Position numbers and translations under genes: made by a program
Part shown: positions 1 to 51,046 of the stretch, one piece after another
Layout: every line of letters starts with the position of its first letter
Position numbering within the stretch: position 1 is the first letter of the stretch
The notes under the pieces: model-generated
Databases searched by the model: none
The model's input: the letters and a program-made list of their open reading frames with translations, nothing else
Told to the model about the DNA's origin: nothing
Source of the DNA: a virus
UHGV virus genome: UHGV-1266211
DNA length: 51,046 nucleotides
Reading direction: 5' to 3' (one strand)

Positions 1-37
1 TGCAAAAACCGTGCCCTTAAATATTGAATCTCTATTC

Positions 38-54
38 AGAACACTTTCTTAAAT
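38..54. repeat. Putative attL core (17-bp direct repeat)
   Basis: agaacactttcttaaat identical to 50993-51009, 140 bp from the integrase start. Confidence 0.4.
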
Positions 55-194
55 TGTCATTTGGCATATTACGAACAATTCCGCGTAAAAACGTTCTGTT
101 ACGCTAAACCCTTATCCAGCAGGCTTTCAAGGATGTAAACCATAACACTCTGCGAACTAGTGTTACATTGCGTGTAGCTTTGAGTGGGCAACTT

Positions 195-233
195 TGTGTA
201 CACTTTTGTGTACCCAAAAACAAAAATGTGTAC
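195..233 (+). promoter_or_regulatory. Three direct TGTGTAC repeats just upstream of / overlapping the integrase start
   Basis: tgtgtac at 195-201, 207-213, 227-233; possible Int arm-type sites or int promoter operator. Confidence 0.3.
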
Positions 234-240
234 CCATTCA

Positions 241-1434
241 ATGATCACCGACACAAAGCTCAGGAAGGCGCTCGGCAAGAAAAGAGATGATATCGAGATT
301 ATTTCTGATTCGCACGGGCTCAACGCCAGAATCAGCCAGGCCGGAAAAATATCATTTTTCTATCGGTATCGCTGGGCCGGTAAAGCGGTAAAACTCAATG
401 TTGGTGATTATCCTGCAATGAGTATCACCCAGGCAAGAGAGCGTCGCCAACAATTCAGAAACTGGTTAACTGAGGGACTGGATCCGCGAGAGCAGGTGAA
501 GCTGGATAAGCAGACCCGACAGGAAGCGATGTCCGTTGCCGAAGCGTTCAATTACTGGATTGAAAGGCACTGTATCGCTAACGGGCTAGTTAAAGTCGAT
601 TACTATCGCCAGGTGTTTGAGAAACATATCGCCGAACCGATGAAGAATGTCAAAGTCGATAACACAGCGAAAATGCACTGGATCAACGTCTTCGATTCTA
701 TAGAAAGCAGGGTGATGGCTCATTACATGCTTTCGCTGTGCAAACGGGCGTTTAGGTTCTGCGTTAACAGAAGTGTGATCGCCTCAAACCCACTCGAGGG
801 ATTACTGCCATCTGATGTCGGGCAAAAGCCTAGAAAGAGAACTCGCAGGATGGACGATGACGATCTGCGCAAAATCTATCAGTGGTTGAAAAGCCATATG
901 TCGATAGAGTCCGTTTTCCTGGTGAAATTTATTATGCTTACCGGATGCCGTACGGCTGAGATTCGACTTAGTGAGAGATCATGGTTTCGATTGGATGATA
1001 ATGAGTGGGTCGTGCCTGCGGGCAGTTATAAAACTCGGGTACATATTAGAAGGGGACTCTCAGACGCCGCCGTTAACCTGGTCAGAAATCACCTCAAGAA
1101 AATAAACACCAATCACCTGGTGACTTCACAACGTAAAATTGATGGCGGGATCAAAGATTCGCCCGTTCATTCACCTGTGGCATCCAATTACGCCCGTTCT
1201 ATTTGGAATGGAACAGGTATGGCAGAGTGGTCGCTTCATGATATGAGGCGGACGATAGCCACAAATCTCTCTGAGTTAGGTTGCCCGCCGCACGTAATTG
1301 AAAAGCTGCTCGGGCATCAGATGGTGGGGGTTATGGCGCATTACAACCTTCATGACTATATCGATGATCAGAAACACTGGCTCCACGTTTGGCAGAGCCA
1401 TCTTGAAAACATCATCGGTGAGCCGTTCAGTTAA
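241..1434 (+). CDS. int: Tyrosine integrase, P4-like family
   Basis: N-terminal arm-binding-like region ([30 protein letters not shown]...ARERR), C-terminal HDMRRT...LGH...Y catalytic motifs; start may be 226 or 241 (ORF opens at GTG 184). Confidence 0.9.
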
Positions 1435-1630
1435 TTGGCTGTTTCACACCTTCCCACTCTTTGACTGACTCCGACTTCCAGCGGTTAGGATTACCGGGAA
1501 AGTCCGGGGCGGGGAACGGCTTCGCAAAACCCCGCGGCATCGTGTCTGTGCTTTGCCATGACCAAAGGGTTTTACGTGAGATTTTGTATCGACTGGTCAG
1601 GTCTGACGTCAGCAAAATATCATCCATCAT
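1427..1630 (-). CDS. AlpA-family excisionase/regulator-like small protein
   Basis: 67 aa; ...ISRKTLWSW...[12 protein letters not shown] resembles the AlpA/Xis DNA-binding family; convergent with int, overlapping by 8 bp. Confidence 0.5.
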
Positions 1631-1672
1631 TTTTCTCCAATGGCCCGAACTGGGCCATTTCCAAAAGTAATA

Positions 1673-1915
1673 TCAAGAAACCTGACCAGGCAACGCGCGC
1701 AACCGGCGCATACCTGTCATCGCCGTGGCCACGTAGCTAGCCTTACGGTTCACTACCTCCACCCAGACCTTCATACCTTCAACTCTCACCGTGTACGTCT
1801 CTTTCATCTTGCTGCGGCCATAGTCGCCGTAACGTTCTGCATGAGTGGCCAGTGCTATGTCGCATGCCTTACGCGCTAACGGGGATTGCTGGTTGCCTCG
1901 GTTAATCAGTCGCAT
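1673..1915 (-). CDS. Hypothetical early protein
   Basis: ORF in leftward early operon; start chosen at internal Met to limit overlap with next gene. Confidence 0.3.
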   Translation of the reverse strand: MRLINRGNQQSPLARKACDIALATHAERYGDYGRSKMKETYTVRVEGMKVWVEVVNRKASYVATAMTGMRRLRALPGQVS

Positions 1916-2105
1916 GGTCACCGCCTTCTGGATTGGATGGTTGACGGAAAACCGCTCGGGACGGCGACCAATCGCAATATGCATCGGTTTCGGTATGCCC
2001 GAAAATTGCCTTACAGCGACGGATATGGGCGCAGTCGCCGCAGGTCTTACCCTTCGGGAGTTGCATTTTATCGGGGTCTGCCGGGTTATAATTTAGCTCA
2101 GTCAT
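1902..2105 (-). CDS. Small Cys-rich early protein (Ral-like by size and position only)
   Basis: 67 aa with CGDC...C...C pattern, located beside the recombination genes. Confidence 0.3.
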   Translation of the reverse strand: MTELNYNPADPDKMQLPKGKTCGDCAHIRRCKAIFGHTETDAYCDWSPSRAVFRQPSNPEGGDHATD

Positions 2106-2454
2106 TCCAGGCCTCCAGCTCGTTCTGAATCTCTTCGTCTATTTCGTCGTTGCTGGCCTCTTCATTGAGGTAGCTCAGTGCTTCTTTCCTGTACTGCTCA
2201 CGACGGCTGCTGTCGTACCAAACTGAGAATTCTGGAGACCAGCCACGGTCATCGCCGTTTTCAGCAAAAAAATCATGCATTGCGTTGTTATAGGCCAGGC
2301 TCTCTACCATGCATTCAGCAGTTGTCAGGGCGCATTCCCGGATGTAACCGCGAAGGTGGTGTTTGCGCCACCAAGGACTTACTTTCGAATCGCAACGTCC
2401 TTTGAACTCAATTTCCCAGCGGCGGATGCAGCGTGCGTTTAAAGATTTACTCAT
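2098..2454 (-). CDS. Hypothetical early protein
   Basis: 118-aa ORF immediately downstream of the annealing protein, same strand. Confidence 0.45.
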   Translation of the reverse strand: MSKSLNARCIRRWEIEFKGRCDSKVSPWWRKHHLRGYIRECALTTAECMVESLAYNNAMHDFFAENGDDRGWSPEFSVWYDSSRREQYRKEALSYLNEEASNDEIDEEIQNELEAWND

Positions 2455-2488
2455 CTCGTTACCGGGAGGGTTCGCCCTCCCGCCTCCC

Positions 2489-3580
2489 TTAGGCCACGTA
2501 TTCCGGTTTCATATCCGCCAAGGTGATGCTGAACTGATCGTGCAGTTCGTCGCCCAGATGACGTTTCGCCGTTGCAAGAACTCGCTCAACTTCCCCAAAC
2601 CGTTCAGCTGCATCCGGTTCATCCGGAGACGGCAGGGAGTTGATCGCGGCTTCAACCTTGTTACGTGAATCAACCAGGTAGTAGCGCTTCACTGCCTTAT
2701 TCTTCAGCTCGGTGAACAGGGCAGATCCGAGCGTGGCCTTCGCGCTTTCGATATCAGCACGCAGTGCTTTGGCGCTATCAACATCCTGTGCTGCCTCGAT
2801 GCGCTCGCGGAAATCATCGGCAAGAGCGTCGATATTTACCGACGATTCGTGTGCGCTTTGCGTAGTTGTGACGGTGTCACCTGCGATTTCAGCAACGCTC
2901 ATTCGTTGGGCTGAGCCAGGGTTAATAACTTTTTCTTCTCGTTCTTCGACTTCATCGGCACTGTAAACACCAAGAATCACATCAGGGCAGTACAAGCGAG
3001 CCCAGCGCTTTACCGCGAGATAAGCGAGCTGCTGACGCGGATCACTTGCCCATAGTGTCGAATTACGAACCTGAGCCTGAGAAAGCATGAGTACCAGTTC
3101 GCGTGGCTCATCCTCGCCTTTCATCGTTGCCCACACACGAATTCCTACACCGGCCTCATCCTTTAAATCCCAACCGGGCGCGATGTACTTATTGCCTTTA
3201 GAACTGGTTCTCTCTACAAATCGACCAATGATGTTTTCCCATGGGCCAAACCAATCGTAATGAAGGCGATCTTTTGTAGGCGACATGTTGGTAACAACCG
3301 CATTAACCAGTTGAGCTTCGTAACCCAACACTCCGCTATTACCGACGATGTGGGTCTTCTGAGCTACGGCAAAGGGGTCCATACCCCATCGTGCGGCCTG
3401 CATGACCACAGCCATGCAGGCATCTGGTTTTCCGCGGAAGTGGTCAGGTACAAAAGCGCCACTATTTGCCATCACTGTCGACAAGGTGCGTAGGCGGTCG
3501 AAAAGTTCCCCATTAGTCAAAATTGAGATGTTATCGATCATTTGCGTCTTGTTTTCGTTGGTAGTAATTGCAGTAGACAT
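2489..3580 (-). CDS. Single-strand annealing protein, RecT/Red-beta superfamily
   Basis: 363 aa; ...NSTLWASDPRQQLAYLAVKRWARLYCP resembles the conserved W...P...R...A core of Bet/RecT proteins; sits downstream of the exonuclease as in recE-recT. Confidence 0.75.
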   Translation of the reverse strand: MSTAITTNENKTQMIDNISILTNGELFDRLRTLSTVMANSGAFVPDHFRGKPDACMAVVMQAARWGMDPFAVAQKTHIVGNSGVLGYEAQLVNAVVTNMSPTKDRLHYDWFGPWENIIGRFVERTSSKGNKYIAPGWDLKDEAGVGIRVWATMKGEDEPRELVLMLSQAQVRNSTLWASDPRQQLAYLAVKRWARLYCPDVILGVYSADEVEEREEKVINPGSAQRMSVAEIAGDTVTTTQSAHESSVNIDALADDFRERIEAAQDVDSAKALRADIESAKATLGSALFTELKNKAVKRYYLVDSRNKVEAAINSLPSPDEPDAAERFGEVERVLATAKRHLGDELHDQFSITLADMKPEYVA

Positions 3581-3592
3581 GTTCTTTTCCCC

Positions 3593-6403
3593 TTATGCCT
3601 GAGTACGCAGCGCTTCAAGGCGGCGCAGGTCGAAGTCGTTCAGTTCGTCGGTGTAATCAGCGGTGATCGGCGCTGGCCATTCGCCAGTGTCAAAGCCGGT
3701 AGCGATAGCGCGCATCGCCTTGCGGTACTCGAGCATGCCCAGCTCTAGCAGTTCAGCGGATGCCTCGATGATGGCGATCCAGTGGTAGTTCTCGTCTTTG
3801 TTGACGAAAATCCAGAAGAACTGGTCAAGTGCCGCGGTCTCGCAATACATGGCGGCGCTCAGGTGATAGTCACGGTCGATGATTTCCCGGTGCAGTTTGG
3901 CGCGCAGACCTTCCTGCTTAATGTTCCACATGCTGATGGTTTTAAGGTCGGCACCGATGCGTACCCCGTCCAAGTCGATCTCAAGGTCAGGACGCACGCG
4001 GACTTCAAGTCCGGTTTCGTCGTCAAAGCCAAAATAGCTCACCTCAACAGCGCGGCTCGGATGCTGAAGCAGCATCCCGGCGGTTGGGTGCTTTAGCAGG
4101 GCTTTCTGAATGGCCAGTGCGGTGCTCAGCTGCTGGCGGGTGACCAGCACTTTCCCATGCGGATTCTCGCGCCACGCATCCAACAACTCGTCGGCGAATA
4201 CGGCTTCCGGATTAACAGACTTCACGGCCTGAATCAGGTCTGATTTGGTACCGGACACTTTCAGTGGTTGGGGCTTCTGCGCCTCCTGTGCAACCAAGTC
4301 AGGATTGATGATTGCCAGCTGCTCGAGCAGCGCGTCACGGCTACCGCTGGTTTTCACCTGCGGCGGCAGGGTGGCGTTGTACTCTTTGATGCAGGCTTTC
4401 ATCGCCGCTGCGGTCTGCTTCTGGTCCGCTTCGATCCGCTGGTACTCTTCTGGCAGCGACATGTAGCTCTGGCCAGTTTCCTCGACTGAACCACCCAGTG
4501 GCACCTGAGCAGGCAGTGTGGCGTTGTATTCTTCCAACAACGCTTTGATGTCGTCGGCGCTCAATTGCGCTGGCAGGCTGGCGTTGTACTCATCGATAAA
4601 CGCGCGGATTGTTGCCGTTGTGGTGAACGCGCCTTCCGGGATCATCGGTTCAACGCTGAACTCTTCATCAAGCTGCTCTGGCTGCAACGCAAGGCCGTGC
4701 ACCAGGTTACCCATGTCCAGTACCGGAGAACGCTCTTTGGTGATCGTTTTGGCAACGTGGCGCGCATTGAAGTACATCAGCGATACACGCGCATCTTTCA
4801 CCTGGGTTGAGCTGATACCGTTCGCTGCGTGATAAACCTCGTTCGGCAACCCTTCATAGCGGCCTGGCTCAAAGTAAGCAGGGTAAACAACAGCCGGTTC
4901 GTCAGAATGAGATTCTGGCTCGGTTTGTGCCGCAACTGGTTCAGTTTGGTTTACAGAATCGCTGTTTTGGCTAACAGAATCCGCATTCTGGTTTACATCG
5001 GCCTGCTGGCCGGTATGTGACTCTTCACCAGTTTCCAGACTGCTTTCTCCTGACTGCACTTCATCACCAGCCTGTTCTTCATCACTGACAGTTTCTTCCA
5101 TCTGCACATTGCTGGTGGTTTCCTCATTAAGTGGTGAACGGTCATCTGTTTGTGTTTGTTGATCACCCATCAGGCCATCAATGGAGAATACGCCGTTGCC
5201 CATGTTGGCGATTTGTGGCTGTTTAGCAGCTGTTTTCTGCTCTGCAGCGACCTGCTCATTAAACTCATTTTCCCAACTGACGTCCGGCGCATGACCAGCA
5301 TCAGCCAGCGTTTCTTCTGAGGGGTTTGAGTGGTCATTTTCGGTTAGATTGGCATTGATATATGCCCGCAACCGCCCAGGAAAGTTAACCAATTCGGATG
5401 ATGTGCCGCGGATGAGTGCAAAGATGGCGGCGCGTGAATAGTCCAGGATGCCAGCGGTTTTGCGCAGCGCCTCAGACCATTCGCTGAACGGACTTTCTTT
5501 CTTGCTGACAATCTCTTTAGCGCGGCGGTAGACCCCACCAGGTATGTCGTAGATATTGAAATCCATTGGCAAGGTGGCCAGCGCAATTTCAACATCCAGA
5601 GTGTCCAGTGTGTGGACGTAGTCGGTATTGCGATCGGTCTTATTTCCACCGCCAGCATTGGTTTTGACGTCAGTGCGTTGAATCTGCACAACACGGTTGC
5701 CTTTCTGCCATTCCTTGACCAGCAGGCCACGGTCGATGTAATCAGTGTTGAACCACACCGTCAGGAACTGGATAACTGTTGCCAGTTCCGGTTTTTTACC
5801 GTCGACAGGGAAGGCTTTCTTAACGGCATTCACGACTTTATGGATATCGTGCTCAATGGCTTTTTTGAATGCTTCCACATTCTCAGCAGCCAGCAGCAGG
5901 TTTTGGGCGTACGCGTTATCAGTGTCCATCTCAAGGCGGACAATCTCGTTTTTCTGACCAGCGTCGACGTGATAGAGATATTCACCATCACCGATGAACT
6001 GAGCCAGTACGCGCTGACGGAATGGCAGGGTGGCAACGACGATCAGGTTCGGCTGCTCTGACTGCTGAGATTCTTCTGCGGTGCTGTCTTCAGTATCCGC
6101 GTCGTCGACAGACTCATCTTCAGCCTGTTGTTTAACATTCCAGGTGCGCTGGTCTTCAGCCAGTTCGTAACGATCGCACCATGTGAAATCAACTTCGCCT
6201 TCTTCTGGCAGGTCGTTGTACACCGGGAAATCAGTGCGAATAGGTTTGGCGTAGTCCTTACCACGGCCGGTTTCGATGCCTGCATCTTCCAGTGCAACAT
6301 CCAGCTGCAGGTTGGCGCGAGCCTCGGTTTTCGCAGTGAACCAGACCACTGCATCTTGTTTTCCGGATTTCTGAGTGGCTTTAACCACATTAAAGAATTC
6401 CAT
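3593..6403 (-). CDS. recE: RecE-like exonuclease VIII (large, C-terminal nuclease domain)
   Basis: 936 aa, acidic low-complexity N-terminal two-thirds and globular C-terminal domain, directly upstream of the annealing protein as in Rac recE-recT; contains three tandem ~20-aa repeats (EYNA[ST]LP[AP]Q). Confidence 0.7.
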   Translation of the reverse strand: MEFFNVVKATQKSGKQDAVVWFTAKTEARANLQLDVALEDAGIETGRGKDYAKPIRTDFPVYNDLPEEGEVDFTWCDRYELAEDQRTWNVKQQAEDESVDDADTEDSTAEESQQSEQPNLIVVATLPFRQRVLAQFIGDGEYLYHVDAGQKNEIVRLEMDTDNAYAQNLLLAAENVEAFKKAIEHDIHKVVNAVKKAFPVDGKKPELATVIQFLTVWFNTDYIDRGLLVKEWQKGNRVVQIQRTDVKTNAGGGNKTDRNTDYVHTLDTLDVEIALATLPMDFNIYDIPGGVYRRAKEIVSKKESPFSEWSEALRKTAGILDYSRAAIFALIRGTSSELVNFPGRLRAYINANLTENDHSNPSEETLADAGHAPDVSWENEFNEQVAAEQKTAAKQPQIANMGNGVFSIDGLMGDQQTQTDDRSPLNEETTSNVQMEETVSDEEQAGDEVQSGESSLETGEESHTGQQADVNQNADSVSQNSDSVNQTEPVAAQTEPESHSDEPAVVYPAYFEPGRYEGLPNEVYHAANGISSTQVKDARVSLMYFNARHVAKTITKERSPVLDMGNLVHGLALQPEQLDEEFSVEPMIPEGAFTTTATIRAFIDEYNASLPAQLSADDIKALLEEYNATLPAQVPLGGSVEETGQSYMSLPEEYQRIEADQKQTAAAMKACIKEYNATLPPQVKTSGSRDALLEQLAIINPDLVAQEAQKPQPLKVSGTKSDLIQAVKSVNPEAVFADELLDAWRENPHGKVLVTRQQLSTALAIQKALLKHPTAGMLLQHPSRAVEVSYFGFDDETGLEVRVRPDLEIDLDGVRIGADLKTISMWNIKQEGLRAKLHREIIDRDYHLSAAMYCETAALDQFFWIFVNKDENYHWIAIIEASAELLELGMLEYRKAMRAIATGFDTGEWPAPITADYTDELNDFDLRRLEALRTQA

Positions 6404-6542
6404 GTGAGATCCTCATTTTTGGGTGTTAGAATCCCCGGGCCATTGATAGCGCCCATTGGGTTAACTTTGGTTTTGATGTTGTTTCCGGTGTAACTTTGGT
6501 CGGTGCCACCGGACGTAGATCCCGCCTTGCGCGGGGTGTACG

Positions 6543-6704
6543 TTAGCCTTCGTGAGCCATCTGGTCGTGCGAAGCGCAACGTTTGGAGCAATACTCTTTC
6601 TCTTTGCGCGCCAGCAGTGAGCCGTTGCGATAGAGAAGGGTGCTTTTGATTACCTCTTCCGGTTTAACCGGTTTGCTGCAATAACCGCATTTCTTGTCTT
6701 GCAT
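6543..6704 (-). CDS. Small Zn-ribbon protein (YdaE-like by position)
   Basis: 53 aa, MQDKKCGYCSKPV...CSKRCASHD; GGAGAG RBS 6 nt upstream of ATG; not in ORF track (<60 aa). Confidence 0.4.
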   Translation of the reverse strand: MQDKKCGYCSKPVKPEEVIKSTLLYRNGSLLARKEKEYCSKRCASHDQMAHEG

Positions 6705-6715
6705 GACACTCTCCG

Positions 6716-7081
6716 TTAATGGCTGAGGCCATTCCCCAGACCGTTCAGATAAACTTCAACCAGCAAATCCCTGGTGTAAGTCATCTCAACGCCGCGATGC
6801 AGATACAAACGACCACGAGCATTGGCTGATGCCGTCCAGGTTGAATCCTTGTGTTTGACGAGCATCCCCGGCTGAACTGCGCCGCGGTTTACTGTCTGTG
6901 TACCGTAGTGCTGATGAACCATGATGTTCTCCACTATTGCTGAGTGAACTTCGCTGGTGGTGCCGTGGTGCTGATCTTCACAGTTGAGCGTTTTAACTCT
7001 GCAGTTCACCACCGCGAAACCCACTCTTATGTGCCTGTCTTTTATCCACTTCAGGCTCGGTGGTATGCTGGTAGTTCTCAC
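6716..7081 (-). CDS. Hypothetical early protein (start uncertain; GTG at 7081 or internal Met)
   Basis: ORF in leftward early operon; no recognisable motif. Confidence 0.4.
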   Translation of the reverse strand: MRTTSIPPSLKWIKDRHIRVGFAVVNCRVKTLNCEDQHHGTTSEVHSAIVENIMVHQHYGTQTVNRGAVQPGMLVKHKDSTWTASANARGRLYLHRGVEMTYTRDLLVEVYLNGLGNGLSH

Positions 7082-7101
7082 ACAGCCAGCAAGGAATAAC
7101 T

Positions 7102-7395
7102 ATGAAATCAGTAACTAAGCCATGTCCTATTTGTGGTGAAGATTCTTTGTCTTTTAACCAGACAAATCAGTTGGTTAACATCAAAGTAAAACCACCAACT
7201 ATTCGTGAAGTTCCATCAGTGGTTTACGTTTGCGATACTCACGGATGGTTTTCACTTTCAGAACAGATAAACAGACTCGTCACATCTAATGACGACCCTG
7301 CGGCTAAGCAAAAACTGGCTGTTATTGTCAAAGAGCGATATGTGCCGGAACAGGATCAGCCGTTAGCCCTGAAACCTATTGAGTCGCTCGCATAA
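7102..7395 (+). CDS. Zn-ribbon protein (CPxCG ... C.THG)
   Basis: 97 aa, AAGGA RBS 9 nt upstream; opposite strand to the surrounding early operon. Confidence 0.45.
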   Translation: MKSVTKPCPICGEDSLSFNQTNQLVNIKVKPPTIREVPSVVYVCDTHGWFSLSEQINRLVTSNDDPAAKQKLAVIVKERYVPEQDQPLALKPIESLA

Positions 7396-7645
7396 GGTCT
7401 TTTCGGCTCTCGCTGCGATATCCCAGGCGGTACATTTTCACGTAGGCTTTGCCGCGAGGAATGCCGCCTGTTTTGTTGAATCTCTGCTGGGCGCGGCGAT
7501 GGTGTTTTGCTTCAGGGCTGTTTGAACCTTTCCCGCCATTCGATCGAGAACTTGGGAGTTGCATTGGCTTTTGGCGTGAATAGAATTTACGTGCCCAGCA
7601 TGCTCCAAAGCCGATCATGCCTGTTTTCTTCGTATTACCTTTCAT
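7376..7645 (-). CDS. Putative first gene of the leftward early operon (N position); identity unsupported
   Basis: 89-aa basic, low-complexity ORF about 80 bp downstream of the OL-like operators; may be spurious. Confidence 0.25.
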   Translation of the reverse strand: MKGNTKKTGMIGFGACWARKFYSRQKPMQLPSSRSNGGKGSNSPEAKHHRRAQQRFNKTGGIPRGKAYVKMYRLGYRSESRKDLMRATQ

Positions 7646-7727
7646 CTCAATCCCCTCGTTTGCCCTTGTCGCCAGGCCAGCGGAACGTTTGAACTTGATG
7701 CGCTTAGTGTTTCTCGATGGGGTGATG

Positions 7728-7766
7728 ATAGCTAAGGCGATTTATTTTATCAATCGCTTAAACGAT
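7728..7766. promoter_or_regulatory. OL-like operators (two near-copies of ATCGC-N4-GCGAT)
   Basis: ATAGC-TAAG-GCGAT at 7728-7741 and ATCGC-TTAA-ACGAT at 7753-7766, same motif as the two perfect sites between cI and cro. Confidence 0.35.
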
Positions 7767-8094
7767 AATATTGTGATTTTGCCGATTATTATTTGATTTA
7801 TAAAGTGATTTATTTTTGTATGAGATGCGTGATATGCTCAAAAAAACACCAGGCGGGGATATTGATATGGGTTTAGGAATGGATATGTCACGTGATGAGC
7901 TGCTGGAAGATCGCGCTGCTTTCATGGCTGGCGAGATTGGCGGTGCAGTTGTCGAGTAGATAATCAACGGTGTGGTGATAAGTCGAGATGCGATAGTAGA
8001 TAGCTTGGAGACTAAGCGTCGCGCGGTTGGAAATGTGATTCACAAAGGAGTGTTGTGGGATGTCACTGCTATGGTGAGAAAAGGAATATGAAAA

Positions 8095-8109
8095 CCGGCA
8101 TAATGCCGG
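8095..8109 (-). terminator. Hairpin immediately after the stop of the cI-operon membrane protein
   Basis: ccggcat-a-atgccgg perfect palindrome; short T-run on minus strand. Confidence 0.4.
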
Positions 8110-8110
8110 T

Positions 8111-8743
8111 TTACTTTGATTTTTCCTGTTGGTGAAGTACTCGTGGAGTAGTTGGTTCTTGAGGTAATTGGATGATAACAGGTTGCTGCGCTACTGGTTG
8201 AACTACGGGCGGATCACTCTTCAAGGCAGAAACAAGACTAGGTAATGCAACGACAACCGCAATGATAACGCCAAAAATAGCAAGCCTAGTGGAAATACCT
8301 GATTGAATACCGCCAATCGCAGTGTTTATTCCTGTAATTTGCCCTTGTATACCTTCGAATTTGCCATTGATGGCTTTTACATCCCCATCAACGCTATCCA
8401 TTTTCCCTTCAATTTTAGAAGAAATAGAGCTAATAGATGAATTGAGCGATGCCAGCTGAACGTTCATATTCTCGCGTGACAAAGCCATTTCAGCTCTAAT
8501 CGAAGATGCAATGGACTCCATCTCCGCCTTATTGGCAGCTAGAAGTGCTTGCATTTCTTCACGGCTAACTGATGACATTTCATTTCCCCCATCAGTTTCA
8601 TTAGCTTCATCTGTTGATTTGATAAAGTTAGTATACATTTCTTCTTTATCGACGCGTAGTCTGTTTTGAACATTGGGGTACAGGTCATCTTTATCAATGC
8701 CAGAACCGCAGTCTGGGACAGCTTTGAGAGATGGGCCCATCAC
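8111..8743 (-). CDS. Coiled-coil protein with single C-terminal transmembrane helix (rexB/sieB-position gene)
   Basis: 210 aa; long heptad-like Ser/Ile-rich segment then IFGVIIAVVVALPSLVSAL; start overlaps upstream stop (ATGA). Confidence 0.7.
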   Translation of the reverse strand: MMGPSLKAVPDCGSGIDKDDLYPNVQNRLRVDKEEMYTNFIKSTDEANETDGGNEMSSVSREEMQALLAANKAEMESIASSIRAEMALSRENMNVQLASLNSSISSISSKIEGKMDSVDGDVKAINGKFEGIQGQITGINTAIGGIQSGISTRLAIFGVIIAVVVALPSLVSALKSDPPVVQPVAQQPVIIQLPQEPTTPRVLHQQEKSK

Positions 8744-9102
8744 TTCCCATCCTCTCCTTGATCTTCTTTTCTTTTATTAATCAGTGTCCTGGCTTTTTTA
8801 TAAGAAAAAAGCAGTACATGTGCGCAGTGATCACACGTGATTCGAAATAGTGGCATACCGCCAGGATATGTCACAGCACTATCAGTATCAGGTTTGTATT
8901 GTGCATAACTAAGTGTTTCGATCACATGATGTTTTGGCTGATTTTCTTCTACATCAAGATCAAAGGCACCAACTACAGACCATGACTGGTTCCCGCAGAT
9001 TTGGCAAGTTATTGGTTTTTTGAATGAATTTATGAAATCAATGAACTCATCCGCTGTGATAATCTCGGAGTTTGCTTCACTATGAAATAATTCCGATTTC
9101 AT
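8740..9102 (-). CDS. Zn-ribbon protein (rexA-position gene)
   Basis: 120 aa from Met with AAGGA RBS; CQIC ... CDHC pairs; immediately downstream of cI, same strand. Confidence 0.65.
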   Translation of the reverse strand: MKSELFHSEANSEIITADEFIDFINSFKKPITCQICGNQSWSVVGAFDLDVEENQPKHHVIETLSYAQYKPDTDSAVTYPGGMPLFRITCDHCAHVLLFSYKKARTLINKRKEDQGEDGK

Positions 9103-9146
9103 AATTATGATCCTTTTCTGGGCCAAAGTAGATAAAAAGTACAGTT

Positions 9147-9830
9147 TTACAATCGGTTATACTTTATTGATTCATGAATCAATGCCTTACCCATTACGTA
9201 GAGTTGATCCTGATTACCTTCGTTAATGTACCACTTCTCATAAGCTGAGTTATCAGACAAAACTGCCAACCTATCGCCCTGCATCTGCAAGCGCTTCACA
9301 TGGAAATGTTGTCCGAAAACGAACGCATAAACACCGTCGACCTTGAAGTTTCTTACAGAAATATCGAAAAACAATCTGTCACCAGACTGTATAGTTGGAC
9401 ACATGCTGTCGCCATCGACCGTCATTACTTTTACGTCTTCCTGAGAACGATTTCCGAAGAGTGAACGAGCGTGTTCGGTTGTGAACTCAATGGCGTGTAG
9501 AACCTCAACAAACTCAGAAATCATGAAAGAACCTGGCCCCGCGCTAAATGTCAGGTCAAGTACGTCAACTCTGAATATGTTTGAGTCTTTTTTTGTCGCG
9601 GTAATGGGAGGCGGTAGCTGGCCATCGTTACGCATCGGTCCGGATCCCGTGGAAAGCCATTCAGGGCGAACATTGAGAACAGAAGCTATCTCGACCGTTT
9701 TTCTTGAGCTTGATGCACCATTTAGCAGCTTGTTAACACTTGACTGTGCCATGCCAACTGCCTTAGCTAGCTTGCCCTGTGTATAACCCGCCTCATTCAT
9801 TGCGCGATCTAATCGCTCAGAAAAACTCAT
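9147..9830 (-). CDS. cI: CI-like prophage repressor (HTH-XRE N-terminus, S24 LexA-like peptidase C-terminus)
   Basis: N-terminal ...GYTQGKLAKAVGMAQSSVNKL HTH; C-terminal ...DGDSMCPTI...KR catalytic Ser/Lys pattern. Confidence 0.9.
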   Translation of the reverse strand: MSFSERLDRAMNEAGYTQGKLAKAVGMAQSSVNKLLNGASSSRKTVEIASVLNVRPEWLSTGSGPMRNDGQLPPPITATKKDSNIFRVDVLDLTFSAGPGSFMISEFVEVLHAIEFTTEHARSLFGNRSQEDVKVMTVDGDSMCPTIQSGDRLFFDISVRNFKVDGVYAFVFGQHFHVKRLQMQGDRLAVLSDNSAYEKWYINEGNQDQLYVMGKALIHESIKYNRL

Positions 9831-9863
9831 TAAAGATACCCCCTAATAACCTTCATAAATATT

Positions 9864-9904
9864 ATCGCCACAGCGATTAATAAGCAAAAAATCGCATAGG
9901 CGAT
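9864..9904. promoter_or_regulatory. OR operators: two perfect 14-bp palindromes ATCGC-N4-GCGAT
   Basis: ATCGCcacaGCGAT 9864-9877 and ATCGCatagGCGAT 9891-9904 in the cI-cro divergent intergenic region. Confidence 0.55.
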
Positions 9905-9959
9905 TGACATTCGTTAAAGCGATAAACATAATCAACCTAAATTGATAGAAGGAGCGATT

Positions 9960-10190
9960 ATGAAAAACCCTGCTGTAGAAAAAGCGATTGCAATCGCCGG
10001 TAGTCAGAAAGAGCTAGCGAAGCGATGTGGTAAGGCCCAATCCACGGTCTGTGACTGGTTAAATGGGAAAAAACAAATCTCCCCGATCCATGTTCCTGTT
10101 TTGGTAAAGGCAAGCGAAGGACAGATTCAAGCTCATGAATTCCGTCCCGACCTTCCTGAATTGTTTCCGCATCCACATTCAGCCGCCTGA
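9960..10190 (+). CDS. cro: Cro/YdaS-like HTH regulator
   Basis: 76 aa, AAGGAG RBS; ...GSQKELAKRCGKAQSTVCDWLNGKK HTH; divergent from cI. Confidence 0.75.
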   Translation: MKNPAVEKAIAIAGSQKELAKRCGKAQSTVCDWLNGKKQISPIHVPVLVKASEGQIQAHEFRPDLPELFPHPHSAA

Positions 10191-10221
10191 CCGGCGGCGC
10201 TAACCATCAAGGGAAAGCACT

Positions 10222-10761
10222 ATGCAATCACTTACGTTTTACCAGGATACAGGATTGCCGCAGCAGGCGGTGATAAATCGTGCTCAAGCGTGCAAGGGAC
10301 CTAGCCATGAAGATATTCGTGATGCCGTTCGCTCATGGGCGGGTGTAGATGGTCAGGATGTCGTTTCTGCTCTGATCATCGAAGAGTACCAGGCGCAGGG
10401 TGGTGATGACATCACTTTCCCTGATGATCTCTGCCGAAAGCGCCAGAAGCTGTTTCGCTTCCTGGACAACCACTTCAACAGCGAGCGTTACCGCGAGAAC
10501 GTCCGCCAGCTGACTCCGGCAATCCTCGCTGTCCTGCCGATTGAATACCGCAATCGTCTGCTACCAGAAGACAACGTAATGGCTCGTCTGGCAAGGCTGG
10601 AGAAGGAAACCAGCGAAGCGAAGATTGCTGTCGCAATGGATGCGCCACGTCATCAGAAGCTGAAAGAGTTGAGCGAGGGGATCGTGGAGATGTATCGCGT
10701 TGACCCTGGGTTAACCGGTCCGTTGATGGAAATAGTGCAGATTATGCTGGGGGCTATATGA
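10222..10761 (+). CDS. YdaT-like regulator (CII position)
   Basis: 179 aa; ...LTPAILAVLPIEYRNRL resembles the Rac YdaT family; follows the cro-like gene. Confidence 0.55.
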   Translation: MQSLTFYQDTGLPQQAVINRAQACKGPSHEDIRDAVRSWAGVDGQDVVSALIIEEYQAQGGDDITFPDDLCRKRQKLFRFLDNHFNSERYRENVRQLTPAILAVLPIEYRNRLLPEDNVMARLARLEKETSEAKIAVAMDAPRHQKLKELSEGIVEMYRVDPGLTGPLMEIVQIMLGAI

Positions 10762-10845
10762 CCGGTTCAAAAATGGCGAAAGCCGCGGTGCTCGAACACC
10801 AACGGCTTTCAGGTGCAAAAACAGTGCGTAATTGCGGAGAACAGT

Positions 10846-11754
10846 ATGTCAAACACCGCTGAAATAATCAATTTCCCAAATAAAACCGAACAACCGGGAG
10901 GTCGTATGACCGACCTGTCGAACGGGTATACCAAGGTCGCTAACGAGATCCAACAGCTTAAGCCTCGCCTGAGACTGTCAGGCCGGGAATGGCAATGTTT
11001 TGAGGCGGTGATCTGGCTTACCTACGGCTGGAACAAGAAACAGGACCGCGTGACAAATACGGTTATTGCCGAGCTTACGGGCCTGAGCGATACGCATGTA
11101 TCGGACGCGCTTAAGTCTCTCGCAGAACGCAAAATCATCTTTTCACAGAAGCAGGGCATGATGAAAATCGTCGGTGTAAACACTGACCTTTCAGCATGGA
11201 TTTTAGACAAACCGGAAACGGGAAGAAAATTCCCGAAAACGGGAAAATCCTTCCCGAAATCAGGAATAACCTTCCCGAAAACGGTAGACACCCAATACAA
11301 GAACAAGAACAGTATTAAAAGATCTTCGTCCGAGAATTCTGACGAATCCTCTGACGCACGTCTGAAGAAATTTTTATCAACTCATCCTGAAGCTGCGGTC
11401 TACACACCATCCGGTGCGAAGTGGGGCTCTGCTGAAGACCTCGAGACAGCTAAGTGGATTTCCTCCAGGGTGAAGCTGATTAACCCAACCTGCAAAGCCC
11501 CGGACATGACCTCCTGGTCTAACACTGTTCGCCTGATGCGCCAGATAGACAACCGGTCGCACCAGGACATCTGCGCGCTGTATGACTGGGCTAGCAAACA
11601 CCACTTCTGGCAGACCAACATCCTGAGTCCCGAAAGCCTGCGTAAGCAGTGGGACAAGCTGACAATGCAGCGTAACGCCGGAGGTGAGCAGCGCGCTGTC
11701 AAGCCAGATCTGGACTTCAACAACACTGACTGGGCCTATGGGGTGATCCGATGA
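10846..11754 (+). CDS. O: Replication initiator, lambda O-like (replisome organiser N-terminal domain)
   Basis: GGAG RBS then ATG 10846; ...LSGREWQCFEAVIWLTYGWNKK... N-domain; iterons inside the gene. Confidence 0.8.
   Translation: MSNTAEIINFPNKTEQPGGRMTDLSNGYTKVANEIQQLKPRLRLSGREWQCFEAVIWLTYGWNKKQDRVTNTVIAELTGLSDTHVSDALKSLAERKIIFSQKQGMMKIVGVNTDLSAWILDKPETGRKFPKTGKSFPKSGITFPKTVDTQYKNKNSIKRSSSENSDESSDARLKKFLSTHPEAAVYTPSGAKWGSAEDLETAKWISSRVKLINPTCKAPDMTSWSNTVRLMRQIDNRSHQDICALYDWASKHHFWQTNILSPESLRKQWDKLTMQRNAGGEQRAVKPDLDFNNTDWAYGVIR
11212..11287 (+). repeat. Origin iterons inside the O gene
   Basis: Four ~16-bp repeats (t)tcccgaaa(a/t)c(g/a)gg spaced ~20 bp. Confidence 0.55.
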
Positions 11755-12440
11755 AATCTCTTGCAGAGCAGATGCGTAACCACGACCGCGAGCAGATGAG
11801 CCGCATGGCCCATAACCTGCCAGAGCAGTACCAGGAGTGCGCGCCGGTCGAGCAGGTGGCGCAGGTATTCAACAAGCTGTTCAACGAGCTGCGCGCCGCG
11901 TTCCCGGCCAGCATGGCGAACTTCCGCACCCAGGAAGACCTGAACGAATTCCGCCGTCAGTGGCTGCTGGCGTTTCAGGAGAACGGGATCCACACCATGG
12001 CTCAGGTCGATGCCGGCATGCGCATTGCCCGCCGCCAGGAGCGCCCATTCCTGCCGTCGCCGGGCCAGTTCGTCGCCTGGTGCAAGCAGAGCGGCGGCGC
12101 GCTGGGCGTCAACGTTGACCAGGTGATCGCCGAATACTGGGACTGGCGTAACCGCTCGTTCGAATTCATCTCCAGCGAGCAATTTCCATGGTCGCAGCCG
12201 GTCATGTACCACATTTGCGTAGAATTGCGCCACCGCAGCACCGAGCGCCAGTTAACGCATGGTGAACTGGCACGCGAGGCAGGCGATCTGCTGGACATGT
12301 GGGAAAGGCGCGTCACCGAGGGTAAGCCAGTGCCGCCGGTACGCCGGGCTATTGCCGCACCAGCTGCCGAGCAAGGGCCGACGCCGATCCAGCTGCTGCT
12401 GGCCAAGTACAACCGCAACAAGTCGAACGGGATGGTGTGA
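11751..12440 (+). CDS. P: Replication protein P (helicase loader)
   Basis: Collinear similarity to lambda P: ...DREQM.R.A.N.PEQY ... RRQERPFLPSPGQFVAWC ...; ATGA overlap with O. Confidence 0.85.
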   Translation: MKSLAEQMRNHDREQMSRMAHNLPEQYQECAPVEQVAQVFNKLFNELRAAFPASMANFRTQEDLNEFRRQWLLAFQENGIHTMAQVDAGMRIARRQERPFLPSPGQFVAWCKQSGGALGVNVDQVIAEYWDWRNRSFEFISSEQFPWSQPVMYHICVELRHRSTERQLTHGELAREAGDLLDMWERRVTEGKPVPPVRRAIAAPAAEQGPTPIQLLLAKYNRNKSNGMV

Positions 12441-12786
12441 CATGAACATAACAATCCGTGAGCAGGTGCTGGCAGCCCTGCGCAACAACCCAGGGTTGAA
12501 CAACGCCAAACTGGCAGGGCTTATCGGCATGGACACCAAAAAGATATCCGGAACGGTGAGCACGCTGCTGGCAGACGGCCTGATCCGCTGCGAAGGAAAA
12601 TACGGCCAGCGCCTTTACAGCCTGACCAGCTACGGAATGCGCTTCGCCCCTGACACGATACCTGGCATGAAGCAGGGTAAGTCGAAGTTAATTCAGCGGA
12701 CGGACACAAACGTGATCTGCCAGGAGTGCCGCAACAGCGCGGCGATGAGAAGGGTATTGATGGTTTGGGGGAGGGTAGGGGTATGA
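12441..12786 (+). CDS. Hypothetical winged-helix-like protein
   Basis: 115 aa from ATG 12441 immediately after P. Confidence 0.45.
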
Positions 12787-12980
12787 AAATCGAAGATATC
12801 AAAAACGTCGCGGTGTTCTTCAATATGAACGGCAAGACAGTAGCGTTACGAATGGATGCTGAGCAGAAGCGGATCGTCGCATTAATGGCGCTTAACACGG
12901 CTGATGCTCGGGCAGAACTGATTGAAGTGCCGCACATGACTTTACCAGCAGACCCAGCCATGGAGGAGGCCGCCCAATGA
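12783..12980 (+). CDS. Hypothetical small protein
   Basis: 65 aa, coupled to neighbours. Confidence 0.4.
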   Translation: MKIEDIKNVAVFFNMNGKTVALRMDAEQKRIVALMALNTADARAELIEVPHMTLPADPAMEEAAQ

Positions 12981-13522
12981 GCAACATCGACAAACGTGGA
13001 TTACGGGAAGCAGCGGAGAAGGCGACGAAAGGCCGGTGGGCTGTTGAGTTCGACGATGAGATTTACTCCACTGACGGCGTGAACCATGAGCAAATAGCCA
13101 TGGTATTCAGTGAAAACGAAGCGCGTGATGCTGCATTTATCGCCGCAGCCAACCCCGCCACCGTGCTGGCGCTGCTGGATGAGCTGGAAGCCGCAGAGAA
13201 GCGCATAGCAGAACTGGAGGCGCGTTCATTCAATCCAGCAATTCTGGATGTGGTAGCCGAACGTCAGCGGCAACAGTCGGTTGAAGGATGGACTCCTGAA
13301 CATGACAACGCATATCAAAATAGCGAATTAGCAGATGCAGCGGCTTGTTACGCAATTCATGCGCACAACCAAGGTTTCTCCACTCCAGCACATTGGCCGT
13401 GGTCGCCTGATTGGTGGAAGCAATCAGGAGCACGCTGCGACTTGGTAAAAGCTGGCGCTCTTATTCTGGCAGAAATTGAACGCATTGACCGCGCCGCTGG
13501 CATTGGCGTGAAGGGGGAATGA
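12977..13522 (+). CDS. Ead/Ea22-like protein (tentative)
   Basis: 181 aa; ...KATKGRWAVEF... N-terminus and coiled-coil, nin-region position. Confidence 0.45.
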   Translation: MSNIDKRGLREAAEKATKGRWAVEFDDEIYSTDGVNHEQIAMVFSENEARDAAFIAAANPATVLALLDELEAAEKRIAELEARSFNPAILDVVAERQRQQSVEGWTPEHDNAYQNSELADAAACYAIHAHNQGFSTPAHWPWSPDWWKQSGARCDLVKAGALILAEIERIDRAAGIGVKGE

Positions 13523-13523
13523 G

Positions 13524-13901
13524 ATGGCACTGACGAAAAAACAGCGTGCAGAACTGCGCATGAAGTTTGGCGGTCGCTGTGCTTATTGCGGCTGTGAACT
13601 TGGCGATAAGTGGCATGCAGACCATGTAGAAGCGGTACGAAGAAATATCAGCAACGGCTACGCAATGGACAGGCCAGAAAATGACACGGTCAGCAACATG
13701 GTTCCAGCATGCATTCCATGCAACTTGTTCAAAATGTGCAGCACAGTAGAAGACTTTCGCAGCCGCATAGCCACTCAGGTTGATGTAACTCGCCGTGCGT
13801 CAAGAAGTTACCGCACAGCGGAATCATTTGGCCTGGTTAAACAGACTAACGCACCAGTTGTGTTCTGGTTCGAGCGGTATCAAGAGGGGGATAACTTGTG
13901 A
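13524..13901 (+). CDS. HNH endonuclease
   Basis: CAYCGC ... HADH ... CIPCN motif set. Confidence 0.8.
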   Translation: MALTKKQRAELRMKFGGRCAYCGCELGDKWHADHVEAVRRNISNGYAMDRPENDTVSNMVPACIPCNLFKMCSTVEDFRSRIATQVDVTRRASRSYRTAESFGLVKQTNAPVVFWFERYQEGDNL

Positions 13902-14116
13902 CCAAAATGTTCCTGAAGAATTATCCGCGCCAAAGCCGTGTTAAAGAGGCTCTATTTTTCCTTCTCTTTCTTATTTTAATGATTCCAATATCACCGATAG
14001 TCCTCATCTGGTTAGCAGGAGAACAGGCAGAAAAGATAGCTGAGTGGTATAGCTCCATCGTATGGGGGCCATTTAACAAACTGCACAACAAATTAAATCC
14101 GTACAGGGAGGACTAA
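13898..14116 (+). CDS. Small membrane protein
   Basis: 72 aa, hydrophobic FFLLFLILMIPISPIVLIWLAG segment. Confidence 0.45.
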   Translation: MTKMFLKNYPRQSRVKEALFFLLFLILMIPISPIVLIWLAGEQAEKIAEWYSSIVWGPFNKLHNKLNPYRED

Positions 14117-14119
14117 CCC

Positions 14120-14572
14120 ATGACAACTAACAACCACCCGGCGCACGGTCCTGTATCACTCGATCGCCTGCACCAGATAAGCGAAATACTCAGCAACGCA
14201 GCAGCACAAAGCGACGGCGGTAATCTCGGCTATGCAATGGCTGATGCTGTGAAGGTGATTGATGGAGTTCTGGAGTCGATGGCCCGTGAGCAAGTACGCC
14301 GTGAGCATGCTACATGGTCACAGGCTACTTTCGGCGATGTCGGTCCAGTTGGTCCGCTGAAGCACCTTTCCAAAGAAGCGCTCGAGGCGGCAGCTGAACC
14401 AAGTGACCTTACCGAATGGGCTGACATGCAATTCCTGTTATGGGATGCGCAACGTCGTGCCGGTATCAGTGATGAGCAGATTACCCTGGCGATGGTAGAA
14501 AAGTTGGCGGTTAACAAACAGCGCGAATGGCCTGAGCCGAAAGATGGTGAGCCGCGTCTGCACATCAAGTAG
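14120..14572 (+). CDS. DUF550-like protein (putative nucleotide pyrophosphohydrolase N-domain; tentative)
   Basis: 150 aa; ...EWADMQFLLWDA... recalled as typical of the family. Confidence 0.5.
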   Translation: MTTNNHPAHGPVSLDRLHQISEILSNAAAQSDGGNLGYAMADAVKVIDGVLESMAREQVRREHATWSQATFGDVGPVGPLKHLSKEALEAAAEPSDLTEWADMQFLLWDAQRRAGISDEQITLAMVEKLAVNKQREWPEPKDGEPRLHIK

Positions 14573-14625
14573 ACTCTTATGGATAATTGAACCCTAATTC
14601 ATTATGAACATAATAAGGAGTCCTT

Positions 14626-14946
14626 ATGTCTTACATAATGCCTGAAAAAGGCCAAATGAATGAATATGGAATTGAGGCTTTCGGGATCCCGCTTACCAGT
14701 AGGCATGGAGTTGCGATGGAACTGTCTCAAATGCTACGTTTTTCTTACTATGTAGCTTCAGTTGGGCTTGTAAAATGTATTGAAAGTGTCTTCTATGATT
14801 CAGGCTCTTGCTGCTGTAATTTTGAATTTATTCCCGGGTTTAATGAGTATTCGGAGGAGGCAGAAAAAATTAGACAGTGCGCGCTACGTTCGATTGGGCA
14901 ATTTGAATGGTTCGGTATGATTGAACACGGCGACATCAACGGCTAA
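14626..14946 (+). CDS. Hypothetical protein in AT-rich island
   Basis: 106 aa, AT-rich codon usage, followed by a terminator. Confidence 0.4.
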   Translation: MSYIMPEKGQMNEYGIEAFGIPLTSRHGVAMELSQMLRFSYYVASVGLVKCIESVFYDSGSCCCNFEFIPGFNEYSEEAEKIRQCALRSIGQFEWFGMIEHGDING

Positions 14947-14976
14947 GTGTTTAACTCCAATAGCAAACGAATAAAA

Positions 14977-14999
14977 GCCTCTAAGTTAGAGGTTTTTTA
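14977..14999 (+). terminator. Rho-independent terminator
   Basis: cctctaa-g-ttagagg hairpin plus T6. Confidence 0.6.
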
Positions 15000-15137
15000 T
15001 GTCTGAAAGGTAGCATTACCAAGTCTATGGTTGCCTAGCTCAGTCAGGCTTGTATTTGGTTGCTTAGCAATCAACTCATGCGACATGAGCGGGATCTTTC
15101 TAATCATCATTTTCGGTAAATGATTTTGGTTGCTTGG

Positions 15138-15168
15138 TTGACAAAATCGAGAAAATGCGAAAATATAT
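15138..15168 (+). promoter_or_regulatory. Sigma70-like promoter for the 15202-16936 operon
   Basis: TTGACA 15138-15143, 17-nt spacer, AAATAT/ATATAT -10; 11-bp palindrome TTGCT-T-AGCAA upstream at 15059-15069. Confidence 0.3.
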
Positions 15169-15201
15169 GGTTTACGAATTCCAAAAAAAGCGAAACTTGA
15201 A

Positions 15202-15852
15202 ATGAGCGACAACCAGTTAGCACCTTGTTGGGAATTTCAGCCTTACCTTGCTGAAAGCAATGTTCGTCAGTTGTTAGCGGAAATTGCTAATGTACTCGAG
15301 CAATTGTACTACCACAAACACACACTGGACAGTAACTGGTCCGAAGGTGTAAGGGCTTATGATTGGGTCAGAAATCATTTGATTCAAAGTGAAGGGACAC
15401 TGCCGGGTCTGGAAATGGTTTCGAAGGGACTGGATTATGTGGTTGCGTTAAATAAAGTGCCGCTGCAGTTCTCCAAAGATTGCATTAATAACCCGAAGAA
15501 GAAGCATCGCCTTCTTCGAAATAGGGTGGAGCATGAGCAACTTTCATTGTTCGGTGAAACTGAAGCCGAGCAAGATATTACATGGCGGATCATCGCCGAA
15601 CCATTTTTATCCGATGAAGAAGATGGCGAGCTGGAATCAACATTGCCTCGCTGGGAAGTGGCTTTAGTTGGGTTTAACGCATATGGTGCCCAGATCAGTA
15701 TGGTTTCACACCAATCTACTGCTTCAGCGCCGCTTATGTCTCTTGATACCAACACTCTTCCGGATGAAGCTGAGATTGGCAAAGCCTCTCTTCGCCGCCG
15801 TAAAAAAGATCAAGATTTGGATGTGAGCAGTAATGGAACATCAAGTGAATGA
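15202..15852 (+). CDS. Unknown acidic protein, upstream partner of the HTH-ImmA fusion
   Basis: 216 aa, no recognisable motif; 20-bp overlap with the downstream gene. Confidence 0.6.
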   Translation: MSDNQLAPCWEFQPYLAESNVRQLLAEIANVLEQLYYHKHTLDSNWSEGVRAYDWVRNHLIQSEGTLPGLEMVSKGLDYVVALNKVPLQFSKDCINNPKKKHRLLRNRVEHEQLSLFGETEAEQDITWRIIAEPFLSDEEDGELESTLPRWEVALVGFNAYGAQISMVSHQSTASAPLMSLDTNTLPDEAEIGKASLRRRKKDQDLDVSSNGTSSE

Positions 15853-16936
15853 CTTTGCTGAGTATCGTGGGGATAAGCTCAAATTAGCCAGAATGGCTGT
15901 TGGGCTCTCCTGCGAAGAGTTAGCGGAGAAAATTGGTAAAACAAAACAATTCGTTAGCAAATTGGAAAAAGGGTTTAAACCATCAGAACAGTTGTTAGAA
16001 TTAATCTCATCTGCGCTGATGATTAAATCTGATTTCCTATTTACTGAACGAAAATATGCTTTAGAAAGCGATGTTTGCCATTTTCGGAGTAAAAAATCGA
16101 GAACCCAAACATTAACCAATAGTGTTCTGGCAAGGGCGGAGATTCTTAACATTATAATCTCTGCCGTTGAGGGAGAAATCGAGTTTCCTGATGTTTGCAT
16201 ACCTGAGCACCCCGGTGCTGAATTGCTGACTCCAAATGATATTGAACGTGTAGCGGAAGACTGCAGAAGAGCATGGAACTTAGGGCTGGGACCTATATCC
16301 TCAATGGTCAAACTGGCTGAGAGTTTGGGGGTTATTGTTGCTCATGTGACAGGAGTGGATGACCGCGTAGATGCTTTTACTGTTCATAACAACAGGCCAG
16401 TAATCATCCGAAATAACGTCAAAAAGAGTATATGCAGATTCCGATCAGATTTAGGTCACGAATTGGGGCACTTGGTTATGCACGAAGGTATAACCACAGG
16501 AGATAAAGTGACTGAATCGCAAGCGGATCGTTTTTCAAGCGCGTTGCTAGTTCCTCGATTGTCCTTTATTAAAGAGTTTCCCCGTATACGAGGAAGACAG
16601 TTCGATTGGAACGCCCTAGTTGAGTTTAAGCTTCGGTGGAAGATTAGTCTTAAAATGTGCATTTACCGAGCAACAACTCTAGGCCTGCTGACGCAGGAGC
16701 AGGCAAGAACAGGTTATATGCATTTGAACTCTAAAGGATATACGAAAGTTGAACCAGGAGATGAATTTATTCGCCCGGAAGAACCGAGTATGTTAGCTGA
16801 GGCGATTGAAATGCTGGATGATGCAACATGGATGAGCATTCTCATGAAAACTGGTTTAAGCCAGGAGTTGGTTAGGGAGTTATTCTCGGTAAACCGCCCA
16901 CTGTCAAATCCAAGAAATCTACTTCAACTGGTTTGA
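15833..16936 (+). CDS. HTH-XRE + ImmA/IrrE-family (COG2856) Zn-metallopeptidase fusion protein
   Basis: N-terminal ...LSCEELAEKIGKTKQFVSKLEKG HTH; HELGHLVMHE (HExxH) and downstream E in the peptidase domain. Confidence 0.85.
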   Translation: MEHQVNDFAEYRGDKLKLARMAVGLSCEELAEKIGKTKQFVSKLEKGFKPSEQLLELISSALMIKSDFLFTERKYALESDVCHFRSKKSRTQTLTNSVLARAEILNIIISAVEGEIEFPDVCIPEHPGAELLTPNDIERVAEDCRRAWNLGLGPISSMVKLAESLGVIVAHVTGVDDRVDAFTVHNNRPVIIRNNVKKSICRFRSDLGHELGHLVMHEGITTGDKVTESQADRFSSALLVPRLSFIKEFPRIRGRQFDWNALVEFKLRWKISLKMCIYRATTLGLLTQEQARTGYMHLNSKGYTKVEPGDEFIRPEEPSMLAEAIEMLDDATWMSILMKTGLSQELVRELFSVNRPLSNPRNLLQLV

Positions 16937-16953
16937 CTCAAAGCTTGTAATAA

Positions 16954-16978
16954 ACCCGCTATATGCGGGTTTTTTCTT
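16954..16978 (+). terminator. Rho-independent terminator
   Basis: acccgc-tatat-gcgggt plus T-run. Confidence 0.65.
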
Positions 16979-17180
16979 TCTGGTAGCGCGCTGCGGTAAC
17001 GCGGTGCCACCGCCGTTCGCTGAAGCGCTGGTGCGTGCTAATTTGCCGGAACTATGCCAATCGAAACAAATAGCGGCTTAGAGTCTGAGTTTCAGGGCAG
17101 GACGTAACAAATCCTGCTACTTCAATGACGTAGATTTAAACTTGATATAATTGGGCTCCAATCGACAAAGGAGCTATAAA

Positions 17181-17417
17181 ATGCATCACTATATATTTCC
17201 ACGCAATAACGGCATAACACTGATTAAAACTGAGGAATTTATTCCTCAAGGCTCAATTTACGATATAGATGGTGGAGACCATTTGTGTATGCATGTGACG
17301 CTTAAAGATGGTACTTACGGGTATCTTCTACCTGTAGGAACCGCCTACAATCATCAATGGGTCATTGGACAAATAAACGCTGTTCGCCCAAATCCACTGG
17401 CATTTGATATCAACTAG
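17181..17417 (+). CDS. Hypothetical small protein
   Basis: AAGGAG RBS then ATG 17181; 78 aa. Confidence 0.4.
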   Translation: MHHYIFPRNNGITLIKTEEFIPQGSIYDIDGGDHLCMHVTLKDGTYGYLLPVGTAYNHQWVIGQINAVRPNPLAFDIN

Positions 17418-17449
17418 CCAGATATTGAGATGAATATTTGAAAACTACA

Positions 17450-17472
17450 AAACCGCTTCGGCGGTTTTTCTT
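17450..17472 (+). terminator. Rho-independent terminator
   Basis: accgc-ttcg-gcggt plus T5. Confidence 0.6.
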
Positions 17473-17509
17473 TGTATAATCCTTCTCAAAGCATTGAGGG
17501 GGATTCATC

Positions 17510-17767
17510 ATGTCTAGCCATAACATCGCAGCAAAATCAAAAGAAGAACAGGACAAGGTGAACGTTGACCTTGCTGCTTCTGGTGTGGCGTACAAAGAAC
17601 GCCTAAACATGCCAGTTATCGCTGAGCAGGTGGCCCGCGAGCAGCCAGAGAATCTTCGCGAATACTTCATGGAGCGCGTTCGTTACTACCGCGAGCAGAG
17701 CCTGACGCTGCCGAAAGCATCCGATTCGCGTTATCTGGATATGGCTGCGCAGAATGAGAAGAAGTAA
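17510..17767 (+). CDS. Hypothetical protein
   Basis: 85-aa ORF with RBS (GAGGGGGA). Confidence 0.45.
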
Positions 17768-18021
17768 TGGGCTGCCTCATTGTAAGCGGAATCAAGTTTT
17801 ACGTTCTGGCAGAAGGTGACTCATATCCCGATCCGCATAATGATAATCGGTATGTCGGTGCATATGCCGTATTCCCGTTTGAGGGAAAGTGGGTTGCTCA
17901 GAAGTATTTCAGGGGAGGACGCTGGAGTGATATCACCGAACGCCGATTTAACACTGAAAACGAGGCATTCAACTTCACATACGAATACGCGTTTCTCCCG
18001 GAAAACCGCTACAAATATTAA
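17767..18021 (+). CDS. Hypothetical protein
   Basis: 84-aa ORF coupled to the upstream gene. Confidence 0.45.
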   Translation: MGCLIVSGIKFYVLAEGDSYPDPHNDNRYVGAYAVFPFEGKWVAQKYFRGGRWSDITERRFNTENEAFNFTYEYAFLPENRYKY

Positions 18022-18122
18022 TCAGTTCAGCTAAAAGCAACATTTGATTTTCCATTATCAGCTGTACATAATGTCAGTGTCAGCCTGAACAACTGACAAC
18101 TTGATGCGCCACGGAGAGTACC

Positions 18123-18722
18123 ATGGCGCACGAACTACAACTCATTAAGCAATCATCAGGAATCCTGATCCCCGCTACGCCGGAGACCAGCGATATTCTG
18201 CAATCAAAAATCAAACTCGGCTCCGTACTGGTGGCTGAGTTCCGGCAGGTACGCAACCCGGCCTTTCACCGTCGTTTCTTCGCGTTACTCAATCTCGGTT
18301 TCGAATACTGGGAACCCACCGGCGGGGCGATCTCCTCCAACGAGCGCAAACTGGTAACCGGCTACGCCAAATTCCTTGCCTCATTCGCGGGAAGTGAAGC
18401 TGCACTCCTGGATGCAGCTGAGCAATATCTGGAGCGTATCGCTGATAAGCGCGCCGGTAGCATTAGCATCTGCAAATCCTATGATGCTTATCGTGCATGG
18501 GTGATCATCGAGTCTGGTCACTACGACGCCATTCAGCTTCCCGACGGCACCCTTCGCAAACACCCCCGCAGCATTGCCTTCGCCAACATGGACGAAACCG
18601 AGTTCCAGCAGCTGTACAAAGCCGCGCTCGATGTTCTGTGGCGCTGGGTATTGTCCCGGGCATTCAAAGACCAGCGTGAAGCGGAAAACGCCGCCTCGCA
18701 GCTCATGAGCTTTGCGGGGTGA
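18123..18722 (+). CDS. YbcN/DUF1367-like nin-region protein (tentative)
   Basis: 199 aa; position upstream of YbcO-like and rusA mirrors DLP12 ybcN-ninE-ybcO-rusA. Confidence 0.5.
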   Translation: MAHELQLIKQSSGILIPATPETSDILQSKIKLGSVLVAEFRQVRNPAFHRRFFALLNLGFEYWEPTGGAISSNERKLVTGYAKFLASFAGSEAALLDAAEQYLERIADKRAGSISICKSYDAYRAWVIIESGHYDAIQLPDGTLRKHPRSIAFANMDETEFQQLYKAALDVLWRWVLSRAFKDQREAENAASQLMSFAG

Positions 18723-18928
18723 TGGCGATGAAGCATACCTGGTTCCATCATACCGATTGCACAACCCAGCAGGCCGAAGAGCTCATGGAGGAATACCAGC
18801 GCCGCGGCGTAATGGTAGAGCGCAGCCTGAACTCCGATTATCTCACCTGGACCGTCAGCGCCCGGCTTCCTGAAGGCAATAAACCACCGCGTATAAATCG
18901 CCAGTGGCAAAACCGGATATGGGGGTGA
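18719..18928 (+). CDS. Hypothetical small protein (NinE position)
   Basis: 69 aa. Confidence 0.4.
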   Translation: MMAMKHTWFHHTDCTTQQAEELMEEYQRRGVMVERSLNSDYLTWTVSARLPEGNKPPRINRQWQNRIWG

Positions 18929-19212
18929 GCGTGGCTATTTATCGCAGCAAGAAATGGCTCGCCGCCGTCGGGCAGATCGAACGTTGTGTTCTTTGTGGCG
19001 CATGGGGAACGCAGGTGGCACACCGGAACGAAGGGAAAGGCATGGGATTAAAAACTGATGACTGTGCGACAGCTGCGCTCTGCGTTTGCTGTCATGACAG
19101 CATTGATAACGGGAATAAGCTGAACAGGGAAGAGCGCCGGCAGCTTATGGATCGCGCGATTGTTCTGACAGTGATTGAAGTTGCCCGCCGCGGGCTGGTG
19201 GTGCCCGCATGA
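18904..19212 (+). CDS. YbcO/DUF1364-like Cys-rich putative nuclease
   Basis: ...CVLCGAWGTQVAHRNEG...CATAALCVCCHDSID pattern. Confidence 0.6.
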   Translation: MAKPDMGVSVAIYRSKKWLAAVGQIERCVLCGAWGTQVAHRNEGKGMGLKTDDCATAALCVCCHDSIDNGNKLNREERRQLMDRAIVLTVIEVARRGLVVPA

Positions 19213-19565
19213 AAATTTACGAAATTACGCCGATTGGCAAGCCCAGGATGACTCAGCGTGACCGATGGCATAAACGGCCAGCAACGGCAGCGTACTGGGC
19301 TTACAAAGAACAGGTCAGGTTGCTCGGCATCCGTCTGCCTGAGTCCGGATATCACGTCACGTTCGTTATCCCCATGCCAAAGAGCTGGAGTAAGGCAAAG
19401 CGGGCGCAATATGTCGGCAAGCCACATCGACAAAAGCCGGACAAAGACAACCTGGAAAAAGCTTTGCTGGATGCAGTGTTTGACGAGGATAGCCATGTCT
19501 GGGACGGACGGGTTACCAAAATCTGGGGAGAAACCGGGCAAATCATTATTGAGGAGGCCAAATGA
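19209..19565 (+). CDS. rusA: Holliday junction resolvase RusA
   Basis: 118 aa; ...PIGKPRMTQRDRW ... KPDKDNLEKALLDA... conserved RusA core. Confidence 0.85.
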   Translation: MKIYEITPIGKPRMTQRDRWHKRPATAAYWAYKEQVRLLGIRLPESGYHVTFVIPMPKSWSKAKRAQYVGKPHRQKPDKDNLEKALLDAVFDEDSHVWDGRVTKIWGETGQIIIEEAK

Positions 19566-19699
19566 AGCCAGAAACGCTTGAGATACTCCGCGCGCGCTGG
19601 CAGCGCCTTCGCATTTATCGCTACCGGGGATCGGTGCTGGTGGATTATCGCATTCTTCGTAATTTTGTTCGTATCTATCATTCAGCAGGAGCAGCCTAA
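19562..19699 (+). CDS. Small protein (YlcG position)
   Basis: 45 aa between rusA and Q, as ylcG in DLP12. Confidence 0.35.
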   Translation: MKPETLEILRARWQRLRIYRYRGSVLVDYRILRNFVRIYHSAGAA

Positions 19700-20514
19700 T
19701 GAACCTCGAAAACACCGTGAAATATCACTTCGCCAAGTCGACGCTTATTAGCGACTCTCCGCGCGCCACTGGTTCAGATTCGCTGACCGGGACGGATGTC
19801 ATGGCGGCCATGGGCATGACCCAGGAACGTGCCGCCATGGGATACAGTGCCTTCCTCGGCAAGATGGGCATCAGTTACAACGATCGGGAGAGGGCGATTG
19901 AGTTGCTGTCTGAGTACGCGTTAACCAAATGCGATAAGGTTGCCGCGCTGCGCAAGCTGGACGATGCGGTTAAGCCACTGGTGATGCACCAGTTGGCCAC
20001 CTTCGCTTTTGAAGATTACTCCCGCAGCGCTGCGAGCGTTAAGCAGTGTGATTGTTGCAGCGGGCAGGGATTTATTGAGGCCGACGTGTTCACAATGAAA
20101 TCTCATTATTCAATGAGGATTCCTCAATGGGCGAAAGAGCTTGGTCAGTCACCGAGTGATTTCGAGGTTAAACGACAGGTTCGAGAGGTGGTTCGAGTGC
20201 TGTGCTCGAACTGCAAGGGGAAGAAGGTTGTCAGTTGTGCCTGCAATGATTGCCGGGGACGTGGGAAAGCCGTAGACCAGAAGGAAACGAAGAAACAGGG
20301 TGTGCCGGTTATGACTGACTGCAAGCGCTGCGGCGGGCGTGGATATGAACGCATTCCTTCAACTGAGGCCCACGCAGCTGTTTGCCAGATTACGGATGTA
20401 ATCAGCCTGGATACGTGGAAGAAGTCCGTTAAACCGTTCTATGATCAGCTGATTACGAAATTCGATATTGAAGAGGCATGGGCAGAAAACCAACTGAAAC
20501 AAATAACACGATAA
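19699..20514 (+). CDS. Late antiterminator Q-like protein
   Basis: 271 aa, multiple CxxC pairs (CDCCSG, CSNCKG, CACNDCRG, CKRCGGRG), directly upstream of the lysis genes. Confidence 0.75.
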   Translation: MNLENTVKYHFAKSTLISDSPRATGSDSLTGTDVMAAMGMTQERAAMGYSAFLGKMGISYNDRERAIELLSEYALTKCDKVAALRKLDDAVKPLVMHQLATFAFEDYSRSAASVKQCDCCSGQGFIEADVFTMKSHYSMRIPQWAKELGQSPSDFEVKRQVREVVRVLCSNCKGKKVVSCACNDCRGRGKAVDQKETKKQGVPVMTDCKRCGGRGYERIPSTEAHAAVCQITDVISLDTWKKSVKPFYDQLITKFDIEEAWAENQLKQITR

Positions 20515-20599
20515 CGGCTATGGAAGTTAATTCCAGCTATTTACTTTTCCCGAATCTGTGTTAATTTTATCCCAACGATGGGTTAATGCCTTCGTTTCA

Positions 20600-20632
20600 A
20601 GCCCCGCGGATAACACCGTGGGGCTTTTGCGT
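20600..20632 (+). terminator. tR'-like terminator of the short late leader
   Basis: agccccgcgg-ataaca-ccgtggggct plus T4. Confidence 0.5.
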
Positions 20633-20880
20633 TTCTGGAGGGTAAGAAAATGCACGGGTAGAACGGACAGACCGCAGTCGAAAGGCACTGCAGCAGTCAT
20701 GATGCTGCCCCGAGTCGCGTAATGGCGAGCCTGTGTAGTGATGGGTAAGGGTTCATAGATCAAAATAAGCTCCGGTAAAGCAGCGTGAATGCCAGATACG
20801 CACCGGTTATCAGCGGCGATGACGCGACAGCACCTCAAGGGCATGAGCGTGGCCACTCCGGGAAGTGGCAAAGAATTTAT

Positions 20881-20905
20881 AGCCTCGCTTATGCGGGGCT
20901 TTTCT
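20881..20905 (+). terminator. Terminator hairpin (copy 1 of a recurring motif)
   Basis: agcctcgc-ttat-gcggggct plus T4. Confidence 0.5.
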
Positions 20906-21018
20906 ATTTCAGGCCTCACGGGAATCATCCGCTACGTGCTTTGTTGATAAATCCAGCCCGTGAAGCCTGACCCTTTTCATACACACACAGCGCCATCCGA
21001 AGAATCGGAGGTGAGGCT

Positions 21019-21297
21019 ATGACCAGAATGAGCACCATTTACAGCAGACTTTCATATGGAACAGGCACCACGCTGACCGGCTGCGGTGTATCAGCGAAGG
21101 CATATGCCGAAACAGCAAAAACAGCAAAAGAGGTGTCCTGGATGTTGGCCGACAGAATTGCAGGGTTAAGCCTGAGCGACTGGGCAATTATTGTCGGTAT
21201 CGCATGCACGGTAATCACCTGTGCAGTGAACTGGTATTTCCGCTGGAAAGAACGGGAGGATCGGCGCAATGGCTATGTCTCTAAAGCTGAAGAATAA
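21019..21297 (+). CDS. Holin (S21/pinholin-like), dual-start motif
   Basis: Met1-Thr-Arg-Met4 dual start; TM segment; C-terminal ...YFRWKEREDRR like S21 ...YFKIREDRRK. Confidence 0.75.
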   Translation: MTRMSTIYSRLSYGTGTTLTGCGVSAKAYAETAKTAKEVSWMLADRIAGLSLSDWAIIVGIACTVITCAVNWYFRWKEREDRRNGYVSKAEE

Positions 21298-21817
21298 ATT
21301 GAGCGCAGCGGTCGTTGGTTTGATTCTTGCCGGGGCTTCCGCACCCGTGATTCTCGATCAGTTTCTGGATGAGAAAGAGGGTAACAGCTTGACAGCATAT
21401 CGCGACGGCGGCGGACTCTGGACCATTTGCCGTGGTGCAACAATGGTTGATGGCAAGCCAGTAGTACAGGGCATGAAGCTGTCAGCTGAGAAATGCGCCC
21501 AGGTAAACGCCATTGAACGCGACAAGGCGCTGGCGTGGGTTGACCGAAATATCAAAGTACCACTGACCGAACCACAGAAGGTGGGTATTGCATCCTTCTG
21601 CCCGTATAACATCGGCCCCGGTAAATGCTTCCCATCGACCTTCTATAAGCGCATCAACGCAGGTGACCGCATCGGTGCATGCGAGGCAATCCGCTGGTGG
21701 ATTAAAGACGGTGGCCGTGATTGCCGTCTAACCAAAGGCCAGAAGAATGGCTGCTATGGTCAGGTTGAGCGACGGGACCAGGAAAGCGCGCTGGCGTGCT
21801 GGGGGTTAGACCAATGA
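21269..21817 (+). CDS. SAR endolysin (phage lysozyme with N-terminal signal-anchor-release domain)
   Basis: Gly/Ala-rich weak TM N-terminus then collinear similarity to P21 R (...W.KD...GC.....W...GG). Confidence 0.85.
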
Positions 21818-22362
21818 TCAGCGAGTCTGTTAAGACCTGGTGGAAAGCCGCCACGGTTTCAGCGCTTCTCATTGCCTCATTCGCCGCAGGTAGTGTGTGG
21901 ACGGAACGAGCATGGGAAAAGAAATGGGCAGATCGTAATAGTGAGGAGTCCTCTCAGGCAGAGAACGCTCAAACGGTTGCCCGTATGATTGAACAAGGGC
22001 GTGTAATTGCTCGCGATGAGGCTGTTAAAAATGCACAAGAACAGGCTGCAAAAGCAGCTGCGAATGCTGCTGGTCTGTCTGCCACTGTTAGCCAGCTGCG
22101 CACCGAAGCAACAAAACTTGCCATCCACCTGGATGCCGCAAAGCACACCGCAGATCTTGCCGCTACCGTCCGAAGCAAAACAACCGACACCAACGCAGGA
22201 TTGCTTGCCGACATGCTCGGAGATATTGCAGCAGAAGCTAAACGATATGCTGGAATCGCTGACGAACGCTACCGGGCAGGAATGACGTGTGAGCGCGTTT
22301 ACGACTCGGTGAGAGAGTCAAATAACGGGATCTGGCAAAAAGCGGGGACGAATCCCCGCTAG
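21814..22362 (+). CDS. Rz-like i-spanin
   Basis: N-terminal TM, Ala/Gln-rich coiled-coil; ATGA overlap with the endolysin. Confidence 0.7.
22064..22285 (+). CDS. Rz1-like o-spanin lipoprotein embedded in Rz (+1 frame)
   Basis: [12 protein letters not shown] lipobox, Pro-rich. Confidence 0.6.
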
Positions 22363-22365
22363 CTG

Positions 22366-22581
22366 TTAGCCAACTTTGCGATAAGGGTAGCCAGCTTTTT
22401 TGATGTGGGCATCAAAATACTGGCCTTTTGACGACGCATTCATTAGTGCCGTGTACACGGTAGATGGAACCCGAGAGTATTGATAAATGCCACTGCTATG
22501 GAATGCAATTTCCAGCGTCGAAGTGGCCTGGTCATAACCTACTGATTGGAGATTTGAAGATGAAACAGGTTGACGAATCAA
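22366..22581 (-). CDS. KTSC-domain protein
   Basis: ...SSNLQSVGYDQATSTLEIAFHSSGIYQYSRVP..VYTALMNASSKGQYF... Confidence 0.6.
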   Translation of the reverse strand: MIRQPVSSSNLQSVGYDQATSTLEIAFHSSGIYQYSRVPSTVYTALMNASSKGQYFDAHIKKAGYPYRKVG

Positions 22582-22724
22582 AGCAGTTTCCTCGTTTGAA
22601 TGGGAAGAGTCCCGAGGAAATCGTAGAGCTATTCAAAAGTTATAACTTTGTCGATGATCATGGTCATCGACTGGATATGTGCCAGGACTTCAAAGATTTG
22701 GTTGAGCTTGCAAGCGATGCCTGA
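22560..22724 (+). CDS. Hypothetical small protein
   Basis: 54 aa from internal Met; followed by a terminator. Confidence 0.3.
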   Translation: MKQVDESKQFPRLNGKSPEEIVELFKSYNFVDDHGHRLDMCQDFKDLVELASDA

Positions 22725-22751
22725 TGGCGTTACCGAAGCAGAAAGAAAGCT

Positions 22752-22776
22752 AGCCTCGCATTAGCGGGGCTTTTTT
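22752..22776 (+). terminator. Terminator hairpin (copy 2 of recurring motif)
   Basis: agcctcgc-atta-gcggggc plus T6. Confidence 0.55.
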
Positions 22777-22803
22777 ACGACCAGAAGAAGCAGGAGAAGA
22801 AGT

Positions 22804-23004
22804 ATGTTAACAGTAAAAGTAATGTCGCCTGGTGGCGGCGAAGAGATTCATTGCGGTCTGAGTGTTGGCTTTAACCCTGACCAGCAGAGTATTGCTGTCT
22901 CGGGCATGGACCAGAACGTGTTTCTGAAACCCGGCGAGGTTGCTTATGTGATGAATGCTAACGGTAAGACCATTTCCCGTTACGAATGCCCCGCGCAGTT
23001 ATGA
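22804..23004 (+). CDS. Hypothetical small protein
   Basis: 66-aa ORF with GGAGAAGAAG RBS. Confidence 0.4.
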   Translation: MLTVKVMSPGGGEEIHCGLSVGFNPDQQSIAVSGMDQNVFLKPGEVAYVMNANGKTISRYECPAQL

Positions 23005-23064
23005 GCATTACAGAAGCCATTCCGAAGAGTGGCTTCGATAATGTGGCGTTAATATTACTGATTC

Positions 23065-23238
23065 TCAGTAGTCCGACTTAGCGAGAGAGGTTCCGCTGAA
23101 AAAACCTGATTTCCGTTCATCTTTTACGAACCATTCGCAATAGTACTGATCACGTTCATCATCAAAGTAGCTTACGGTCATCAGGGGGCCACCGGACTTC
23201 AATTGGACAACGGTTCCATCTTCCAATTTTTCAGACAT
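23065..23238 (-). CDS. DUF2158-like small protein
   Basis: 57 aa MSEKLEDGTVVQLKSGGPLMTVSYF...CEWF; GGAGGA RBS; not in ORF track. Confidence 0.5.
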   Translation of the reverse strand: MSEKLEDGTVVQLKSGGPLMTVSYFDDERDQYYCEWFVKDERKSGFFSGTSLAKSDY

Positions 23239-23364
23239 TTAATCCTCCATATCAAAAAAGAAATTGATCGTTTTAACTTGTAGATAGGGATGCCATGACG
23301 CTAGCGCCCTATTGATTTGCCTAACCAATATGTACTGACAACCTTATAAAGGCTAGAGATATTT

Positions 23365-24015
23365 ATGGCAAAAACGGCTTCGAGTGATCTTCCGCAACGC
23401 CCACTTCCACCAGTTAATTTCATTGGCCCCGATAACTGGCAGCCCTACACCAGATTAATCCCCGCCAATGAAGCGCATGAGTGGATAAGCCGACAAATCC
23501 TCAGCGATAGCGGAAGCATACATAATCCTGACCACGCCCATTTAATTGAAGCTGATTTGTGTTTTATGTGGGCTTCAGAATCGTTCGCGAAGAAAGGTCG
23601 CTATGTTCTCGGTCAGGCCGAGCAGGTAATGCTCCGCGCAGGTGGTTGGCAGAAAGCCAGAATGGAACAGCAGATGTATGAATGGTTTGGGCGCATCCCG
23701 AAGTTCATCATCACGTTGGCCTCCGATTATTGTTCACAATGCAGCGACCTCGAGTTCTGCGCACTGGTAGAGCATGAGCTTTACCACATTGCCCAGGCCA
23801 CCGATGAGTTTGGCGCTCCGAAGTTCAACAAAGAGACCGGGCAACCGGTACTGACATTGCGCGGCCACGACGTCGAAGAATTTGTCGGTGTTGTGCGTAG
23901 ATACGGGGCGAGCACTGAAGTGCAAGAACTGGTGGACGCAGCCAATCAACCTGCAGAGGTGGCAAAACTTAACATCGCCAGAGCGTGCGGGACGTGCATG
24001 CTGAGACTGGCGTGA
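23365..24015 (+). CDS. Putative Zn-metallopeptidase-like protein (HExxH)
   Basis: 216 aa with VEHELYHIAQ motif. Confidence 0.45.
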   Translation: MAKTASSDLPQRPLPPVNFIGPDNWQPYTRLIPANEAHEWISRQILSDSGSIHNPDHAHLIEADLCFMWASESFAKKGRYVLGQAEQVMLRAGGWQKARMEQQMYEWFGRIPKFIITLASDYCSQCSDLEFCALVEHELYHIAQATDEFGAPKFNKETGQPVLTLRGHDVEEFVGVVRRYGASTEVQELVDAANQPAEVAKLNIARACGTCMLRLA

Positions 24016-24046
24016 ATTTTTGACTGATTATGACAGGCGGTAAGCG

Positions 24047-24535
24047 ATGGCTGCATTAAAGGGAGAGGTGAAAGCGTTTATCGTTCAATCGCTTGCATGC
24101 TTCGACACGCCGTCGCAAGTGGTCGATGCCGTCAAAAAAGAATTTGGCATCACGATCCCCCGTCAGCAGGTTGAATCTCACGACCCGACGAAAGCAAACG
24201 GCAAAGGTCTGGCGAAAAAATGGGTCGAGATGTTCAACGAAACCCGCGAGCGCTTCCAGACGGAAATTGCAGAAATCCCGATCGCTAATAAGGCTTATCG
24301 GCTTCGCGTACTGCAACGAATGTCTGTGACCGCAGAGAACATGAAAAACCTCGGCATGACAGCTCAGCTTCTCGAACAGGCAGCAAAAGAAGTTGGGGAT
24401 GTCTACACCAACAAACAGAAGGTTGAGCAAAGCGTTGTTGCCACCCATAACGTTATGCCGGTCCCGTCCTGCGATAACGTCGACGACTGGGAAGCAGCAG
24501 CACAGAAACAGCAGAGCGAGGTTCTTGGTGGATGA
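24047..24535 (+). CDS. Putative terminase small subunit
   Basis: 162 aa, directly upstream of and overlapping the large terminase start. Confidence 0.5.
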   Translation: MAALKGEVKAFIVQSLACFDTPSQVVDAVKKEFGITIPRQQVESHDPTKANGKGLAKKWVEMFNETRERFQTEIAEIPIANKAYRLRVLQRMSVTAENMKNLGMTAQLLEQAAKEVGDVYTNKQKVEQSVVATHNVMPVPSCDNVDDWEAAAQKQQSEVLGG

Positions 24536-26103
24536 ATTACAAAGCCGTCTGGAAACCTTTGCCGGGATCGCAATCGCTCTCCCTGAGTTGCCCGTGTAAC
24601 GAAATCCTCTACGAAGGTACGCGAGGCCCCGGTAAAACCGCCGCGCAACTGGCGCGCTTTCGTCGCCTGGTTGGTCTGGGCTATGGCTCGTTCTGGCGTG
24701 GCGTCATTTTCGATACCGAGTATAAAAACCTCACCGACATCATTACCCAGTCAAAGCGTATGTATCGCCTGTTTAATGACGGTGCACGCTATCTGGCGTC
24801 AGCATCTGAATTGCGCTGGGTATGGCCGACTGGCGAAGAGTTGCTGTTCCGCTTTGGGAAGGAAGAGGGGGATTACTGGGATTACCACGGTCAGGAGTTC
24901 CCGTTCATCGGCTTTAACGAGCTGACAAAGCAGCAGTCTGCTGAGTTCTACGAAATGATGTTCTCCTGCCGGCGCTCATCGTTCCGGCCGGAGAACTACC
25001 CGCTGGCTAACGGCGGTCTGTTGAAGCCAATCCCGCTCGAAACATTCAGCACGACCAACCCATTCGGCATCGGCCACACCTGGGTGAAGAAACGCTTCAT
25101 CGAGCCAGCGCCCCGCGGCACCATCATTCGTGAAACGCAGCAGGTGTTTAACCCGCAAACTGAGCGCGAAGAGGATGTGACGCTGACGCGCGTGGCTATT
25201 CACGGCTCGTTCAAAGAGAACCCGTATCTGGATCCCCAGTACATCGCAACGCTGATGGCCATCAAAGACCCGAACCGCCGCAAAGCTTGGGTAGAGGGCT
25301 CCTGGGATGTCACCAGCGGTGGGCGCTTTGACCACCTGTGGAATGCATCGCTGCACGTCATTAAGCCGTTCCGCATCCCGGATAGCTGGACGGTTGACCG
25401 TTCCCATGACTGGGGTGAGTCGAAGCCGTTCTCTAACCTCTGGTGGGCGCGAGCCGACGGTACTGCCGCAGAACTGCCTGATGGTCGCCAGTTCTGCCCG
25501 CCTGCCGGGTCGCTGATCCTGATTGGCGAGTGGTATGGCTGTCCACCTGACGAGCTGAACAAAGGGCTCAATATGAGCTCGACAAACGTCGCCAAGGGTG
25601 TGGCCTGGATTGATAAGCGGCTGATGGGCGAAGAGCTGCCTGAACCTGAAGAGATAAAACTCAATGGGATAACTCAGGGGCAACTGAACATCATGCCCGG
25701 TATCTGCAAAAAGGTTGTGCCCGGACCTGCTGACGGGGCTATCTACAACACCGGTGATGACGAATTATCTATTGCCCAGAAAATGGAATCCCAGGGCGTT
25801 AAATGGGTGCCATCCAACAAGAAGCCGGGTTCACGCGTGAACGGCGCGGCACTGTTTGCTGACATGCTGGAGGCCGTCATTGAGGGCAAGAAGCTGGAAT
25901 CAGGTATGCCAGAGAAACCAGCATTCTACGTGTTTGACTACTGCCGGGGCTGGATTAGCCGTGTTCCGGTTCTCGTTCGCGACAGTAAGAACCCTGACGA
26001 TGTAGACACACAGCAGGAAGATCACGATTGGGATGGCACGCGCTATGCCGTCCTACATTCACCGCCGAAGAAAGTCGGCAAAGTCACCAGCCTGAGGCTC
26101 TAA
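24532..26103 (+). CDS. Terminase large subunit
   Basis: Walker-A-like EGTRGPGKT near N-terminus; size and position. Confidence 0.75.
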   Translation: MNYKAVWKPLPGSQSLSLSCPCNEILYEGTRGPGKTAAQLARFRRLVGLGYGSFWRGVIFDTEYKNLTDIITQSKRMYRLFNDGARYLASASELRWVWPTGEELLFRFGKEEGDYWDYHGQEFPFIGFNELTKQQSAEFYEMMFSCRRSSFRPENYPLANGGLLKPIPLETFSTTNPFGIGHTWVKKRFIEPAPRGTIIRETQQVFNPQTEREEDVTLTRVAIHGSFKENPYLDPQYIATLMAIKDPNRRKAWVEGSWDVTSGGRFDHLWNASLHVIKPFRIPDSWTVDRSHDWGESKPFSNLWWARADGTAAELPDGRQFCPPAGSLILIGEWYGCPPDELNKGLNMSSTNVAKGVAWIDKRLMGEELPEPEEIKLNGITQGQLNIMPGICKKVVPGPADGAIYNTGDDELSIAQKMESQGVKWVPSNKKPGSRVNGAALFADMLEAVIEGKKLESGMPEKPAFYVFDYCRGWISRVPVLVRDSKNPDDVDTQQEDHDWDGTRYAVLHSPPKKVGKVTSLRL

Positions 26104-26107
26104 ACCC

Positions 26108-27511
26108 ATGCCTGATATTTCAACCCCCAATCTGGACTATGGGAACATGGTGCAGGCGTGGGACATCAACGACGCCCTGATGGGCGGCACGCTCTATATG
26201 CGACAACTGGGCGAGGCATATCTCCCGCGCTGGCCGAAAGAAGACAAAGAGGACTATAAAAAACGCCTCTCTGTGGCCACGCTTTTGCCCGCCTACGAAG
26301 AGACCATCAACCAGAACGTTGGCCGCGTATTCGCTGAGCCGATCCAACTGGGCGAGAACGTCCCGGATGCGCTGCGCGAGTTCTCGAAGAACGTTGACCT
26401 GGAAGGCAGTCGCCTCGATGTCTGGTCGCAGGCGTTCTTCAGCCTGGCAATGCAGTATGGCCTTTCGCACGCTCTGGTGGATTATCCCCGGGTGGACGCC
26501 GAAAAGGTGAAGACCAAGGCGGATGAAAAGGCTATCGGCGCGCGGCCGTACGTCACCATGCTAAATCCCCGTCAGGTGATCGGCTGGAAGTCAAAGATAA
26601 CCGGCGGCAAGGTGGTGCTCACCGAACTGCGCATCAAAGAGGTGGTAGTCGAAGACGGCGATGATTTCGGGCAAACAAAGGTCGAGCAGATTCGACTGCT
26701 GACGCCCGGGCAGGTGCAGATTTACCGCAAGGCCACTGGTGCCGACGGCCAGGCGAACTGGACGCTGCACGAGGAATGGCAAACATCCCGCAGGGATATT
26801 ACCCTGGTTACGCTCTACACCAAGCGCACTGGGTTTATGTGCGGTTCTCCGCCGCTGTTGAACATGGCGCTGTTGAATGTGAAGCACTGGCAGAGCCAGA
26901 GCGAGCAGGACAACATTCTGCACGTCGCGCGCGTCCCTCTGCTCACGGTATTCGGGCTAGAGGATGGGCAGGAACTGGTAATTGGCTCTTCGTCTGCAAC
27001 TCAGTTCTCCGATCGACAGAAACAGGGATTGGAATATGTCGAGCATACTGGAACCTCAATTAGTGCCGGTAAAGAGTCGCTAACCGACCTGGTGGAGCAG
27101 ATGCGCCAGGCAGGCGCGAAACTGCTGCGCACTGACAACACCTCAACCAAGTCTGTTGACCAGACCTCAGAAGAGAAGATGCAGGAGCAGTCACCGCTCT
27201 ACACCATGGCAACCAGCCTAGAGGATGCGATCGACAATATCCTGCAGATTATGGCTGAGTACATCGGTGAATCCGAAGGTGGTAACGTCGATGTCCGCAC
27301 CGAGCTGGATGTCGAGTCGAAAGAGTTCAATCCTCCTGCTGCACTGGCCATTCAGTCGCTACGTCAGGGCGGTGACCTTCGCCGCATAGATGCGATTAAA
27401 GCGCTGCAGAAGCTTAACCTGATTGATGCAGACGCAGACCCAGAAAAGGTCCTGGACGAGTTATTGGCTGAATCCTCCTCGCTGGATACCAGAACGATAG
27501 GCGAGGTGTGA
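26108..27511 (+). CDS. Portal protein (putative)
   Basis: 467 aa between terminase and head-morphogenesis protein. Confidence 0.6.
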   Translation: MPDISTPNLDYGNMVQAWDINDALMGGTLYMRQLGEAYLPRWPKEDKEDYKKRLSVATLLPAYEETINQNVGRVFAEPIQLGENVPDALREFSKNVDLEGSRLDVWSQAFFSLAMQYGLSHALVDYPRVDAEKVKTKADEKAIGARPYVTMLNPRQVIGWKSKITGGKVVLTELRIKEVVVEDGDDFGQTKVEQIRLLTPGQVQIYRKATGADGQANWTLHEEWQTSRRDITLVTLYTKRTGFMCGSPPLLNMALLNVKHWQSQSEQDNILHVARVPLLTVFGLEDGQELVIGSSSATQFSDRQKQGLEYVEHTGTSISAGKESLTDLVEQMRQAGAKLLRTDNTSTKSVDQTSEEKMQEQSPLYTMATSLEDAIDNILQIMAEYIGESEGGNVDVRTELDVESKEFNPPAALAIQSLRQGGDLRRIDAIKALQKLNLIDADADPEKVLDELLAESSSLDTRTIGEV

Positions 27512-27512
27512 T

Positions 27513-28616
27513 ATGGCACGCACCGTCAATGACCGCCTGCAGGACGAGACCATAGCGCATGGCCTTTATGTGACGCGCTACGGCACCGGCGTCGCCCGGC
27601 GCATGGTCGCGTTGCTGAATAGGATGGATGCTGACCTGGCCGCAAAACTGCTGGTGCTGCTGGACGGAAAGCGCGCTGATACCTATAGCGCCCGTCGTCT
27701 GGCATCGCTGCTGGCTGGCGTGCGCGACCTGAATCAGCAGGCCTATGAACCGGTTAATGCTGCGCTGACGCGCGAACTGACGCGCTACGTTGAATATGAG
27801 ACCGGGTATCAGCTGGACCTGTTCAGCAGCATCATCCCTAAACAGATCCTCAAGCATGTGCCGCTCCAGAGCATTGCGGCAGAACAGGTTTACGCCTCAG
27901 CAGTGGCGCAGCCCTTTCAGGGGCGGTTGCTGAAAGAGTGGAGTCAGAAGCTTGAATTGGATCGGCTGGACAAAATCACCAACGCTGTACGCTCCGGTTT
28001 CCTCCAGGGCGAAACGGTAGAGCAGATTGTCCGGCGCGTAGCGGGTACGCCGCAGAGAAATCGCGAGGACGGGGTGATCAACACATCCCGTCGCGACCTG
28101 GCGGTGGTGACCCGCACCGCGGTGAATCACATGGCCGCCACGGCGCGTCAGGAATTCGCCCAGGCAAATAGCGATATCGTGAAGGCCAAACAGTGGTCCT
28201 CAACCCTGGATACGCATACCAGCCAGTGGTGCATCATCCGCGACCGCAAACTCTATACGCTCGATGGCAAGCCGCTGGGGCATGAAATTCCCTACCTACG
28301 CGGGCCGGGAAAAATCCATTTTCTATGCAGGTCCTGCGAAATCCTGCTCACGAAGTCGTGGGAAGAATTGCAGATAGCGTCAGGCGAGCTGAGTAGCGCC
28401 ACACGCGCCTCAATGGACGGCCAAGTACCAGCGCATACCAGCTACGCCGATTGGCTCACCCGGCAGCCATACGCGCGGCAGGAGCAGGTGCTGGGCGTTA
28501 CCCGCGCCATGATACTTCGGGACGGCAAAATCACCGTGCCGGAGATGTTCAACGATGCCGGGGAGTTCCTGACCCTGGACGAACTGCGCCGCGTGGATGC
28601 ATCGGCTTTTGAATAA
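27513..28616 (+). CDS. Head morphogenesis protein (Mu gpF / SPP1 gp7 family)
   Basis: ...TSQWCIIRD ... HFLCRSCE... characteristic C-terminal Cys pattern. Confidence 0.8.
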   Translation: MARTVNDRLQDETIAHGLYVTRYGTGVARRMVALLNRMDADLAAKLLVLLDGKRADTYSARRLASLLAGVRDLNQQAYEPVNAALTRELTRYVEYETGYQLDLFSSIIPKQILKHVPLQSIAAEQVYASAVAQPFQGRLLKEWSQKLELDRLDKITNAVRSGFLQGETVEQIVRRVAGTPQRNREDGVINTSRRDLAVVTRTAVNHMAATARQEFAQANSDIVKAKQWSSTLDTHTSQWCIIRDRKLYTLDGKPLGHEIPYLRGPGKIHFLCRSCEILLTKSWEELQIASGELSSATRASMDGQVPAHTSYADWLTRQPYARQEQVLGVTRAMILRDGKITVPEMFNDAGEFLTLDELRRVDASAFE

Positions 28617-28636
28617 CTGAATAAGGTAATAAAACA

Positions 28637-29101
28637 ATGACTCAACATATTGGCGTGAAGCTCATCAATGCTTACCCGATGACCCGTCTGGCATATAACG
28701 ACTTTCGTGGTTGGGAGTTACCAAGTGACGAAAACGGAAGTGATGAAGGTTATCTCGTCGAGTATCTGGATGGCGGAAAGCCAAATACCGATCGCTTCAA
28801 CGGGTATGTGAGCTGGAGTCCGAAAGATGTGTTCGACAAAGCCTACCGACCAGTGGCGGGGCTTAGCTTCGGACTGGCTGTCGAAGCCCTGAAATCAGGC
28901 AAGCGTGTCACCCGCGCAGGCTGGAACGGCAAGGGCCTGTGGCTTGAGCTGGTCCAGCAGTCGCCATCTGTGGACCTGCCGTACATTCGTTTAATTTATC
29001 CGGTGCCGGGCAATGGTGCTATGCCATACCCAAATGGCGCTCGCGTGCCTTGGGCACCAAGCCAAACCGACGTCTTGGCTGATGACTGGCAAATTCTCTA
29101 A
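28637..29101 (+). CDS. DUF2829-like protein (Tad2-like candidate)
   Basis: ...GLSFGLAVEALKSGKRVTRAGWNGKGLWLEL... resembles the DUF2829 core motif. Confidence 0.5.
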   Translation: MTQHIGVKLINAYPMTRLAYNDFRGWELPSDENGSDEGYLVEYLDGGKPNTDRFNGYVSWSPKDVFDKAYRPVAGLSFGLAVEALKSGKRVTRAGWNGKGLWLELVQQSPSVDLPYIRLIYPVPGNGAMPYPNGARVPWAPSQTDVLADDWQIL

Positions 29102-29124
29102 ACCAGTTGCTTGGGGGGTGGTCT

Positions 29125-29334
29125 ATGCGAGATGACGATTTTCACCATGTGGGCGATGGCCGCGGTAAGCGCCGAGTGTTCGTTAACGGCAACGAGGTCA
29201 AACGCTGCATATGGGCGGATGTTAAGCGAGGAATCGCATGCTTCTATCCATATCCACTCCGGGTCCACAAGCGCAAGCGGGATGAGGTCTATTCCCGCAA
29301 GCTACGCGGCGTAGTAACCGTCGAATTTATCTAA
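29125..29334 (+). CDS. Hypothetical small basic protein
   Basis: 69 aa. Confidence 0.4.
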   Translation: MRDDDFHHVGDGRGKRRVFVNGNEVKRCIWADVKRGIACFYPYPLRVHKRKRDEVYSRKLRGVVTVEFI

Positions 29335-29442
29335 CAGGCTTCCTCCGGGTGGCCTTTTTTATGCCTGCCGCTGAGCGGATGCGACGCGGTGCCCGGGTCG
29401 GATGACCCATTACGTATGGCCGGAAGGCTGGAGCAAAAAACA

Positions 29443-30195
29443 ATGAAACTGAAACTTGATGCTAACGGAAATGTGGTCGTTGAAAACGGTATGCCTGTGT
29501 ACATCCATGATGATGGCAAAGAGATCCCGTTCGATGCGGTCGCAGCGATGACCAAAATCACCTCACTGAATGGCGAGGCGAAAACTCACCGCGAAGCGAA
29601 GGAAGCGGCGGAAGCCAATCTCGCGAAATTCTCGGGCATCACCGACCCGGCCAAGGCGCTCGAAGCCCTGGAGATGATGACCAAAATCGACCAGAAAAAA
29701 CTGATCGATGCTGGTGCCGTTGACCAGGTAAAGGCGGAGATCACCAAAGTTTTCCAACAGCAGCTGGACGAAGCGAACAGCAAGACCCAGCAGCTGGAAA
29801 CTCAACTCTACGACGAGATGATCGGCGGCCGCTTCGGTGGTTCGAAATTCATCTCCGAGAAGATGGCGATCCCGGCTGAGTTCGTGCGCTCCCACTTCGG
29901 GCAGAACTTCAAAATCGAAGATGGCAAGGTCGTGGCTTACGACGGGCAGGGCAATAAGGTGTTCTCCCGTACCAAACCCGGTGAACTGGCTGGCTTCGAT
30001 GAAGCGCTGGAATCTCTGGTCGAGTTGCATCCGCAGAAAGACTACATCCTCAAAGCGTCCGGCAACAGCGGCGGTGGTTCTCACCAGTCGCAGCACCAGG
30101 CCGGGCAAAAAACCATGAAACGCGATGCGTTTGATTCCCTGGATAACGCTGGCAAGCAAGCAGCGCTGAAAGACGGCGTCAGCATCGTCGATTAA
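29443..30195 (+). CDS. Scaffolding protein (putative)
   Basis: Alpha-helical, charged, directly upstream of the coat protein. Confidence 0.55.
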   Translation: MKLKLDANGNVVVENGMPVYIHDDGKEIPFDAVAAMTKITSLNGEAKTHREAKEAAEANLAKFSGITDPAKALEALEMMTKIDQKKLIDAGAVDQVKAEITKVFQQQLDEANSKTQQLETQLYDEMIGGRFGGSKFISEKMAIPAEFVRSHFGQNFKIEDGKVVAYDGQGNKVFSRTKPGELAGFDEALESLVELHPQKDYILKASGNSGGGSHQSQHQAGQKTMKRDAFDSLDNAGKQAALKDGVSIVD

Positions 30196-30212
30196 ATCGA
30201 AAGGAGCCATAA

Positions 30213-31352
30213 ATGGCAGGCAATACCCTTACTGGTCTGATCCCGACCATCTATACCGCGCTGGACGTAGTGTCCCGCGAGCAAACTGGTTTTATTCCTG
30301 CGGTGGCGCGTGACGCGAAAGCGGATGCTGCTGCAAAAGACCAGACCGTACGTGCGCCAGTCGCACCTGCAGCCACTACTGAAGATATTGTCCCTGGTCC
30401 GTCAGCACCTAATTCTGGCGACCAGACCATCGGTGGTGTGGATGTCAAAATCACCAAATCCAAGATGGCCCCGGTCAAATGGAATGGTGAAGAGCAATTG
30501 GCTTTGGGCCCGGCTGGTACCTACAACACCATCCTGGCTGACCAGTTCAAGCAGGCTTTCCGAGCGCTGGCGAATGAAGTGGATGCAGACCTCGCTGCGC
30601 TGTACCTCAACTCCTCCCGCGCTGTTGGCGTGCCGAAGAATACCCCGTTCAGCATCAAAGACGATCTGACTGATGCTGCGTTGGCGCGTCAAATCCTGAC
30701 CGATAACGGTGCGCCGACTACTGATTTGCGTATGGTGCTGGGTGGCGAAGCGATGGCATCCATCCGTGGTAAACAGGCTGTACTCTTCAAAGCGAACGAA
30801 GCGGGAACCGACCAGCTGCTGCGTGAAGGTGTTATCGGTCGCATCATGGGCTTCAACCTCCACGAATCCTTCAGCATCAAGCGTACCGCGAAAAGCGCTG
30901 CTGCTGGCTATAAGGTCAATGGCGAGAAGAAAGAGGGCGATATCATCATCGCTATCTCTGCCGGCACCGGCGGTATTGCTGCAGGTACTGCGGTGAAGTT
31001 CGCTGGTGATGACAATCAGTATCTGGTTGTTGCGGCTACGTCTTCCACTATCACCATCAGCGCGCCGGGGCTCCGTCAGGATCTGGCAGACCAGGCTGAT
31101 GTCACTGTGTTGAGCGAATTTGTACCGAACATGGCGTTTGACCGCGGGGCATTCCTGCTGGCCAGCCGTACCCCGGCGATGCCTGAAGGTGGCGATACTG
31201 CTGATGACGTCATGAATGTGACCGACCCGGTATCTGGCATCACCTTCCAGGTGGCGCTGTACCGCCAGTACCGTCAGGTGCGTTATGAAGTGGGCCTAGC
31301 ATGGGGTGTGGCTGCTGTGGCGCCACGTCATTCCGCCATCATCATGGGTTAA
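30213..31352 (+). CDS. Major capsid protein (P22 coat-protein-like)
   Basis: 379 aa, AAGGAG RBS, position after scaffold, followed by a strong terminator. Confidence 0.8.
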   Translation: MAGNTLTGLIPTIYTALDVVSREQTGFIPAVARDAKADAAAKDQTVRAPVAPAATTEDIVPGPSAPNSGDQTIGGVDVKITKSKMAPVKWNGEEQLALGPAGTYNTILADQFKQAFRALANEVDADLAALYLNSSRAVGVPKNTPFSIKDDLTDAALARQILTDNGAPTTDLRMVLGGEAMASIRGKQAVLFKANEAGTDQLLREGVIGRIMGFNLHESFSIKRTAKSAAAGYKVNGEKKEGDIIIAISAGTGGIAAGTAVKFAGDDNQYLVVAATSSTITISAPGLRQDLADQADVTVLSEFVPNMAFDRGAFLLASRTPAMPEGGDTADDVMNVTDPVSGITFQVALYRQYRQVRYEVGLAWGVAAVAPRHSAIIMG

Positions 31353-31356
31353 CCCA

Positions 31357-31379
31357 GGGGGCTTCGGCCCCTTTGTTTT
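31357..31379 (+). terminator. Rho-independent terminator after the coat gene
   Basis: ggggc-ttcg-gcccc plus TTTGTTTT. Confidence 0.6.
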
Positions 31380-31390
31380 CAGGAGGCCCA

Positions 31391-31591
31391 ATGGCCGGAT
31401 TAACCAAAGAGCAGCGCGCGCAGCGTGAGGCTGAAAAGCTTGCCGCGCAGAACGGCGCTGAACAAACAGGTATTGAGCTGGTGGCTATGATGCGAGATAC
31501 CCCGGAGTTCCCCGGCGGTCCGCTGAGCGCTGAGGTTCACCCTGACGAAGTCGATAACTGGCTGGCGCTGGACTGGCGACTGGAGGAGTAA
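31391..31591 (+). CDS. Hypothetical small head protein
   Basis: AGGAGG RBS, 66 aa. Confidence 0.45.
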   Translation: MAGLTKEQRAQREAEKLAAQNGAEQTGIELVAMMRDTPEFPGGPLSAEVHPDEVDNWLALDWRLEE

Positions 31592-31593
31592 CT

Positions 31594-31905
31594 GTGAGCG
31601 ATAAAGATATTGAGCAGGAAATTCAGGCCAAAGGCTTGAACGCGCCGCGCGTTACGCTGGGCGAGTTGAAGGCGAATATTAAGCATGCCGAGATCGTGAA
31701 GCACGTATCCGTCACCGGGCAGGTGCTTCGCTGGGCGGTCATCACCACTCAAAACGGATTCGCAGTAACAGGGAATCCGTCGTGCTCAGTTTCCTCCGCT
31801 AACGACAACGCTGAAATTGGCGAGAAAATTGCTATTGAGAACGCCGAAAGCGAGTTGTGGGCGTTGATGGGATATGCGTTAAAGCAGAAGCTTTTCGAAG
31901 CCTGA
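31594..31905 (+). CDS. Gp49-like small structural protein (tentative)
   Basis: GTG start; ...VLRWAVITTQNGFAVTG...AEIGEKIAIENA... Confidence 0.45.
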   Translation: MSDKDIEQEIQAKGLNAPRVTLGELKANIKHAEIVKHVSVTGQVLRWAVITTQNGFAVTGNPSCSVSSANDNAEIGEKIAIENAESELWALMGYALKQKLFEA

Positions 31906-31918
31906 GAGGAGCTCTGAG

Positions 31919-32401
31919 ATGATTAATGCCGATCCCCATTCGTCTGACTTCAACAGCTATGCCAGCGTTGGTGATCTGCGCGCGTTCGCTGCGGGGCGCG
32001 GATACACCATCCCTGCTGAAGATGGCGAATGCAGCCAGATGCTGATGCAGGCAATGGACTTTCTGGAAGGGAAGGCCTGGCGCGGTCAGCGTTCCAGCGC
32101 ATCACAGCCTCTATCCTGGCCGCGTTCCGGCGTGCGCTTCGATGGTGTTGACCTGTCGAATGATGCGATTCCACAGCGCCTGATTGATGCTCAATGTCGC
32201 CTGGCCATCGAATCGCAGGAGATTGACCTCACCCCGTCGGTCGCTGGCGGTGGGGCGGTTACGATGGAGCGCGTCGAGGGTGCGGTAACAGTCCAGTATG
32301 AGCCGGGAACGAATAAAGCTTCTCCGTCATTCCCATGGTTCTATTCCGCACTGCGCGGGCTTGTAGTGGGCGGCAACCAGGTCCGGGTCGAAAGGGGGTA
32401 G
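31919..32401 (+). CDS. Head-tail connector / head completion protein (putative)
   Basis: Position in head-tail joining block. Confidence 0.45.
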   Translation: MINADPHSSDFNSYASVGDLRAFAAGRGYTIPAEDGECSQMLMQAMDFLEGKAWRGQRSSASQPLSWPRSGVRFDGVDLSNDAIPQRLIDAQCRLAIESQEIDLTPSVAGGGAVTMERVEGAVTVQYEPGTNKASPSFPWFYSALRGLVVGGNQVRVERG

Positions 32402-32402
32402 C

Positions 32403-32756
32403 ATGGCAATCGACTATCGCCGCATGCGCGCGACCGCGACCCGACTGCTGACCGAGAACGGGAAGGCATATCAGCTTACCCGCGGCGGCGGCACCATCCG
32501 TGACCAGTTCGGCAAAGAGGTCACCACCCCGGCCATTACCGCGACCGTAACCGGTGTTATCACCGAATACTCCTCCCGCGAAATCGACGGTTCCCTGATC
32601 GCCACCGGCGACAAGAAGCTGGCGGCCACTTTCGAGACGGAAGTGCGCATCGATGACCGCATCGAAATCGACGGCAAAAAATGGCGCGTGGTGCAGCCGA
32701 ATCCGGTTAAGCCTGCCGATGTGCTGATTTCCTACAACATCCAACTGAGGGCGTAA
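32403..32756 (+). CDS. Head-tail joining protein (putative)
   Basis: 117 aa, position. Confidence 0.45.
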   Translation: MAIDYRRMRATATRLLTENGKAYQLTRGGGTIRDQFGKEVTTPAITATVTGVITEYSSREIDGSLIATGDKKLAATFETEVRIDDRIEIDGKKWRVVQPNPVKPADVLISYNIQLRA

Positions 32757-32758
32757 CT

Positions 32759-33358
32759 ATGGCAAGTTCTGCTAATCAGCCGTTCCTGGCTGCTATTCAG
32801 CTGTTCGTTGATGGCTCAAAGCAGGAGATTGACGAGGCGGTGCGCCGGACGGGTATCAAAATCCTCGCTCAACTGGTTGAGATGTCCCCGGTGGGCCAAC
32901 CGGATATCTGGCAGGTCAACCAGACCGCGACGGCGTACAACACTGCGGTGCGGGAGCATAACGCGACCCTGCGTGATGACCCGGCTAATCTGACCAAATC
33001 AGGACGACTTAAGCGCGGCCTGCGCGTCAACGACTCGATGGACATCAAAAAGCCTGAGGGCTATGTCGGCGGGCGGTTTAAAAACAACTGGTATGTGGGC
33101 TTTGACAGCCAGCCAAGCCAATCCAACGACACCCCCGACGCTTCCGGCCAGGGTTCCAACTCCCGCGGTCTGGCAGTGCTCGAGGTGTTCCGGGTAGGGC
33201 AGGTCAGCTCGATTTTCTTCACCAATAATCTGCCATATGCGGCAGCACTGGAGAACGGGCATTCCGGCCAGGCACCCGGCGGCATGGTGGGCATCACTGC
33301 GCTGGATGCCGCGCAGTTGTTCCGTGAGGCAATGAGCGAGGTGCGCAATGGCCAGTGA
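32759..33358 (+). CDS. Tail completion protein (HK97 gp10-like, putative)
   Basis: 199 aa, position. Confidence 0.45.
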   Translation: MASSANQPFLAAIQLFVDGSKQEIDEAVRRTGIKILAQLVEMSPVGQPDIWQVNQTATAYNTAVREHNATLRDDPANLTKSGRLKRGLRVNDSMDIKKPEGYVGGRFKNNWYVGFDSQPSQSNDTPDASGQGSNSRGLAVLEVFRVGQVSSIFFTNNLPYAAALENGHSGQAPGGMVGITALDAAQLFREAMSEVRNGQ

Positions 33359-33797
33359 CCAGTCAATGCGAATTGCTGAACTACTGGAGAGCCGCATTGC
33401 GGTTATCTGCTTATCGCTTGGGCTGCCCGTAGCCTGGCCGAACATACCGTTTACTCCCCCGGATAGCTCACCATACGGGCGTGTTTATGTTCTGCCGGCA
33501 CAGACGGTGGGGCAAGACCTGGAAGGTCAATTGCGAACCTATCAGGGCATCCTGCAGCTCAACATCATTGCGCCAGCAGGCAGCGGCGTGACGCAGGCCA
33601 GAGGGCTGGCTAAATCTGTCGCTGATGCGTTTCCTGAAGGGCTTGCGCTGGTGGATGGTGACCTGACTGTTTATATCAATGGGCCGCCGCAGGTGAGACA
33701 ACCCATCCAGGACCGGCCAACCTCGGCGTCCAACGGGTCCAGTGGCTCCATAACCTACACCATTCCCGTCAGCATGCAGTACCGCGCTGACTACTGA
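33348..33797 (+). CDS. Tail terminator protein (putative)
   Basis: 149 aa immediately upstream of the major tail protein. Confidence 0.5.
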   Translation: MASDQSMRIAELLESRIAVICLSLGLPVAWPNIPFTPPDSSPYGRVYVLPAQTVGQDLEGQLRTYQGILQLNIIAPAGSGVTQARGLAKSVADAFPEGLALVDGDLTVYINGPPQVRQPIQDRPTSASNGSSGSITYTIPVSMQYRADY

Positions 33798-33820
33798 CCC
33801 GCCAGATGGCGGGTTTTTTA
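33798..33820 (+). terminator. Rho-independent terminator
   Basis: cccgcc-agat-ggcggg plus T6. Confidence 0.6.
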
Positions 33821-33843
33821 TTACCTAAATTCAGGAGAGTGCT

Positions 33844-34776
33844 ATGACATTCGCAATCCCTAACGGCTCGCGTGTTAACGTGGCCAAGGCCTATCAGGCT
33901 CCCATCACCTTTACCGCTGCCTCTAACGCTACTGAATGCGAACTGACTGTTGCATCTGCCGCTGGCATCCTGGCGGGCGACGTAGTGCAGGTGAGCTCCG
34001 GCTGGCTAAAACTCGATAATATGGTGCTGCGCGTTAAATCCGTAGCCGGTACCAAAATCGTGCTGGATTCGTTCGATACCTCTGACACCACCAAATTCCC
34101 GGCAGGCACTGGCGCGGGCACGCTGCGTAAAATCGACACGTGGATCACGATGCCGCAGGTGATGACCCTCTCCACAGAGGGTGGTGACCAGCAGACCATC
34201 AGCGTGCAGTTCCTTGAAGACGATAAGGCCCGTACCATCCCGACCTTCAAAAACGCCGTGGTGCAGGTCTACACCTTCGCGCACGATCCGCTGCTGGCAA
34301 TTTACAAGCGTCTGAGTGAACTTGACGAATCCAGCGACACCACTGCTGTGTGGTTCCATAACCCGCGCGGCAAAGCGGACCGTTATTACTCTGCCAAAGT
34401 GTCTTTCCAGAAGGTGCCTAAGACCGAAATCAACGCCGTGGAAAGCAACGAAGCGCGCATGAACTTCGAATCGGATATGCAGATTTACCCGATCGCCGAT
34501 TCATCCGTTACGCCGCTGGCGTTCCTGACTGATCTGCCATCAACCAAAGCAGTTAGTGTTGGAGATGCGCTCGATTTAGCCGTCGTTATGCAAGGCGGCT
34601 CAGCCCCTTACACCTACGTGTGGAAGAAAGGAAGCTCCGCAATTCCGGGCAAAACCGCCTCGACGTTCAACATTCCATCTGTGGCATCCGGTGATGCTGG
34701 CTCTTACACCTGCGAAGTCACTGACGCGGCGGGCAAAACTATCACCTCTGCTGCTTGCACCGTCACGGTCAGCTAA
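33844..34776 (+). CDS. Major tail protein with C-terminal Ig-like domain
   Basis: 310 aa; C-terminal ...YTYVWKKGSS...GSYTCEVTDAAG... Ig-like pattern. Confidence 0.75.
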   Translation: MTFAIPNGSRVNVAKAYQAPITFTAASNATECELTVASAAGILAGDVVQVSSGWLKLDNMVLRVKSVAGTKIVLDSFDTSDTTKFPAGTGAGTLRKIDTWITMPQVMTLSTEGGDQQTISVQFLEDDKARTIPTFKNAVVQVYTFAHDPLLAIYKRLSELDESSDTTAVWFHNPRGKADRYYSAKVSFQKVPKTEINAVESNEARMNFESDMQIYPIADSSVTPLAFLTDLPSTKAVSVGDALDLAVVMQGGSAPYTYVWKKGSSAIPGKTASTFNIPSVASGDAGSYTCEVTDAAGKTITSAACTVTVS

Positions 34777-34783
34777 CCACTCG

Positions 34784-34806
34784 AGCCCGGTACGCCGGGC
34801 TTTCTT
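34784..34806 (+). terminator. Rho-independent terminator after the major tail gene
   Basis: agcccgg-tacg-ccgggct plus T-run. Confidence 0.6.
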
Positions 34807-34841
34807 CGCTACTGAAACCAAAGTCTTTCTTAGGAATCGAA

Positions 34842-35180
34842 ATGACCAAATTTTCCCTGATCCCCAACCCAACTTTTTCTGTGACCGCGAGCATTCCGCG
34901 CGCTGGCGCCGAAGACGGCAAGCTGACGTTCACTTTCCGCCATAAGACGCTGGGAGAGCTGCGCTCCATGGACGAGAAGCTGCAAAAGGCCGCCGAAGGT
35001 AAAAAGGATGCTATCGAGCCACAGGCCGACTACCTCATGGAAATTGTCGAGGGGTGGGCGCTTCCCGATGAGTTCAACCGCGAAAACGTTATTGTCCTTC
35101 TGCGGAACTATCCACGCGCGTTCGACAGCATCGGTCTGGCATACACCAAAGAGCTGATGGGTATCCGCGAAAAAAACTGA
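34842..35180 (+). CDS. Tail assembly chaperone G
   Basis: 112 aa ending at the slippery site; position before the tape measure gene. Confidence 0.7.
   Translation: MTKFSLIPNPTFSVTASIPRAGAEDGKLTFTFRHKTLGELRSMDEKLQKAAEGKKDAIEPQADYLMEIVEGWALPDEFNRENVIVLLRNYPRAFDSIGLAYTKELMGIREKN
35171..35177 (+). promoter_or_regulatory. Programmed -1 ribosomal frameshift slippery heptamer A_AAA_AAC (G to G-T)
   Basis: Heptamer in G zero frame two codons before the G stop; -1 frame stays open to 35485. Confidence 0.6.
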
Positions 35181-35485
35181 GGCAGGTCGCCGCAGCATTG
35201 TATACGCCGGGACCGACGCTCGCGGAGCTGAGCGCTTTTGGTTTGACGCCTGAGGACGTGGAGGAAGAGGTGGGGATCCTGCCCTCGGTGTGGAGGTCCT
35301 TCACCATCTTCTCTTCCCTGGCGACCCAGTGGCGAGTCGGCGCGAGCGGGGCGACCGGCCTTGATTACAACGTTCTCCCCTGGATGTTCGAGTTACACGG
35401 GGTTGAGGATGCGGCGGCCTGCATGGCTGACCTTCAAATTATGGAAAGCGAGGCTCTCAAGGTAATGCATAAGGAGACGAAATAA
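35177..35485 (+). CDS. T extension of the G-T frameshift product
   Basis: -1 frame open from slippery site; ends with ATGA overlap at the tape measure start. Confidence 0.6.
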   Translation: MRQVAAALYTPGPTLAELSAFGLTPEDVEEEVGILPSVWRSFTIFSSLATQWRVGASGATGLDYNVLPWMFELHGVEDAAACMADLQIMESEALKVMHKETK

Positions 35486-38400
35486 TGACAGACCAGATCG
35501 CCTCGATTACTTTGCGGGCCGATGTTTCTGACCTGAAAACAGCCAGCAACGAACTGGATAAACTCGGCCAGGCGGCGGCCGGTGCTGTAGATAAAGCGGA
35601 TGATTTAAATAGCGTGTTCCGCGCTGGGGCTGAATCTGCGAAGCAAGGCAGCGAAGGACTCAAGGAGCAGCAGAACGCGCTCAAAGGGCTGCTGGAGAAT
35701 ATCGACCCGGTTACCAAGGCCTTAAACCGCCTGGATGAGCAGCAAGAATCGCTGCGGAAATTCCAGGCCAAAGGTTTCCTGGATACCGATACCTTTCAGG
35801 CATACAACAAAATCCTGGATGACACCCGCCTCAAGCTGACCGACACCGGAGAAGCCGCGGCGCGTGCTCAGGCCGAATTAGCCGCTACCCAGGCGGCAGA
35901 GAAGCAGTCCGCAGCGTTAAAGAACCTTCTTGGATCCATCGACCCGACTATCCGCGCGTTCAATTCGTTGGATGAACAGCACGCACAGCTGGTGGAACAT
36001 TTCGAAGCTGGGCGCATTAACGGTGCTCAGTTCGAGCACTTCAACACAATCCTTAACCAGACGCGTGAGCGCCTCTCTGGTGTCGCTGACGTACTACCAG
36101 AGGCGCTATCCCGGCAGGAAGCTGCTGCCCGGCGCGCTGGAATCTCCGTTGGTCAGTACAGCGCAGCAATGCGCACGCTTCCGGCGCAATTCACCGATAT
36201 CGCCACGCAGCTGGCTGGCGGTCAGTCGCCGTTCCTGATTCTGCTGCAACAGGGCGGGCAGATTAAAGACCAGTTCGGCTCGGTTCAGGGGGCGCTGTCC
36301 GGCGTCGGCGAATACATCCGCAGCATGGCTGGGATGATTAACCCTACCACAATCGCACTTGGTGGGCTGATTGGCACGATCGGCCTGCTGGCTGCCGCAG
36401 CGTATAACTCCTCGGAGCAATTTGAGCAGGTGGCACGCTCTGTCATCATGATGGGTGGGGCTGGCTTCTCCTCAATGCAGCAGCTCAACCAGGCCGCTGA
36501 GGAAGTGGCTGGCAAGACGAATACATCGATTAGCTCCACCGTCGATACGCTGGTTACGTTGAACGATACTGGCAAATATACCGCAAGCCAGATGAAGCAG
36601 GTCGCAACGACCATCACCCTCATGGGTAAGGCCGGAAATGATACCAAAGCGGCAATAAGCGACTTCGGAAAGATTGTCAGCGATCCGGTTAAAGGGCTTG
36701 CCAGCCTCAATGAACAATATGGTTTCGTTGATGAAGCCATGATCAAGCACATTATCCAGCTACGTAAGCAGAAGGGTGAGCAGGCGGCTGTTACCGAAGC
36801 TATTGAGCTGTTTGCAGGCGTCATGGCAAAGCGCGCAGAGGAGACCAACAAAGCGACCGATAATATCGGTCAAACGTGGGAAAACCTTAAAAAGAGCGCT
36901 TCTGACACCTTTGGCGATATAGGTATTACCGTGCGCGCATGGGGAAACCAGATCATTGATATTTTCGAACTGGTTAAATCCTCGATCAAAGACTTGTTCC
37001 TCAATATCACCTCTCTGGACGCCAAGTTCACCAGCACCATCGCTGGCTGGGCAGACAAAATCCCGGGTGGCGGTGCGCTGGCTAATTTCCTCGGCATGGA
37101 CGTTGAGGCAATGAAAAAGGCTGGAGCGGAGGCGGACAAAGAGATTGAGGCGAACAAAAAACGCTATAACGAGCTTTGGAAGCGCGTCACTGCGCCTAAC
37201 GCACAGGCAAACTATGAGGCTGAAGCGCGAGGGTCTAACGTAAAAGGTGATGGAGGAACAAGTCGAGAATCAAGAGACGCAGTCTCGAAGCTTGCACAAG
37301 ACTCAGCCAAAAAGACCAAAGAGGCAAAAGCCACGCTGGATGCTGGCGATCGCACTCTTGAGAACTACCGCGCCCAGGCCAGAACGTTAACTGAAACACT
37401 CGAAACGTTGCGCAAGACTGGGGAGACTCAGGTCAGATATACCGAGTTCAGCAAACAGCAATCCCATTTTGCCGAGCTGGACGAGGCTGCTAAGACCCGC
37501 GCGCTGACCGCACAGGAGAAATCTCTTCTATCGAACCGAGAGGCCATCCTCAACGCCGCCAAAGTTGTGGATCAGAAAAATAAGGAAGTCGAGGCCCAGC
37601 AGAAGATTAACGGCCTGGCGCAGCAGGCAAATAAGTATGTTACGCAGATGACTGAAAAGTCTGAGGCATTGCGTAGCGGGGCTGGGTTAAGTAGTCGCAT
37701 GGCCCAGCGAATGACCGAAGAGGCGCAGCTTCGGCAGGGCTGGCTAAATGGCGGTGGTAATCTAGAGGATGCTGGCTACGAGAAAGAGCTGGCAGCTCTT
37801 CGTAACTACTACGCCGAAGAGGATAAGCTACGGGGTGACTGGAAAGCAGGGGCAGTTAGTGGCTGGAATGAATATCTTGAGGCCGCCACGAATACCTATG
37901 ACGCCGTGAAGAACGTCGCCAGCTCCACGCTGACCGGCTTGAGCGACATGCTGACTGAGCTGATGATCACTGGCAAAGCATCAGTTAAAGAATTCGGTAA
38001 ATCCATGCTCAAGATGATCCTGGATGTTACGAACCGCCTCATGGTTGCCTACGCAGTGCAGGCCGCAATGGGATGGGTAAACGGAGGGGCAGGAGGTGGC
38101 AACACACCCGGTGGAGCATACGCGAACGCTGCTGCAGGCGTAACGTTCAACGCTAAAGGCGGAGTCTATGAATCGCCGGGCCTAAGCAAGTATGTGAATG
38201 GCGTCTACGATTCTCCTCAGTACTTCACGTTCCAGGGGGCATCTAAGTTTGCGAAAGGGGGGGTCTTTGGAGAGGCAGGGCCGGAAGCTATTATGCCGTT
38301 AGCTAAAGATTCAGCAGGGCGGTTGGGTGTACGCGCCCAAGGAGGTGGAAGTATTGCTCCTGTAATTAATACCGTCATTAATGTTGAGGCTAATGGTAAT

Positions 38401-38538
38401 GTATCAACCAGCACATCGTCGGATGGTGATGCAATGGCGCGTGCTTTAGCCAAGCAGATCAATGATCAGGCAAAAATGATAGTGCTCAATGAGCTTAAGC
38501 CTTCTGGCGCTATCTACAACTACATTAACAAGCGATAA
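35485..38538 (+). CDS. Tail tape measure protein
   Basis: 1017 aa, coiled-coil N-terminus, Gly-rich hydrophobic middle, position after G/G-T. Confidence 0.9.
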   Translation: MTDQIASITLRADVSDLKTASNELDKLGQAAAGAVDKADDLNSVFRAGAESAKQGSEGLKEQQNALKGLLENIDPVTKALNRLDEQQESLRKFQAKGFLDTDTFQAYNKILDDTRLKLTDTGEAAARAQAELAATQAAEKQSAALKNLLGSIDPTIRAFNSLDEQHAQLVEHFEAGRINGAQFEHFNTILNQTRERLSGVADVLPEALSRQEAAARRAGISVGQYSAAMRTLPAQFTDIATQLAGGQSPFLILLQQGGQIKDQFGSVQGALSGVGEYIRSMAGMINPTTIALGGLIGTIGLLAAAAYNSSEQFEQVARSVIMMGGAGFSSMQQLNQAAEEVAGKTNTSISSTVDTLVTLNDTGKYTASQMKQVATTITLMGKAGNDTKAAISDFGKIVSDPVKGLASLNEQYGFVDEAMIKHIIQLRKQKGEQAAVTEAIELFAGVMAKRAEETNKATDNIGQTWENLKKSASDTFGDIGITVRAWGNQIIDIFELVKSSIKDLFLNITSLDAKFTSTIAGWADKIPGGGALANFLGMDVEAMKKAGAEADKEIEANKKRYNELWKRVTAPNAQANYEAEARGSNVKGDGGTSRESRDAVSKLAQDSAKKTKEAKATLDAGDRTLENYRAQARTLTETLETLRKTGETQVRYTEFSKQQSHFAELDEAAKTRALTAQEKSLLSNREAILNAAKVVDQKNKEVEAQQKINGLAQQANKYVTQMTEKSEALRSGAGLSSRMAQRMTEEAQLRQGWLNGGGNLEDAGYEKELAALRNYYAEEDKLRGDWKAGAVSGWNEYLEAATNTYDAVKNVASSTLTGLSDMLTELMITGKASVKEFGKSMLKMILDVTNRLMVAYAVQAAMGWVNGGAGGGNTPGGAYANAAAGVTFNAKGGVYESPGLSKYVNGVYDSPQYFTFQGASKFAKGGVFGEAGPEAIMPLAKDSAGRLGVRAQGGGSIAPVINTVINVEANGNVSTSTSSDGDAMARALAKQINDQAKMIVLNELKPSGAIYNYINKR

Positions 38539-38551
38539 TTGAGAGGTTTTA

Positions 38552-38764
38552 ATGGACTTAAAAGTTGACGGCATCAATGTTTATGATGATGAGGAAGGAA
38601 AGATTGTTTCAGTAACCGTGCATGTAATGAGGGATGAATATCGAAGTCATGCAACGACATACGTTGAGCTCCCGTATTCTGATGCGCTGACAATCCATGA
38701 AATTCACACGCAGGCGCTCAATGCCGCCAAAGAGAAACTTAAGCTGATCGCAAGCAGCATCTGA
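38552..38764 (+). CDS. Hypothetical small protein (moron)
   Basis: 70 aa inserted between tape measure and M. Confidence 0.45.
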   Translation: MDLKVDGINVYDDEEGKIVSVTVHVMRDEYRSHATTYVELPYSDALTIHEIHTQALNAAKEKLKLIASSI

Positions 38765-38819
38765 TCGTTACATTCTGACATCCCCTGGTTAATATGTAAA
38801 AAACCATATTGTTCAGGGG

Positions 38820-39248
38820 ATGATAATGAAATTACTCTTCATTAGCGTTGTTGCGTTGTGTTTGGCCGGTTGTGCTACTGAAGCCGTTTTACCAAGCCAG
38901 GCGAAACAAGCACCCAAAGAACGATTGCTCAAGTTCCAGTCGCCAGGTGTAGGGGAACAGGCGAAGCTAATTGTGGTGCGCGATAAAGGATTTCTTGGAA
39001 GCGGTTGTTTCGTCGGCGTGTACCTAAACCAAGAGAAGGCAGCTATTTTGGATCCAGGTGAGAAGGCCGAATTTTACCTCAAACCGGGAGAATGGAATGT
39101 TGCTTTAATGGGGGAAGGAAAGATGTGCATCGCTGACAAGATACCTGCTGGAAGAGACTTTGTGCTCACTGCGAACACTACAAAAGCCGTCCGTTTATTT
39201 GCAGATCCGAGCGGAAACACTGACGTCAAAACACTGCCGAACCAATAG
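38820..39248 (+). CDS. Lipoprotein (moron in tail cluster)
   Basis: Signal peptide plus lipobox LAGC. Confidence 0.65.
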   Translation: MIMKLLFISVVALCLAGCATEAVLPSQAKQAPKERLLKFQSPGVGEQAKLIVVRDKGFLGSGCFVGVYLNQEKAAILDPGEKAEFYLKPGEWNVALMGEGKMCIADKIPAGRDFVLTANTTKAVRLFADPSGNTDVKTLPNQ

Positions 39249-39267
39249 CCCCCAATACCTAATAACC

Positions 39268-39291
39268 AGCCTCGTATCCGCGGGGCTTTTT
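39268..39291 (+). terminator. Terminator hairpin (copy 3 of recurring motif)
   Basis: agcctcg-tatccg-cggggct plus T5. Confidence 0.55.
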
Positions 39292-39709
39292 GTTGTTGCA
39301 GGTGGGCGGGGTGGTTAAAAAGTGAGCACCACATTCAAGGGGGCCGAAATATTACAGCAATCTTTGTTGTCGTGCATTCCAACCAAGTCATGTATTTTGT
39401 GCAAAAAGTGCTATTTATGGCCTTCTTGAACTCTTCAACCGGATCATAGGCCCAGCCTATCTCCTGAGAACGTGACAATAGTTTACTATTACCTGAGGGG
39501 TAACTTCTGCGAAAGTGTGGCTAACTTGCAAAGTGGCCGCGATAAAATTCGTCGAACATGCATCTATCTTCAGACATAGGCCCATTGCTCAAATATGACG
39601 AATGGTATTAAATTGTCCTCAACCACTTGAAGTGGTCATTAATTCTTTGGATGTGTTTACATCCTACAATTTGAGAAAGCACTGCCAAACGTGCATGAGG
39701 GTGATAATC

Positions 39710-39889
39710 ATGGGTCACGCATTAAAAAAGGCAGATCGCTTGTACATTCCGCCTCGTGACAAATCCACGGTGGCGAAACCTCGTGCAGCGATCAGCGAAG
39801 CATGTTCACACACTGGTCAAGTTAAAAATGCCTTTGAGTTTGGGTTTGCTCGTTATGAGAAGGCGATGGAAGAACTTTCAAAGGTCTGA
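39710..39889 (+). CDS. Small protein upstream of Doc (candidate antitoxin)
   Basis: 59-aa ORF ending 10 bp before the Doc start; no recognisable Phd motif. Confidence 0.3.
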   Translation: MGHALKKADRLYIPPRDKSTVAKPRAAISEACSHTGQVKNAFEFGFARYEKAMEELSKV

Positions 39890-39899
39890 GTAGAAACGG

Positions 39900-40397
39900 A
39901 TGACGATAGAGTATGTTGAAGGAGTCAATTATCTTTCCATTGACGATATCGTTTACATCAATAGGTCTCTGATCGAGACTCAGACGCCAAATGAGCCAAT
40001 AGGCGTACTGAATCCGAACAACCTCAGTTCTTCACAGTCCAGACCAAGTACGATTCGATATTATGAGCAGACAGACGATATGTTTCGCCTGTCTGCTGTT
40101 CTTATTGAAAGCCTGATCCAGAATCATCCATTCGCAAATGCAAACAAACGCACCGCTATGATGGCTGGATACGTATTCCTGTTGCTGAATGGATATGAGC
40201 TTACAGCACCCAGTGATGAGGTCGTAACCATCGCAGAGGGTTTGGCTCGTAAGGATTACTCAGTGGAAGACCTGGAAAATTGGTTATGCCACTGGTCCCG
40301 AGAGTACGATTCCAGAACGTTATGTGCAACAGGCGGAAATTCGCTTCAGGCTCTCGTGGCGACTTCACACTACATCCGAATCATATCGAATAACTGA
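39900..40397 (+). CDS. Fic/Doc-family toxin (death-on-curing-like)
   Basis: HPFANANKRTAMMAGYVFLLLNGY matches the Fic/Doc HxFx(D/N)(A/G)NKR motif. Confidence 0.8.
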   Translation: MTIEYVEGVNYLSIDDIVYINRSLIETQTPNEPIGVLNPNNLSSSQSRPSTIRYYEQTDDMFRLSAVLIESLIQNHPFANANKRTAMMAGYVFLLLNGYELTAPSDEVVTIAEGLARKDYSVEDLENWLCHWSREYDSRTLCATGGNSLQALVATSHYIRIISNN

Positions 40398-40443
40398 ATC
40401 CGCTAAGAGGCGGTTTTTTTGCCGACCAATACTGAATTATATA

Positions 40444-40465
40444 ACCCGCTTCGGCGGGTTTTTTT
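40444..40465 (+). terminator. Strong rho-independent terminator 12 bp upstream of tail gene M
   Basis: acccgc-ttcg-gcgggt plus T7; weaker hairpin at 40400-40420. Confidence 0.65.
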
Positions 40466-40476
40466 ATGGAGCAAAT

Positions 40477-40827
40477 ATGGCCGTTGAAACATACAACTGG
40501 CGATCTCAGCTCGGGGCTGGCGCGATTGAATATAGTCAAACGGTGCGTGCTGCGCAGTTTGGCGATGGCTACGAACAGGTGGCCGAGAACGGCATCAACT
40601 CCACGGCGATCCAGGTGCCAATGAAACACGTTGGCAGTGAGTCTGAGGTAAACGCAGTGCGCGACTTCCTCCTGGCTCATACCGTTAAAGCTTTTATCAT
40701 CACGCCGCCCGGCGAAGCGAAGGGGCTTTATCGGGTAGTCGCCGATTCCGTACGGAAAAATCAGATCAGCAGCAAGTTTGCTGAGCTGACGTTCACCATC
40801 AAACGGGCTTACGGAGTGTATGCATAA
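40477..40827 (+). CDS. Minor tail protein M
   Basis: ...VRAAQFGDGYEQ... similar to lambda M FGDGYSQ region. Confidence 0.8.
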   Translation: MAVETYNWRSQLGAGAIEYSQTVRAAQFGDGYEQVAENGINSTAIQVPMKHVGSESEVNAVRDFLLAHTVKAFIITPPGEAKGLYRVVADSVRKNQISSKFAELTFTIKRAYGVYA

Positions 40828-41597
40828 TGGCATTAGTCGATCAGGCGGCGATGCTGGCACCGGGTGGCAGAGTTCGCCTGGTTGAAGTTGACGCCTCAGA
40901 GTTCAGTGGCGGTATTCACCGTTTCCACTACGCACCTTTCCCCCATACACCGGAAGAGATCGACGCTGCCAATGGTGATGAAGAAAAGCTCGGACCAAAG
41001 CCAATCGTATTCGGTGGCAATACCTACGATTTTTGGCCGTTTCAGGTAGCAGGCCTGGAGCTTTCAACAGACCAGGCCGCAGAGCCGACACTCAGCGTTT
41101 CCAACCTCGACGGTCATATCACGGCGCTATGCCTGCAATTTAAAGACATGGTTAATGCCAAAGTGAGCATTATCGACACCTATTCGGTTTACCTCGATGC
41201 CGTGAATTACCCTGGTGGGGTGAACCCGACCGCAGACCCGTCGATGTTCACGCTTCAGACCTTCTGGCTTGACACGAAAACCTCCGAAGACGACGAAGTG
41301 GTTTCATGGTCACTCAGTAGCCCCGCAGACTTGCAGGGGCTTGTTATCCCAACCAGACAAATCACCTCGCTCTGTGAATGGGCGCTACGCGGGCAGTACC
41401 GGAGCGGCGATGGATGCACCTATAACGGTACGGCATATTTCGACGCGAAGGGGAACCAGGTTTCAGATCCTGCCCTTGATGTATGTGGTGGATGCTTCAG
41501 TGACTGCCGTAAACGATTTGGCGCCGGCCTGGCAGATCCTAACGCGGCAATTCTCGACTTTGGCGGCTTTCCGGCAACCGTTCTCTTCACCCGATAA
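40827..41597 (+). CDS. Minor tail protein L
   Basis: ...PTLSVSNLDGHITAL ... YLDAVNYPGG ... collinear with lambda L. Confidence 0.85.
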   Translation: MALVDQAAMLAPGGRVRLVEVDASEFSGGIHRFHYAPFPHTPEEIDAANGDEEKLGPKPIVFGGNTYDFWPFQVAGLELSTDQAAEPTLSVSNLDGHITALCLQFKDMVNAKVSIIDTYSVYLDAVNYPGGVNPTADPSMFTLQTFWLDTKTSEDDEVVSWSLSSPADLQGLVIPTRQITSLCEWALRGQYRSGDGCTYNGTAYFDAKGNQVSDPALDVCGGCFSDCRKRFGAGLADPNAAILDFGGFPATVLFTR

Positions 41598-41609
41598 CCG
41601 GACATAGCA

Positions 41610-42341
41610 ATGAATAAAACCATATTGGCAGCTATCCGTGCTCATGCGCTGGAGGAATCCCCGCGCGAGAGCTGCGGATTCGTTATTCAGTCTGGCCGTC
41701 GCCAGCGCTATATTCCTGTACCAAACACTCACGAAAATCCAACAGAGCATTTCCGCATCGATGGCGAGCATTGGGCGAACGCCGAAGATATCGGGACGAT
41801 TGTGCGCGTCATCCATTCCCATCCTGGCGATGGAGCAAGGCCGATTCCATCCGATCTGGACCGCCAGCAATGCAACAACTCCGGCGTGGTCTGGGGTATT
41901 TACGCGCCGGATAGCGACGAATACGCTGAGATAATGCCGGAGGCGGTACCCCTTATCGGGCGTCCGTTTATTCTGGGCTCAAATGACTGCTGGGGGCTGG
42001 TAATGGATTGGCATGCCACCCAAGGCGTGAAGCTGAACGATTTTCGCGTCGATTACCCGTGGTGGGAAAGCCAGTACCCGGACAATCTCTATTTCGAAAA
42101 CTGGGAGCGGGAAGGGTTTGTCGAATGCGATCCGGCACCAGGCTGTATGGTCATCATGCAGGTTGAATCCAGTAAGTGGAACCACGCGGGGATCATTACC
42201 GAGGAAGGTGAACTGCTTCACCATCTGTATGGGCAGCCATCCTGCATCACGCCGTATGCGCGTGGTTATTTCAAAGACAGGACGATGATCTGCGTCCGTC
42301 ACAAGGACCTGCCACAGGAGATAAAGCCATGGCGCGTTTAA
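41610..42341 (+). CDS. Tail assembly protein K (JAB/MPN + NlpC/P60)
   Basis: HSHPGD (JAMM-like) and later Cys/His pattern; position. Confidence 0.85.
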   Translation: MNKTILAAIRAHALEESPRESCGFVIQSGRRQRYIPVPNTHENPTEHFRIDGEHWANAEDIGTIVRVIHSHPGDGARPIPSDLDRQQCNNSGVVWGIYAPDSDEYAEIMPEAVPLIGRPFILGSNDCWGLVMDWHATQGVKLNDFRVDYPWWESQYPDNLYFENWEREGFVECDPAPGCMVIMQVESSKWNHAGIITEEGELLHHLYGQPSCITPYARGYFKDRTMICVRHKDLPQEIKPWRV

Positions 42342-42928
42342 CCACTATTCGTCTGTATGGCGCACTGGGCGCCCGGTTCGGGCGCGTGCATAAACTGGCA
42401 GTGCAGACATCTGCCGAAGCGGTCAAAGCCCTGTGTATCAACTTCGACGGACTGGAAGACTATCTAATGAATGCAAAAAAAAATGGCATGACCTTCGCGG
42501 TGTTTCGCGGTAAGCGCAACATAGGCGTGCAGGACTTCCAGGAGCTGGCAGGCGATAGCGATATTCGCATAGCGCCGGTTATGGAGGGGGCGAAGAAGGC
42601 GGGTATGTTCCAGACCATCTTGGGGGCAGTGATGGTGGTCGCCGGTATTATCGTCGGCGTGGCGACCGGCTGGACCGGTGTAGGTCTCACCTTTGGTGCC
42701 GGACTTATCATGTCGGGCGCGTCAATGATGGCTGGTGGAATTTACCAGATGCTTTCGCCCCAGCCCAAAGGACTACAGGGGCGAGACGATCCTGACAATA
42801 AACCATCATATGCCTTCGGTGGCTCGGTGAATACCCTTGCGATGGGTAACCCGGTCGCGCTTCTTTATGGTGAGCGCGAGATTGGCGGCGCCATCATCAG
42901 GGCCGGCATAGTCGCAGAAGACATCTAA
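42329..42928 (+). CDS. Tail assembly protein I
   Basis: N-terminal ubiquitin-like part, Gly-rich hydrophobic C-terminus; position. Confidence 0.8.
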   Translation: MARLTTIRLYGALGARFGRVHKLAVQTSAEAVKALCINFDGLEDYLMNAKKNGMTFAVFRGKRNIGVQDFQELAGDSDIRIAPVMEGAKKAGMFQTILGAVMVVAGIIVGVATGWTGVGLTFGAGLIMSGASMMAGGIYQMLSPQPKGLQGRDDPDNKPSYAFGGSVNTLAMGNPVALLYGEREIGGAIIRAGIVAEDI

Positions 42929-42947
42929 AACTCCTTTCTGAATATCA

Positions 42948-42971
42948 AGCACCCAATTGGGTGCTTTTTTT
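42948..42971 (+). terminator. Rho-independent terminator between I and J
   Basis: agcaccc-aatt-gggtgct plus T7. Confidence 0.6.
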
Positions 42972-42982
42972 ATGGATGTAAT

Positions 42983-45900
42983 ATGGAAGCGATCACTGGT
43001 GCAAAGGGTGGCAGCCAGAAGCAGCACACACCTGTAGAACAGCCCGATTCGGCTCAGTCAATGGCGCGCTGCCGCATGCTGCTGGCGCTCGGGGAGGGGG
43101 AGTTTGCTGGTGGCCTGGATGCGACCCGGATATTCCTGGACGGTACGCCGTTGGGAAACCCCGACGGAACGATGAATTTTGAAAATGTGTCATGGGATTT
43201 CCGGCCTGGCACACAGACCCAGACACCAATACCGGGATTCCCTGCAGTCGAGAATGAAACTACGGTTGGGGTATCGCTGACAAAGGCCACACCATGGACC
43301 CGCGCACTGAGTAACACCCAGATTGACGCGGTGCTGGTTCGTATTGGCATCCCTGGGTTACAGCAGCAGGAAAACGATGGGGATATTGTCGGCACTACGG
43401 TTCAGTACCATATTGATCTGGCGGTGGACGGTGGCGCTTACTCGACAGTCATGACGAAAACCGTCACAGAGAAGCTCAGCTCGCTCTATGAACTAACCCA
43501 CCGTATTAATCTTCCCAAAGCCAGCACTGGCTGGCAAATTCGAGTGGTGCGTGACACCGATGACAGCACCAGCCAGATGCTGCAGAACAAAACGCAGGTG
43601 CAAGCGATTACTGAAGTGATCGATGCTCGCCTGCGATATCCACACACAGCGCTGCTGTACGTGTCCTTTAACGCAAAGTCATTCAACAACATCCCTAAGA
43701 TTTCCTGCATGCCGAAGGGGCGCATCATCCGAATCCCTTCGAACTATGATCCAATAGCGCGGACTTATAGCGGAACATGGGACGGGACGTTTAAATGGGG
43801 CTGGACGAATAACCCGGCGTGGATTTGGTTCGATGTTCTGACTGAGCCGCGCTTCGGCCTTGGGCGCCGCGTGACGCCAGAAATGCTCGATAAGTGGGAG
43901 CTCTATCGCATCGCCCAGCGCTGCGACCAGAAGGTACCCGACGGGAAAGGCGGAAGCGGTACCGAGCCACGCTTCATGTTTGACGTTTACATCCAGTCCC
44001 AGGCTGATGCCTGGCAGGTGATTAAAGATATTGCCGCGGGCTTCAACGGAATGACTTTCTGGGGCAACAACATGTTCAATGTTGTCTCTGACATGCCGGC
44101 GGACACTACGAAGTTGCAGATCCTCACTCGCGCATCAGTGGTGGGTAAGCCGGTGTACTCGAGTGGCAGTGAGAAAAACCGATTCTCCAGCGCGCTGATT
44201 AACTTCAGCGATCCGGATAACCACTACCAGGACCGCACCACGGCAGTGATGTTTCCGGAACTGGTAAGGCAGTTCAAGTTTAAGCAGACACAAATCACTG
44301 CGATCGGTTGTACGCGTGAGAGCGAGGCGCAGCGGCGTGGCGGGTGGGCGGTGTATTCCAACTCCCTTGACCGCATTATCACGCTTCAGACTGGACTTGA
44401 TGGCTTTGTATTCGTGCCGGGCACCGTATTTGCGTTTGCAGATGAACGCCTGTCAGGGCGCGTTTACGGCGGGCGTATCACCGGGTATAACGCTGGTCTT
44501 AAGGCCGTGACCATTGACCGGGGCACCAGTGCGGTGGCGGGCGATACGCTGATGATTCGCACCCAGGGCGGTACCGTTGAAAGCCGGGTGATACAGGCCG
44601 TAAATGGCACGCAGCTGATCCTGTCCACGCCGTTCACGGCGGCGCCATTACCTAATGCCGTATTCGTCATTGATGCTGGTCAGCTGCGCCTGCAGTATTT
44701 CCGGGTAACGAACCTAAAATTTGATGATGAGGAAAACACCTTCACCATTACCGGTGCGGAGTATAACGCGTCGAAATACGACGCCGTTGATAACAATGCT
44801 CGCCTCGATACTCCTCCGATAAGCCTGATTCCGACCGGGCTAGTTAACCAGCCGACCAACATCGTGGTATCGAGCTATGATGCGGTTCGCCAGGGGCAAC
44901 GCGTGGCCACGCTAACCGCCTCGTGGGATGCGCCAATTGATAAAGACGGCAAACTGCAGTCGGACGTAATAGCGTACCGGGCACAGTGGAAGCGCGGAAA
45001 TAACGAATGGGTAAACGTGCCTGAAACCGGGTTACGAAATATCGAAGTGCCTGGCATTTTCGAGGGCGATTACCTTGTGCGCGTCCGTGCGATTAACTCT
45101 GGGGGAGCGTCCAGCCTTTGGGCCACGTCTGCGTTGACCCATCTTACCGGCCGCACCGGTGAAGTGCCCAAACCTGTCGGACTAACAGCAACAGAGGATG
45201 TTGTATTTGGGATCAACATTACATGGGGTTTCCCCGCAGATACCGCCGACACCCTGAGCACGGAACTGCAATACAGCGCTTCAGTCGATGGGGCAAATCC
45301 AATGCTTTTGGCGTCGGTGCCGTATCCTCAGAAACTCTATCAGCAGATGGGGCTGAAGGCAGGGCAGGAATTCTGGTACCGGGCACGGCTGGTTGACCGC
45401 ATCGGGAATCAGAGCGACTGGACAGACTGGGTGCGCGGGCAGGCCAGCATCGATGTTTCCGATATCACCGATGCAATCCTGGAGGACATGAAAGGCTCCG
45501 ATACGTTCAAAGACCTGATCGAGAACGCGGTGGACAGCAATGAAAAAATTGCTGGCATGGCTGACGAAATTAAAAACCATGCCGACGAACTCGAGCAGCA
45601 GGCGAAAGACATCCTGGAGAACGCTGACGGGCTGGCTCAGGCCGAAGTGAAGATCGACGAGATTTCTGTGTCGATGGACGGCATGACGGGAGGAGTGAAG
45701 AACTCGGCAATCGCGATTATTCAGAATGGGCTGGCGCAGGTGGTAAGCCGTCGCTCGCAGACCGCCACGAACGCCGGGAACAGTGCCAGTATAGACAGAG
45801 TGGATACTACGATTGCCGATACCAGCCAGGCGGTCGCACGCGCGCTGGTCACACTGGATGCAGAAGCTGGTGGCAATATCTCTAACTCAACGGACCTGAC

Positions 45901-46462
45901 AGAAACTCTTGCTGATTTCACCCAGGCTTCGGCAACAAAAATCAACACTCTGACTGTTAAATCAGGCGAAAACAGTGCAGCGATAAACGTCAACGCACAG
46001 GCTATAGCAGATGTAAACGGTAACCTCAGCGCGATGTATAACATCAAGGTGGGGGTGTCCAGTAACGGGCAGTATTACGCTGCCGGGATGGGTATTGGGG
46101 TTCAAAATACACCCTCCGGCATGCAGTCACAGGTAATCTTCCTGGCAGACCGTTTCGCCGTGACTACTATGGTCGGCGGGACTGTAACACTGCCGTTCGT
46201 TATCCAGAATGGCCAGGCCATTATCAGGGATACAGTCATTGGCGACGGGACCATAAGCAATGCAAAAATTGGCAATTACATCCAGTCGAACAATTATGTT
46301 GCCGGCTCTGTTGGCTGGAAACTGGATAAGTCCGGGACGTTTGAGAACTACGGTTCGACAGCTGGGGAGGGAGCCATGAAGCAGACCAACCAGACAATCA
46401 GCGTCAAGGATGGCAACAACGTTCTGAGAGTGCAGGTTGGCCGATTAACGGGGGTGTTCTGA
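42983..46462 (+). CDS. Host specificity protein J (central tail fiber / tip)
   Basis: 1159 aa, position after I, fibronectin-like middle region. Confidence 0.9.
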   Translation: MEAITGAKGGSQKQHTPVEQPDSAQSMARCRMLLALGEGEFAGGLDATRIFLDGTPLGNPDGTMNFENVSWDFRPGTQTQTPIPGFPAVENETTVGVSLTKATPWTRALSNTQIDAVLVRIGIPGLQQQENDGDIVGTTVQYHIDLAVDGGAYSTVMTKTVTEKLSSLYELTHRINLPKASTGWQIRVVRDTDDSTSQMLQNKTQVQAITEVIDARLRYPHTALLYVSFNAKSFNNIPKISCMPKGRIIRIPSNYDPIARTYSGTWDGTFKWGWTNNPAWIWFDVLTEPRFGLGRRVTPEMLDKWELYRIAQRCDQKVPDGKGGSGTEPRFMFDVYIQSQADAWQVIKDIAAGFNGMTFWGNNMFNVVSDMPADTTKLQILTRASVVGKPVYSSGSEKNRFSSALINFSDPDNHYQDRTTAVMFPELVRQFKFKQTQITAIGCTRESEAQRRGGWAVYSNSLDRIITLQTGLDGFVFVPGTVFAFADERLSGRVYGGRITGYNAGLKAVTIDRGTSAVAGDTLMIRTQGGTVESRVIQAVNGTQLILSTPFTAAPLPNAVFVIDAGQLRLQYFRVTNLKFDDEENTFTITGAEYNASKYDAVDNNARLDTPPISLIPTGLVNQPTNIVVSSYDAVRQGQRVATLTASWDAPIDKDGKLQSDVIAYRAQWKRGNNEWVNVPETGLRNIEVPGIFEGDYLVRVRAINSGGASSLWATSALTHLTGRTGEVPKPVGLTATEDVVFGINITWGFPADTADTLSTELQYSASVDGANPMLLASVPYPQKLYQQMGLKAGQEFWYRARLVDRIGNQSDWTDWVRGQASIDVSDITDAILEDMKGSDTFKDLIENAVDSNEKIAGMADEIKNHADELEQQAKDILENADGLAQAEVKIDEISVSMDGMTGGVKNSAIAIIQNGLAQVVSRRSQTATNAGNSASIDRVDTTIADTSQAVARALVTLDAEAGGNISNSTDLTETLADFTQASATKINTLTVKSGENSAAINVNAQAIADVNGNLSAMYNIKVGVSSNGQYYAAGMGIGVQNTPSGMQSQVIFLADRFAVTTMVGGTVTLPFVIQNGQAIIRDTVIGDGTISNAKIGNYIQSNNYVAGSVGWKLDKSGTFENYGSTAGEGAMKQTNQTISVKDGNNVLRVQVGRLTGVF

Positions 46463-46463
46463 T

Positions 46464-46766
46464 ATGGCTTATGGAATACAGACCTGGGATGCTTCGGGAA
46501 ACCCCAACAACTACGGAATCAAGCCCGTTTCCGTTGTTGGACGTATACAACTTGCCGCCGGACAAAACTCCGGCAGCTGGTCTTTCACTGTACCCTCAGG
46601 AATGAAGGTCGGTTTTGCGCTCTCACTTGATGAAGGAGGTAACAGCGTAGGGAGGAGCATTGTCGCGTCAGGGAACACAATAACCGTAACCGCAGCCTCT
46701 TCTGTGGGCCTGGGTAATTACCCGGCCTCTAAATGTGAGGTGGTCGTTTTCATGGAGAAAGCATAA
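46464..46766 (+). CDS. Hypothetical tail-associated protein
   Basis: 100 aa coupled to J; shares WDASG / SGSW motifs with the next gene. Confidence 0.5.
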   Translation: MAYGIQTWDASGNPNNYGIKPVSVVGRIQLAAGQNSGSWSFTVPSGMKVGFALSLDEGGNSVGRSIVASGNTITVTAASSVGLGNYPASKCEVVVFMEKA

Positions 46767-47440
46767 TGGCCGAATTTGGCGCGATGATATTAATGGATAA
46801 CGGGAATCCCTTTGTAACGCCACAATCAACGCCTTTCTGTCTTTACGGGAAGTATACCTTCAATTCATCCGCGAATGGCAGTTCTCAGCAGGTTGCTCAA
46901 AATATCGCTTTAAACGCTGATTACCCAGTGATGGTTTTTATCAAAACCACCAATACAGCACAGCCCACTCCGGTTATGTCTTACAGGAACGGCGGTAATG
47001 TGTATGTTGCTGGTGTTAATCCCTACAACCAAAGTTTCACTTTAACGGCGTACGTTTTTGCCATATTCCCGCAGATATTACCGAAATGGGGTTTGGCAAT
47101 ATGGGATGCGAGCGGAAAGCTTGTGTTAACTAATGAGTCCCGTGTGCTATCAGACCTGCAGACGGTTGGCACGCCTGGTGCAAACGGCGGGATAAATATT
47201 GACCAGACGCTGAGCGGGTCATGGGCCGTTGCACCTGCTCAGTTGGGTCAGACCATCATTGTGAATAATTCAACCCAGCCTCCGACTATCTACACGATAA
47301 ATGCTTATTCTTCATGCAGGTTTGACGGGGCCAATACGAGGATAAACGCAGGGGGGACCTCCACTGGGGCAGGTTCACCTGGAGGGGGAACGAATACTGG
47401 CATTTCATTAACCGCCATAAATACAGCGGCCTATGATTGA
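46766..47440 (+). CDS. Hypothetical tail-associated protein
   Basis: 224 aa; ATGA-type coupling. Confidence 0.5.
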   Translation: MAEFGAMILMDNGNPFVTPQSTPFCLYGKYTFNSSANGSSQQVAQNIALNADYPVMVFIKTTNTAQPTPVMSYRNGGNVYVAGVNPYNQSFTLTAYVFAIFPQILPKWGLAIWDASGKLVLTNESRVLSDLQTVGTPGANGGINIDQTLSGSWAVAPAQLGQTIIVNNSTQPPTIYTINAYSSCRFDGANTRINAGGTSTGAGSPGGGTNTGISLTAINTAAYD

Positions 47441-47551
47441 TTGATCGTTTTTAGCGATCAATAACATAATATTGATCTATCCAATCAATTATACCCACCA
47501 GAATTGTATTGGTATCGTCTAAGATACTGAATTCCTCTGGATACTATCAAA

Positions 47552-47785
47552 ATGAGAAAACTGATTATCTGCATGGCAGGCGCTGTCATGCTTACAGGAT
47601 GCGCTGGCGTAATTGAGAAACAGGAACCAGTTTGCAGCGGCACTGCAATCGTTGGCGGTCAGGAAACTACGGTTCAGATTTACGGTGTGCGTAAACAAAA
47701 CAACCAGACGCAGTACCGGGCTGGATATCCTTTCAGCTGGCGCTGGGTAAGTGCGAATACATTTACCGAAACAACCTGCAAATAA
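47552..47785 (+). CDS. Small lipoprotein (Cor/Llp-like candidate)
   Basis: 77 aa, signal peptide plus lipobox LTGC; between J-region genes and the tail fiber. Confidence 0.6.
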   Translation: MRKLIICMAGAVMLTGCAGVIEKQEPVCSGTAIVGGQETTVQIYGVRKQNNQTQYRAGYPFSWRWVSANTFTETTCK

Positions 47786-47806
47786 CCCACTACGCTTAAA
47801 CATAAA

Positions 47807-47829
47807 CCTCGCTCCGGCGGGGTTTTTTT
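47807..47829 (+). terminator. Rho-independent terminator
   Basis: cctcgc-tccg-gcgggg plus T7. Confidence 0.55.
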
Positions 47830-47845
47830 ATTGCCTGGAGAAAAT

Positions 47846-49432
47846 ATGCTTTATAACACCGGCACCATCGCCATTAATGGAAATACCGCCACCGGGACGG
47901 GTACAAACTGGACGGCACCGGCCAGCCAGGTCCGCGCTGGCCAGACGATCATCGTCATGTCTAACCCGGTGCAGATGTTCCAGATTTCATCTGTGAACAG
48001 CGCCACGTCAATGACGGTTACGCCTGCTGCTTCCCCGGCGCTGAGCGGCCAGAAGTATGGAATCCTGGTGTCCGATAACATCTCTGTCGACGGACTGGCG
48101 CAGGCGATGTCGCAGCTCATCAAAGAGTATGACGAGAACATTGGCGCGTGGGAGACATTCGCCACTACCTCAGCAAACCAGACCATCACCGTTACCATCA
48201 ACGGAACCTCCGTTAATATTCCAAGTATTGGCGCGCTTGCCAGAAAGGGGTCCAACAACGATATCACCGAGCTGAAAGGGCTCACAACTGCGCTTTCTGT
48301 TGCACAGGGCGGGACTGGGGCAAAGACCGAAGCTGACGCTCGCACAAACCTCGGTTTAGGAAGTAGCGCGACGAAGGACGTCGGAACGGCGGCCGGAACC
48401 GTGGCAGCCGGGGATGATTCGCGGTTGAATACTGTCGATAAAAAAACAGGGGGAAATGTTACCGGCAGTTTGATGGTAACTCAGGGAAATAGTATTGGAG
48501 TATCCACGCAGGAAGGTGGTGATAAGGCTGTTAAGCTATACAACATTACAGGGGATGGGACTGTCGGAAGTTATGTAAACGCTGTGGGAGGAGCTTGGTA
48601 TAATGGGAACTGGTCTCTTGGCGGCGTTCGGGGGAGTGGGACTAATTTAGACAGAGCGCAGTTAAATGTAAATAGCGGAACTGGTACGGCGGGTTCATTT
48701 TTATTTTACCCTGATGAGAGATTCAAATCATCTTCGTGTGGAGCAAATGGAGCTGGATATGGTGGCTCCTGGTCAGACATTAATACATGGCAAAGAAATA
48801 TATCTTTTTTTAGGGGTAATGTTGCAGTTAATAATGATGCTGGTTTCATTCCCTTTGCCCGCTGGCATAGTCAATGCAGTGGCGGATATTCTTCAACGGT
48901 AGGGCTTGGTTCTATAGCTACCGGGCCTAGTCCGTGGGCGGATGTGGCAATAACAACACTTGGGGATGGTGGCTCTGCCGGTCAGCGTATATTTCAATTC
49001 ACGACAGCAAACGGTGATATATATGCCAACGCTGGTGGGAATCTTTCCGGGAACTATATTTTCCAGAAGCAGCCTAACTGTGACATTACGCTGAAGCACG
49101 ATATTAAATATGATGATGGTTATCAGTCATACGAGAATATCAGGAAATTCCTGCCAGCAACTTACGTCTACAACGATGACCCTCGTGAGAGAGTTCGCCG
49201 AGGTGTAATCGCTCAGGACGTCATGAAGATTGATAGTGAGTACGTAAAGCTGGTCCCTGCTGCGCCAAAGTTTGATAGTGAAGGAAACAGGGTTGATGCT
49301 GATGATACGTTGGCACTGGATAACAACGTCATCATGCTTGATACCGTGCTGGCATTGAACTACGTCATTAAACAGCTGGAGACAACACAGAAAGAGCTCC
49401 AGGAGCTTAAGCTAAAAATAGCGGCATCATGA
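47846..49432 (+). CDS. Side tail fiber protein (C-terminal part inside the invertible segment; C-terminal intramolecular chaperone-like domain)
   Basis: GGAG RBS, ATG 47846; constant N-terminal part to ~48408; C-terminal ...NCDITLKHDIKYDDG... chaperone-like tail. Confidence 0.8.
   Translation: MLYNTGTIAINGNTATGTGTNWTAPASQVRAGQTIIVMSNPVQMFQISSVNSATSMTVTPAASPALSGQKYGILVSDNISVDGLAQAMSQLIKEYDENIGAWETFATTSANQTITVTINGTSVNIPSIGALARKGSNNDITELKGLTTALSVAQGGTGAKTEADARTNLGLGSSATKDVGTAAGTVAAGDDSRLNTVDKKTGGNVTGSLMVTQGNSIGVSTQEGGDKAVKLYNITGDGTVGSYVNAVGGAWYNGNWSLGGVRGSGTNLDRAQLNVNSGTGTAGSFLFYPDERFKSSSCGANGAGYGGSWSDINTWQRNISFFRGNVAVNNDAGFIPFARWHSQCSGGYSSTVGLGSIATGPSPWADVAITTLGDGGSAGQRIFQFTTANGDIYANAGGNLSGNYIFQKQPNCDITLKHDIKYDDGYQSYENIRKFLPATYVYNDDPRERVRRGVIAQDVMKIDSEYVKLVPAAPKFDSEGNRVDADDTLALDNNVIMLDTVLALNYVIKQLETTQKELQELKLKIAAS
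48378..48408. repeat. Left inverted repeat / inversion crossover site
   Basis: acgtcggaacggcggccggaaccgtggcagc, exact reverse complement of 50189-50219; encodes ...GTVAA in both fiber frames. Confidence 0.65.
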
Positions 49433-49448
49433 ATCCTGAGCATTCAAC

Positions 49449-49479
49449 TGCAGCCCGTTCCGGCAAATTACGGGCTGCA
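49449..49479. terminator. Palindromic hairpin between the two convergent fiber cassettes
   Basis: tgcagcccg-N13-cgggctgca, 9-bp perfect stem. Confidence 0.45.
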
Positions 49480-49485
49480 AATTAT

Positions 49486-50188
49486 TCAGCTTCCTTGTTC
49501 CAGTTTTTCCACCTTACTCGTCAAATTATCGACCCTAACCATTAGGGCCAGAATTGCCTCATGGTGCAAAGCTGCAGCAACCCCGTAAGTATCGACAGTT
49601 TTCACATCAGGAATAACTGTTCCGTCCTCCAGAGTAATATCATAGCCACCTTTAACAGCTTCGGGAAATACTTGCTCAACGTCCTGTGCAATAAAGCCGT
49701 AACCCGTAGTTTCATTGTCTATACGCTCCCAAAAGCAGCCTTTAATGGCTTTCATCTTTATGAGAGGATCGGATATGCGCGCGATGTCTTTTTTTATACG
49801 CGCATCTGAGAGCGATACCCATTGACCACCAGTGCCACGACCATCAGGGTAAAACATAAACGATGCGGCTGCCCCACCAGATTCCGCTATCACATTTAAC
49901 TGAACACGATCAAGTGGAGTCGAGCCGCTCCGTATTGCACCTAGCGCCCATGAACCGCTATACCACTTACCAACTATCTGGTTTACATAATTGCCCTGAG
50001 ATGAATCATTTGTCGTATTATTCATCTCAATGGAGTTATCACCGCCACTTCCCTTTCTGACCCCTAAACCACCGCCGGCATTTGTATGCCAGTCAGTTGC
50101 TCCGCCACCAACACCGTTGATCGTCACAGCAGATGAAATCGTCCCCCCCGTTTTACCGTTAACGCTTCCAAGCCGTGAATCGTCGCCA
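49486..50188 (-). other. Silent alternative tail-fiber C-terminal cassette (no own start; expressed only after inversion)
   Basis: Frame continuous with the right inverted repeat; shares ...GDDSRL..., ...W Y.G.W.LG..R.G.T.LDR.QLNV... with the active C-terminus; ends with ...SLSDARIKKDI... chaperone motif. Confidence 0.7.
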
Positions 50189-50219
50189 GCTGCCACGGTT
50201 CCGGCCGCCGTTCCGACGT
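50189..50219. repeat. Right inverted repeat / inversion crossover site
   Basis: Exact reverse complement of 48378-48408. Confidence 0.65.
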
Positions 50220-50314
50220 TCCTTGTGGCGCTGTCTCCTAAACCGACGTTTTATAGATTGCTCTCGAGCGGCCTGGCCGATAACTTCACCTGATTTTTTT
50301 GCAGAAATAACTGG

Positions 50315-50872
50315 GTGAAAAATATGCAAATTGGCTATGTCAGAGTGTCAACAAATGACCAAAATACAGATCTCCAGCGCCAAGCTCTCGAACGCGCAGG
50401 ATGTGAACAGGTTTTTGAAGAAAAAATGAGCGGGACGGTAGCGAACCGGCCAGCGCTCAAAAAGCTTCTGCGGACTCTGAATGCGGGCGATACACTGGTG
50501 GTGTGGAAGCTGGACAGGATAGGCCGCAACGTTCTGCATGCGCTGTTGATGTTCCAGCAGTTACAGGAAAAGGGTATCAACTTCCGCAGTATTACCGATG
50601 GCGTGGATCTCAAAACAGCCAGCGGCCGCTATAACTTTCGTAACATCCTTTCCGCAGCACAATATGAATCTGATCTTAATAGCGAACGTACCTTAGCAGG
50701 GCTGGCCGTAGCCAGGGCAAAATGGCGAGTTGGTGGTCGCAGGCCTAAGTTCACGGATGAGCAATGGCGGGAAATGGGGGAGCGGATGGCAACCGGTGAA
50801 TCACGACAAAGCGTATCAAAAACGTATGGAGTAGGGCTCTCAACTCTGTATAAAAAGTTTCCAGCTAGCTGA
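50315..50872 (+). CDS. pin: Serine recombinase, DNA invertase of the Hin/Gin/Cin/Pin family
   Basis: MQIGYVRVSTNDQNTDLQ...TLVVWKLDRIGRN... catalytic Ser, C-terminal HTH ...GLSTLYKKFPA; collinear with Pin/Hin. Confidence 0.9.
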   Translation: MKNMQIGYVRVSTNDQNTDLQRQALERAGCEQVFEEKMSGTVANRPALKKLLRTLNAGDTLVVWKLDRIGRNVLHALLMFQQLQEKGINFRSITDGVDLKTASGRYNFRNILSAAQYESDLNSERTLAGLAVARAKWRVGGRRPKFTDEQWREMGERMATGESRQSVSKTYGVGLSTLYKKFPAS

Positions 50873-50992
50873 TAACGGGAAAGAAACAGAGAAGGGCACA
50901 AATATTGTGTACTTTAATGTGCCCTTTAATTTATTGATTGGTGGTTGAATTGTCAGTAACTTTTTGATTTAAGTGAAAAATTCTAATAAATT

Positions 50993-51009
50993 AGAACACT
51001 TTCTTAAAT
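50993..51009. repeat. Putative attR core (17-bp direct repeat)
   Basis: Identical to 38-54. Confidence 0.4.
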
Positions 51010-51046
51010 GGTTTCACTGAAACGTGTTCATAGACTCCTGCCGCTA

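Follow-up and report, generated by a model that had tools for sequence, protein, structure and literature searches.

The closest described relatives of the locus analyzed here are the Phd-Doc toxin-antitoxin (TA) systems of phage P1 and of Salmonella and Enterococcus chromosomes (PDB 3K33, 9VZC). Phd residues 52-73 alone bind and inhibit the Salmonella Doc (PMC9207808), a Phd-C element alone, fused to SUMO, neutralizes a Doc (PMC10440598), and single-domain, neutralization-only antitoxins have been documented (PMC10440598). The PanA(Phd-C):Doc pair and the NetFlax "linear neutralization" antitoxins embody the same concept as the one proposed below, i.e. a short helical element that neutralizes Doc on its own (PMC10440598). 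Phage morons such as HK97 gp15 and lambda lom and bor (PMC3594210) are, like the cassette described here, AT-rich, located between late genes and equipped with their own terminator and a probable promoter, and the cassette resembles them also in that related phages lack it or have a different one. The P2/P4 hotspots (PMC9122126) likewise hold interchangeable cargo at a constant place flanked by conserved phage genes. A search of the literature on tail morons, HK639 and Doc in phage defense returned no description of this cassette or of the leader that it shares with others.

The window, i.e. the whole stretch of 51,046 nucleotides that was analyzed (UHGV virus genome UHGV-1266211), contains a lambda-like set of tail genes around the insert: TMP (with the TMP_2 and Tape_meas_lam_C domains), L, K, I and J. 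The GC content falls to 41-49% across 38300-40550, compared with 51-62% in both flanks, and the AT-rich insert between the tape-measure gene H and the tail gene M (the H-M insert) is 1.94 kb long (38539-40476). The GC dip and the flanking tail genes agree with the sequence-only reading, which had placed a Doc module in an AT-rich insertion within a lambda-like tail cluster. The features of the region are as follows:

38552-38764: 70-aa ORF (PHROG 2891), inside the H-M insert
38820-39248: gene for a 142-aa lipoprotein (PHROG 890), inside the H-M insert
39268-39287: terminator belonging to the lipoprotein gene
39312-39584, plus strand: conserved non-coding leader, upstream part, with the invariant core TTTTGTGCAAAAAGTGCTATT at 39394-39414
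39446-39460: palindrome or hairpin in the leader, ATAGGC-CCA-GCCTAT
39585-39611, plus strand: promoter-like site reading into the cargo, TTGCTC (39585-39590), 15 nt, TGG-TATTAA extended -10 (39603-39611)
39622-39636, plus strand: first inverted repeat, ACCACT-TGA-AGTGGT, in Doc-class cassettes only
39649-39664, plus strand: second inverted repeat, GGATGT-GTTT-ACATCC, in Doc-class cassettes only
39710-39889, plus strand: 59-aa ORF, putative minimal Doc antitoxin (PHROG 2208)
39900-40397, plus strand: Doc-family toxin gene, 165 aa (TIGR01550, Pfam Fic/DOC, PHROG 577), containing HPFANANKRTAMMAG
40400-40413, plus strand: first terminator hairpin, followed by a T-run
40443-40460, plus strand: second terminator hairpin (ACCCGCTTCGGCGGGTTTTTTT at 40444-40467), its T-run ending at 40467, with the ribosome-binding site ATGGAGCAAAT next
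40477-40827, plus strand: minor tail protein gene M (Pfam Phage_min_tail, 1.8e-19), the right boundary of the cassette and outside it

The insert contains the Doc module that had been recognized from the letters alone, but the 70-aa ORF and the lipoprotein gene are also there; since they lie beside the Doc module and the lipoprotein gene has its own terminator, at least two morons are stacked in the H-M insert. The ORF-free stretch of ~420-460 bp (39249-39709), previously described as some 400 bp of non-coding DNA, is indeed non-coding, but it is not a spacer: most of it is a conserved leader of ~300 bp common to other TA cargos. Two terminators do precede gene M, with the trivial correction that the gap from the end of the second T-run (40467) to the start of the gene (40477) is 9 nt and not 12 nt. 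With its own terminators, atypical GC content, and presence/absence polymorphism among related phages, the cassette is probably a mobile moron within the late (tail) operon of a lambdoid prophage, probably one from Salmonella. In HK639 the equivalent site holds the same leader with a YafO cargo instead of Doc, and the K-I junction, which is occupied in other phages, is empty in this genome.

The identity of the toxin gene is clear. The 165-aa protein, in which a Fic/Doc motif had been noticed beforehand, matches NCBIfam TIGR01550 DOC_P1 (1.3e-41, score 141.6 bits with a cut-off of 38.65), Pfam Fic/DOC PF02661 (2e-12, 48.2 bits with a threshold of 24) and PHROG 577 "Doc-like toxin" (4.4e-49), and its motif is intact. 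The catalytic motif H76-P-F-A-N-A-N-K-R84 fits the definition HXFX(D/N)(A/G)NKR (PMC13034048); among 32 homologs H76, F78, N80, N82, K83 and R84 are invariant, while P77, A79 and A81 are conserved in at least 90%. By its motif the gene is of the Doc type, as opposed to the AMPylating Fic type (HxFx(D/E)GNGRxxR). Sequence comparison with solved Doc chains gave matches to 9vzc_A (6e-15) and P1 Doc 3k33_A (4e-7) in which the catalytic segments align; the motif lines up with those of P1 Doc and of the Doc from Enterococcus faecalis, and the similarity to the solved chains implies the all-helical Fic/Doc fold. The AF2 model based on 32 close homologs shows helices, although its confidence is low (pLDDT 52), and a Foldseek search with it gave no meaningful match. 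Compared with P1 Doc, the protein has a C-terminal extension of ~35 residues (165 vs. 126 aa). The assignment itself is ordinary: Salmonella enterica proteins that are 98-99% identical already carry the annotation of a death-on-curing family toxin.

The upstream 59-aa ORF is preceded, at 9 nt, by the ribosome-binding site GAGG, and 10 nt separate its stop codon from the Doc ATG; it matches PHROG 2208 (1.4e-37), whose annotation is "function unknown". The earlier remark that it bears no recognizable Phd motif was confirmed: Pfam and NCBIfam, as well as PADLOC, yielded no matches, and hhalign of its family against P1 Phd gave a probability of 0.3%. The family profile found nothing better than E = 0.9 in PDB, and in a library of 1.84 billion proteins it linked to no other family and to no domain fusion. 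At 75-100% identity the family comprises 25 clusters of 55-84 aa (most of 59 aa), and at 50% identity there are 33 clusters among the 1.84 billion representatives, all of 38-95 aa and most of 47-69 aa; all members are short, free-standing proteins, and none of the 33 clusters gives a hint of a fused DNA-binding domain. The AF2 model, whose confidence is moderate (mean pLDDT 69), shows no regular structure over residues 1-33 and a helix over residues 34-57 (block-mean pLDDT 77-85). The predicted helix is amphipathic, has a conserved glycine in its middle (Gly45), and represents the most conserved part of the family; the N-terminal segment contains the strongly conserved motif I-P-x-R-D-K, which has no counterpart in Phd. 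A folded N-terminal DNA-binding (dimerization) domain is absent both from the model and from the 33 clusters. The 59-aa protein appears to be a minimal putative antitoxin, with a helix that would neutralize Doc and no DNA-binding domain.

The pairing of this ORF with Doc is conserved well beyond the present locus. Its homologs are co-oriented with and adjacent to Doc, 3-22 nt upstream of it, in six or more genomic settings that are unrelated to one another (tail sites of lambdoid phages, siphophages of Providencia, the nin region of E. coli, an AlpA island of Serratia, phages of Pseudomonas, and contigs from metagenomes), and the association holds down to 37-48% identity of the antitoxin candidate. 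Doc follows directly downstream in every close relative examined and in three of the four distant ones; in the remaining case (L110) no recognizable Doc is found in the 54 residues available after the small ORF. Pairwise identities of the 59-aa protein and of Doc are correlated (r = 0.91 for 55 pairs). The layout is that of type II TA systems: two small co-oriented genes, the smaller one first, a 10-nt gap, and a conserved pair. The earlier suggestion that the small ORF might be an antitoxin is strengthened by the finding that the PHROG 2208 family is conserved directly upstream of Doc; non-conservation of the ORF with Doc, named in advance among the outcomes that would together speak against it, was looked for, and conservation was found instead.

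Like Phd-Doc, the locus has a toxin of this family with this motif, preceded at a short distance by a small gene, and by analogy neutralization by the C-terminal helix of the upstream protein would be expected. The upstream protein differs in being only 59 aa long, neither Phd/YefM nor AbrB-like, and devoid of a folded DNA-binding domain; because of the missing domain and the lack of Phd or AbrB similarity, classical autoregulation by the antitoxin candidate is unlikely. In comparison with PanA, the neutralizing element here appears to be the whole protein, placed after the conserved disordered I-P-x-R-D-K segment, and there is no Panacea domain. A further link to NetFlax is that pairs with Panacea-domain antitoxins occur as alternative cargos of the same leader cassette. 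The new part is the 59-aa partner (PHROG 2208), from a small, uncharacterized phage family that appears to be a Doc antitoxin made of a disordered tail and a helix.

Analysis of the surroundings of the leader in other genomes revealed that it recurs in ~60 phage or prophage loci in front of at least seven different two-gene cargos, including Doc, the YafO toxin, and pairs with the Panacea/SocA antitoxin domain, and that the upstream flanks vary too. The leader and a shared 3' terminator bracket the alternative cargos, and the leader-cargo unit is inserted between H and M, between K and I, in the nin region, before TMP, or between fiber genes. The second terminator together with TATGGAGnAAAT-ATG is common to Doc, YafO and Panacea cassettes at both the H-M and the K-I sites. 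In this respect the family differs from the HK97 and lambda morons, as its members share the ~300-bp leader, the 3' terminator and the ribosome-binding site and use several insertion sites. It differs also from the P2/P4 hotspots, in which the conserved flanks are phage core genes, whereas here the conserved flank travels with the cargo, and the cargos are TA-like pairs and not recognized defense systems. PADLOC reported no significant defense system for Doc, its 59-aa partner or the other cargos, and gave only weak matches (PDC-S23 for Doc, NsnC for one cargo toxin); a defense role of the cassette is therefore a conjecture.

The leader as a whole covers ~300 bp (39312-39611) and carries the promoter-like site at its 3' end. 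The geometry of this site is retained in all cargo classes despite different sequences, e.g. TTGCTT-16-TATAAA in Panacea cassettes and TTGCTC-16-TATATT in loci L019 and L080. A promoter scanner, which accepts only spacers of 16-18 nt and expects T at position 6, did not report the site, whose spacer is short (15 nt); from the match to the consensus we infer that 39585-39611 may function as a sigma70-like promoter. The two inverted repeats lie in the presumed 5' UTR or operator region, and would correspond to an mRNA 5' hairpin or an operator; in the Doc-class loci their stems are conserved, and the loop of the first one varies. A promoter-like site is also found on the minus strand (TTGGCA-16-TAGGAT, 39688-39661), which would read into the leader.

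Over ~300 bp the leader is 85% identical to that of Salmonella phage SW-37 and 78% identical to that of E. coli phage HK639. Its 21-nt core occurs in 49 IMG/VR contigs, and the full element was found in four GTDB genomes (three from Citrobacter and one from Leclercia) and in none of 5,426 complete E. coli genomes. A single metagenome scan with a 20-nt core yielded 17 contigs, 10 of which contain the full element, with known cargo classes only. A core of 18-25 nt recurs alone in intergenic DNA of other Enterobacterales: the 18-mer gave 42 matches in 596 Gb searched, 14 of them in Enterobacterales. Weak partial core matches, which are uninformative, were also seen in E. coli islands and ColE1-like plasmids. 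A full-text literature search for the core motif retrieved nothing relevant. To our knowledge, the core fits none of the sites of sigma54, sigmaS extended -10, CRP, Fis, IHF, LacI-type regulators, or MlrA/BluR.

The leader has stop codons in all frames and no 3-base periodicity. A candidate minus-strand gene (MSEDRCMFDE...IAVIFRPP) was rejected, as almost every one of the 42 variants carries its TAG codon (the exceptions are L042 and the divergent L013 and L031), other stops are scattered, and there is no periodicity; a tblastn search with the pseudo-protein retrieved no intact homolog from 50,697 phage records. ORFs of 10-19 aa on either strand were found by eye not to be conserved. A structured RNA was also considered and rejected: RNAalifold, run with 42 plus-strand and 24 minus-strand sequences, gave about -5 kcal/mol for each strand, the folds of single sequences did not stand out from their shuffles (z = -0.9 and -0.7), and Rfam returned no match with E <= 1 within 39312-39611 and none with E <= 0.5 in six further variants. 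Two weak Rfam matches fall on the terminators at 40380-40464, outside the leader. Three hand-picked hairpins show a modest covariation, with 30 cells that have two-sided changes compared with 6.8 in shuffles, mostly in one 6-bp stem.

Taken together, we consider it likely that the locus is a mobile moron cassette composed of the leader, a sigma70-like promoter, the 59-aa antitoxin gene, the Doc toxin gene, tandem terminators and a ribosome-binding site that re-primes gene M, in which the 59-aa protein silences Doc. Extrapolating from what is known of these families, in a lysogen the cassette would be transcribed from its own promoter and ended by its own terminators; Doc, as a Fic-fold kinase, would phosphorylate EF-Tu and arrest translation, unless silenced by the C-terminal amphipathic helix of the 59-aa protein (approximately residues 34-57, with Gly45) laid onto it. 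This helix may mimic the C-terminal 22-28 residues of Phd, which are sufficient for inhibition. As a DNA-binding domain is missing from the 59-aa protein, control of transcription would fall to the shared leader and promoter and not to autoregulation by the antitoxin. Once the labile, largely disordered antitoxin is no longer made, free Doc would stop translation, possible triggers being a superinfecting phage that shuts off the host, or prophage loss.

Several other readings of the pair and of its leader have to be set against this cassette model. The 59-aa protein might not be an antitoxin but a co-factor, substrate adaptor or chaperone that Doc needs to fold or to be active, or Doc itself might be a non-toxic kinase acting on host or phage proteins. 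Such a role would suit a protein without homology to any antitoxin, which lacks the DNA-binding domain of classical type II antitoxins and has a conserved I-P-x-R-D-K motif without a Phd counterpart, but the gene order, sizes, spacing and strict co-inheritance match type II TA pairs, the catalytic motif of Doc is intact in a family that is toxic wherever tested (PMC9207808, PMC10440598), and neutralization-only antitoxins are on record (PMC10440598), so that we regard it as very unlikely. Even less credible is the notion that the module now serves no function and persists in the tail operon as silent or degenerating selfish DNA: the SW-37 copies of both genes are fragmented in tblastn and the element is missing from the complete E. 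coli genomes, but in dozens of loci, as in this one, neither ORF is disrupted, 32 homologs have an invariant or nearly invariant catalytic motif, and the length and the C-terminal helix of the antitoxin candidate are maintained from one genus to another.

As regards the leader, it could be a mere recombination linker, i.e. a ~300-bp homology arm that together with the shared terminator mediates swapping of cargos among lambdoid phages and has no regulatory or RNA function. This would account for the bracketing of seven or more unrelated cargos, located at several sites in phages, and for the failure to find RNA structure, ORFs or known motifs in the leader, which moreover is conserved no better than the adjacent tail genes (76% vs. 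88% in HK639, 73% vs. 75% in L019). We find it somewhat doubtful, as the leader moves with the cargo to unrelated sites and therefore belongs to the mobile unit and not to the recipient locus, as it shows few indels and sharply conserved blocks and retains its promoter geometry despite sequence change, and as the solitary core in intergenic DNA of Enterobacterales (14 of the 42 matches to the 18-mer) suggests a candidate binding site. The leader might, alternatively, give rise to a functional RNA, for example an antisense transcript, a small RNA or a long 5' UTR with a regulatory role, that controls the cargo or acts in trans. The minus-strand promoter-like site at 39688-39661 and the 6-bp hairpin at 39446-39460, with some two-sided changes, point in this direction; nevertheless, the leader has no consensus structure, whichever strand is folded (about -5 kcal/mol), a folding energy no better than that of shuffled sequences, and no Rfam match in seven variants, and the minus-strand promoter sits in Doc-specific sequence that is missing from other cargo classes, which makes this explanation highly improbable. 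More speculatively, the leader may be a portable regulatory chassis, with a protein-binding region around the core TTTTGTGCAAAAAGTGCTAT, that puts interchangeable TA cargos under one host or phage signal; the cargos would be plug-in abortive-infection or exclusion modules of temperate Enterobacterales phages, and PHROG 2208 a new minimal class of Doc antitoxins. We deem this extended scheme unlikely as a whole; if true, the chassis would explain how antitoxins without a DNA-binding domain are regulated.

Returning to the cassette model, the finding settles no long-standing question. If confirmed, PHROG 2208 would represent a new antitoxin class with a natural "neutralization domain only" design, and the annotation would be fixed for Doc genes that seem to be orphans in prophages of E. 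coli, Salmonella, Serratia, Providencia and Pseudomonas. The leader provides a defined DNA element whose regulator can be sought, and the shared frame of leader and terminator around Doc, YafO and Panacea-type pairs points to a modular trade of TA cargos among temperate phages.

The tail cluster of the window is lambda-like, and the Doc cassette is located between the tape-measure gene (H) and gene M, in the following arrangement:

33844-34776, tail tube gene
35485-38538, tape-measure gene, with TMP_2 and Tape_meas_lam_C
38552-38764, 70-aa ORF, PHROG 2891 (function unknown)
38820-39248, 142-aa lipoprotein gene, PHROG 890
39268-39287, terminator of the lipoprotein gene
from this terminator to the 59-aa ORF, ORF-free stretch of ~420 bp
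39710-39889, 59-aa ORF
39900-40397, 165-aa ORF (Doc)
40400-40413 and 40443-40460, two terminators, each with a T-run behind it
40477-40827, gene M
40827-41597, gene L
41610-42341, gene K
42329-42928, gene I
42983-46462, gene J

The interval from the tape-measure stop to the start of M spans 1.94 kb at 41-49% GC, between flanks of 51-62%. The sequence-only reading, which placed a Doc module in an AT-rich insert of a lambda-like tail cluster, described it accurately apart from one gap size and two ORFs: the small ORF and the Doc gene are there, but the 70-aa ORF and the 142-aa lipoprotein gene upstream had been omitted, and the tandem terminators exist but end 9 nt, not 12, before M. Its interpretation of the module is partly supported and has been sharpened. 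The 70-aa ORF and the lipoprotein gene form, with their own terminator, a separate moron (38552-39287) that adjoins the Doc cassette upstream; the lipoprotein gene is found at the same position in E. coli phage HK639.

By every available test of its sequence, the 165-aa protein is a member of the Doc family. It matches TIGR01550 (1.3e-41, far beyond the cut-off of that family), Pfam Fic/DOC (2e-12) and PHROG 577, "Doc-like toxin" (4.4e-49), as well as the solved chains of Doc from E. faecalis (9vzc_A, 6e-15) and P1 (3k33_A, 4e-7), with the catalytic segment aligned. The segment H76-PFANANKR-84 agrees with the signature of Doc proteins, HXFX(D/N)(A/G)NKR (PMC13034048), and not with that of the GNG-type AMPylating Fic proteins; among 32 homologues H76, F78, N80, N82, K83 and R84 never vary, and the other three positions of the motif hardly do. 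The AF2 prediction made for Doc by itself was too poor to use (pLDDT 52). Proteins of Salmonella enterica with 98-99% identity already carry the annotation "type II toxin-antitoxin system death-on-curing family toxin"; the toxin is thus of a known kind and the Doc assignment is not new. Because these near-identical proteins come from S. enterica, the window is probably a Salmonella prophage. In the unannotated record of Salmonella phage SW-37 (CP051275.1, ~25546-26233; locus L001), tblastn aligns the small ORF over 39 of its 59 residues and Doc in three pieces, which indicates frameshifts or sequencing errors there.

The 59-aa ORF has a good ribosome-binding site, and its stop lies 10 nt ahead of the Doc start. 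It has no match in Pfam, NCBIfam, PADLOC or PDB, and hhalign of its family against P1 Phd gave a probability of 0.3%, in agreement with the earlier statement that it bears no Phd signature. It matches PHROG 2208 (function unknown) end to end (1.4e-37). Homologues form 25 clusters of 55-84 aa, mostly 59 aa, with 75-100% identity, from Salmonella, Izhakiella, Providencia, Rosenbergiella and Enterobacter; when the family profile was run against 1.84 billion representatives, only 33 clusters emerged, all short (38-95 aa, most 47-69). Judged by this conservation, the ORF is a real protein of an uncharacterised family.

The decisive evidence for its pairing with Doc comes from comparison of genomic contexts. 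A homologue lies directly upstream of a Doc homologue at lambdoid tail sites, between tail chaperone and tape measure in siphophage-like prophages of Providencia, behind hok in the nin region of lambdoid prophages of E. coli, in a Serratia AlpA-type island, and beside the integrase in Pseudomonas phages Sirocco and LPPA56; of four metagenomic members that are very distant, three are likewise followed by Doc. The gap between the two genes is 3-22 nt across these contexts, and their pairwise identities are correlated (r = 0.91, 55 pairs). The homology search that had been suggested as a check has led to a family, PHROG 2208, kept with Doc across unrelated contexts.

AF2 with the family alignment predicts residues 1-33 of the 59-aa protein without regular structure and residues 34-57 as a helix (block-mean pLDDT 77-85). 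The helix, QVKNAFxFGFxRYEKAMEELSKV, is the best-conserved part of the family and keeps a glycine in its middle, while the predicted disordered half bears a conserved I-P-x-R-D-K motif. In Phd, the last 22 residues alone bind and inhibit Salmonella Doc, and this C-terminal stretch forms a kinked helix that has hydrophobic hot spots and a Gly at its centre (PMC9207808). Neutralisation of a Doc by an isolated Phd-C element is also documented, as are antitoxins that only neutralise (PMC10440598). Our reading of synteny and predicted shape is that PHROG 2208 is a putative minimal Doc antitoxin that would act like Phd-C, although it falls outside the Phd family. Of the earlier "possible antitoxin", the conservation beside Doc is observed and the role itself is what we infer.

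The DNA upstream of the pair has a distribution of its own. Megablast aligns 39264-40464 with SW-37 (93% identity) and 39264-39611 alone with HK639 (77%), where the copy occupies the same place behind the lipoprotein gene and precedes genes for a hypothetical protein of 190 aa and a toxin of the YafO family. The invariant 21-mer TTTTGTGCAAAAAGTGCTATT (39394-39414) occurs in 49 IMG/VR contigs; the full leader is present in 10 of 17 metagenome contigs and also in Citrobacter and Leclercia genomes, occurs once in the window, and is absent from all 5,426 complete E. coli genomes searched. Alignment of 42 distinct copies defines an element of ~300 bp (39312-39611) whose left end (..GGTTAAAAT) is sharp, while the upstream flanks and the downstream cargos are unrelated between copies. 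The cargos make up about seven classes: the 59-aa ORF with Doc (the commonest); a ~200-aa protein with a toxin of the YafO type; Panacea/SocA-domain antitoxins of three kinds, all paired with uncharacterised proteins of 133-150 aa; a pair of 113 aa and 241 aa; and a 282-aa membrane protein. The cassettes share a 3' end, terminator ACCCGCTTCGGCGGGTTTTTTT followed by ATGGAGnAAAT-ATG, which provides the ribosome-binding site for the next phage gene. They are found at H|M, at K|I (even the K stop codon comes from the element there), ahead of the tape measure, between fibre genes and in the nin region. Since the leader recurs at several unrelated sites, it is part of the mobile unit and not of the recipient locus. 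The "~400 bp non-coding" DNA of the sequence-only reading is indeed ORF-free, but consists mostly of this conserved leader; as the aligned copies indicate, the non-coding DNA around the pair is part of a reusable cassette frame, of which the literature searched yielded no description.

Several observations concern other cassettes and the nin-like region. In HK639 (L002, NC_016158.1, locus 5482-5889) the annotated "minor tail protein" CDS HK639_19 starts upstream of the annotated cassette terminator and crosses it; judging from the window, gene M probably begins instead at the ATG behind TTTTTTTATGGAGAAAAT. The 133-150-aa proteins in toxin position behind SocA/Panacea antitoxins (L006, L018 and L032; e.g. 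MSTFQPYKKGTVLAPSGPCNHLHVICNDPVYYP...) have no Pfam hit, and a different 140-aa partner of a Panacea-domain antitoxin (L031) shows a weak NsnC-like PADLOC match (3.6e-07); these ORFs are candidate uncharacterised toxins. In the nin-like region of the window, 15833-17471 encodes a 367-aa protein, read by eye as having an XRE-type helix-turn-helix-like N-terminus and an ImmA/IrrE-type peptidase-like C-terminal half; behind it come an ORF of 88 aa and, at 17451-17471, a terminator resembling that of the cassettes. The gene at 18123-18722 (MAHELQLIK...) in this region is the one found behind nin-region leader cassettes in other phages (L034, L047).

The leader is not coding: stops fall in every frame, scattered among variants, codon periodicity is lacking, and phage records contain no intact homologue of a leader-encoded reading. 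Nor is it detectably a structured RNA. Rfam yields no match, shuffled sequences fold with the same energy, RNAalifold arrives at ~ -5 kcal/mol for both strands, and some compensatory change is seen in a single 6-bp hairpin only. At its 3' end all cargo classes have a sigma70-like geometry with differing letters (TTGCTC/T, 15-16 nt, then TATTAA, TATAAA or TATATT), which we take as the putative cargo promoter. The other ~270 bp are moderately conserved, with few indels and sharply conserved blocks; with HK639 the leader shares 76% identity, less than the 88% of the tail genes beside it. Intergenic regions of Pantoea, Erwinia, Photorhabdus, Buttiauxella and Dryocola contain the 18-25-nt core by itself. 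Enterobacterales account for 14 of 42 core hits in 596 Gb searched, a share that suggests the core as a candidate protein-binding site. Standalone copies of TTGTGCAAAAAGTGCTAT are found at loci L053, L054, L057, L073, L077, L084, L085, L088, L092 and L093; those of Pantoea/Erwinia lie between ymgA/ariR-like small regulator genes, near a BLUF-domain gene and beside TGTACA repeats, which we take to resemble MlrA/BluR sites. A minus-strand promoter-like site (TTGGCA-16-TAGGAT, 39661-39688) within the Doc-specific 5' region overlaps the palindrome GGATGTGTTTACATCC and would read antisense into the leader.

We propose that the cassette acts as a moron whose own promoter would drive transcription in the lysogen and whose own terminators would stop it. 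During lytic growth, antiterminated late transcription would read through it, and the 3' ribosome-binding site would keep M translated. Doc would phosphorylate EF-Tu and arrest translation, and the 59-aa protein would hold Doc inactive. The cassette may act in abortive infection, in prophage addiction or in neither, and a PADLOC search returned nothing significant that would place it among known defence systems. A DNA-binding domain is absent from the 59-aa antitoxin candidate, and none is recognisable in the Panacea-type antitoxins of sister cassettes, so expression would be controlled by the leader and promoter that the cassettes have in common. From synteny and predicted shape, the partner is very probably a new, minimal type of antitoxin for Doc, from an uncharacterised family.

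What the first reader, a model, noticed from the sequence alone, without database searches (positions are those of the whole stretch)
47552..47829. Cor/Llp-like 77-aa lipoprotein between the J-region genes and the switchable tail fiber
A small lipoprotein (MRKLIICMAGAVMLTGC…) with its own RBS and terminator sits in an AT-rich spacer immediately upstream of the side tail fiber. This is the classic position and size of Cor-type exclusion lipoproteins that inactivate outer-membrane receptors such as FhuA.
Basis: partly seen in the sequence, partly recalled or inferred. Interest (0 to 1): 0.5.

Follow-up and report, generated by a model that had tools for sequence, protein, structure and literature searches.

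The report
Known phage phi80 Cor exclusion lipoprotein
This small gene is an exact copy of cor, the well-known phage phi80 lipoprotein that shuts down the bacterial FhuA receptor so that other FhuA-using phages cannot infect the lysogen; it is real, correctly interpreted and ordinary.

The parts
47441..47551 (+). AT-rich spacer between the gp23-like gene and cor, holding the presumed cor (moron) promoter and the 5' UTR. By homology with the phi80 annotation: -35 at 47488-47493 (ATTATA), extended -10 at 47510-47518 (TGGTATCGT), transcription start near 47526.
   Evidence: G+C is 0.31 at 47440-47559. The promoter elements and start site annotated in phi80 record FN582354 were carried onto window coordinates through the ungapped alignment A1. 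The spacer is identical to mEp237 and about 89% conserved across phi80, HK022, Fraca and mEp390. The generic promoter scan does not pick this site, and its hits do not exceed chance. Promoter activity is therefore inferred, not shown.
47552..47599 (+). Lipoprotein signal peptide of Cor (residues 1-16, MRKLIICMAGAVMLTG), cleaved by signal peptidase II before Cys17.
   Evidence: Match to the lipoprotein signal pattern. The same feature is annotated on the identical phi80 sequence.
47600..47785 (+). Mature Cor lipoprotein plus stop codon: 61 aa, about 6.8 kDa, pI about 8.6. Cys17 is the lipidated N-terminus, and Ala at +2 predicts sorting to the outer membrane. Cys28 and Cys76 are conserved and probably form a disulphide. 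The fold is a small all-beta domain.
47804..47834 (+). Intrinsic terminator of cor (AAACCTCGC-TCCG-GCGGGGTTT followed by TTTTTATTG). It is possibly bidirectional, as annotated in phi80.
   Evidence: Terminator scan. Identical sequence annotated as a rho-independent terminator in phi80 and mEp237.
45470..46462 (+). Context: C-terminal third (residues 830-1159) of the J-like tail tip protein (whole gene 42983..46462). This part is phi80-type.
   Evidence: 92% identical to phi80 J over residues 830-1159, against 46% over residues 1-829.
46464..46766 (+). Context: phi80 gp22 homologue (100 aa), first gene of the conserved three-gene cor cassette downstream of J.
   Evidence: PHROG 557 at E=3e-36. 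94% identical to phi80 gp22. The cassette is described in PMC13164509 and PMC8594841.
46766..47440 (+). Context: phi80 gp23 homologue (224 aa), second gene of the cassette. It is a candidate FhuA-specific receptor-binding or accessory protein.
   Evidence: PHROG 425 at E=1e-80. 91.5% identical to phi80 gp23. The receptor-binding role comes from the literature only.

Best explanation
This is the cor gene of a phi80-type lambdoid prophage, an independently transcribed 'moron'. [quoted passage not shown] There the 61-aa beta-domain, probably clamped by a Cys28-Cys76 disulphide, binds the periplasmic face (plug and barrel) of the TonB-dependent transporter FhuA and locks it in a state that phage receptor-binding proteins cannot use. 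The lysogen, or an infected cell, thereby becomes resistant to FhuA-dependent phages such as T1, T5, phi80, N15, HK022 and the mEp phages, including this phage's own progeny, and it loses FhuA transport functions.

Shown here: the ORF, the signal peptide, the terminator, family membership, identity to phi80 Cor, the phi80-type receptor module next to it, and the Llp-like predicted fold. Taken from the literature: FhuA inactivation and phage exclusion by Cor. Inferred by analogy with the T5 Llp-FhuA crystal structure: periplasmic binding and allosteric closure of the extracellular loops.
For: Sequence and family evidence:
- The ORF and lipobox are present.
- NF047972 'phage exclusion lipoprotein Cor' scores 140.9 bits against a cutoff of 31, and PHROG 1119 scores E=7e-37.
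- The protein is 100% identical to Cor of phi80, HK140, HK225, mEp043, mEp213 and mEp237.
- The CDS and terminator are 100% identical in DNA to phi80 and mEp237.
- The phi80 record annotates promoter, signal peptide, lipidated Cys and the function 'blocks TonB-dependent outer membrane FhuA receptor'.
- RefSeq names the identical locus cor in E. coli genomes; it is found in 45 of 5426 complete genomes.

Context:
- The J C-terminus (92%), gp22 (94%) and gp23 (91.5%) are phi80-type. The phage is therefore predicted to use FhuA itself.
- The gp22-gp23-cor cassette is reported to track FhuA usage.

Structure:
- The AlphaFold2 model has pLDDT above 90 in the mature domain.
- BFVD hits are phage exclusion proteins and lipoproteins.
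- Cys28 and Cys76 are conserved and correspond to the Cys11-Cys58 disulphide of Llp (PMC9586334).

Literature:
- Cor inactivates FhuA (Uc-Mass 2004, cited).
- An AF3 model of T1-like Cor on the periplasmic side of FhuA has ipTM 0.84.
Against: - No experiment was done on this copy, and expression from the prophage is inferred.
- The molecular mechanism of Cor 'has not yet been elucidated' (bioRxiv 10.64898/2026.03.26.714494).
- Sequence and profile searches find no similarity to Llp.
- Foldseek against the PDB did not retrieve Llp. Its top hits were generic Tudor/chromo SH3-like barrels at E above 0.06.
- Arguijo-Hernandez et al. [quoted passage not shown] The mechanism may therefore not be a simple one-to-one Cor-FhuA complex.
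- There is no canonical Shine-Dalgarno sequence.
Confidence: 0.82

Rival explanations
1. Cor excludes FhuA-dependent phages only indirectly. It would do so through a multi-protein complex with abundant outer membrane proteins (OmpA, OmpC, OmpF and others) that masks or perturbs FhuA, and not through Llp-like jamming of the FhuA plug from the periplasm.
For: Arguijo-Hernandez et al. [quoted passage not shown] The Cor mechanism is stated to be unresolved. Cor has no sequence similarity to Llp.
Against: The predicted fold matches FhuA-bound Llp best of all PDB chains. The cysteine pair is conserved as in Llp. [quoted passage not shown] The cassette co-varies specifically with FhuA usage, which argues for a specific Cor-FhuA contact. 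The two models are not mutually exclusive.
Confidence: 0.12
2. Cor is surface-exposed and blocks the phage-binding site of FhuA directly from outside the cell (steric occlusion).
For: An early in vitro study placed Llp outside the cell (Pedruzzi et al., discussed in PMC9586334). In the published AF3 work, initial docking placed Cor on the outer side of FhuA.
Against: [quoted passage not shown] The crystal structure and mutant data show that Llp is periplasmic. The authors dismissed the outer docking as not available in vivo.
Confidence: 0.03
3. The ORF is a generic prophage lipoprotein moron with another role (for example serum resistance, like Bor), or an inactive remnant, and does not act in exclusion.
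For: Pfam and PADLOC hold no family for it. The Shine-Dalgarno sequence is weak.
Against: It is a full-length, equivalog-level match to the Cor model. It is 100% identical in DNA, including the terminator, to the functional phi80 gene. The upstream region is conserved in five phages.
Confidence: 0.02

Closest known systems
Cor of Escherichia phage phi80 (UniProt P17651; CBH95076.1 in FN582354; also the cor genes of HK140, HK225, mEp043, mEp213 and mEp237)
   Same: The 77-aa protein is identical. The CDS and terminator are identical in DNA. The position is the same: after J, gp22 and gp23 and before stf. The annotated signal peptide, lipidated Cys and terminator are the same.
   Different: The upstream spacer differs from phi80 at about 20 of 122 positions and is identical to mEp237. 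The J N-terminal two-thirds are only 46% identical to phi80. The side tail fibre and its invertible segment are only partly matched by any phage in the collection.
Cor of HK022, N15, mEp167 and T1-like Drexlerviridae (NCBIfam NF047972, PHROG 1119)
   Same: Same family, length, lipobox and conserved Cys pair. The conserved motifs include IYGVRK, QTQYRAGYPF and W-W. The cassette with two upstream genes is the same.
   Different: About 79% identity to HK022-type Cor, and below 60% to most T1-like Cors.
Llp, the lytic conversion lipoprotein of phage T5 (PDB 8A60 chain B, 7QJF)
   Different: No sequence or profile similarity is detectable, and identity is 13% in the structural alignment. Llp is an early gene of a lytic phage encoded next to the pb5 receptor-binding protein. 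Cor is a prophage moron downstream of a lambda-J-type tip. Cor has no solved structure or complex.

Membership tests
Cor phage exclusion lipoprotein (NCBIfam NF047972 lamb_exclu_cor; PHROG 1119) | Full-length match to the family HMM above the curated cutoff | tested here: met
   140.9 bits against a cutoff of 31, E=9e-42, residues 1-76 on profile positions 1-76 of 78. PHROG 1119 at E=7e-37.
Cor phage exclusion lipoprotein (NCBIfam NF047972 lamb_exclu_cor; PHROG 1119) | Type II (lipoprotein) signal peptide with a lipobox Cys, and a mature protein of about 60 aa | tested here: met
   MRKLIICMAGAVMLTG|C fits the lipoprotein pattern. The mature protein is 61 aa. The identical phi80 sequence is annotated the same way.
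Cor phage exclusion lipoprotein (NCBIfam NF047972 lamb_exclu_cor; PHROG 1119) | Conserved residues of the family, including the Cys pair of the mature domain | tested here: met
   In 36 homologues, P26, I43, Y44, Q52, G58, P60, F61 and C76 are invariant, and C17, C28, W63 and W65 are at least 90% conserved. All are present here.
Cor phage exclusion lipoprotein (NCBIfam NF047972 lamb_exclu_cor; PHROG 1119) | Genomic position: last gene of the cassette downstream of the J-like tip gene (after gp22- and gp23-like genes) and upstream of the side tail fibre | tested here: met
   The order is J 42983..46462, PHROG 557 gene 46464..46766, PHROG 425 gene 46766..47440, cor, then stf from 47846. phi80, mEp237, HK022, Fraca and mEp390 have the same order.
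Cor phage exclusion lipoprotein (NCBIfam NF047972 lamb_exclu_cor; PHROG 1119) | Function: excludes FhuA-dependent phages and inactivates FhuA | not testable with these tools
   Known from the literature for the identical phi80 protein and for mEp167 Cor.
Llp (T5 lytic conversion lipoprotein) family | Detectable sequence homology to T5 Llp | tested here: not met
   phmmer of Cor, and hmmsearch with a 36-sequence Cor profile, against all PDB chains (which include Llp 8A60 and 7QJF) found no Llp hit at E of 10 or less.
Llp (T5 lytic conversion lipoprotein) family | Llp fold | tested here: met
Llp (T5 lytic conversion lipoprotein) family | [quoted passage not shown] | not testable with these tools
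   Shown for Llp (PMC9586334). For Cor there are only published predictions.
Llp (T5 lytic conversion lipoprotein) family | Encoded next to a pb5-type receptor-binding protein gene in a lytic T5-like phage | tested here: not met
   Here the gene sits in a temperate lambdoid prophage, downstream of a J-type tip and gp22/gp23.

The most novel reading that the evidence does not exclude
The most novel reading not excluded concerns regulation. The conserved AT-rich leader of cor holds the only cluster of three GATC sites in the 51-kb prophage, inside an ATTGATCG-N7-CGATCAAT inverted repeat. This could be a regulatory element, for example Dam-methylation-sensitive or bound by a regulator. Exclusion, and its cost in ferrichrome uptake, would then be switchable or heterogeneous in the lysogen population, much as the adjacent tail fibre is switchable by inversion. 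A second possibility is that the J C-terminus, gp22, gp23 and cor travel as one recombining receptor-plus-exclusion module, but that idea is already in the literature.
Probability: 0.05. Interest if true: 0.45.

Novelty: already known. Interest (0 to 1): 0.08.

Why it matters
As a discovery it matters little. The gene is the archetypal cor, already named in GenBank and RefSeq records of identical sequence.

Its practical value is interpretive. It marks this prophage as FhuA-directed. It predicts that the lysogen resists T1, T5, phi80 and related FhuA-dependent phages, and has impaired FhuA-dependent uptake (ferrichrome, albomycin, colicin M, microcin J25). That is relevant to phage therapy and to phage contamination.

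The one open scientific point is general to the family and not specific to this copy. No Cor-FhuA structure exists, and the molecular mechanism of Cor is still inferred from T5 Llp.

Tried and rejected
- Pfam: only sub-threshold noise (DUF4223 at 14.8 bits, MiAMP1 at 14.7 bits), so Pfam holds no Cor family.
- PADLOC: no model matches Cor, gp22 or gp23.
- PDB by sequence and by a 36-sequence profile: no Llp or any other meaningful hit.
- Fur-box hypothesis (iron-coupled regulation of cor): the best match in the spacer is 11-12 of 19, within the background for this window, so it is rejected.
- Dam/GATC-cluster hypothesis: the cluster is unique in the window, but two of the three GATC sites are lost in HK022. 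It is left as a weak note.
- Generic sigma-70 scan: its hits near cor are no more than expected by chance, and it does not pick the promoter annotated in phi80.
- Source genome: no complete RefSeq E. coli genome matches more than 80% of the last 24 kb of the window (94.6% identity), so the exact host was not identified.
- Antisense ORF 47519..47803 (-, 94 aa), which fully overlaps cor: considered a by-product of the cor reading frame, and no evidence was sought beyond that.

Full report
**1. Observation**

The window holds an ATG-initiated ORF at 47552..47785 (+) of 77 codons plus a stop. It translates to MRKLIICMAGAVMLTGCAGVIEKQEPVCSGTAIVGGQETTVQIYGVRKQNNQTQYRAGYPFSWRWVSANTFTETTCK. The first 17 residues fit the bacterial lipoprotein signal pattern: R2/K3, an uncharged hydrophobic core, and lipobox L-T-G-C with Cys17. 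Ala at +2 means there is no Asp retention signal for the inner membrane. The mature protein is 61 aa, about 6.8 kDa, with cysteines at precursor positions 17, 28 and 76.

The 112-bp spacer upstream is AT-rich, with G+C of 0.31 at 47440-47559 against about 0.5 on either side. Downstream there is a hairpin at 47804-47825 (9 pairs, 5 G-C, loop of 4) followed by a T run.

The side tail fibre ORF starts at ATG 47846. An inverted alternative fibre C-terminus (49486..50196, -) and a Hin/Pin-type invertase (50315..50872) follow. The phrase 'upstream of the switchable tail fibre' is therefore accurate.

One detail fails. There is no canonical Shine-Dalgarno sequence. The best pairing with the anti-SD is a GGA about 10 nt upstream at -3.1 kcal/mol, against -6.4 to -9.9 for gp22, gp23 and stf.

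**2. Identity**

- The protein matches NCBIfam NF047972 ('lamb_exclu_cor', equivalog, phage exclusion lipoprotein Cor) over its full length, at 140.9 bits against a curated cutoff of 31 (E=9e-42).
- It matches PHROG 1119 'Cor superinfection exclusion protein' at E=7e-37.
- Pfam and PADLOC have no family for it.
- tblastn against 50,697 phage records finds 242 records. Fifteen are 100% identical over all 77 residues. These are phi80 (three records, one partial) and HK140, HK225, mEp043, mEp213 and mEp237. Most of these records annotate the gene as Cor.
- In DNA, the CDS, the terminator and the start of stf are 100% identical to phi80 and mEp237. The upstream spacer is identical to mEp237 and differs from phi80 at about 20 positions.
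- In RefSeq, 45 of 5426 complete E. coli genomes carry the 406-bp locus, 40 of them at 99% identity or more. Most of the records listed annotate it 'cor: phage exclusion lipoprotein Cor'.

The curated phi80 record FN582354 annotates a -35 element, an extended -10 element, a transcription start, the signal peptide, the acylated Cys and a rho-independent terminator. Its note reads 'blocks TonB-dependent outer membrane FhuA receptor of E. coli... moron gene'. Carried through the ungapped alignment, these map to window 47488-47493, 47510-47518, about 47526, 47552-47599, 47600-47602 and 47804-47834.

**3. Context**

A 17-bp direct repeat, AGAACACTTTCTTAAAT, lies at 38-54 and 50993-51009. It sits about 120 bp beyond the invertase gene. 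mEp237 annotates a 17-bp phi80-like attP at that position. A 416-aa ORF at 184..1434 matches the length of the mEp237 integrase. The window is therefore a whole integrated phi80-type prophage with about 37 bp of host DNA at each end.

The J-like tip protein (42983..46462, 1159 aa) is mosaic relative to phi80 J. Residues 1-829 are 46% identical and residues 830-1159 are 92% identical. The two genes between J and cor are homologues of phi80 gp22 (94%) and gp23 (91.5%), and belong to PHROG 557 and PHROG 425.

The literature describes exactly this three-gene cassette downstream of J in T1, HK022, N15, ES18 and phi80, all FhuA users (PMC13164509, citing Wietzorrek 2006). It interprets loci downstream of gpJ as bona fide receptor-binding loci paired with their cognate superinfection exclusion protein (PMC8594841; bioRxiv 10.64898/2026.04.02.716166). 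The prophage is therefore predicted to use FhuA, and cor sits in the module that determines that specificity.

**4. Mechanism**

What is established, from the literature:
- Cor of phi80 and N15 inactivates FhuA.
- Cor of mEp167 excludes FhuA-dependent lambdoid phages and inactivates FhuA functions (Uc-Mass 2004, cited).
- The molecular mechanism 'has not yet been elucidated'.

For the analogous T5 Llp, the crystal structure shows a periplasmic lipoprotein bound to a non-native FhuA plug conformation. Extracellular loops 7 and 8 fold inward over the phage-binding site. The authors suggest Cor works likewise (PMC9586334).

I tested the fold relationship independently.
- A 36-sequence alignment of Cor homologues (52-90% identity, from Escherichia, Enterobacter, Salmonella, Klebsiella, Cronobacter, Rahnella, Mixta and others) gave an AlphaFold2 model with mean pLDDT 83, and 91-94 over residues 31-77. 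The mature domain has five beta-strands.
- Foldseek against the PDB missed this and returned only generic Tudor/chromo SH3-like barrels.
- Foldseek against BFVD returned a T1-like phage 'super-infection exclusion protein' (E=3e-6), an uncharacterised protein of Escherichia phage DT571/2 (E=3.5e-4), and, at weaker scores, phage lipoproteins.
- Neither the sequence nor the profile finds Llp.
- Cys28 (at least 90% conserved) and Cys76 (invariant) lie at mature positions 12 and 60. They parallel the Cys11-Cys58 disulphide of Llp.

My best explanation, at about 0.8 confidence for the overall function and lower for the structural detail, is this. Cor is a lipoprotein of the inner leaflet of the outer membrane. 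It binds FhuA from the periplasm and makes it unusable by phage receptor-binding proteins and for transport.

The main rival concerns mechanism only. [quoted passage not shown] Exclusion may therefore need other outer membrane proteins.

**5. Comparison with what is known, and novelty**

Every testable defining feature of the Cor family is met: HMM score, lipobox, conserved residues and synteny. The phenotype is not testable here. The relation to Llp is one of shared fold and probably shared mechanism. It is not family membership by sequence, and the genomic setting differs (temperate lambdoid moron against a lytic T5 early gene). The gene is identical to the archetype and already annotated as such, so the finding is already known.

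**6. Side checks that led nowhere**

- No Fur box lies in the leader; the best match is 12 of 19, which is background.
- The leader holds the only cluster of three GATC sites within 40 bp in the window (47443, 47456, 47474), inside an ATTGATCG-N7-CGATCAAT inverted repeat. HK022 has lost two of the three sites, so a Dam-linked role is weakly supported at best.
- The source genome could not be identified among complete E. coli RefSeq genomes. The best match covers 80% of the last 24 kb at 94.6% identity.

**Verdict**

This is the known phi80 cor gene inside a phi80-type prophage. It is ordinary and correctly read by the first stage, and interest is low (0.08).

Noticed in passing
window 38-54 and 50993-51009; 184..1434: A 17-bp direct repeat, AGAACACTTTCTTAAAT, lies at both ends of the window, at the position where mEp237 annotates a phi80-like attP. 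A 416-aa integrase-sized ORF follows the left copy. The window is therefore an entire integrated phi80-type prophage of about 51 kb, with only about 37 bp of host DNA on each side.
   Followed up: partly
window 42983..46462: The J-like tail tip protein is mosaic relative to phi80 J. Residues 1-829 are 46% identical and residues 830-1159 are 92% identical. The junction lies near residue 830, at the conserved ILEDMK...FKDLIENAVDSNEKIAGMADEIK stretch. The J C-terminus, gp22, gp23 and cor look like one exchangeable FhuA-recognition and exclusion module.
   Followed up: partly
window 46464..46766 and 46766..47440: PHROGs labels the two genes between J and cor 'outer membrane protein' (PHROG 557) and 'membrane associated protein' (PHROG 425). 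They have no Pfam, NCBIfam or PADLOC family. Recent literature treats genes at this position as the real FhuA-specific receptor-binding or accessory proteins, so the PHROG names are probably misleading.
   Followed up: partly
window 47440-47480: The only cluster of three GATC (Dam) sites within 40 bp in the whole 51-kb window lies here (47443, 47456, 47474). It sits in a perfect inverted repeat, ATTGATCG-N7-CGATCAAT, directly after the gp23 stop codon, with a third ATTGATC copy at 47471. The sites are conserved in phi80, Fraca and mEp390, but two GATC sites are lost in HK022. The function is unknown, and no Fur box is present.
   Followed up: partly
window 47526-47551: The cor leader (GAATWCCTCTGGATACTATCAAAATG) is nearly invariant across five phages whose Cor proteins differ by up to 21%. 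Yet it has no canonical Shine-Dalgarno sequence (best anti-SD duplex -3.1 kcal/mol). Translation initiation may rely on an unstructured A-rich leader.
   Followed up: no
window 47851..48345 (-) and 47519..47803 (-): Long antisense ORFs overlap the start of stf (164 aa) and the whole of cor (94 aa). The first corresponds in position to 'gene 25', annotated in phi80 record FN582354 as a minus-strand moron with its own promoter. That gene shares the cor hairpin as a bidirectional terminator. Whether it is a real gene was not examined.
   Followed up: no
window 47846..50872: The side tail fibre gene (to 49432) is followed by an inverted 236-aa ORF resembling an alternative fibre C-terminus (49486..50196, -) and a 185-aa invertase (50315..50872). 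This is a Pin/Gin-type invertible host-range switch. Only about half of this 4.5-kb region matches any phage in the collection at 85% identity or more, so the fibre tips appear to be variant alleles.
   Followed up: no
window 27000-51046: Megablast of this stretch hits 5423 of 5426 complete E. coli genomes, but only two cover 80% or more of it. Some short part is therefore near-universal in E. coli. Possible candidates are invertase or tail-fibre homologues of cryptic prophages, or the att flank. Which part it is was not determined.
   Followed up: no

What the first reader, a model, noticed from the sequence alone, without database searches (positions are those of the whole stretch)
47846..50872. 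Hin/Gin/Pin-type invertible tail-fiber switch with two alternative C-termini, each carrying its own chaperone-like domain
A perfect 31-bp inverted repeat (48378-48408 and 50189-50219) flanks a ~1.8-kb segment. Inside it are the C-terminal ~340 codons of the active fiber gene and, convergently on the other strand, a silent 234-codon cassette with no start codon whose frame runs through the right repeat; both frames encode GTVAAGDDSRL across the repeat. A Pin-like serine invertase lies immediately outside. The two cassettes share a conserved core but differ elsewhere, consistent with two receptor specificities. Unlike Mu, P1 or e14, no separate tail-fiber assembly gene is present; both cassettes instead end with a motif resembling the C-terminal intramolecular chaperone of S74-type fibers (SDARIKKDI in the silent cassette, CDITLKHDI in the active one).
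Basis: seen in the sequence. Interest (0 to 1): 0.6.

Follow-up and report, generated by a model that had tools for sequence, protein, structure and literature searches.

The report
Invertible phage tail-fibre switch, self-chaperoned cassettes
A complete phi80-like prophage of E. coli carries a working Gin/Pin-type DNA-inversion switch that swaps the receptor-binding end of its side tail fibre between two versions. The mechanism is a well-known one; the twist is that each version has its own built-in folding (S74) domain instead of a separate assembly gene.

Summary

**What is there**
- A 1,894-bp segment (48352-50245) holds two convergent tail-fibre C-terminal cassettes.
- Both cassettes carry a Pfam Peptidase_S74 intramolecular-chaperone domain.
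- An intact serine invertase, 55% identical to Mu Gin, lies just outside the segment.

**Main correction**
- Strand exchange does not occur in the perfect 31-bp repeat.
- It occurs in 26-bp gix-like sites (…AAACC-TC-GGTTT…) at the outer edge of a longer 79-nt inverted repeat.

**Decisive evidence**
- Flipping the window in silico at the TC core gives a sequence 100.000% identical over 5,723 bp to another E. coli assembly.
- The native orientation is 100% identical to several other assemblies.
- The flipped 421-aa fibre is on record on 34 contigs and the native 528-aa fibre on 85.
- Chimeras expected from exchange inside the 31-bp block are not on record.

**Other points**
- No tail-fibre assembly gene was found anywhere in the prophage.
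- The active cassette has Cys, not Ser, at the S74 nucleophile position, as does phage N15 gp25.

**Novelty**
- The mechanism is canonical (Mu G, P1 C, e14 P).
- A tail-fibre inversion locus with a gin recombinase was shown experimentally in an Enterobacter phage in 2025-26.
- I found no description of the self-chaperoned cassette layout, although it is widespread.
- Verdict: a modest new variant of a known kind.

The parts
38..54 (+). attL core (AGAACACTTTCTTAAAT). Together with 50993-51009 it shows that the window holds the whole prophage.
   Evidence: A 17-bp direct repeat identical to the annotated att core of mEp237 and overlapping the phi80 attP core. An integrase lies at 184-1434.
47552..47785 (+). 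cor (superinfection exclusion lipoprotein), the gene immediately upstream of the fibre gene.
   Evidence: phrog_1119, E 7e-37. The order J - gp22 - gp23 - cor - fibre is the same as in phi80 and N15.
47804..47835 (+). Terminator-like hairpin plus T-run between cor and the fibre gene.
   Evidence: Consensus scan. The same position is annotated as a terminator in phi80, mEp237 and HK225.
47846..48351 (+). Constant 5' part of the fibre gene (about 169 codons, ending …ARTNL), which lies outside the invertible segment.
   Evidence: ORF and translation. 67-98% identical (best tblastn segment) in 28 loci from GTDB species representatives, mostly Enterobacteriaceae. 24 of these 28 loci have the motif AAACCTCGGTTT, 23 of them at the end of the constant part.
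48339..48364 (+). Left 26-bp crossover site, CTCGCACAAACC-TC-GGTTTAGGAAGT, with core TC at 48351-48352. It encodes NLGLG.
   Evidence: Shares AAACCTCGGTTTA with Mu gix, read from the Mu genome. It fits the 26-bp sites tabulated for EC958 prophages and the Sandmeier consensus (PMC4134206). Natural inversion endpoints fall in 48351-48361.
48352..50245 (.). Invertible segment, 1,894 bp.
   Evidence: Reverse-complementing exactly this stretch reproduces E. coli contig JBEWRX010000002.1 (L050) with 0 mismatches over 5,723 bp.
48346..48424 (+). Left arm of the 79-nt, 85% inverted repeat. It contains the perfect 31-bp block 48378-48408.
48353..49432 (+). Cassette A, currently expressed: 359 codons plus stop, an N15 gp25-type fibre tip with a C-terminal S74 domain.
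   Evidence: Pfam PF13884 at residues 412-467 of the 528-aa fibre, E 1.9e-9. 64% identical to phage N15 gp25 (P0204). The same cassette is called as a detached 319-aa ORF (P0136, 33 contigs) where it is silent.
49079..49081 (+). Cys412 codon (TGT) at the S74 nucleophile position, with Lys at +5 (CDITLK).
   Evidence: The spacing matches Ser1264/Lys1269 of T5 pb1 (PMC4690869).
49449..49479 (.). 10-bp G+C-rich hairpin in the 53-bp spacer between the convergent cassettes. It may be a bidirectional transcript end.
   Evidence: RNA fold -20.9 kcal/mol, z = -3.0. It did not pass the terminator consensus scan.
49486..50244 (-). Cassette B, currently silent: 252 codons plus stop, with a C-terminal S74 domain whose nucleophile is Ser146 (codon 49809-49807) and Lys at +5 (SDARIK).
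   Evidence: Pfam PF13884, E 2.7e-12. In the AF2 model the S74 part has pLDDT 82-95, and the top Foldseek hit is the MyRF ICA domain 7DC3 (E 1e-4, TM 0.63-0.66). Residues 70-250 are 52-55% identical to EP335 gp13 and other lytic coliphage fibres.
50173..50251 (-). Right arm of the 79-nt inverted repeat. It contains the perfect 31-bp block 50189-50219.
50233..50258 (-). Right 26-bp crossover site, read on the minus strand as ATCTATAAAACG-TC-GGTTTAGGAGAC (core at 50246-50245). Its outer half holds an in-frame TAA (50253-50251) that closes the silent frame.
   Evidence: The outer half-site is identical to that of the E. coli CX prophage, where inversion is seen between clonal isolates.
50324..50872 (+). 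Serine DNA invertase, 182 aa, with catalytic Ser9 in GYVRVST. It lies outside the invertible segment.
   Evidence: Pfam Resolvase + HTH_7. phmmer against Mu Gin 3UJ3, E 4.5e-62, aligned end to end without gaps. 55% identical to Gin. This exact allele is listed in 1,205 blocks of the public collection.
50324..50420 (+). First ~32 codons of the invertase gene, the candidate position of a Fis-dependent recombinational enhancer.
   Evidence: Synonymous-codon identity to Mu gin is 16/26 here against 23/73 in the rest of the gene (Fisher p = 0.01). This is inference only; Fis binding was not tested.
50993..51009 (+). attR core.

Best explanation
This is an active Gin/Pin-type site-specific inversion switch at the right end of a complete phi80-like E. 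coli prophage.

**How it works**
- The fibre gene has a fixed 5' part (47846-48351) that ends in the codons for NLGLG.
- Those codons are themselves a 26-bp gix-like recombination site. A second such site lies in inverted orientation at 50233-50258.
- The invertase encoded just outside (50324-50872) pairs the two sites, cuts at the central TC dinucleotide and inverts the 1,894 bp between them.
- Inversion fuses the fixed part in frame to either cassette A (528-aa fibre, N15 gp25-like tip) or cassette B (421-aa fibre, EP335 gp13-like tip).
- The unexpressed cassette has no start codon and is closed by a TAA in the outer half-site.
- Each cassette ends in a Peptidase_S74 intramolecular chaperone domain. 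This domain is expected to drive trimerisation and folding of its own tip and then cut itself off. The folding helper therefore travels with the cassette and no separate tfa gene is needed.

**Shown here**
- The anatomy described above.
- Both orientations of this exact element in nature.
- The crossover mapped to an 11-bp interval.
- S74 membership of both cassettes by sequence, and of cassette B by predicted fold.

**Inferred**
- That this invertase, rather than one acting in trans, does the inversion.
- Dependence on Fis.
- Autoproteolysis, particularly for the Cys form of cassette A.
- That the two tips bind different receptors and so change host range.
For: **Inversion of this element in nature**
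- The window flipped at the TC core is 100.000% identical over 5,723 bp to L050 (GCA_040537855.1). The native form is 100% identical to L043 and L010-L012.
- Exact look-up finds the flipped 421-aa product on 34 contigs (P0121) and the native 528-aa product on 85 (P0135).
- The detached 319-aa ORF of cassette A (P0136) is on 33 contigs.

**Position of the crossover**
- Sequence differences at 48350 and 48362 confine the exchange to 48351-48361.
- Products expected from exchange inside the 31-bp block are not on record.
- In clonal E. coli isolates CX07, CX15 and CX21, a related three-cassette locus differs only by inversions. Their junctions fall in the same 12-bp core, including between sites with no flanking homology.
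- The site resembles Mu gix and the published 26-bp crossover sites.

**Invertase**
- Domains and the alignment to Gin, with the catalytic Ser conserved.

**S74 domains**
- Pfam hits for both cassettes.
- Foldseek match of cassette B to the MyRF ICA domain.
- EP335 gp13, a homologue of cassette B, was shown by mass spectrometry to self-cleave (PMC8217332).

**No tfa gene**
-.

**Possible sign of mixed orientations**
- 9 of 28 contigs from other species end within 400 bp of the site.
Against: - No read-level data were available for the genome the window comes from. Ongoing switching in this particular strain is therefore not shown.
- Fis enhancer evidence is indirect.
- Cassette A has Cys in place of the catalytic Ser. 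Its full-length model was poor (pLDDT 64) and gave no useful PDB match. Self-cleavage of cassette A is therefore unproven.
- The receptors of both tips are unknown.
- Orientation differences between assemblies show that inversion happened in the lineage, not how often it happens.
Confidence: 0.88

Rival explanations
1. The inversion is made by general (RecA-dependent) homologous recombination between the 79-nt / 31-bp inverted repeats, and the invertase plays no part.
For: The arms share a perfect 31-bp block and 85% identity over 79 nt. This is near the minimum length for homologous pairing.
Against: - The natural flipped copy places the exchange in 48351-48361, outside the 31-bp block.
- The two chimeric proteins that exchange within the block would make are not in a collection of about 15 billion proteins. 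The core-site product is there on 34 contigs.
- In the CX isolates, inversion joins sites that share only the 12-bp core.
Confidence: 0.03
2. The switch is a fossil in this genome. It inverted in the past, but the element in the window is now locked, as appears to be the case in phi80, mEp237 and HK225.
For: - phi80 keeps pinL, but the core-motif scan found no crossover site in its fibre-invertase region. In the isolated phages phi80, mEp237 and HK225, dinI-type genes or pseudogene fragments lie where the window has its second cassette.
- No reads from the source strain were available.
Against: - Here both sites, both cassette frames and the invertase are intact.
- The two orientations differ by zero substitutions over 5.7 kb, so the inversion is very recent.
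- The same invertase allele sits beside many different cassette sets.
Confidence: 0.07
3. The S74 domain of cassette A does not cleave, because Cys replaces the nucleophilic Ser. It would act only as a permanent C-terminal trimerisation domain, or need another factor.
For: - Cys412 is at the nucleophile position.
- Published work on T5 pb1 shows that cleavage depends on this Ser (S1264A blocks it; PMC4690869).
- The model of cassette A was too poor to test the active-site geometry.
Against: - The Cys is conserved with Lys at +5 in 81 of 263 retrieved proteins (169 have Ser, 13 have no motif), including phage N15 gp25 and a second, unrelated cassette family. It alternates with Ser among close relatives. 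That pattern is expected of an equivalent nucleophile, not of decay.
- The rest of the Pfam model is matched end to end.
Confidence: 0.25

Closest known systems
Phage Mu G segment with Gin (likewise P1 C/Cin, e14 P/Pin, p15B Min)
   Same: - A small serine invertase lies just outside the segment. It aligns to Gin end to end without gaps and is 55% identical.
- The crossover sites are 26 bp, in inverted orientation, and lie inside the fibre coding sequence.
- The core AAACCTCGGTTTA is the same and both fibres read NLGL at the junction.
- The layout is a constant 5' fibre part plus two convergent 3' cassettes.
   Different: - Mu carries a tail-fibre assembly gene (U / U') inside the segment next to each S cassette. 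Here there is none; each cassette has a fused S74 domain instead.
- The host phage is a phi80/N15-type lambdoid siphovirus rather than a myovirus.
- The cassettes show no detectable similarity to the variable (G-segment) part of Mu S.
Invertible tail-fibre regions of E. coli EC958 prophages Phi1, Phi2 and Phi4 (PMC4134206)
   Same: - Inversions of 2-3 kb were seen as alternative contigs.
- The 26-bp crossover sites sit at the ends of longer imperfect inverted repeats. For example, Phi2 has …TTACC-TT-GGTTTAGGAGAA, against the window's GGTTTAGGAAGT and GGTTTAGGAGAC.
   Different: In those prophages the major fibre has Phage_fibre_2 repeats and a tail-collar domain, and each allele has a co-transcribed minor tail-fibre gene. 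No S74 domain is reported.
Tail-fibre 'shufflon' of Enterobacter phage FRφ (PMC13418256; bioRxiv 2025, Nat Microbiol 2026)
   Same: - It is a temperate lambdoid phage with a fibre gene whose 3' end is swapped among alternative C-termini by a downstream gin.
- Switching was shown by long reads in the lysogen and in virions, and was abolished by Δgin.
- Only one isoform infects the test host.
- The constant part and the cassette families of the window are common in Enterobacter.
   Different: - FRφ has three cassettes.
- The paper does not mention S74 or chaperone domains.
- I could not obtain the FRφ sequence, so homology to the window is untested.
phi80 gp25 / pinL region, and phages mEp237, HK225 and mEpX1
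   Same: - Same attachment site and same gene order (J, gp22, gp23, cor, fibre, invertase, att).
- 88-99% DNA identity in the flanks.
- The C-terminal two-thirds of the invertase is of the same type.
   Different: - In phi80, mEp237 and HK225, dinI-type genes or pseudogene fragments lie where the window has its second cassette. In phi80 the core-motif scan found no crossover site.
- HK225 uses a classical fibre plus tfa pair.
Peptidase_S74 / intramolecular chaperone domains (K1F endosialidase, T5 pb1, EP335 gp13, MyRF ICA)
   Same: - Pfam PF13884 is matched over the full model in both cassettes.
- The nucleophile and the Lys at +5 have the same spacing as T5 pb1 Ser1264/Lys1269.
- The model of cassette B superposes on MyRF ICA.
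- Cassette B is 52% identical to EP335 gp13, whose self-cleavage was measured.
   Different: - In none of the characterised examples cited here (T5 pb1, EP335 gp13) is the domain described as part of an invertible segment.
- Cassette A has Cys in place of Ser.
R64-type shufflons (Rci)
   Same: Multiple inversions swap the C-termini of an adhesin. The related CX and Pseudocitrobacter loci have 3-4 sites.
   Different: From general knowledge, R64 shufflons use a tyrosine recombinase (Rci) and sfx sites and act on the pilus adhesin PilV. Here the enzyme is a serine invertase. 'Shufflon' is an analogy, not membership.

Membership tests
Gin/Pin/Cin/Hin DNA-invertase systems | Small serine recombinase (~180-190 aa) with an N-terminal resolvase catalytic domain and a C-terminal HTH domain. 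| tested here: met
   PF00239 at E 1e-38 plus PF02796 at E 1.6e-9; 182 aa. phrog_125 'DNA invertase', E 2e-75.
Gin/Pin/Cin/Hin DNA-invertase systems | Catalytic serine in the N-terminal YxRVST motif, and closer to invertases than to resolvases. | tested here: met
   GYVRVSTNDQ aligns with Gin residues 4-13. Gin 3UJ3 scores E 4.5e-62, against E 1e-22 for γδ resolvase.
Gin/Pin/Cin/Hin DNA-invertase systems | Two 26-bp crossover sites in inverted orientation, each made of imperfect half-sites around an identical 2-bp core. | tested here: met
   Sites at 48339-48364 and 50233-50258, both with core TC. 13/13 bases match Mu gix around the core. They fit the published sites and consensus.
Gin/Pin/Cin/Hin DNA-invertase systems | Inversion actually occurs, with exchange at the core. 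| tested here: met
   Both orientations are found in public assemblies at 100% identity, with the exchange confined to 48351-48361. Clonal CX isolates differ by inversions at the same core.
Gin/Pin/Cin/Hin DNA-invertase systems | Fis-dependent recombinational enhancer in cis, which lies in the 5' end of the invertase gene in Gin, Cin and Hin (general knowledge). | tested here: inconclusive
   There is excess synonymous-site identity to gin in codons 1-32 (16/26 against 23/73, p = 0.01). No Fis-site model or binding test was run.
Classical invertible fibre cassette of Mu S-U type | Each alternative fibre 3' end is accompanied by its own tail-fibre assembly (tfa / U) gene inside the segment. | tested here: not met
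   Only 53 bp lie between the cassettes. Mu U, Mu U' and HK225 Tfa have no match anywhere in the window (best E = 1). Pfam finds only S74 in the cassettes.
Peptidase_S74 / intramolecular chaperone auto-processing domain | Sequence match to PF13884 above the gathering score, at the C-terminus of a fibre or spike. | tested here: met
   Cassette A scores 38.1 bits and cassette B 47.2 bits against a cutoff of 22, covering model positions 1-57/58 and 1-58/58.
Peptidase_S74 / intramolecular chaperone auto-processing domain | Ser nucleophile with Lys five residues downstream. | tested here: inconclusive
   Cassette B meets it: S146…K151 in SDARIK. Cassette A has C412…K417 in CDITLK, so Lys is kept but Ser is replaced by Cys. 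The reference spacing comes from T5 pb1.
Peptidase_S74 / intramolecular chaperone auto-processing domain | ICA fold (helices and hairpin ending in a long C-terminal coiled-coil helix). | tested here: inconclusive
   Cassette B meets it: pLDDT 82-95, Foldseek to 7DC3 MyRF ICA at probability 1.00, TM 0.63-0.66, rmsd 2.9 Å. The cassette A model had mean pLDDT 64 and no informative hit.
Peptidase_S74 / intramolecular chaperone auto-processing domain | Autoproteolytic release of the domain after trimer folding. | not testable with these tools
   It was shown experimentally for EP335 gp13, a homologue of cassette B (PMC8217332), but not for these proteins.
R64-type shufflon | Tyrosine recombinase Rci acting on sfx sites. 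| tested here: not met
   The recombinase is a serine resolvase/invertase and the sites are gix-like.

The most novel reading that the evidence does not exclude
The most novel reading has two linked parts.

1. Fusing the folding chaperone to each cassette makes the cassette a fully self-contained unit behind a universal NLGLG/gix junction. This would explain why the same constant part and invertase carry many unrelated tips across Enterobacteriaceae, including both tfa-dependent and S74 types.
2. The Cys-Lys form of the S74 domain in cassette A and in N15 gp25 would be a working thiol version of this autoprotease. I found no description of such a version in the held library.
Probability: 0.45. 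Interest if true: 0.4.

Novelty: new variant of a known kind. Interest (0 to 1): 0.32.

Why it matters
Invertible tail-fibre switches are the classic way in which temperate phages hedge their bets on host range. This one shows a simpler cargo design: each swappable tip brings its own fused, presumably self-removing, folding domain, so one open reading frame is enough per specificity.

- That is useful for engineering phages or tailocins with exchangeable receptor-binding modules.
- It may explain the wide mix of tips found behind one conserved junction in E. coli, Enterobacter and related genera.
- It gives annotators a concrete rule. A 'tail fiber domain-containing protein' fragment lying convergent to a fibre gene and next to a 'recombinase family protein' is likely to be a silent cassette, not a pseudogene. 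Contig breaks at this point may reflect mixed orientations.
- The Cys-for-Ser variant offers a natural test of the S74 cleavage chemistry.

Tried and rejected
- **Literature.** Searches combining tail fibre, invertase or invertible with 'intramolecular chaperone' or Peptidase_S74 found no paper holding all the terms. A looser search gave only general or adjacent papers. The Johnson review on serine invertases (PMC4384473) is not held, so I read gix directly from the Mu genome.
- **Complete E. coli RefSeq genomes.** None contains this exact cassette pair. The exact copies were found in draft and GenBank assemblies through exact-protein look-ups.
- **Direct look-up of the flipped protein's contigs.** I reached the flipped locus through the invertase instead.
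- **Structure of the full 528-aa active fibre.** The model was poor (pLDDT 64) and its PDB matches were meaningless. It was not used.
- **FRφ-like loci.** I looked for flagellin/TldR genes downstream of the invertase in six related GTDB loci (five Enterobacter, one Pseudocitrobacter). Only ORFs of at least 150 aa were listed and read by eye; three begin with a UmuC-like N-terminus and none was recognised as flagellin, and none was run against Pfam. Homology of the window to FRφ therefore remains untested.
- **Inter-cassette hairpin as a terminator.** It folds well but fails the T-run criterion, so it is left as 'possible'.
- **W135 in the invertase as a private inactivating change** (relatives have Gly there). 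Rejected, because the exact allele is listed in 1,205 blocks of the collection.

Full report
**1. The observation**

It is the best-conserved part of a longer inverted repeat of 79 nt at 85% complementarity (48346-48424 / 50173-50251).

- The fibre ORF starts at ATG 47846, behind a GGAG, and ends at 49432 (528 aa).
- On the other strand a frame is open from 50250 down to the stop at 49486-49488.
- Both frames read …VGTAAGTVAAGDDSRL… across the repeat.
- Pfam finds Peptidase_S74 in both cassettes, above the gathering score and over the whole model (E 1.9e-9 and 2.7e-12).
- Pfam finds Resolvase + HTH_7 in the downstream gene. PHROGs calls the cassettes tail fibre and the gene a DNA invertase.

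**2. Context**

The window is a whole prophage. The 17-bp att core of phi80 and mEp237 (AGAACACTTTCTTAAAT) is at 38-54 and again at 50993-51009. Between the two copies lie:

- an integrase, RecT/RecE, a CI-type repressor, an O protein and a Q antiterminator;
- a J-like host-specificity protein, two small conserved genes and cor.

This is the phi80/N15 tail-end order. The flanks are 88-99% identical to phi80, mEp237, HK225 and mEpX1. Identical copies of window 43846-51046 sit next to yciI-tonB-yciA in E. coli assemblies.

**3. Where the DNA is exchanged**

At the outer edge of the long repeat I found AAACC-TC-GGTTTAGGA (48346-48361). Its inverted partner is AAACG-TC-GGTTTAGGA (50251-50236). These are the only two matches in the window, against 0.01 expected by chance.

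- The Mu genome gives gix as TTATCCAAAACC-TC-GGTTTACAGGAA. It shares 13 consecutive bases with the window's left site.
- In both Mu S and this fibre the site encodes NLGL.
- The sites also fit the 26-bp crossover sites and the consensus tabulated for the EC958 prophages (PMC4134206).

I reverse-complemented 48352-50245 in silico. The result is an in-frame 421-aa fibre.

**4. Does it invert?** Three independent lines of evidence say that it does.

*(a) Exact protein look-ups.*
- The predicted 421-aa flipped fibre is in the public collection on 34 contigs (P0121).
- The native 528-aa fibre is on 85 contigs (P0135).
- Cassette A also appears as a detached 319-aa ORF on 33 contigs (P0136), as expected when it is silent.

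*(b) The flipped locus itself.* I reached it through the invertase.
- The in-silico flipped window is 100.000% identical, with 0 mismatches and 0 gaps, over 5,723 bp to E. coli JBEWRX010000002.1 (L050).
- The native window is 100% identical to CP056396.1 (L043).
- The two arms differ at 48350 and at 48362, so the exchange must lie in the 11 bp from 48351 to 48361, around the TC core.
- Exchange inside the 31-bp block would give two other chimeric proteins. Neither is on record.

*(c) Clonal isolates with a related locus.* E. coli CX07, CX15 and CX21 carry a related three-cassette locus. The isolates differ only by inversions, and the junctions fall in the same 12-bp core. One junction joins two sites that share nothing but that core. 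This rules out homologous recombination as the mechanism in that locus.

A weaker sign comes from GTDB representative genomes. In 9 of the 28 loci that carry the constant part, the contig ends within 400 bp of the site. That is what short-read assemblers would do with mixed orientations.

**5. The invertase**

- It is 182 aa and aligns to Mu Gin end to end without gaps (phmmer E 4.5e-62). Identity is 55%, and the GYVRVST catalytic motif is present.
- It is a mosaic. Residues 1-65 match the CX07-type enzyme. Residues 66-182 match phi80 PinL and mEp237.
- A Trp where relatives have Gly (residue 135) is not a private defect. This exact allele is listed in 1,205 blocks of the collection, next to many different cassette sets.
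- The first 32 codons keep more synonymous identity to gin than the rest of the gene (16/26 against 23/73, p = 0.01). General knowledge places the Fis enhancer in the 5' end of the gin, cin and hin genes, so this fits an enhancer here. It is not proof.

**6. The cassettes**

From the crossover, cassette A is 359 codons and cassette B is 252. They are 44% identical over the first ~145 residues. Cassette A then has an extra ~100 residues. The two S74 domains are only ~25% identical.

*Cassette A*
- It is 64% identical to phage N15 gp25.
- It reads CDITLK where the family has its nucleophile Ser.
The Cys always comes with Lys at +5, alternates with Ser among relatives, and also occurs in N15 gp25 and in a second cassette family.
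- I read this as a working variant, but it is untested. The cassette A model was too poor to help.

*Cassette B*
- Its distal 180 residues are 52-55% identical to fibres of lytic coliphages.
- One of these is EP335 gp13, which binds O157 and O26 cells and was shown by mass spectrometry to cut off its C-terminal chaperone domain (PMC8217332).
- Cassette B has SDARIK, the same Ser…Lys(+5) spacing as Ser1264/Lys1269 of T5 pb1 (PMC4690869).
- The S74 part of its AF2 model is confident (pLDDT 82-95) and matches the MyRF ICA domain 7DC3.

*No separate assembly gene*
- Only 53 bp, holding a stable hairpin, separate the two cassettes.
- Mu U, Mu U' and HK225 Tfa find nothing in the window.

**7. Relatives**

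The same constant part, junction and invertase occur in Enterobacter, Pseudocitrobacter, Buttiauxella, Citrobacter and Franconibacter.

- Enterobacter sp. ECC-219 (L026) has the same S74(+) / S74(−) / invertase layout.
- Other loci have three or four sites.
- At the same E. coli locus, other strains carry classical fibre plus tfa pairs (annotated 'gp53-like domain-containing protein' ×2 and 'tail fiber assembly protein' ×2) or Phage_tail_C_2 tips.
- The isolated phages phi80, mEp237 and HK225 keep the invertase. In them, dinI-type genes or pseudogene fragments lie where the window has its second cassette. In phi80 the core-motif scan found no crossover site.

**8. What is known**

- Invertase-driven switching of fibre C-termini is textbook for Mu, P1, e14 and p15B. 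It has been seen in E. coli prophages by sequencing (PMC4272514; PMC4134206).
- A gin-dependent three-cassette fibre locus in the Enterobacter phage FRφ was shown by long reads and by a Δgin mutant (PMC13418256). That paper does not mention chaperone domains.
- A 2023 survey lists 'Tail fiber domain-containing protein' among the names enriched at predicted programmed inversions, without comment (PMC9881135). The same name is given by NCBI to the PF13884-carrying fibres retrieved here.
- I found no paper that describes invertible cassettes carrying their own S74 domain.

**9. Verdict**

This is a real and evidently functional switch of a well-known kind. The self-chaperoned cargo is a modest, widespread and apparently undescribed variant. 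Interest is low to moderate.

Noticed in passing
window 49079-49081 (Cys412 of the active fibre): Cys replaces the nucleophilic Ser of the S74 domain (CDITLK). Of the 263 proteins retrieved, 81 have this Cys, 169 have Ser and 13 have no motif. The Cys forms include phage N15 gp25 and a second cassette family (…NNCDERIK…), and Cys alternates with Ser among close relatives.
   Followed up: partly
window 50324-50872: The invertase is a mosaic. Residues 1-65 are near-identical (one difference) to the CX07-type, Gin-like enzyme. Residues 66-182 are of the phi80 PinL / mEp237 type. The join falls just after the stretch where an enhancer would lie.
   Followed up: partly
L003 / L004 / L005 (E. coli CX07, CX15, CX21; about 1.75 Mb in each chromosome): Clonal isolates carry a related three-cassette fibre locus in three different arrangements. 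This is a natural record of multiple inversions at three gix-like sites, one of them degenerate (TAAAGG-TC-GGTTT).
   Followed up: yes
L045 (E. coli CX15, CP081742.1 2811001-2821549): The same CX genome has a second prophage at yciI. It carries exactly the window's invertase allele and another three-cassette set (Phage_tail_C_2 plus two S74). One cell therefore holds two invertible fibre loci with similar sites. Action in trans, or cassette exchange between the two, is conceivable.
   Followed up: no
L015, L018, L020, L023, L025, L027, L028, L032, L034: In 9 of the 28 GTDB loci carrying the constant part, the contig ends within about 400 bp of the crossover site. This is probably assembly breakage caused by mixed orientations in the sequenced culture.
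   Followed up: partly
window 49489-50034 (distal part of the silent cassette): This part is 52-55% identical to tail fibres of unrelated lytic coliphages, including T5-like FFH_1 and phiAPCEc03, the podovirus EP335 (gp13) and ~68-kb Escherichia phages such as FEC19. EP335 gp13 binds O157 and O26 cells. This is a lead to the receptor of this cassette and a sign of exchange of tips between temperate and virulent phages.
   Followed up: partly
window 50251-50253 (minus strand): An in-frame TAA sits in the outer half of the right crossover site, two codons before the core. Whichever cassette lies there is therefore closed off from upstream translation.
   Followed up: yes
window 49449-49479: A stable 10-bp G+C-rich hairpin (-20.9 kcal/mol, z = -3.0) lies midway between the convergent cassettes. 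It would follow whichever cassette is expressed. It has no clear T-run.
   Followed up: partly
L001 (phi80), L006 (mEp237), L042 (HK225): These isolated phages keep the invertase gene. In them, dinI/msgA-type genes or pseudogene fragments lie where the window has its second cassette, and in phi80 the core-motif scan found no crossover site. The switch looks decayed in these laboratory phages. Their invertases also have a different N-terminal third.
   Followed up: partly
window 48378-48408 / 50189-50219, and L003 4349-4426 / 6308-6385: Within each element the repeat arms just inside the crossover sites are nearly identical to each other, yet they differ between elements. This suggests homogenisation (gene conversion) of the arms within an element on top of protein-level constraint on the GTVAAGDDSRL motif.
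   Followed up: no
window 47804-47835: A strong terminator-like hairpin lies directly between cor and the fibre start codon. Expression of the fibre presumably needs Q-mediated read-through or a promoter of its own.
   Followed up: no
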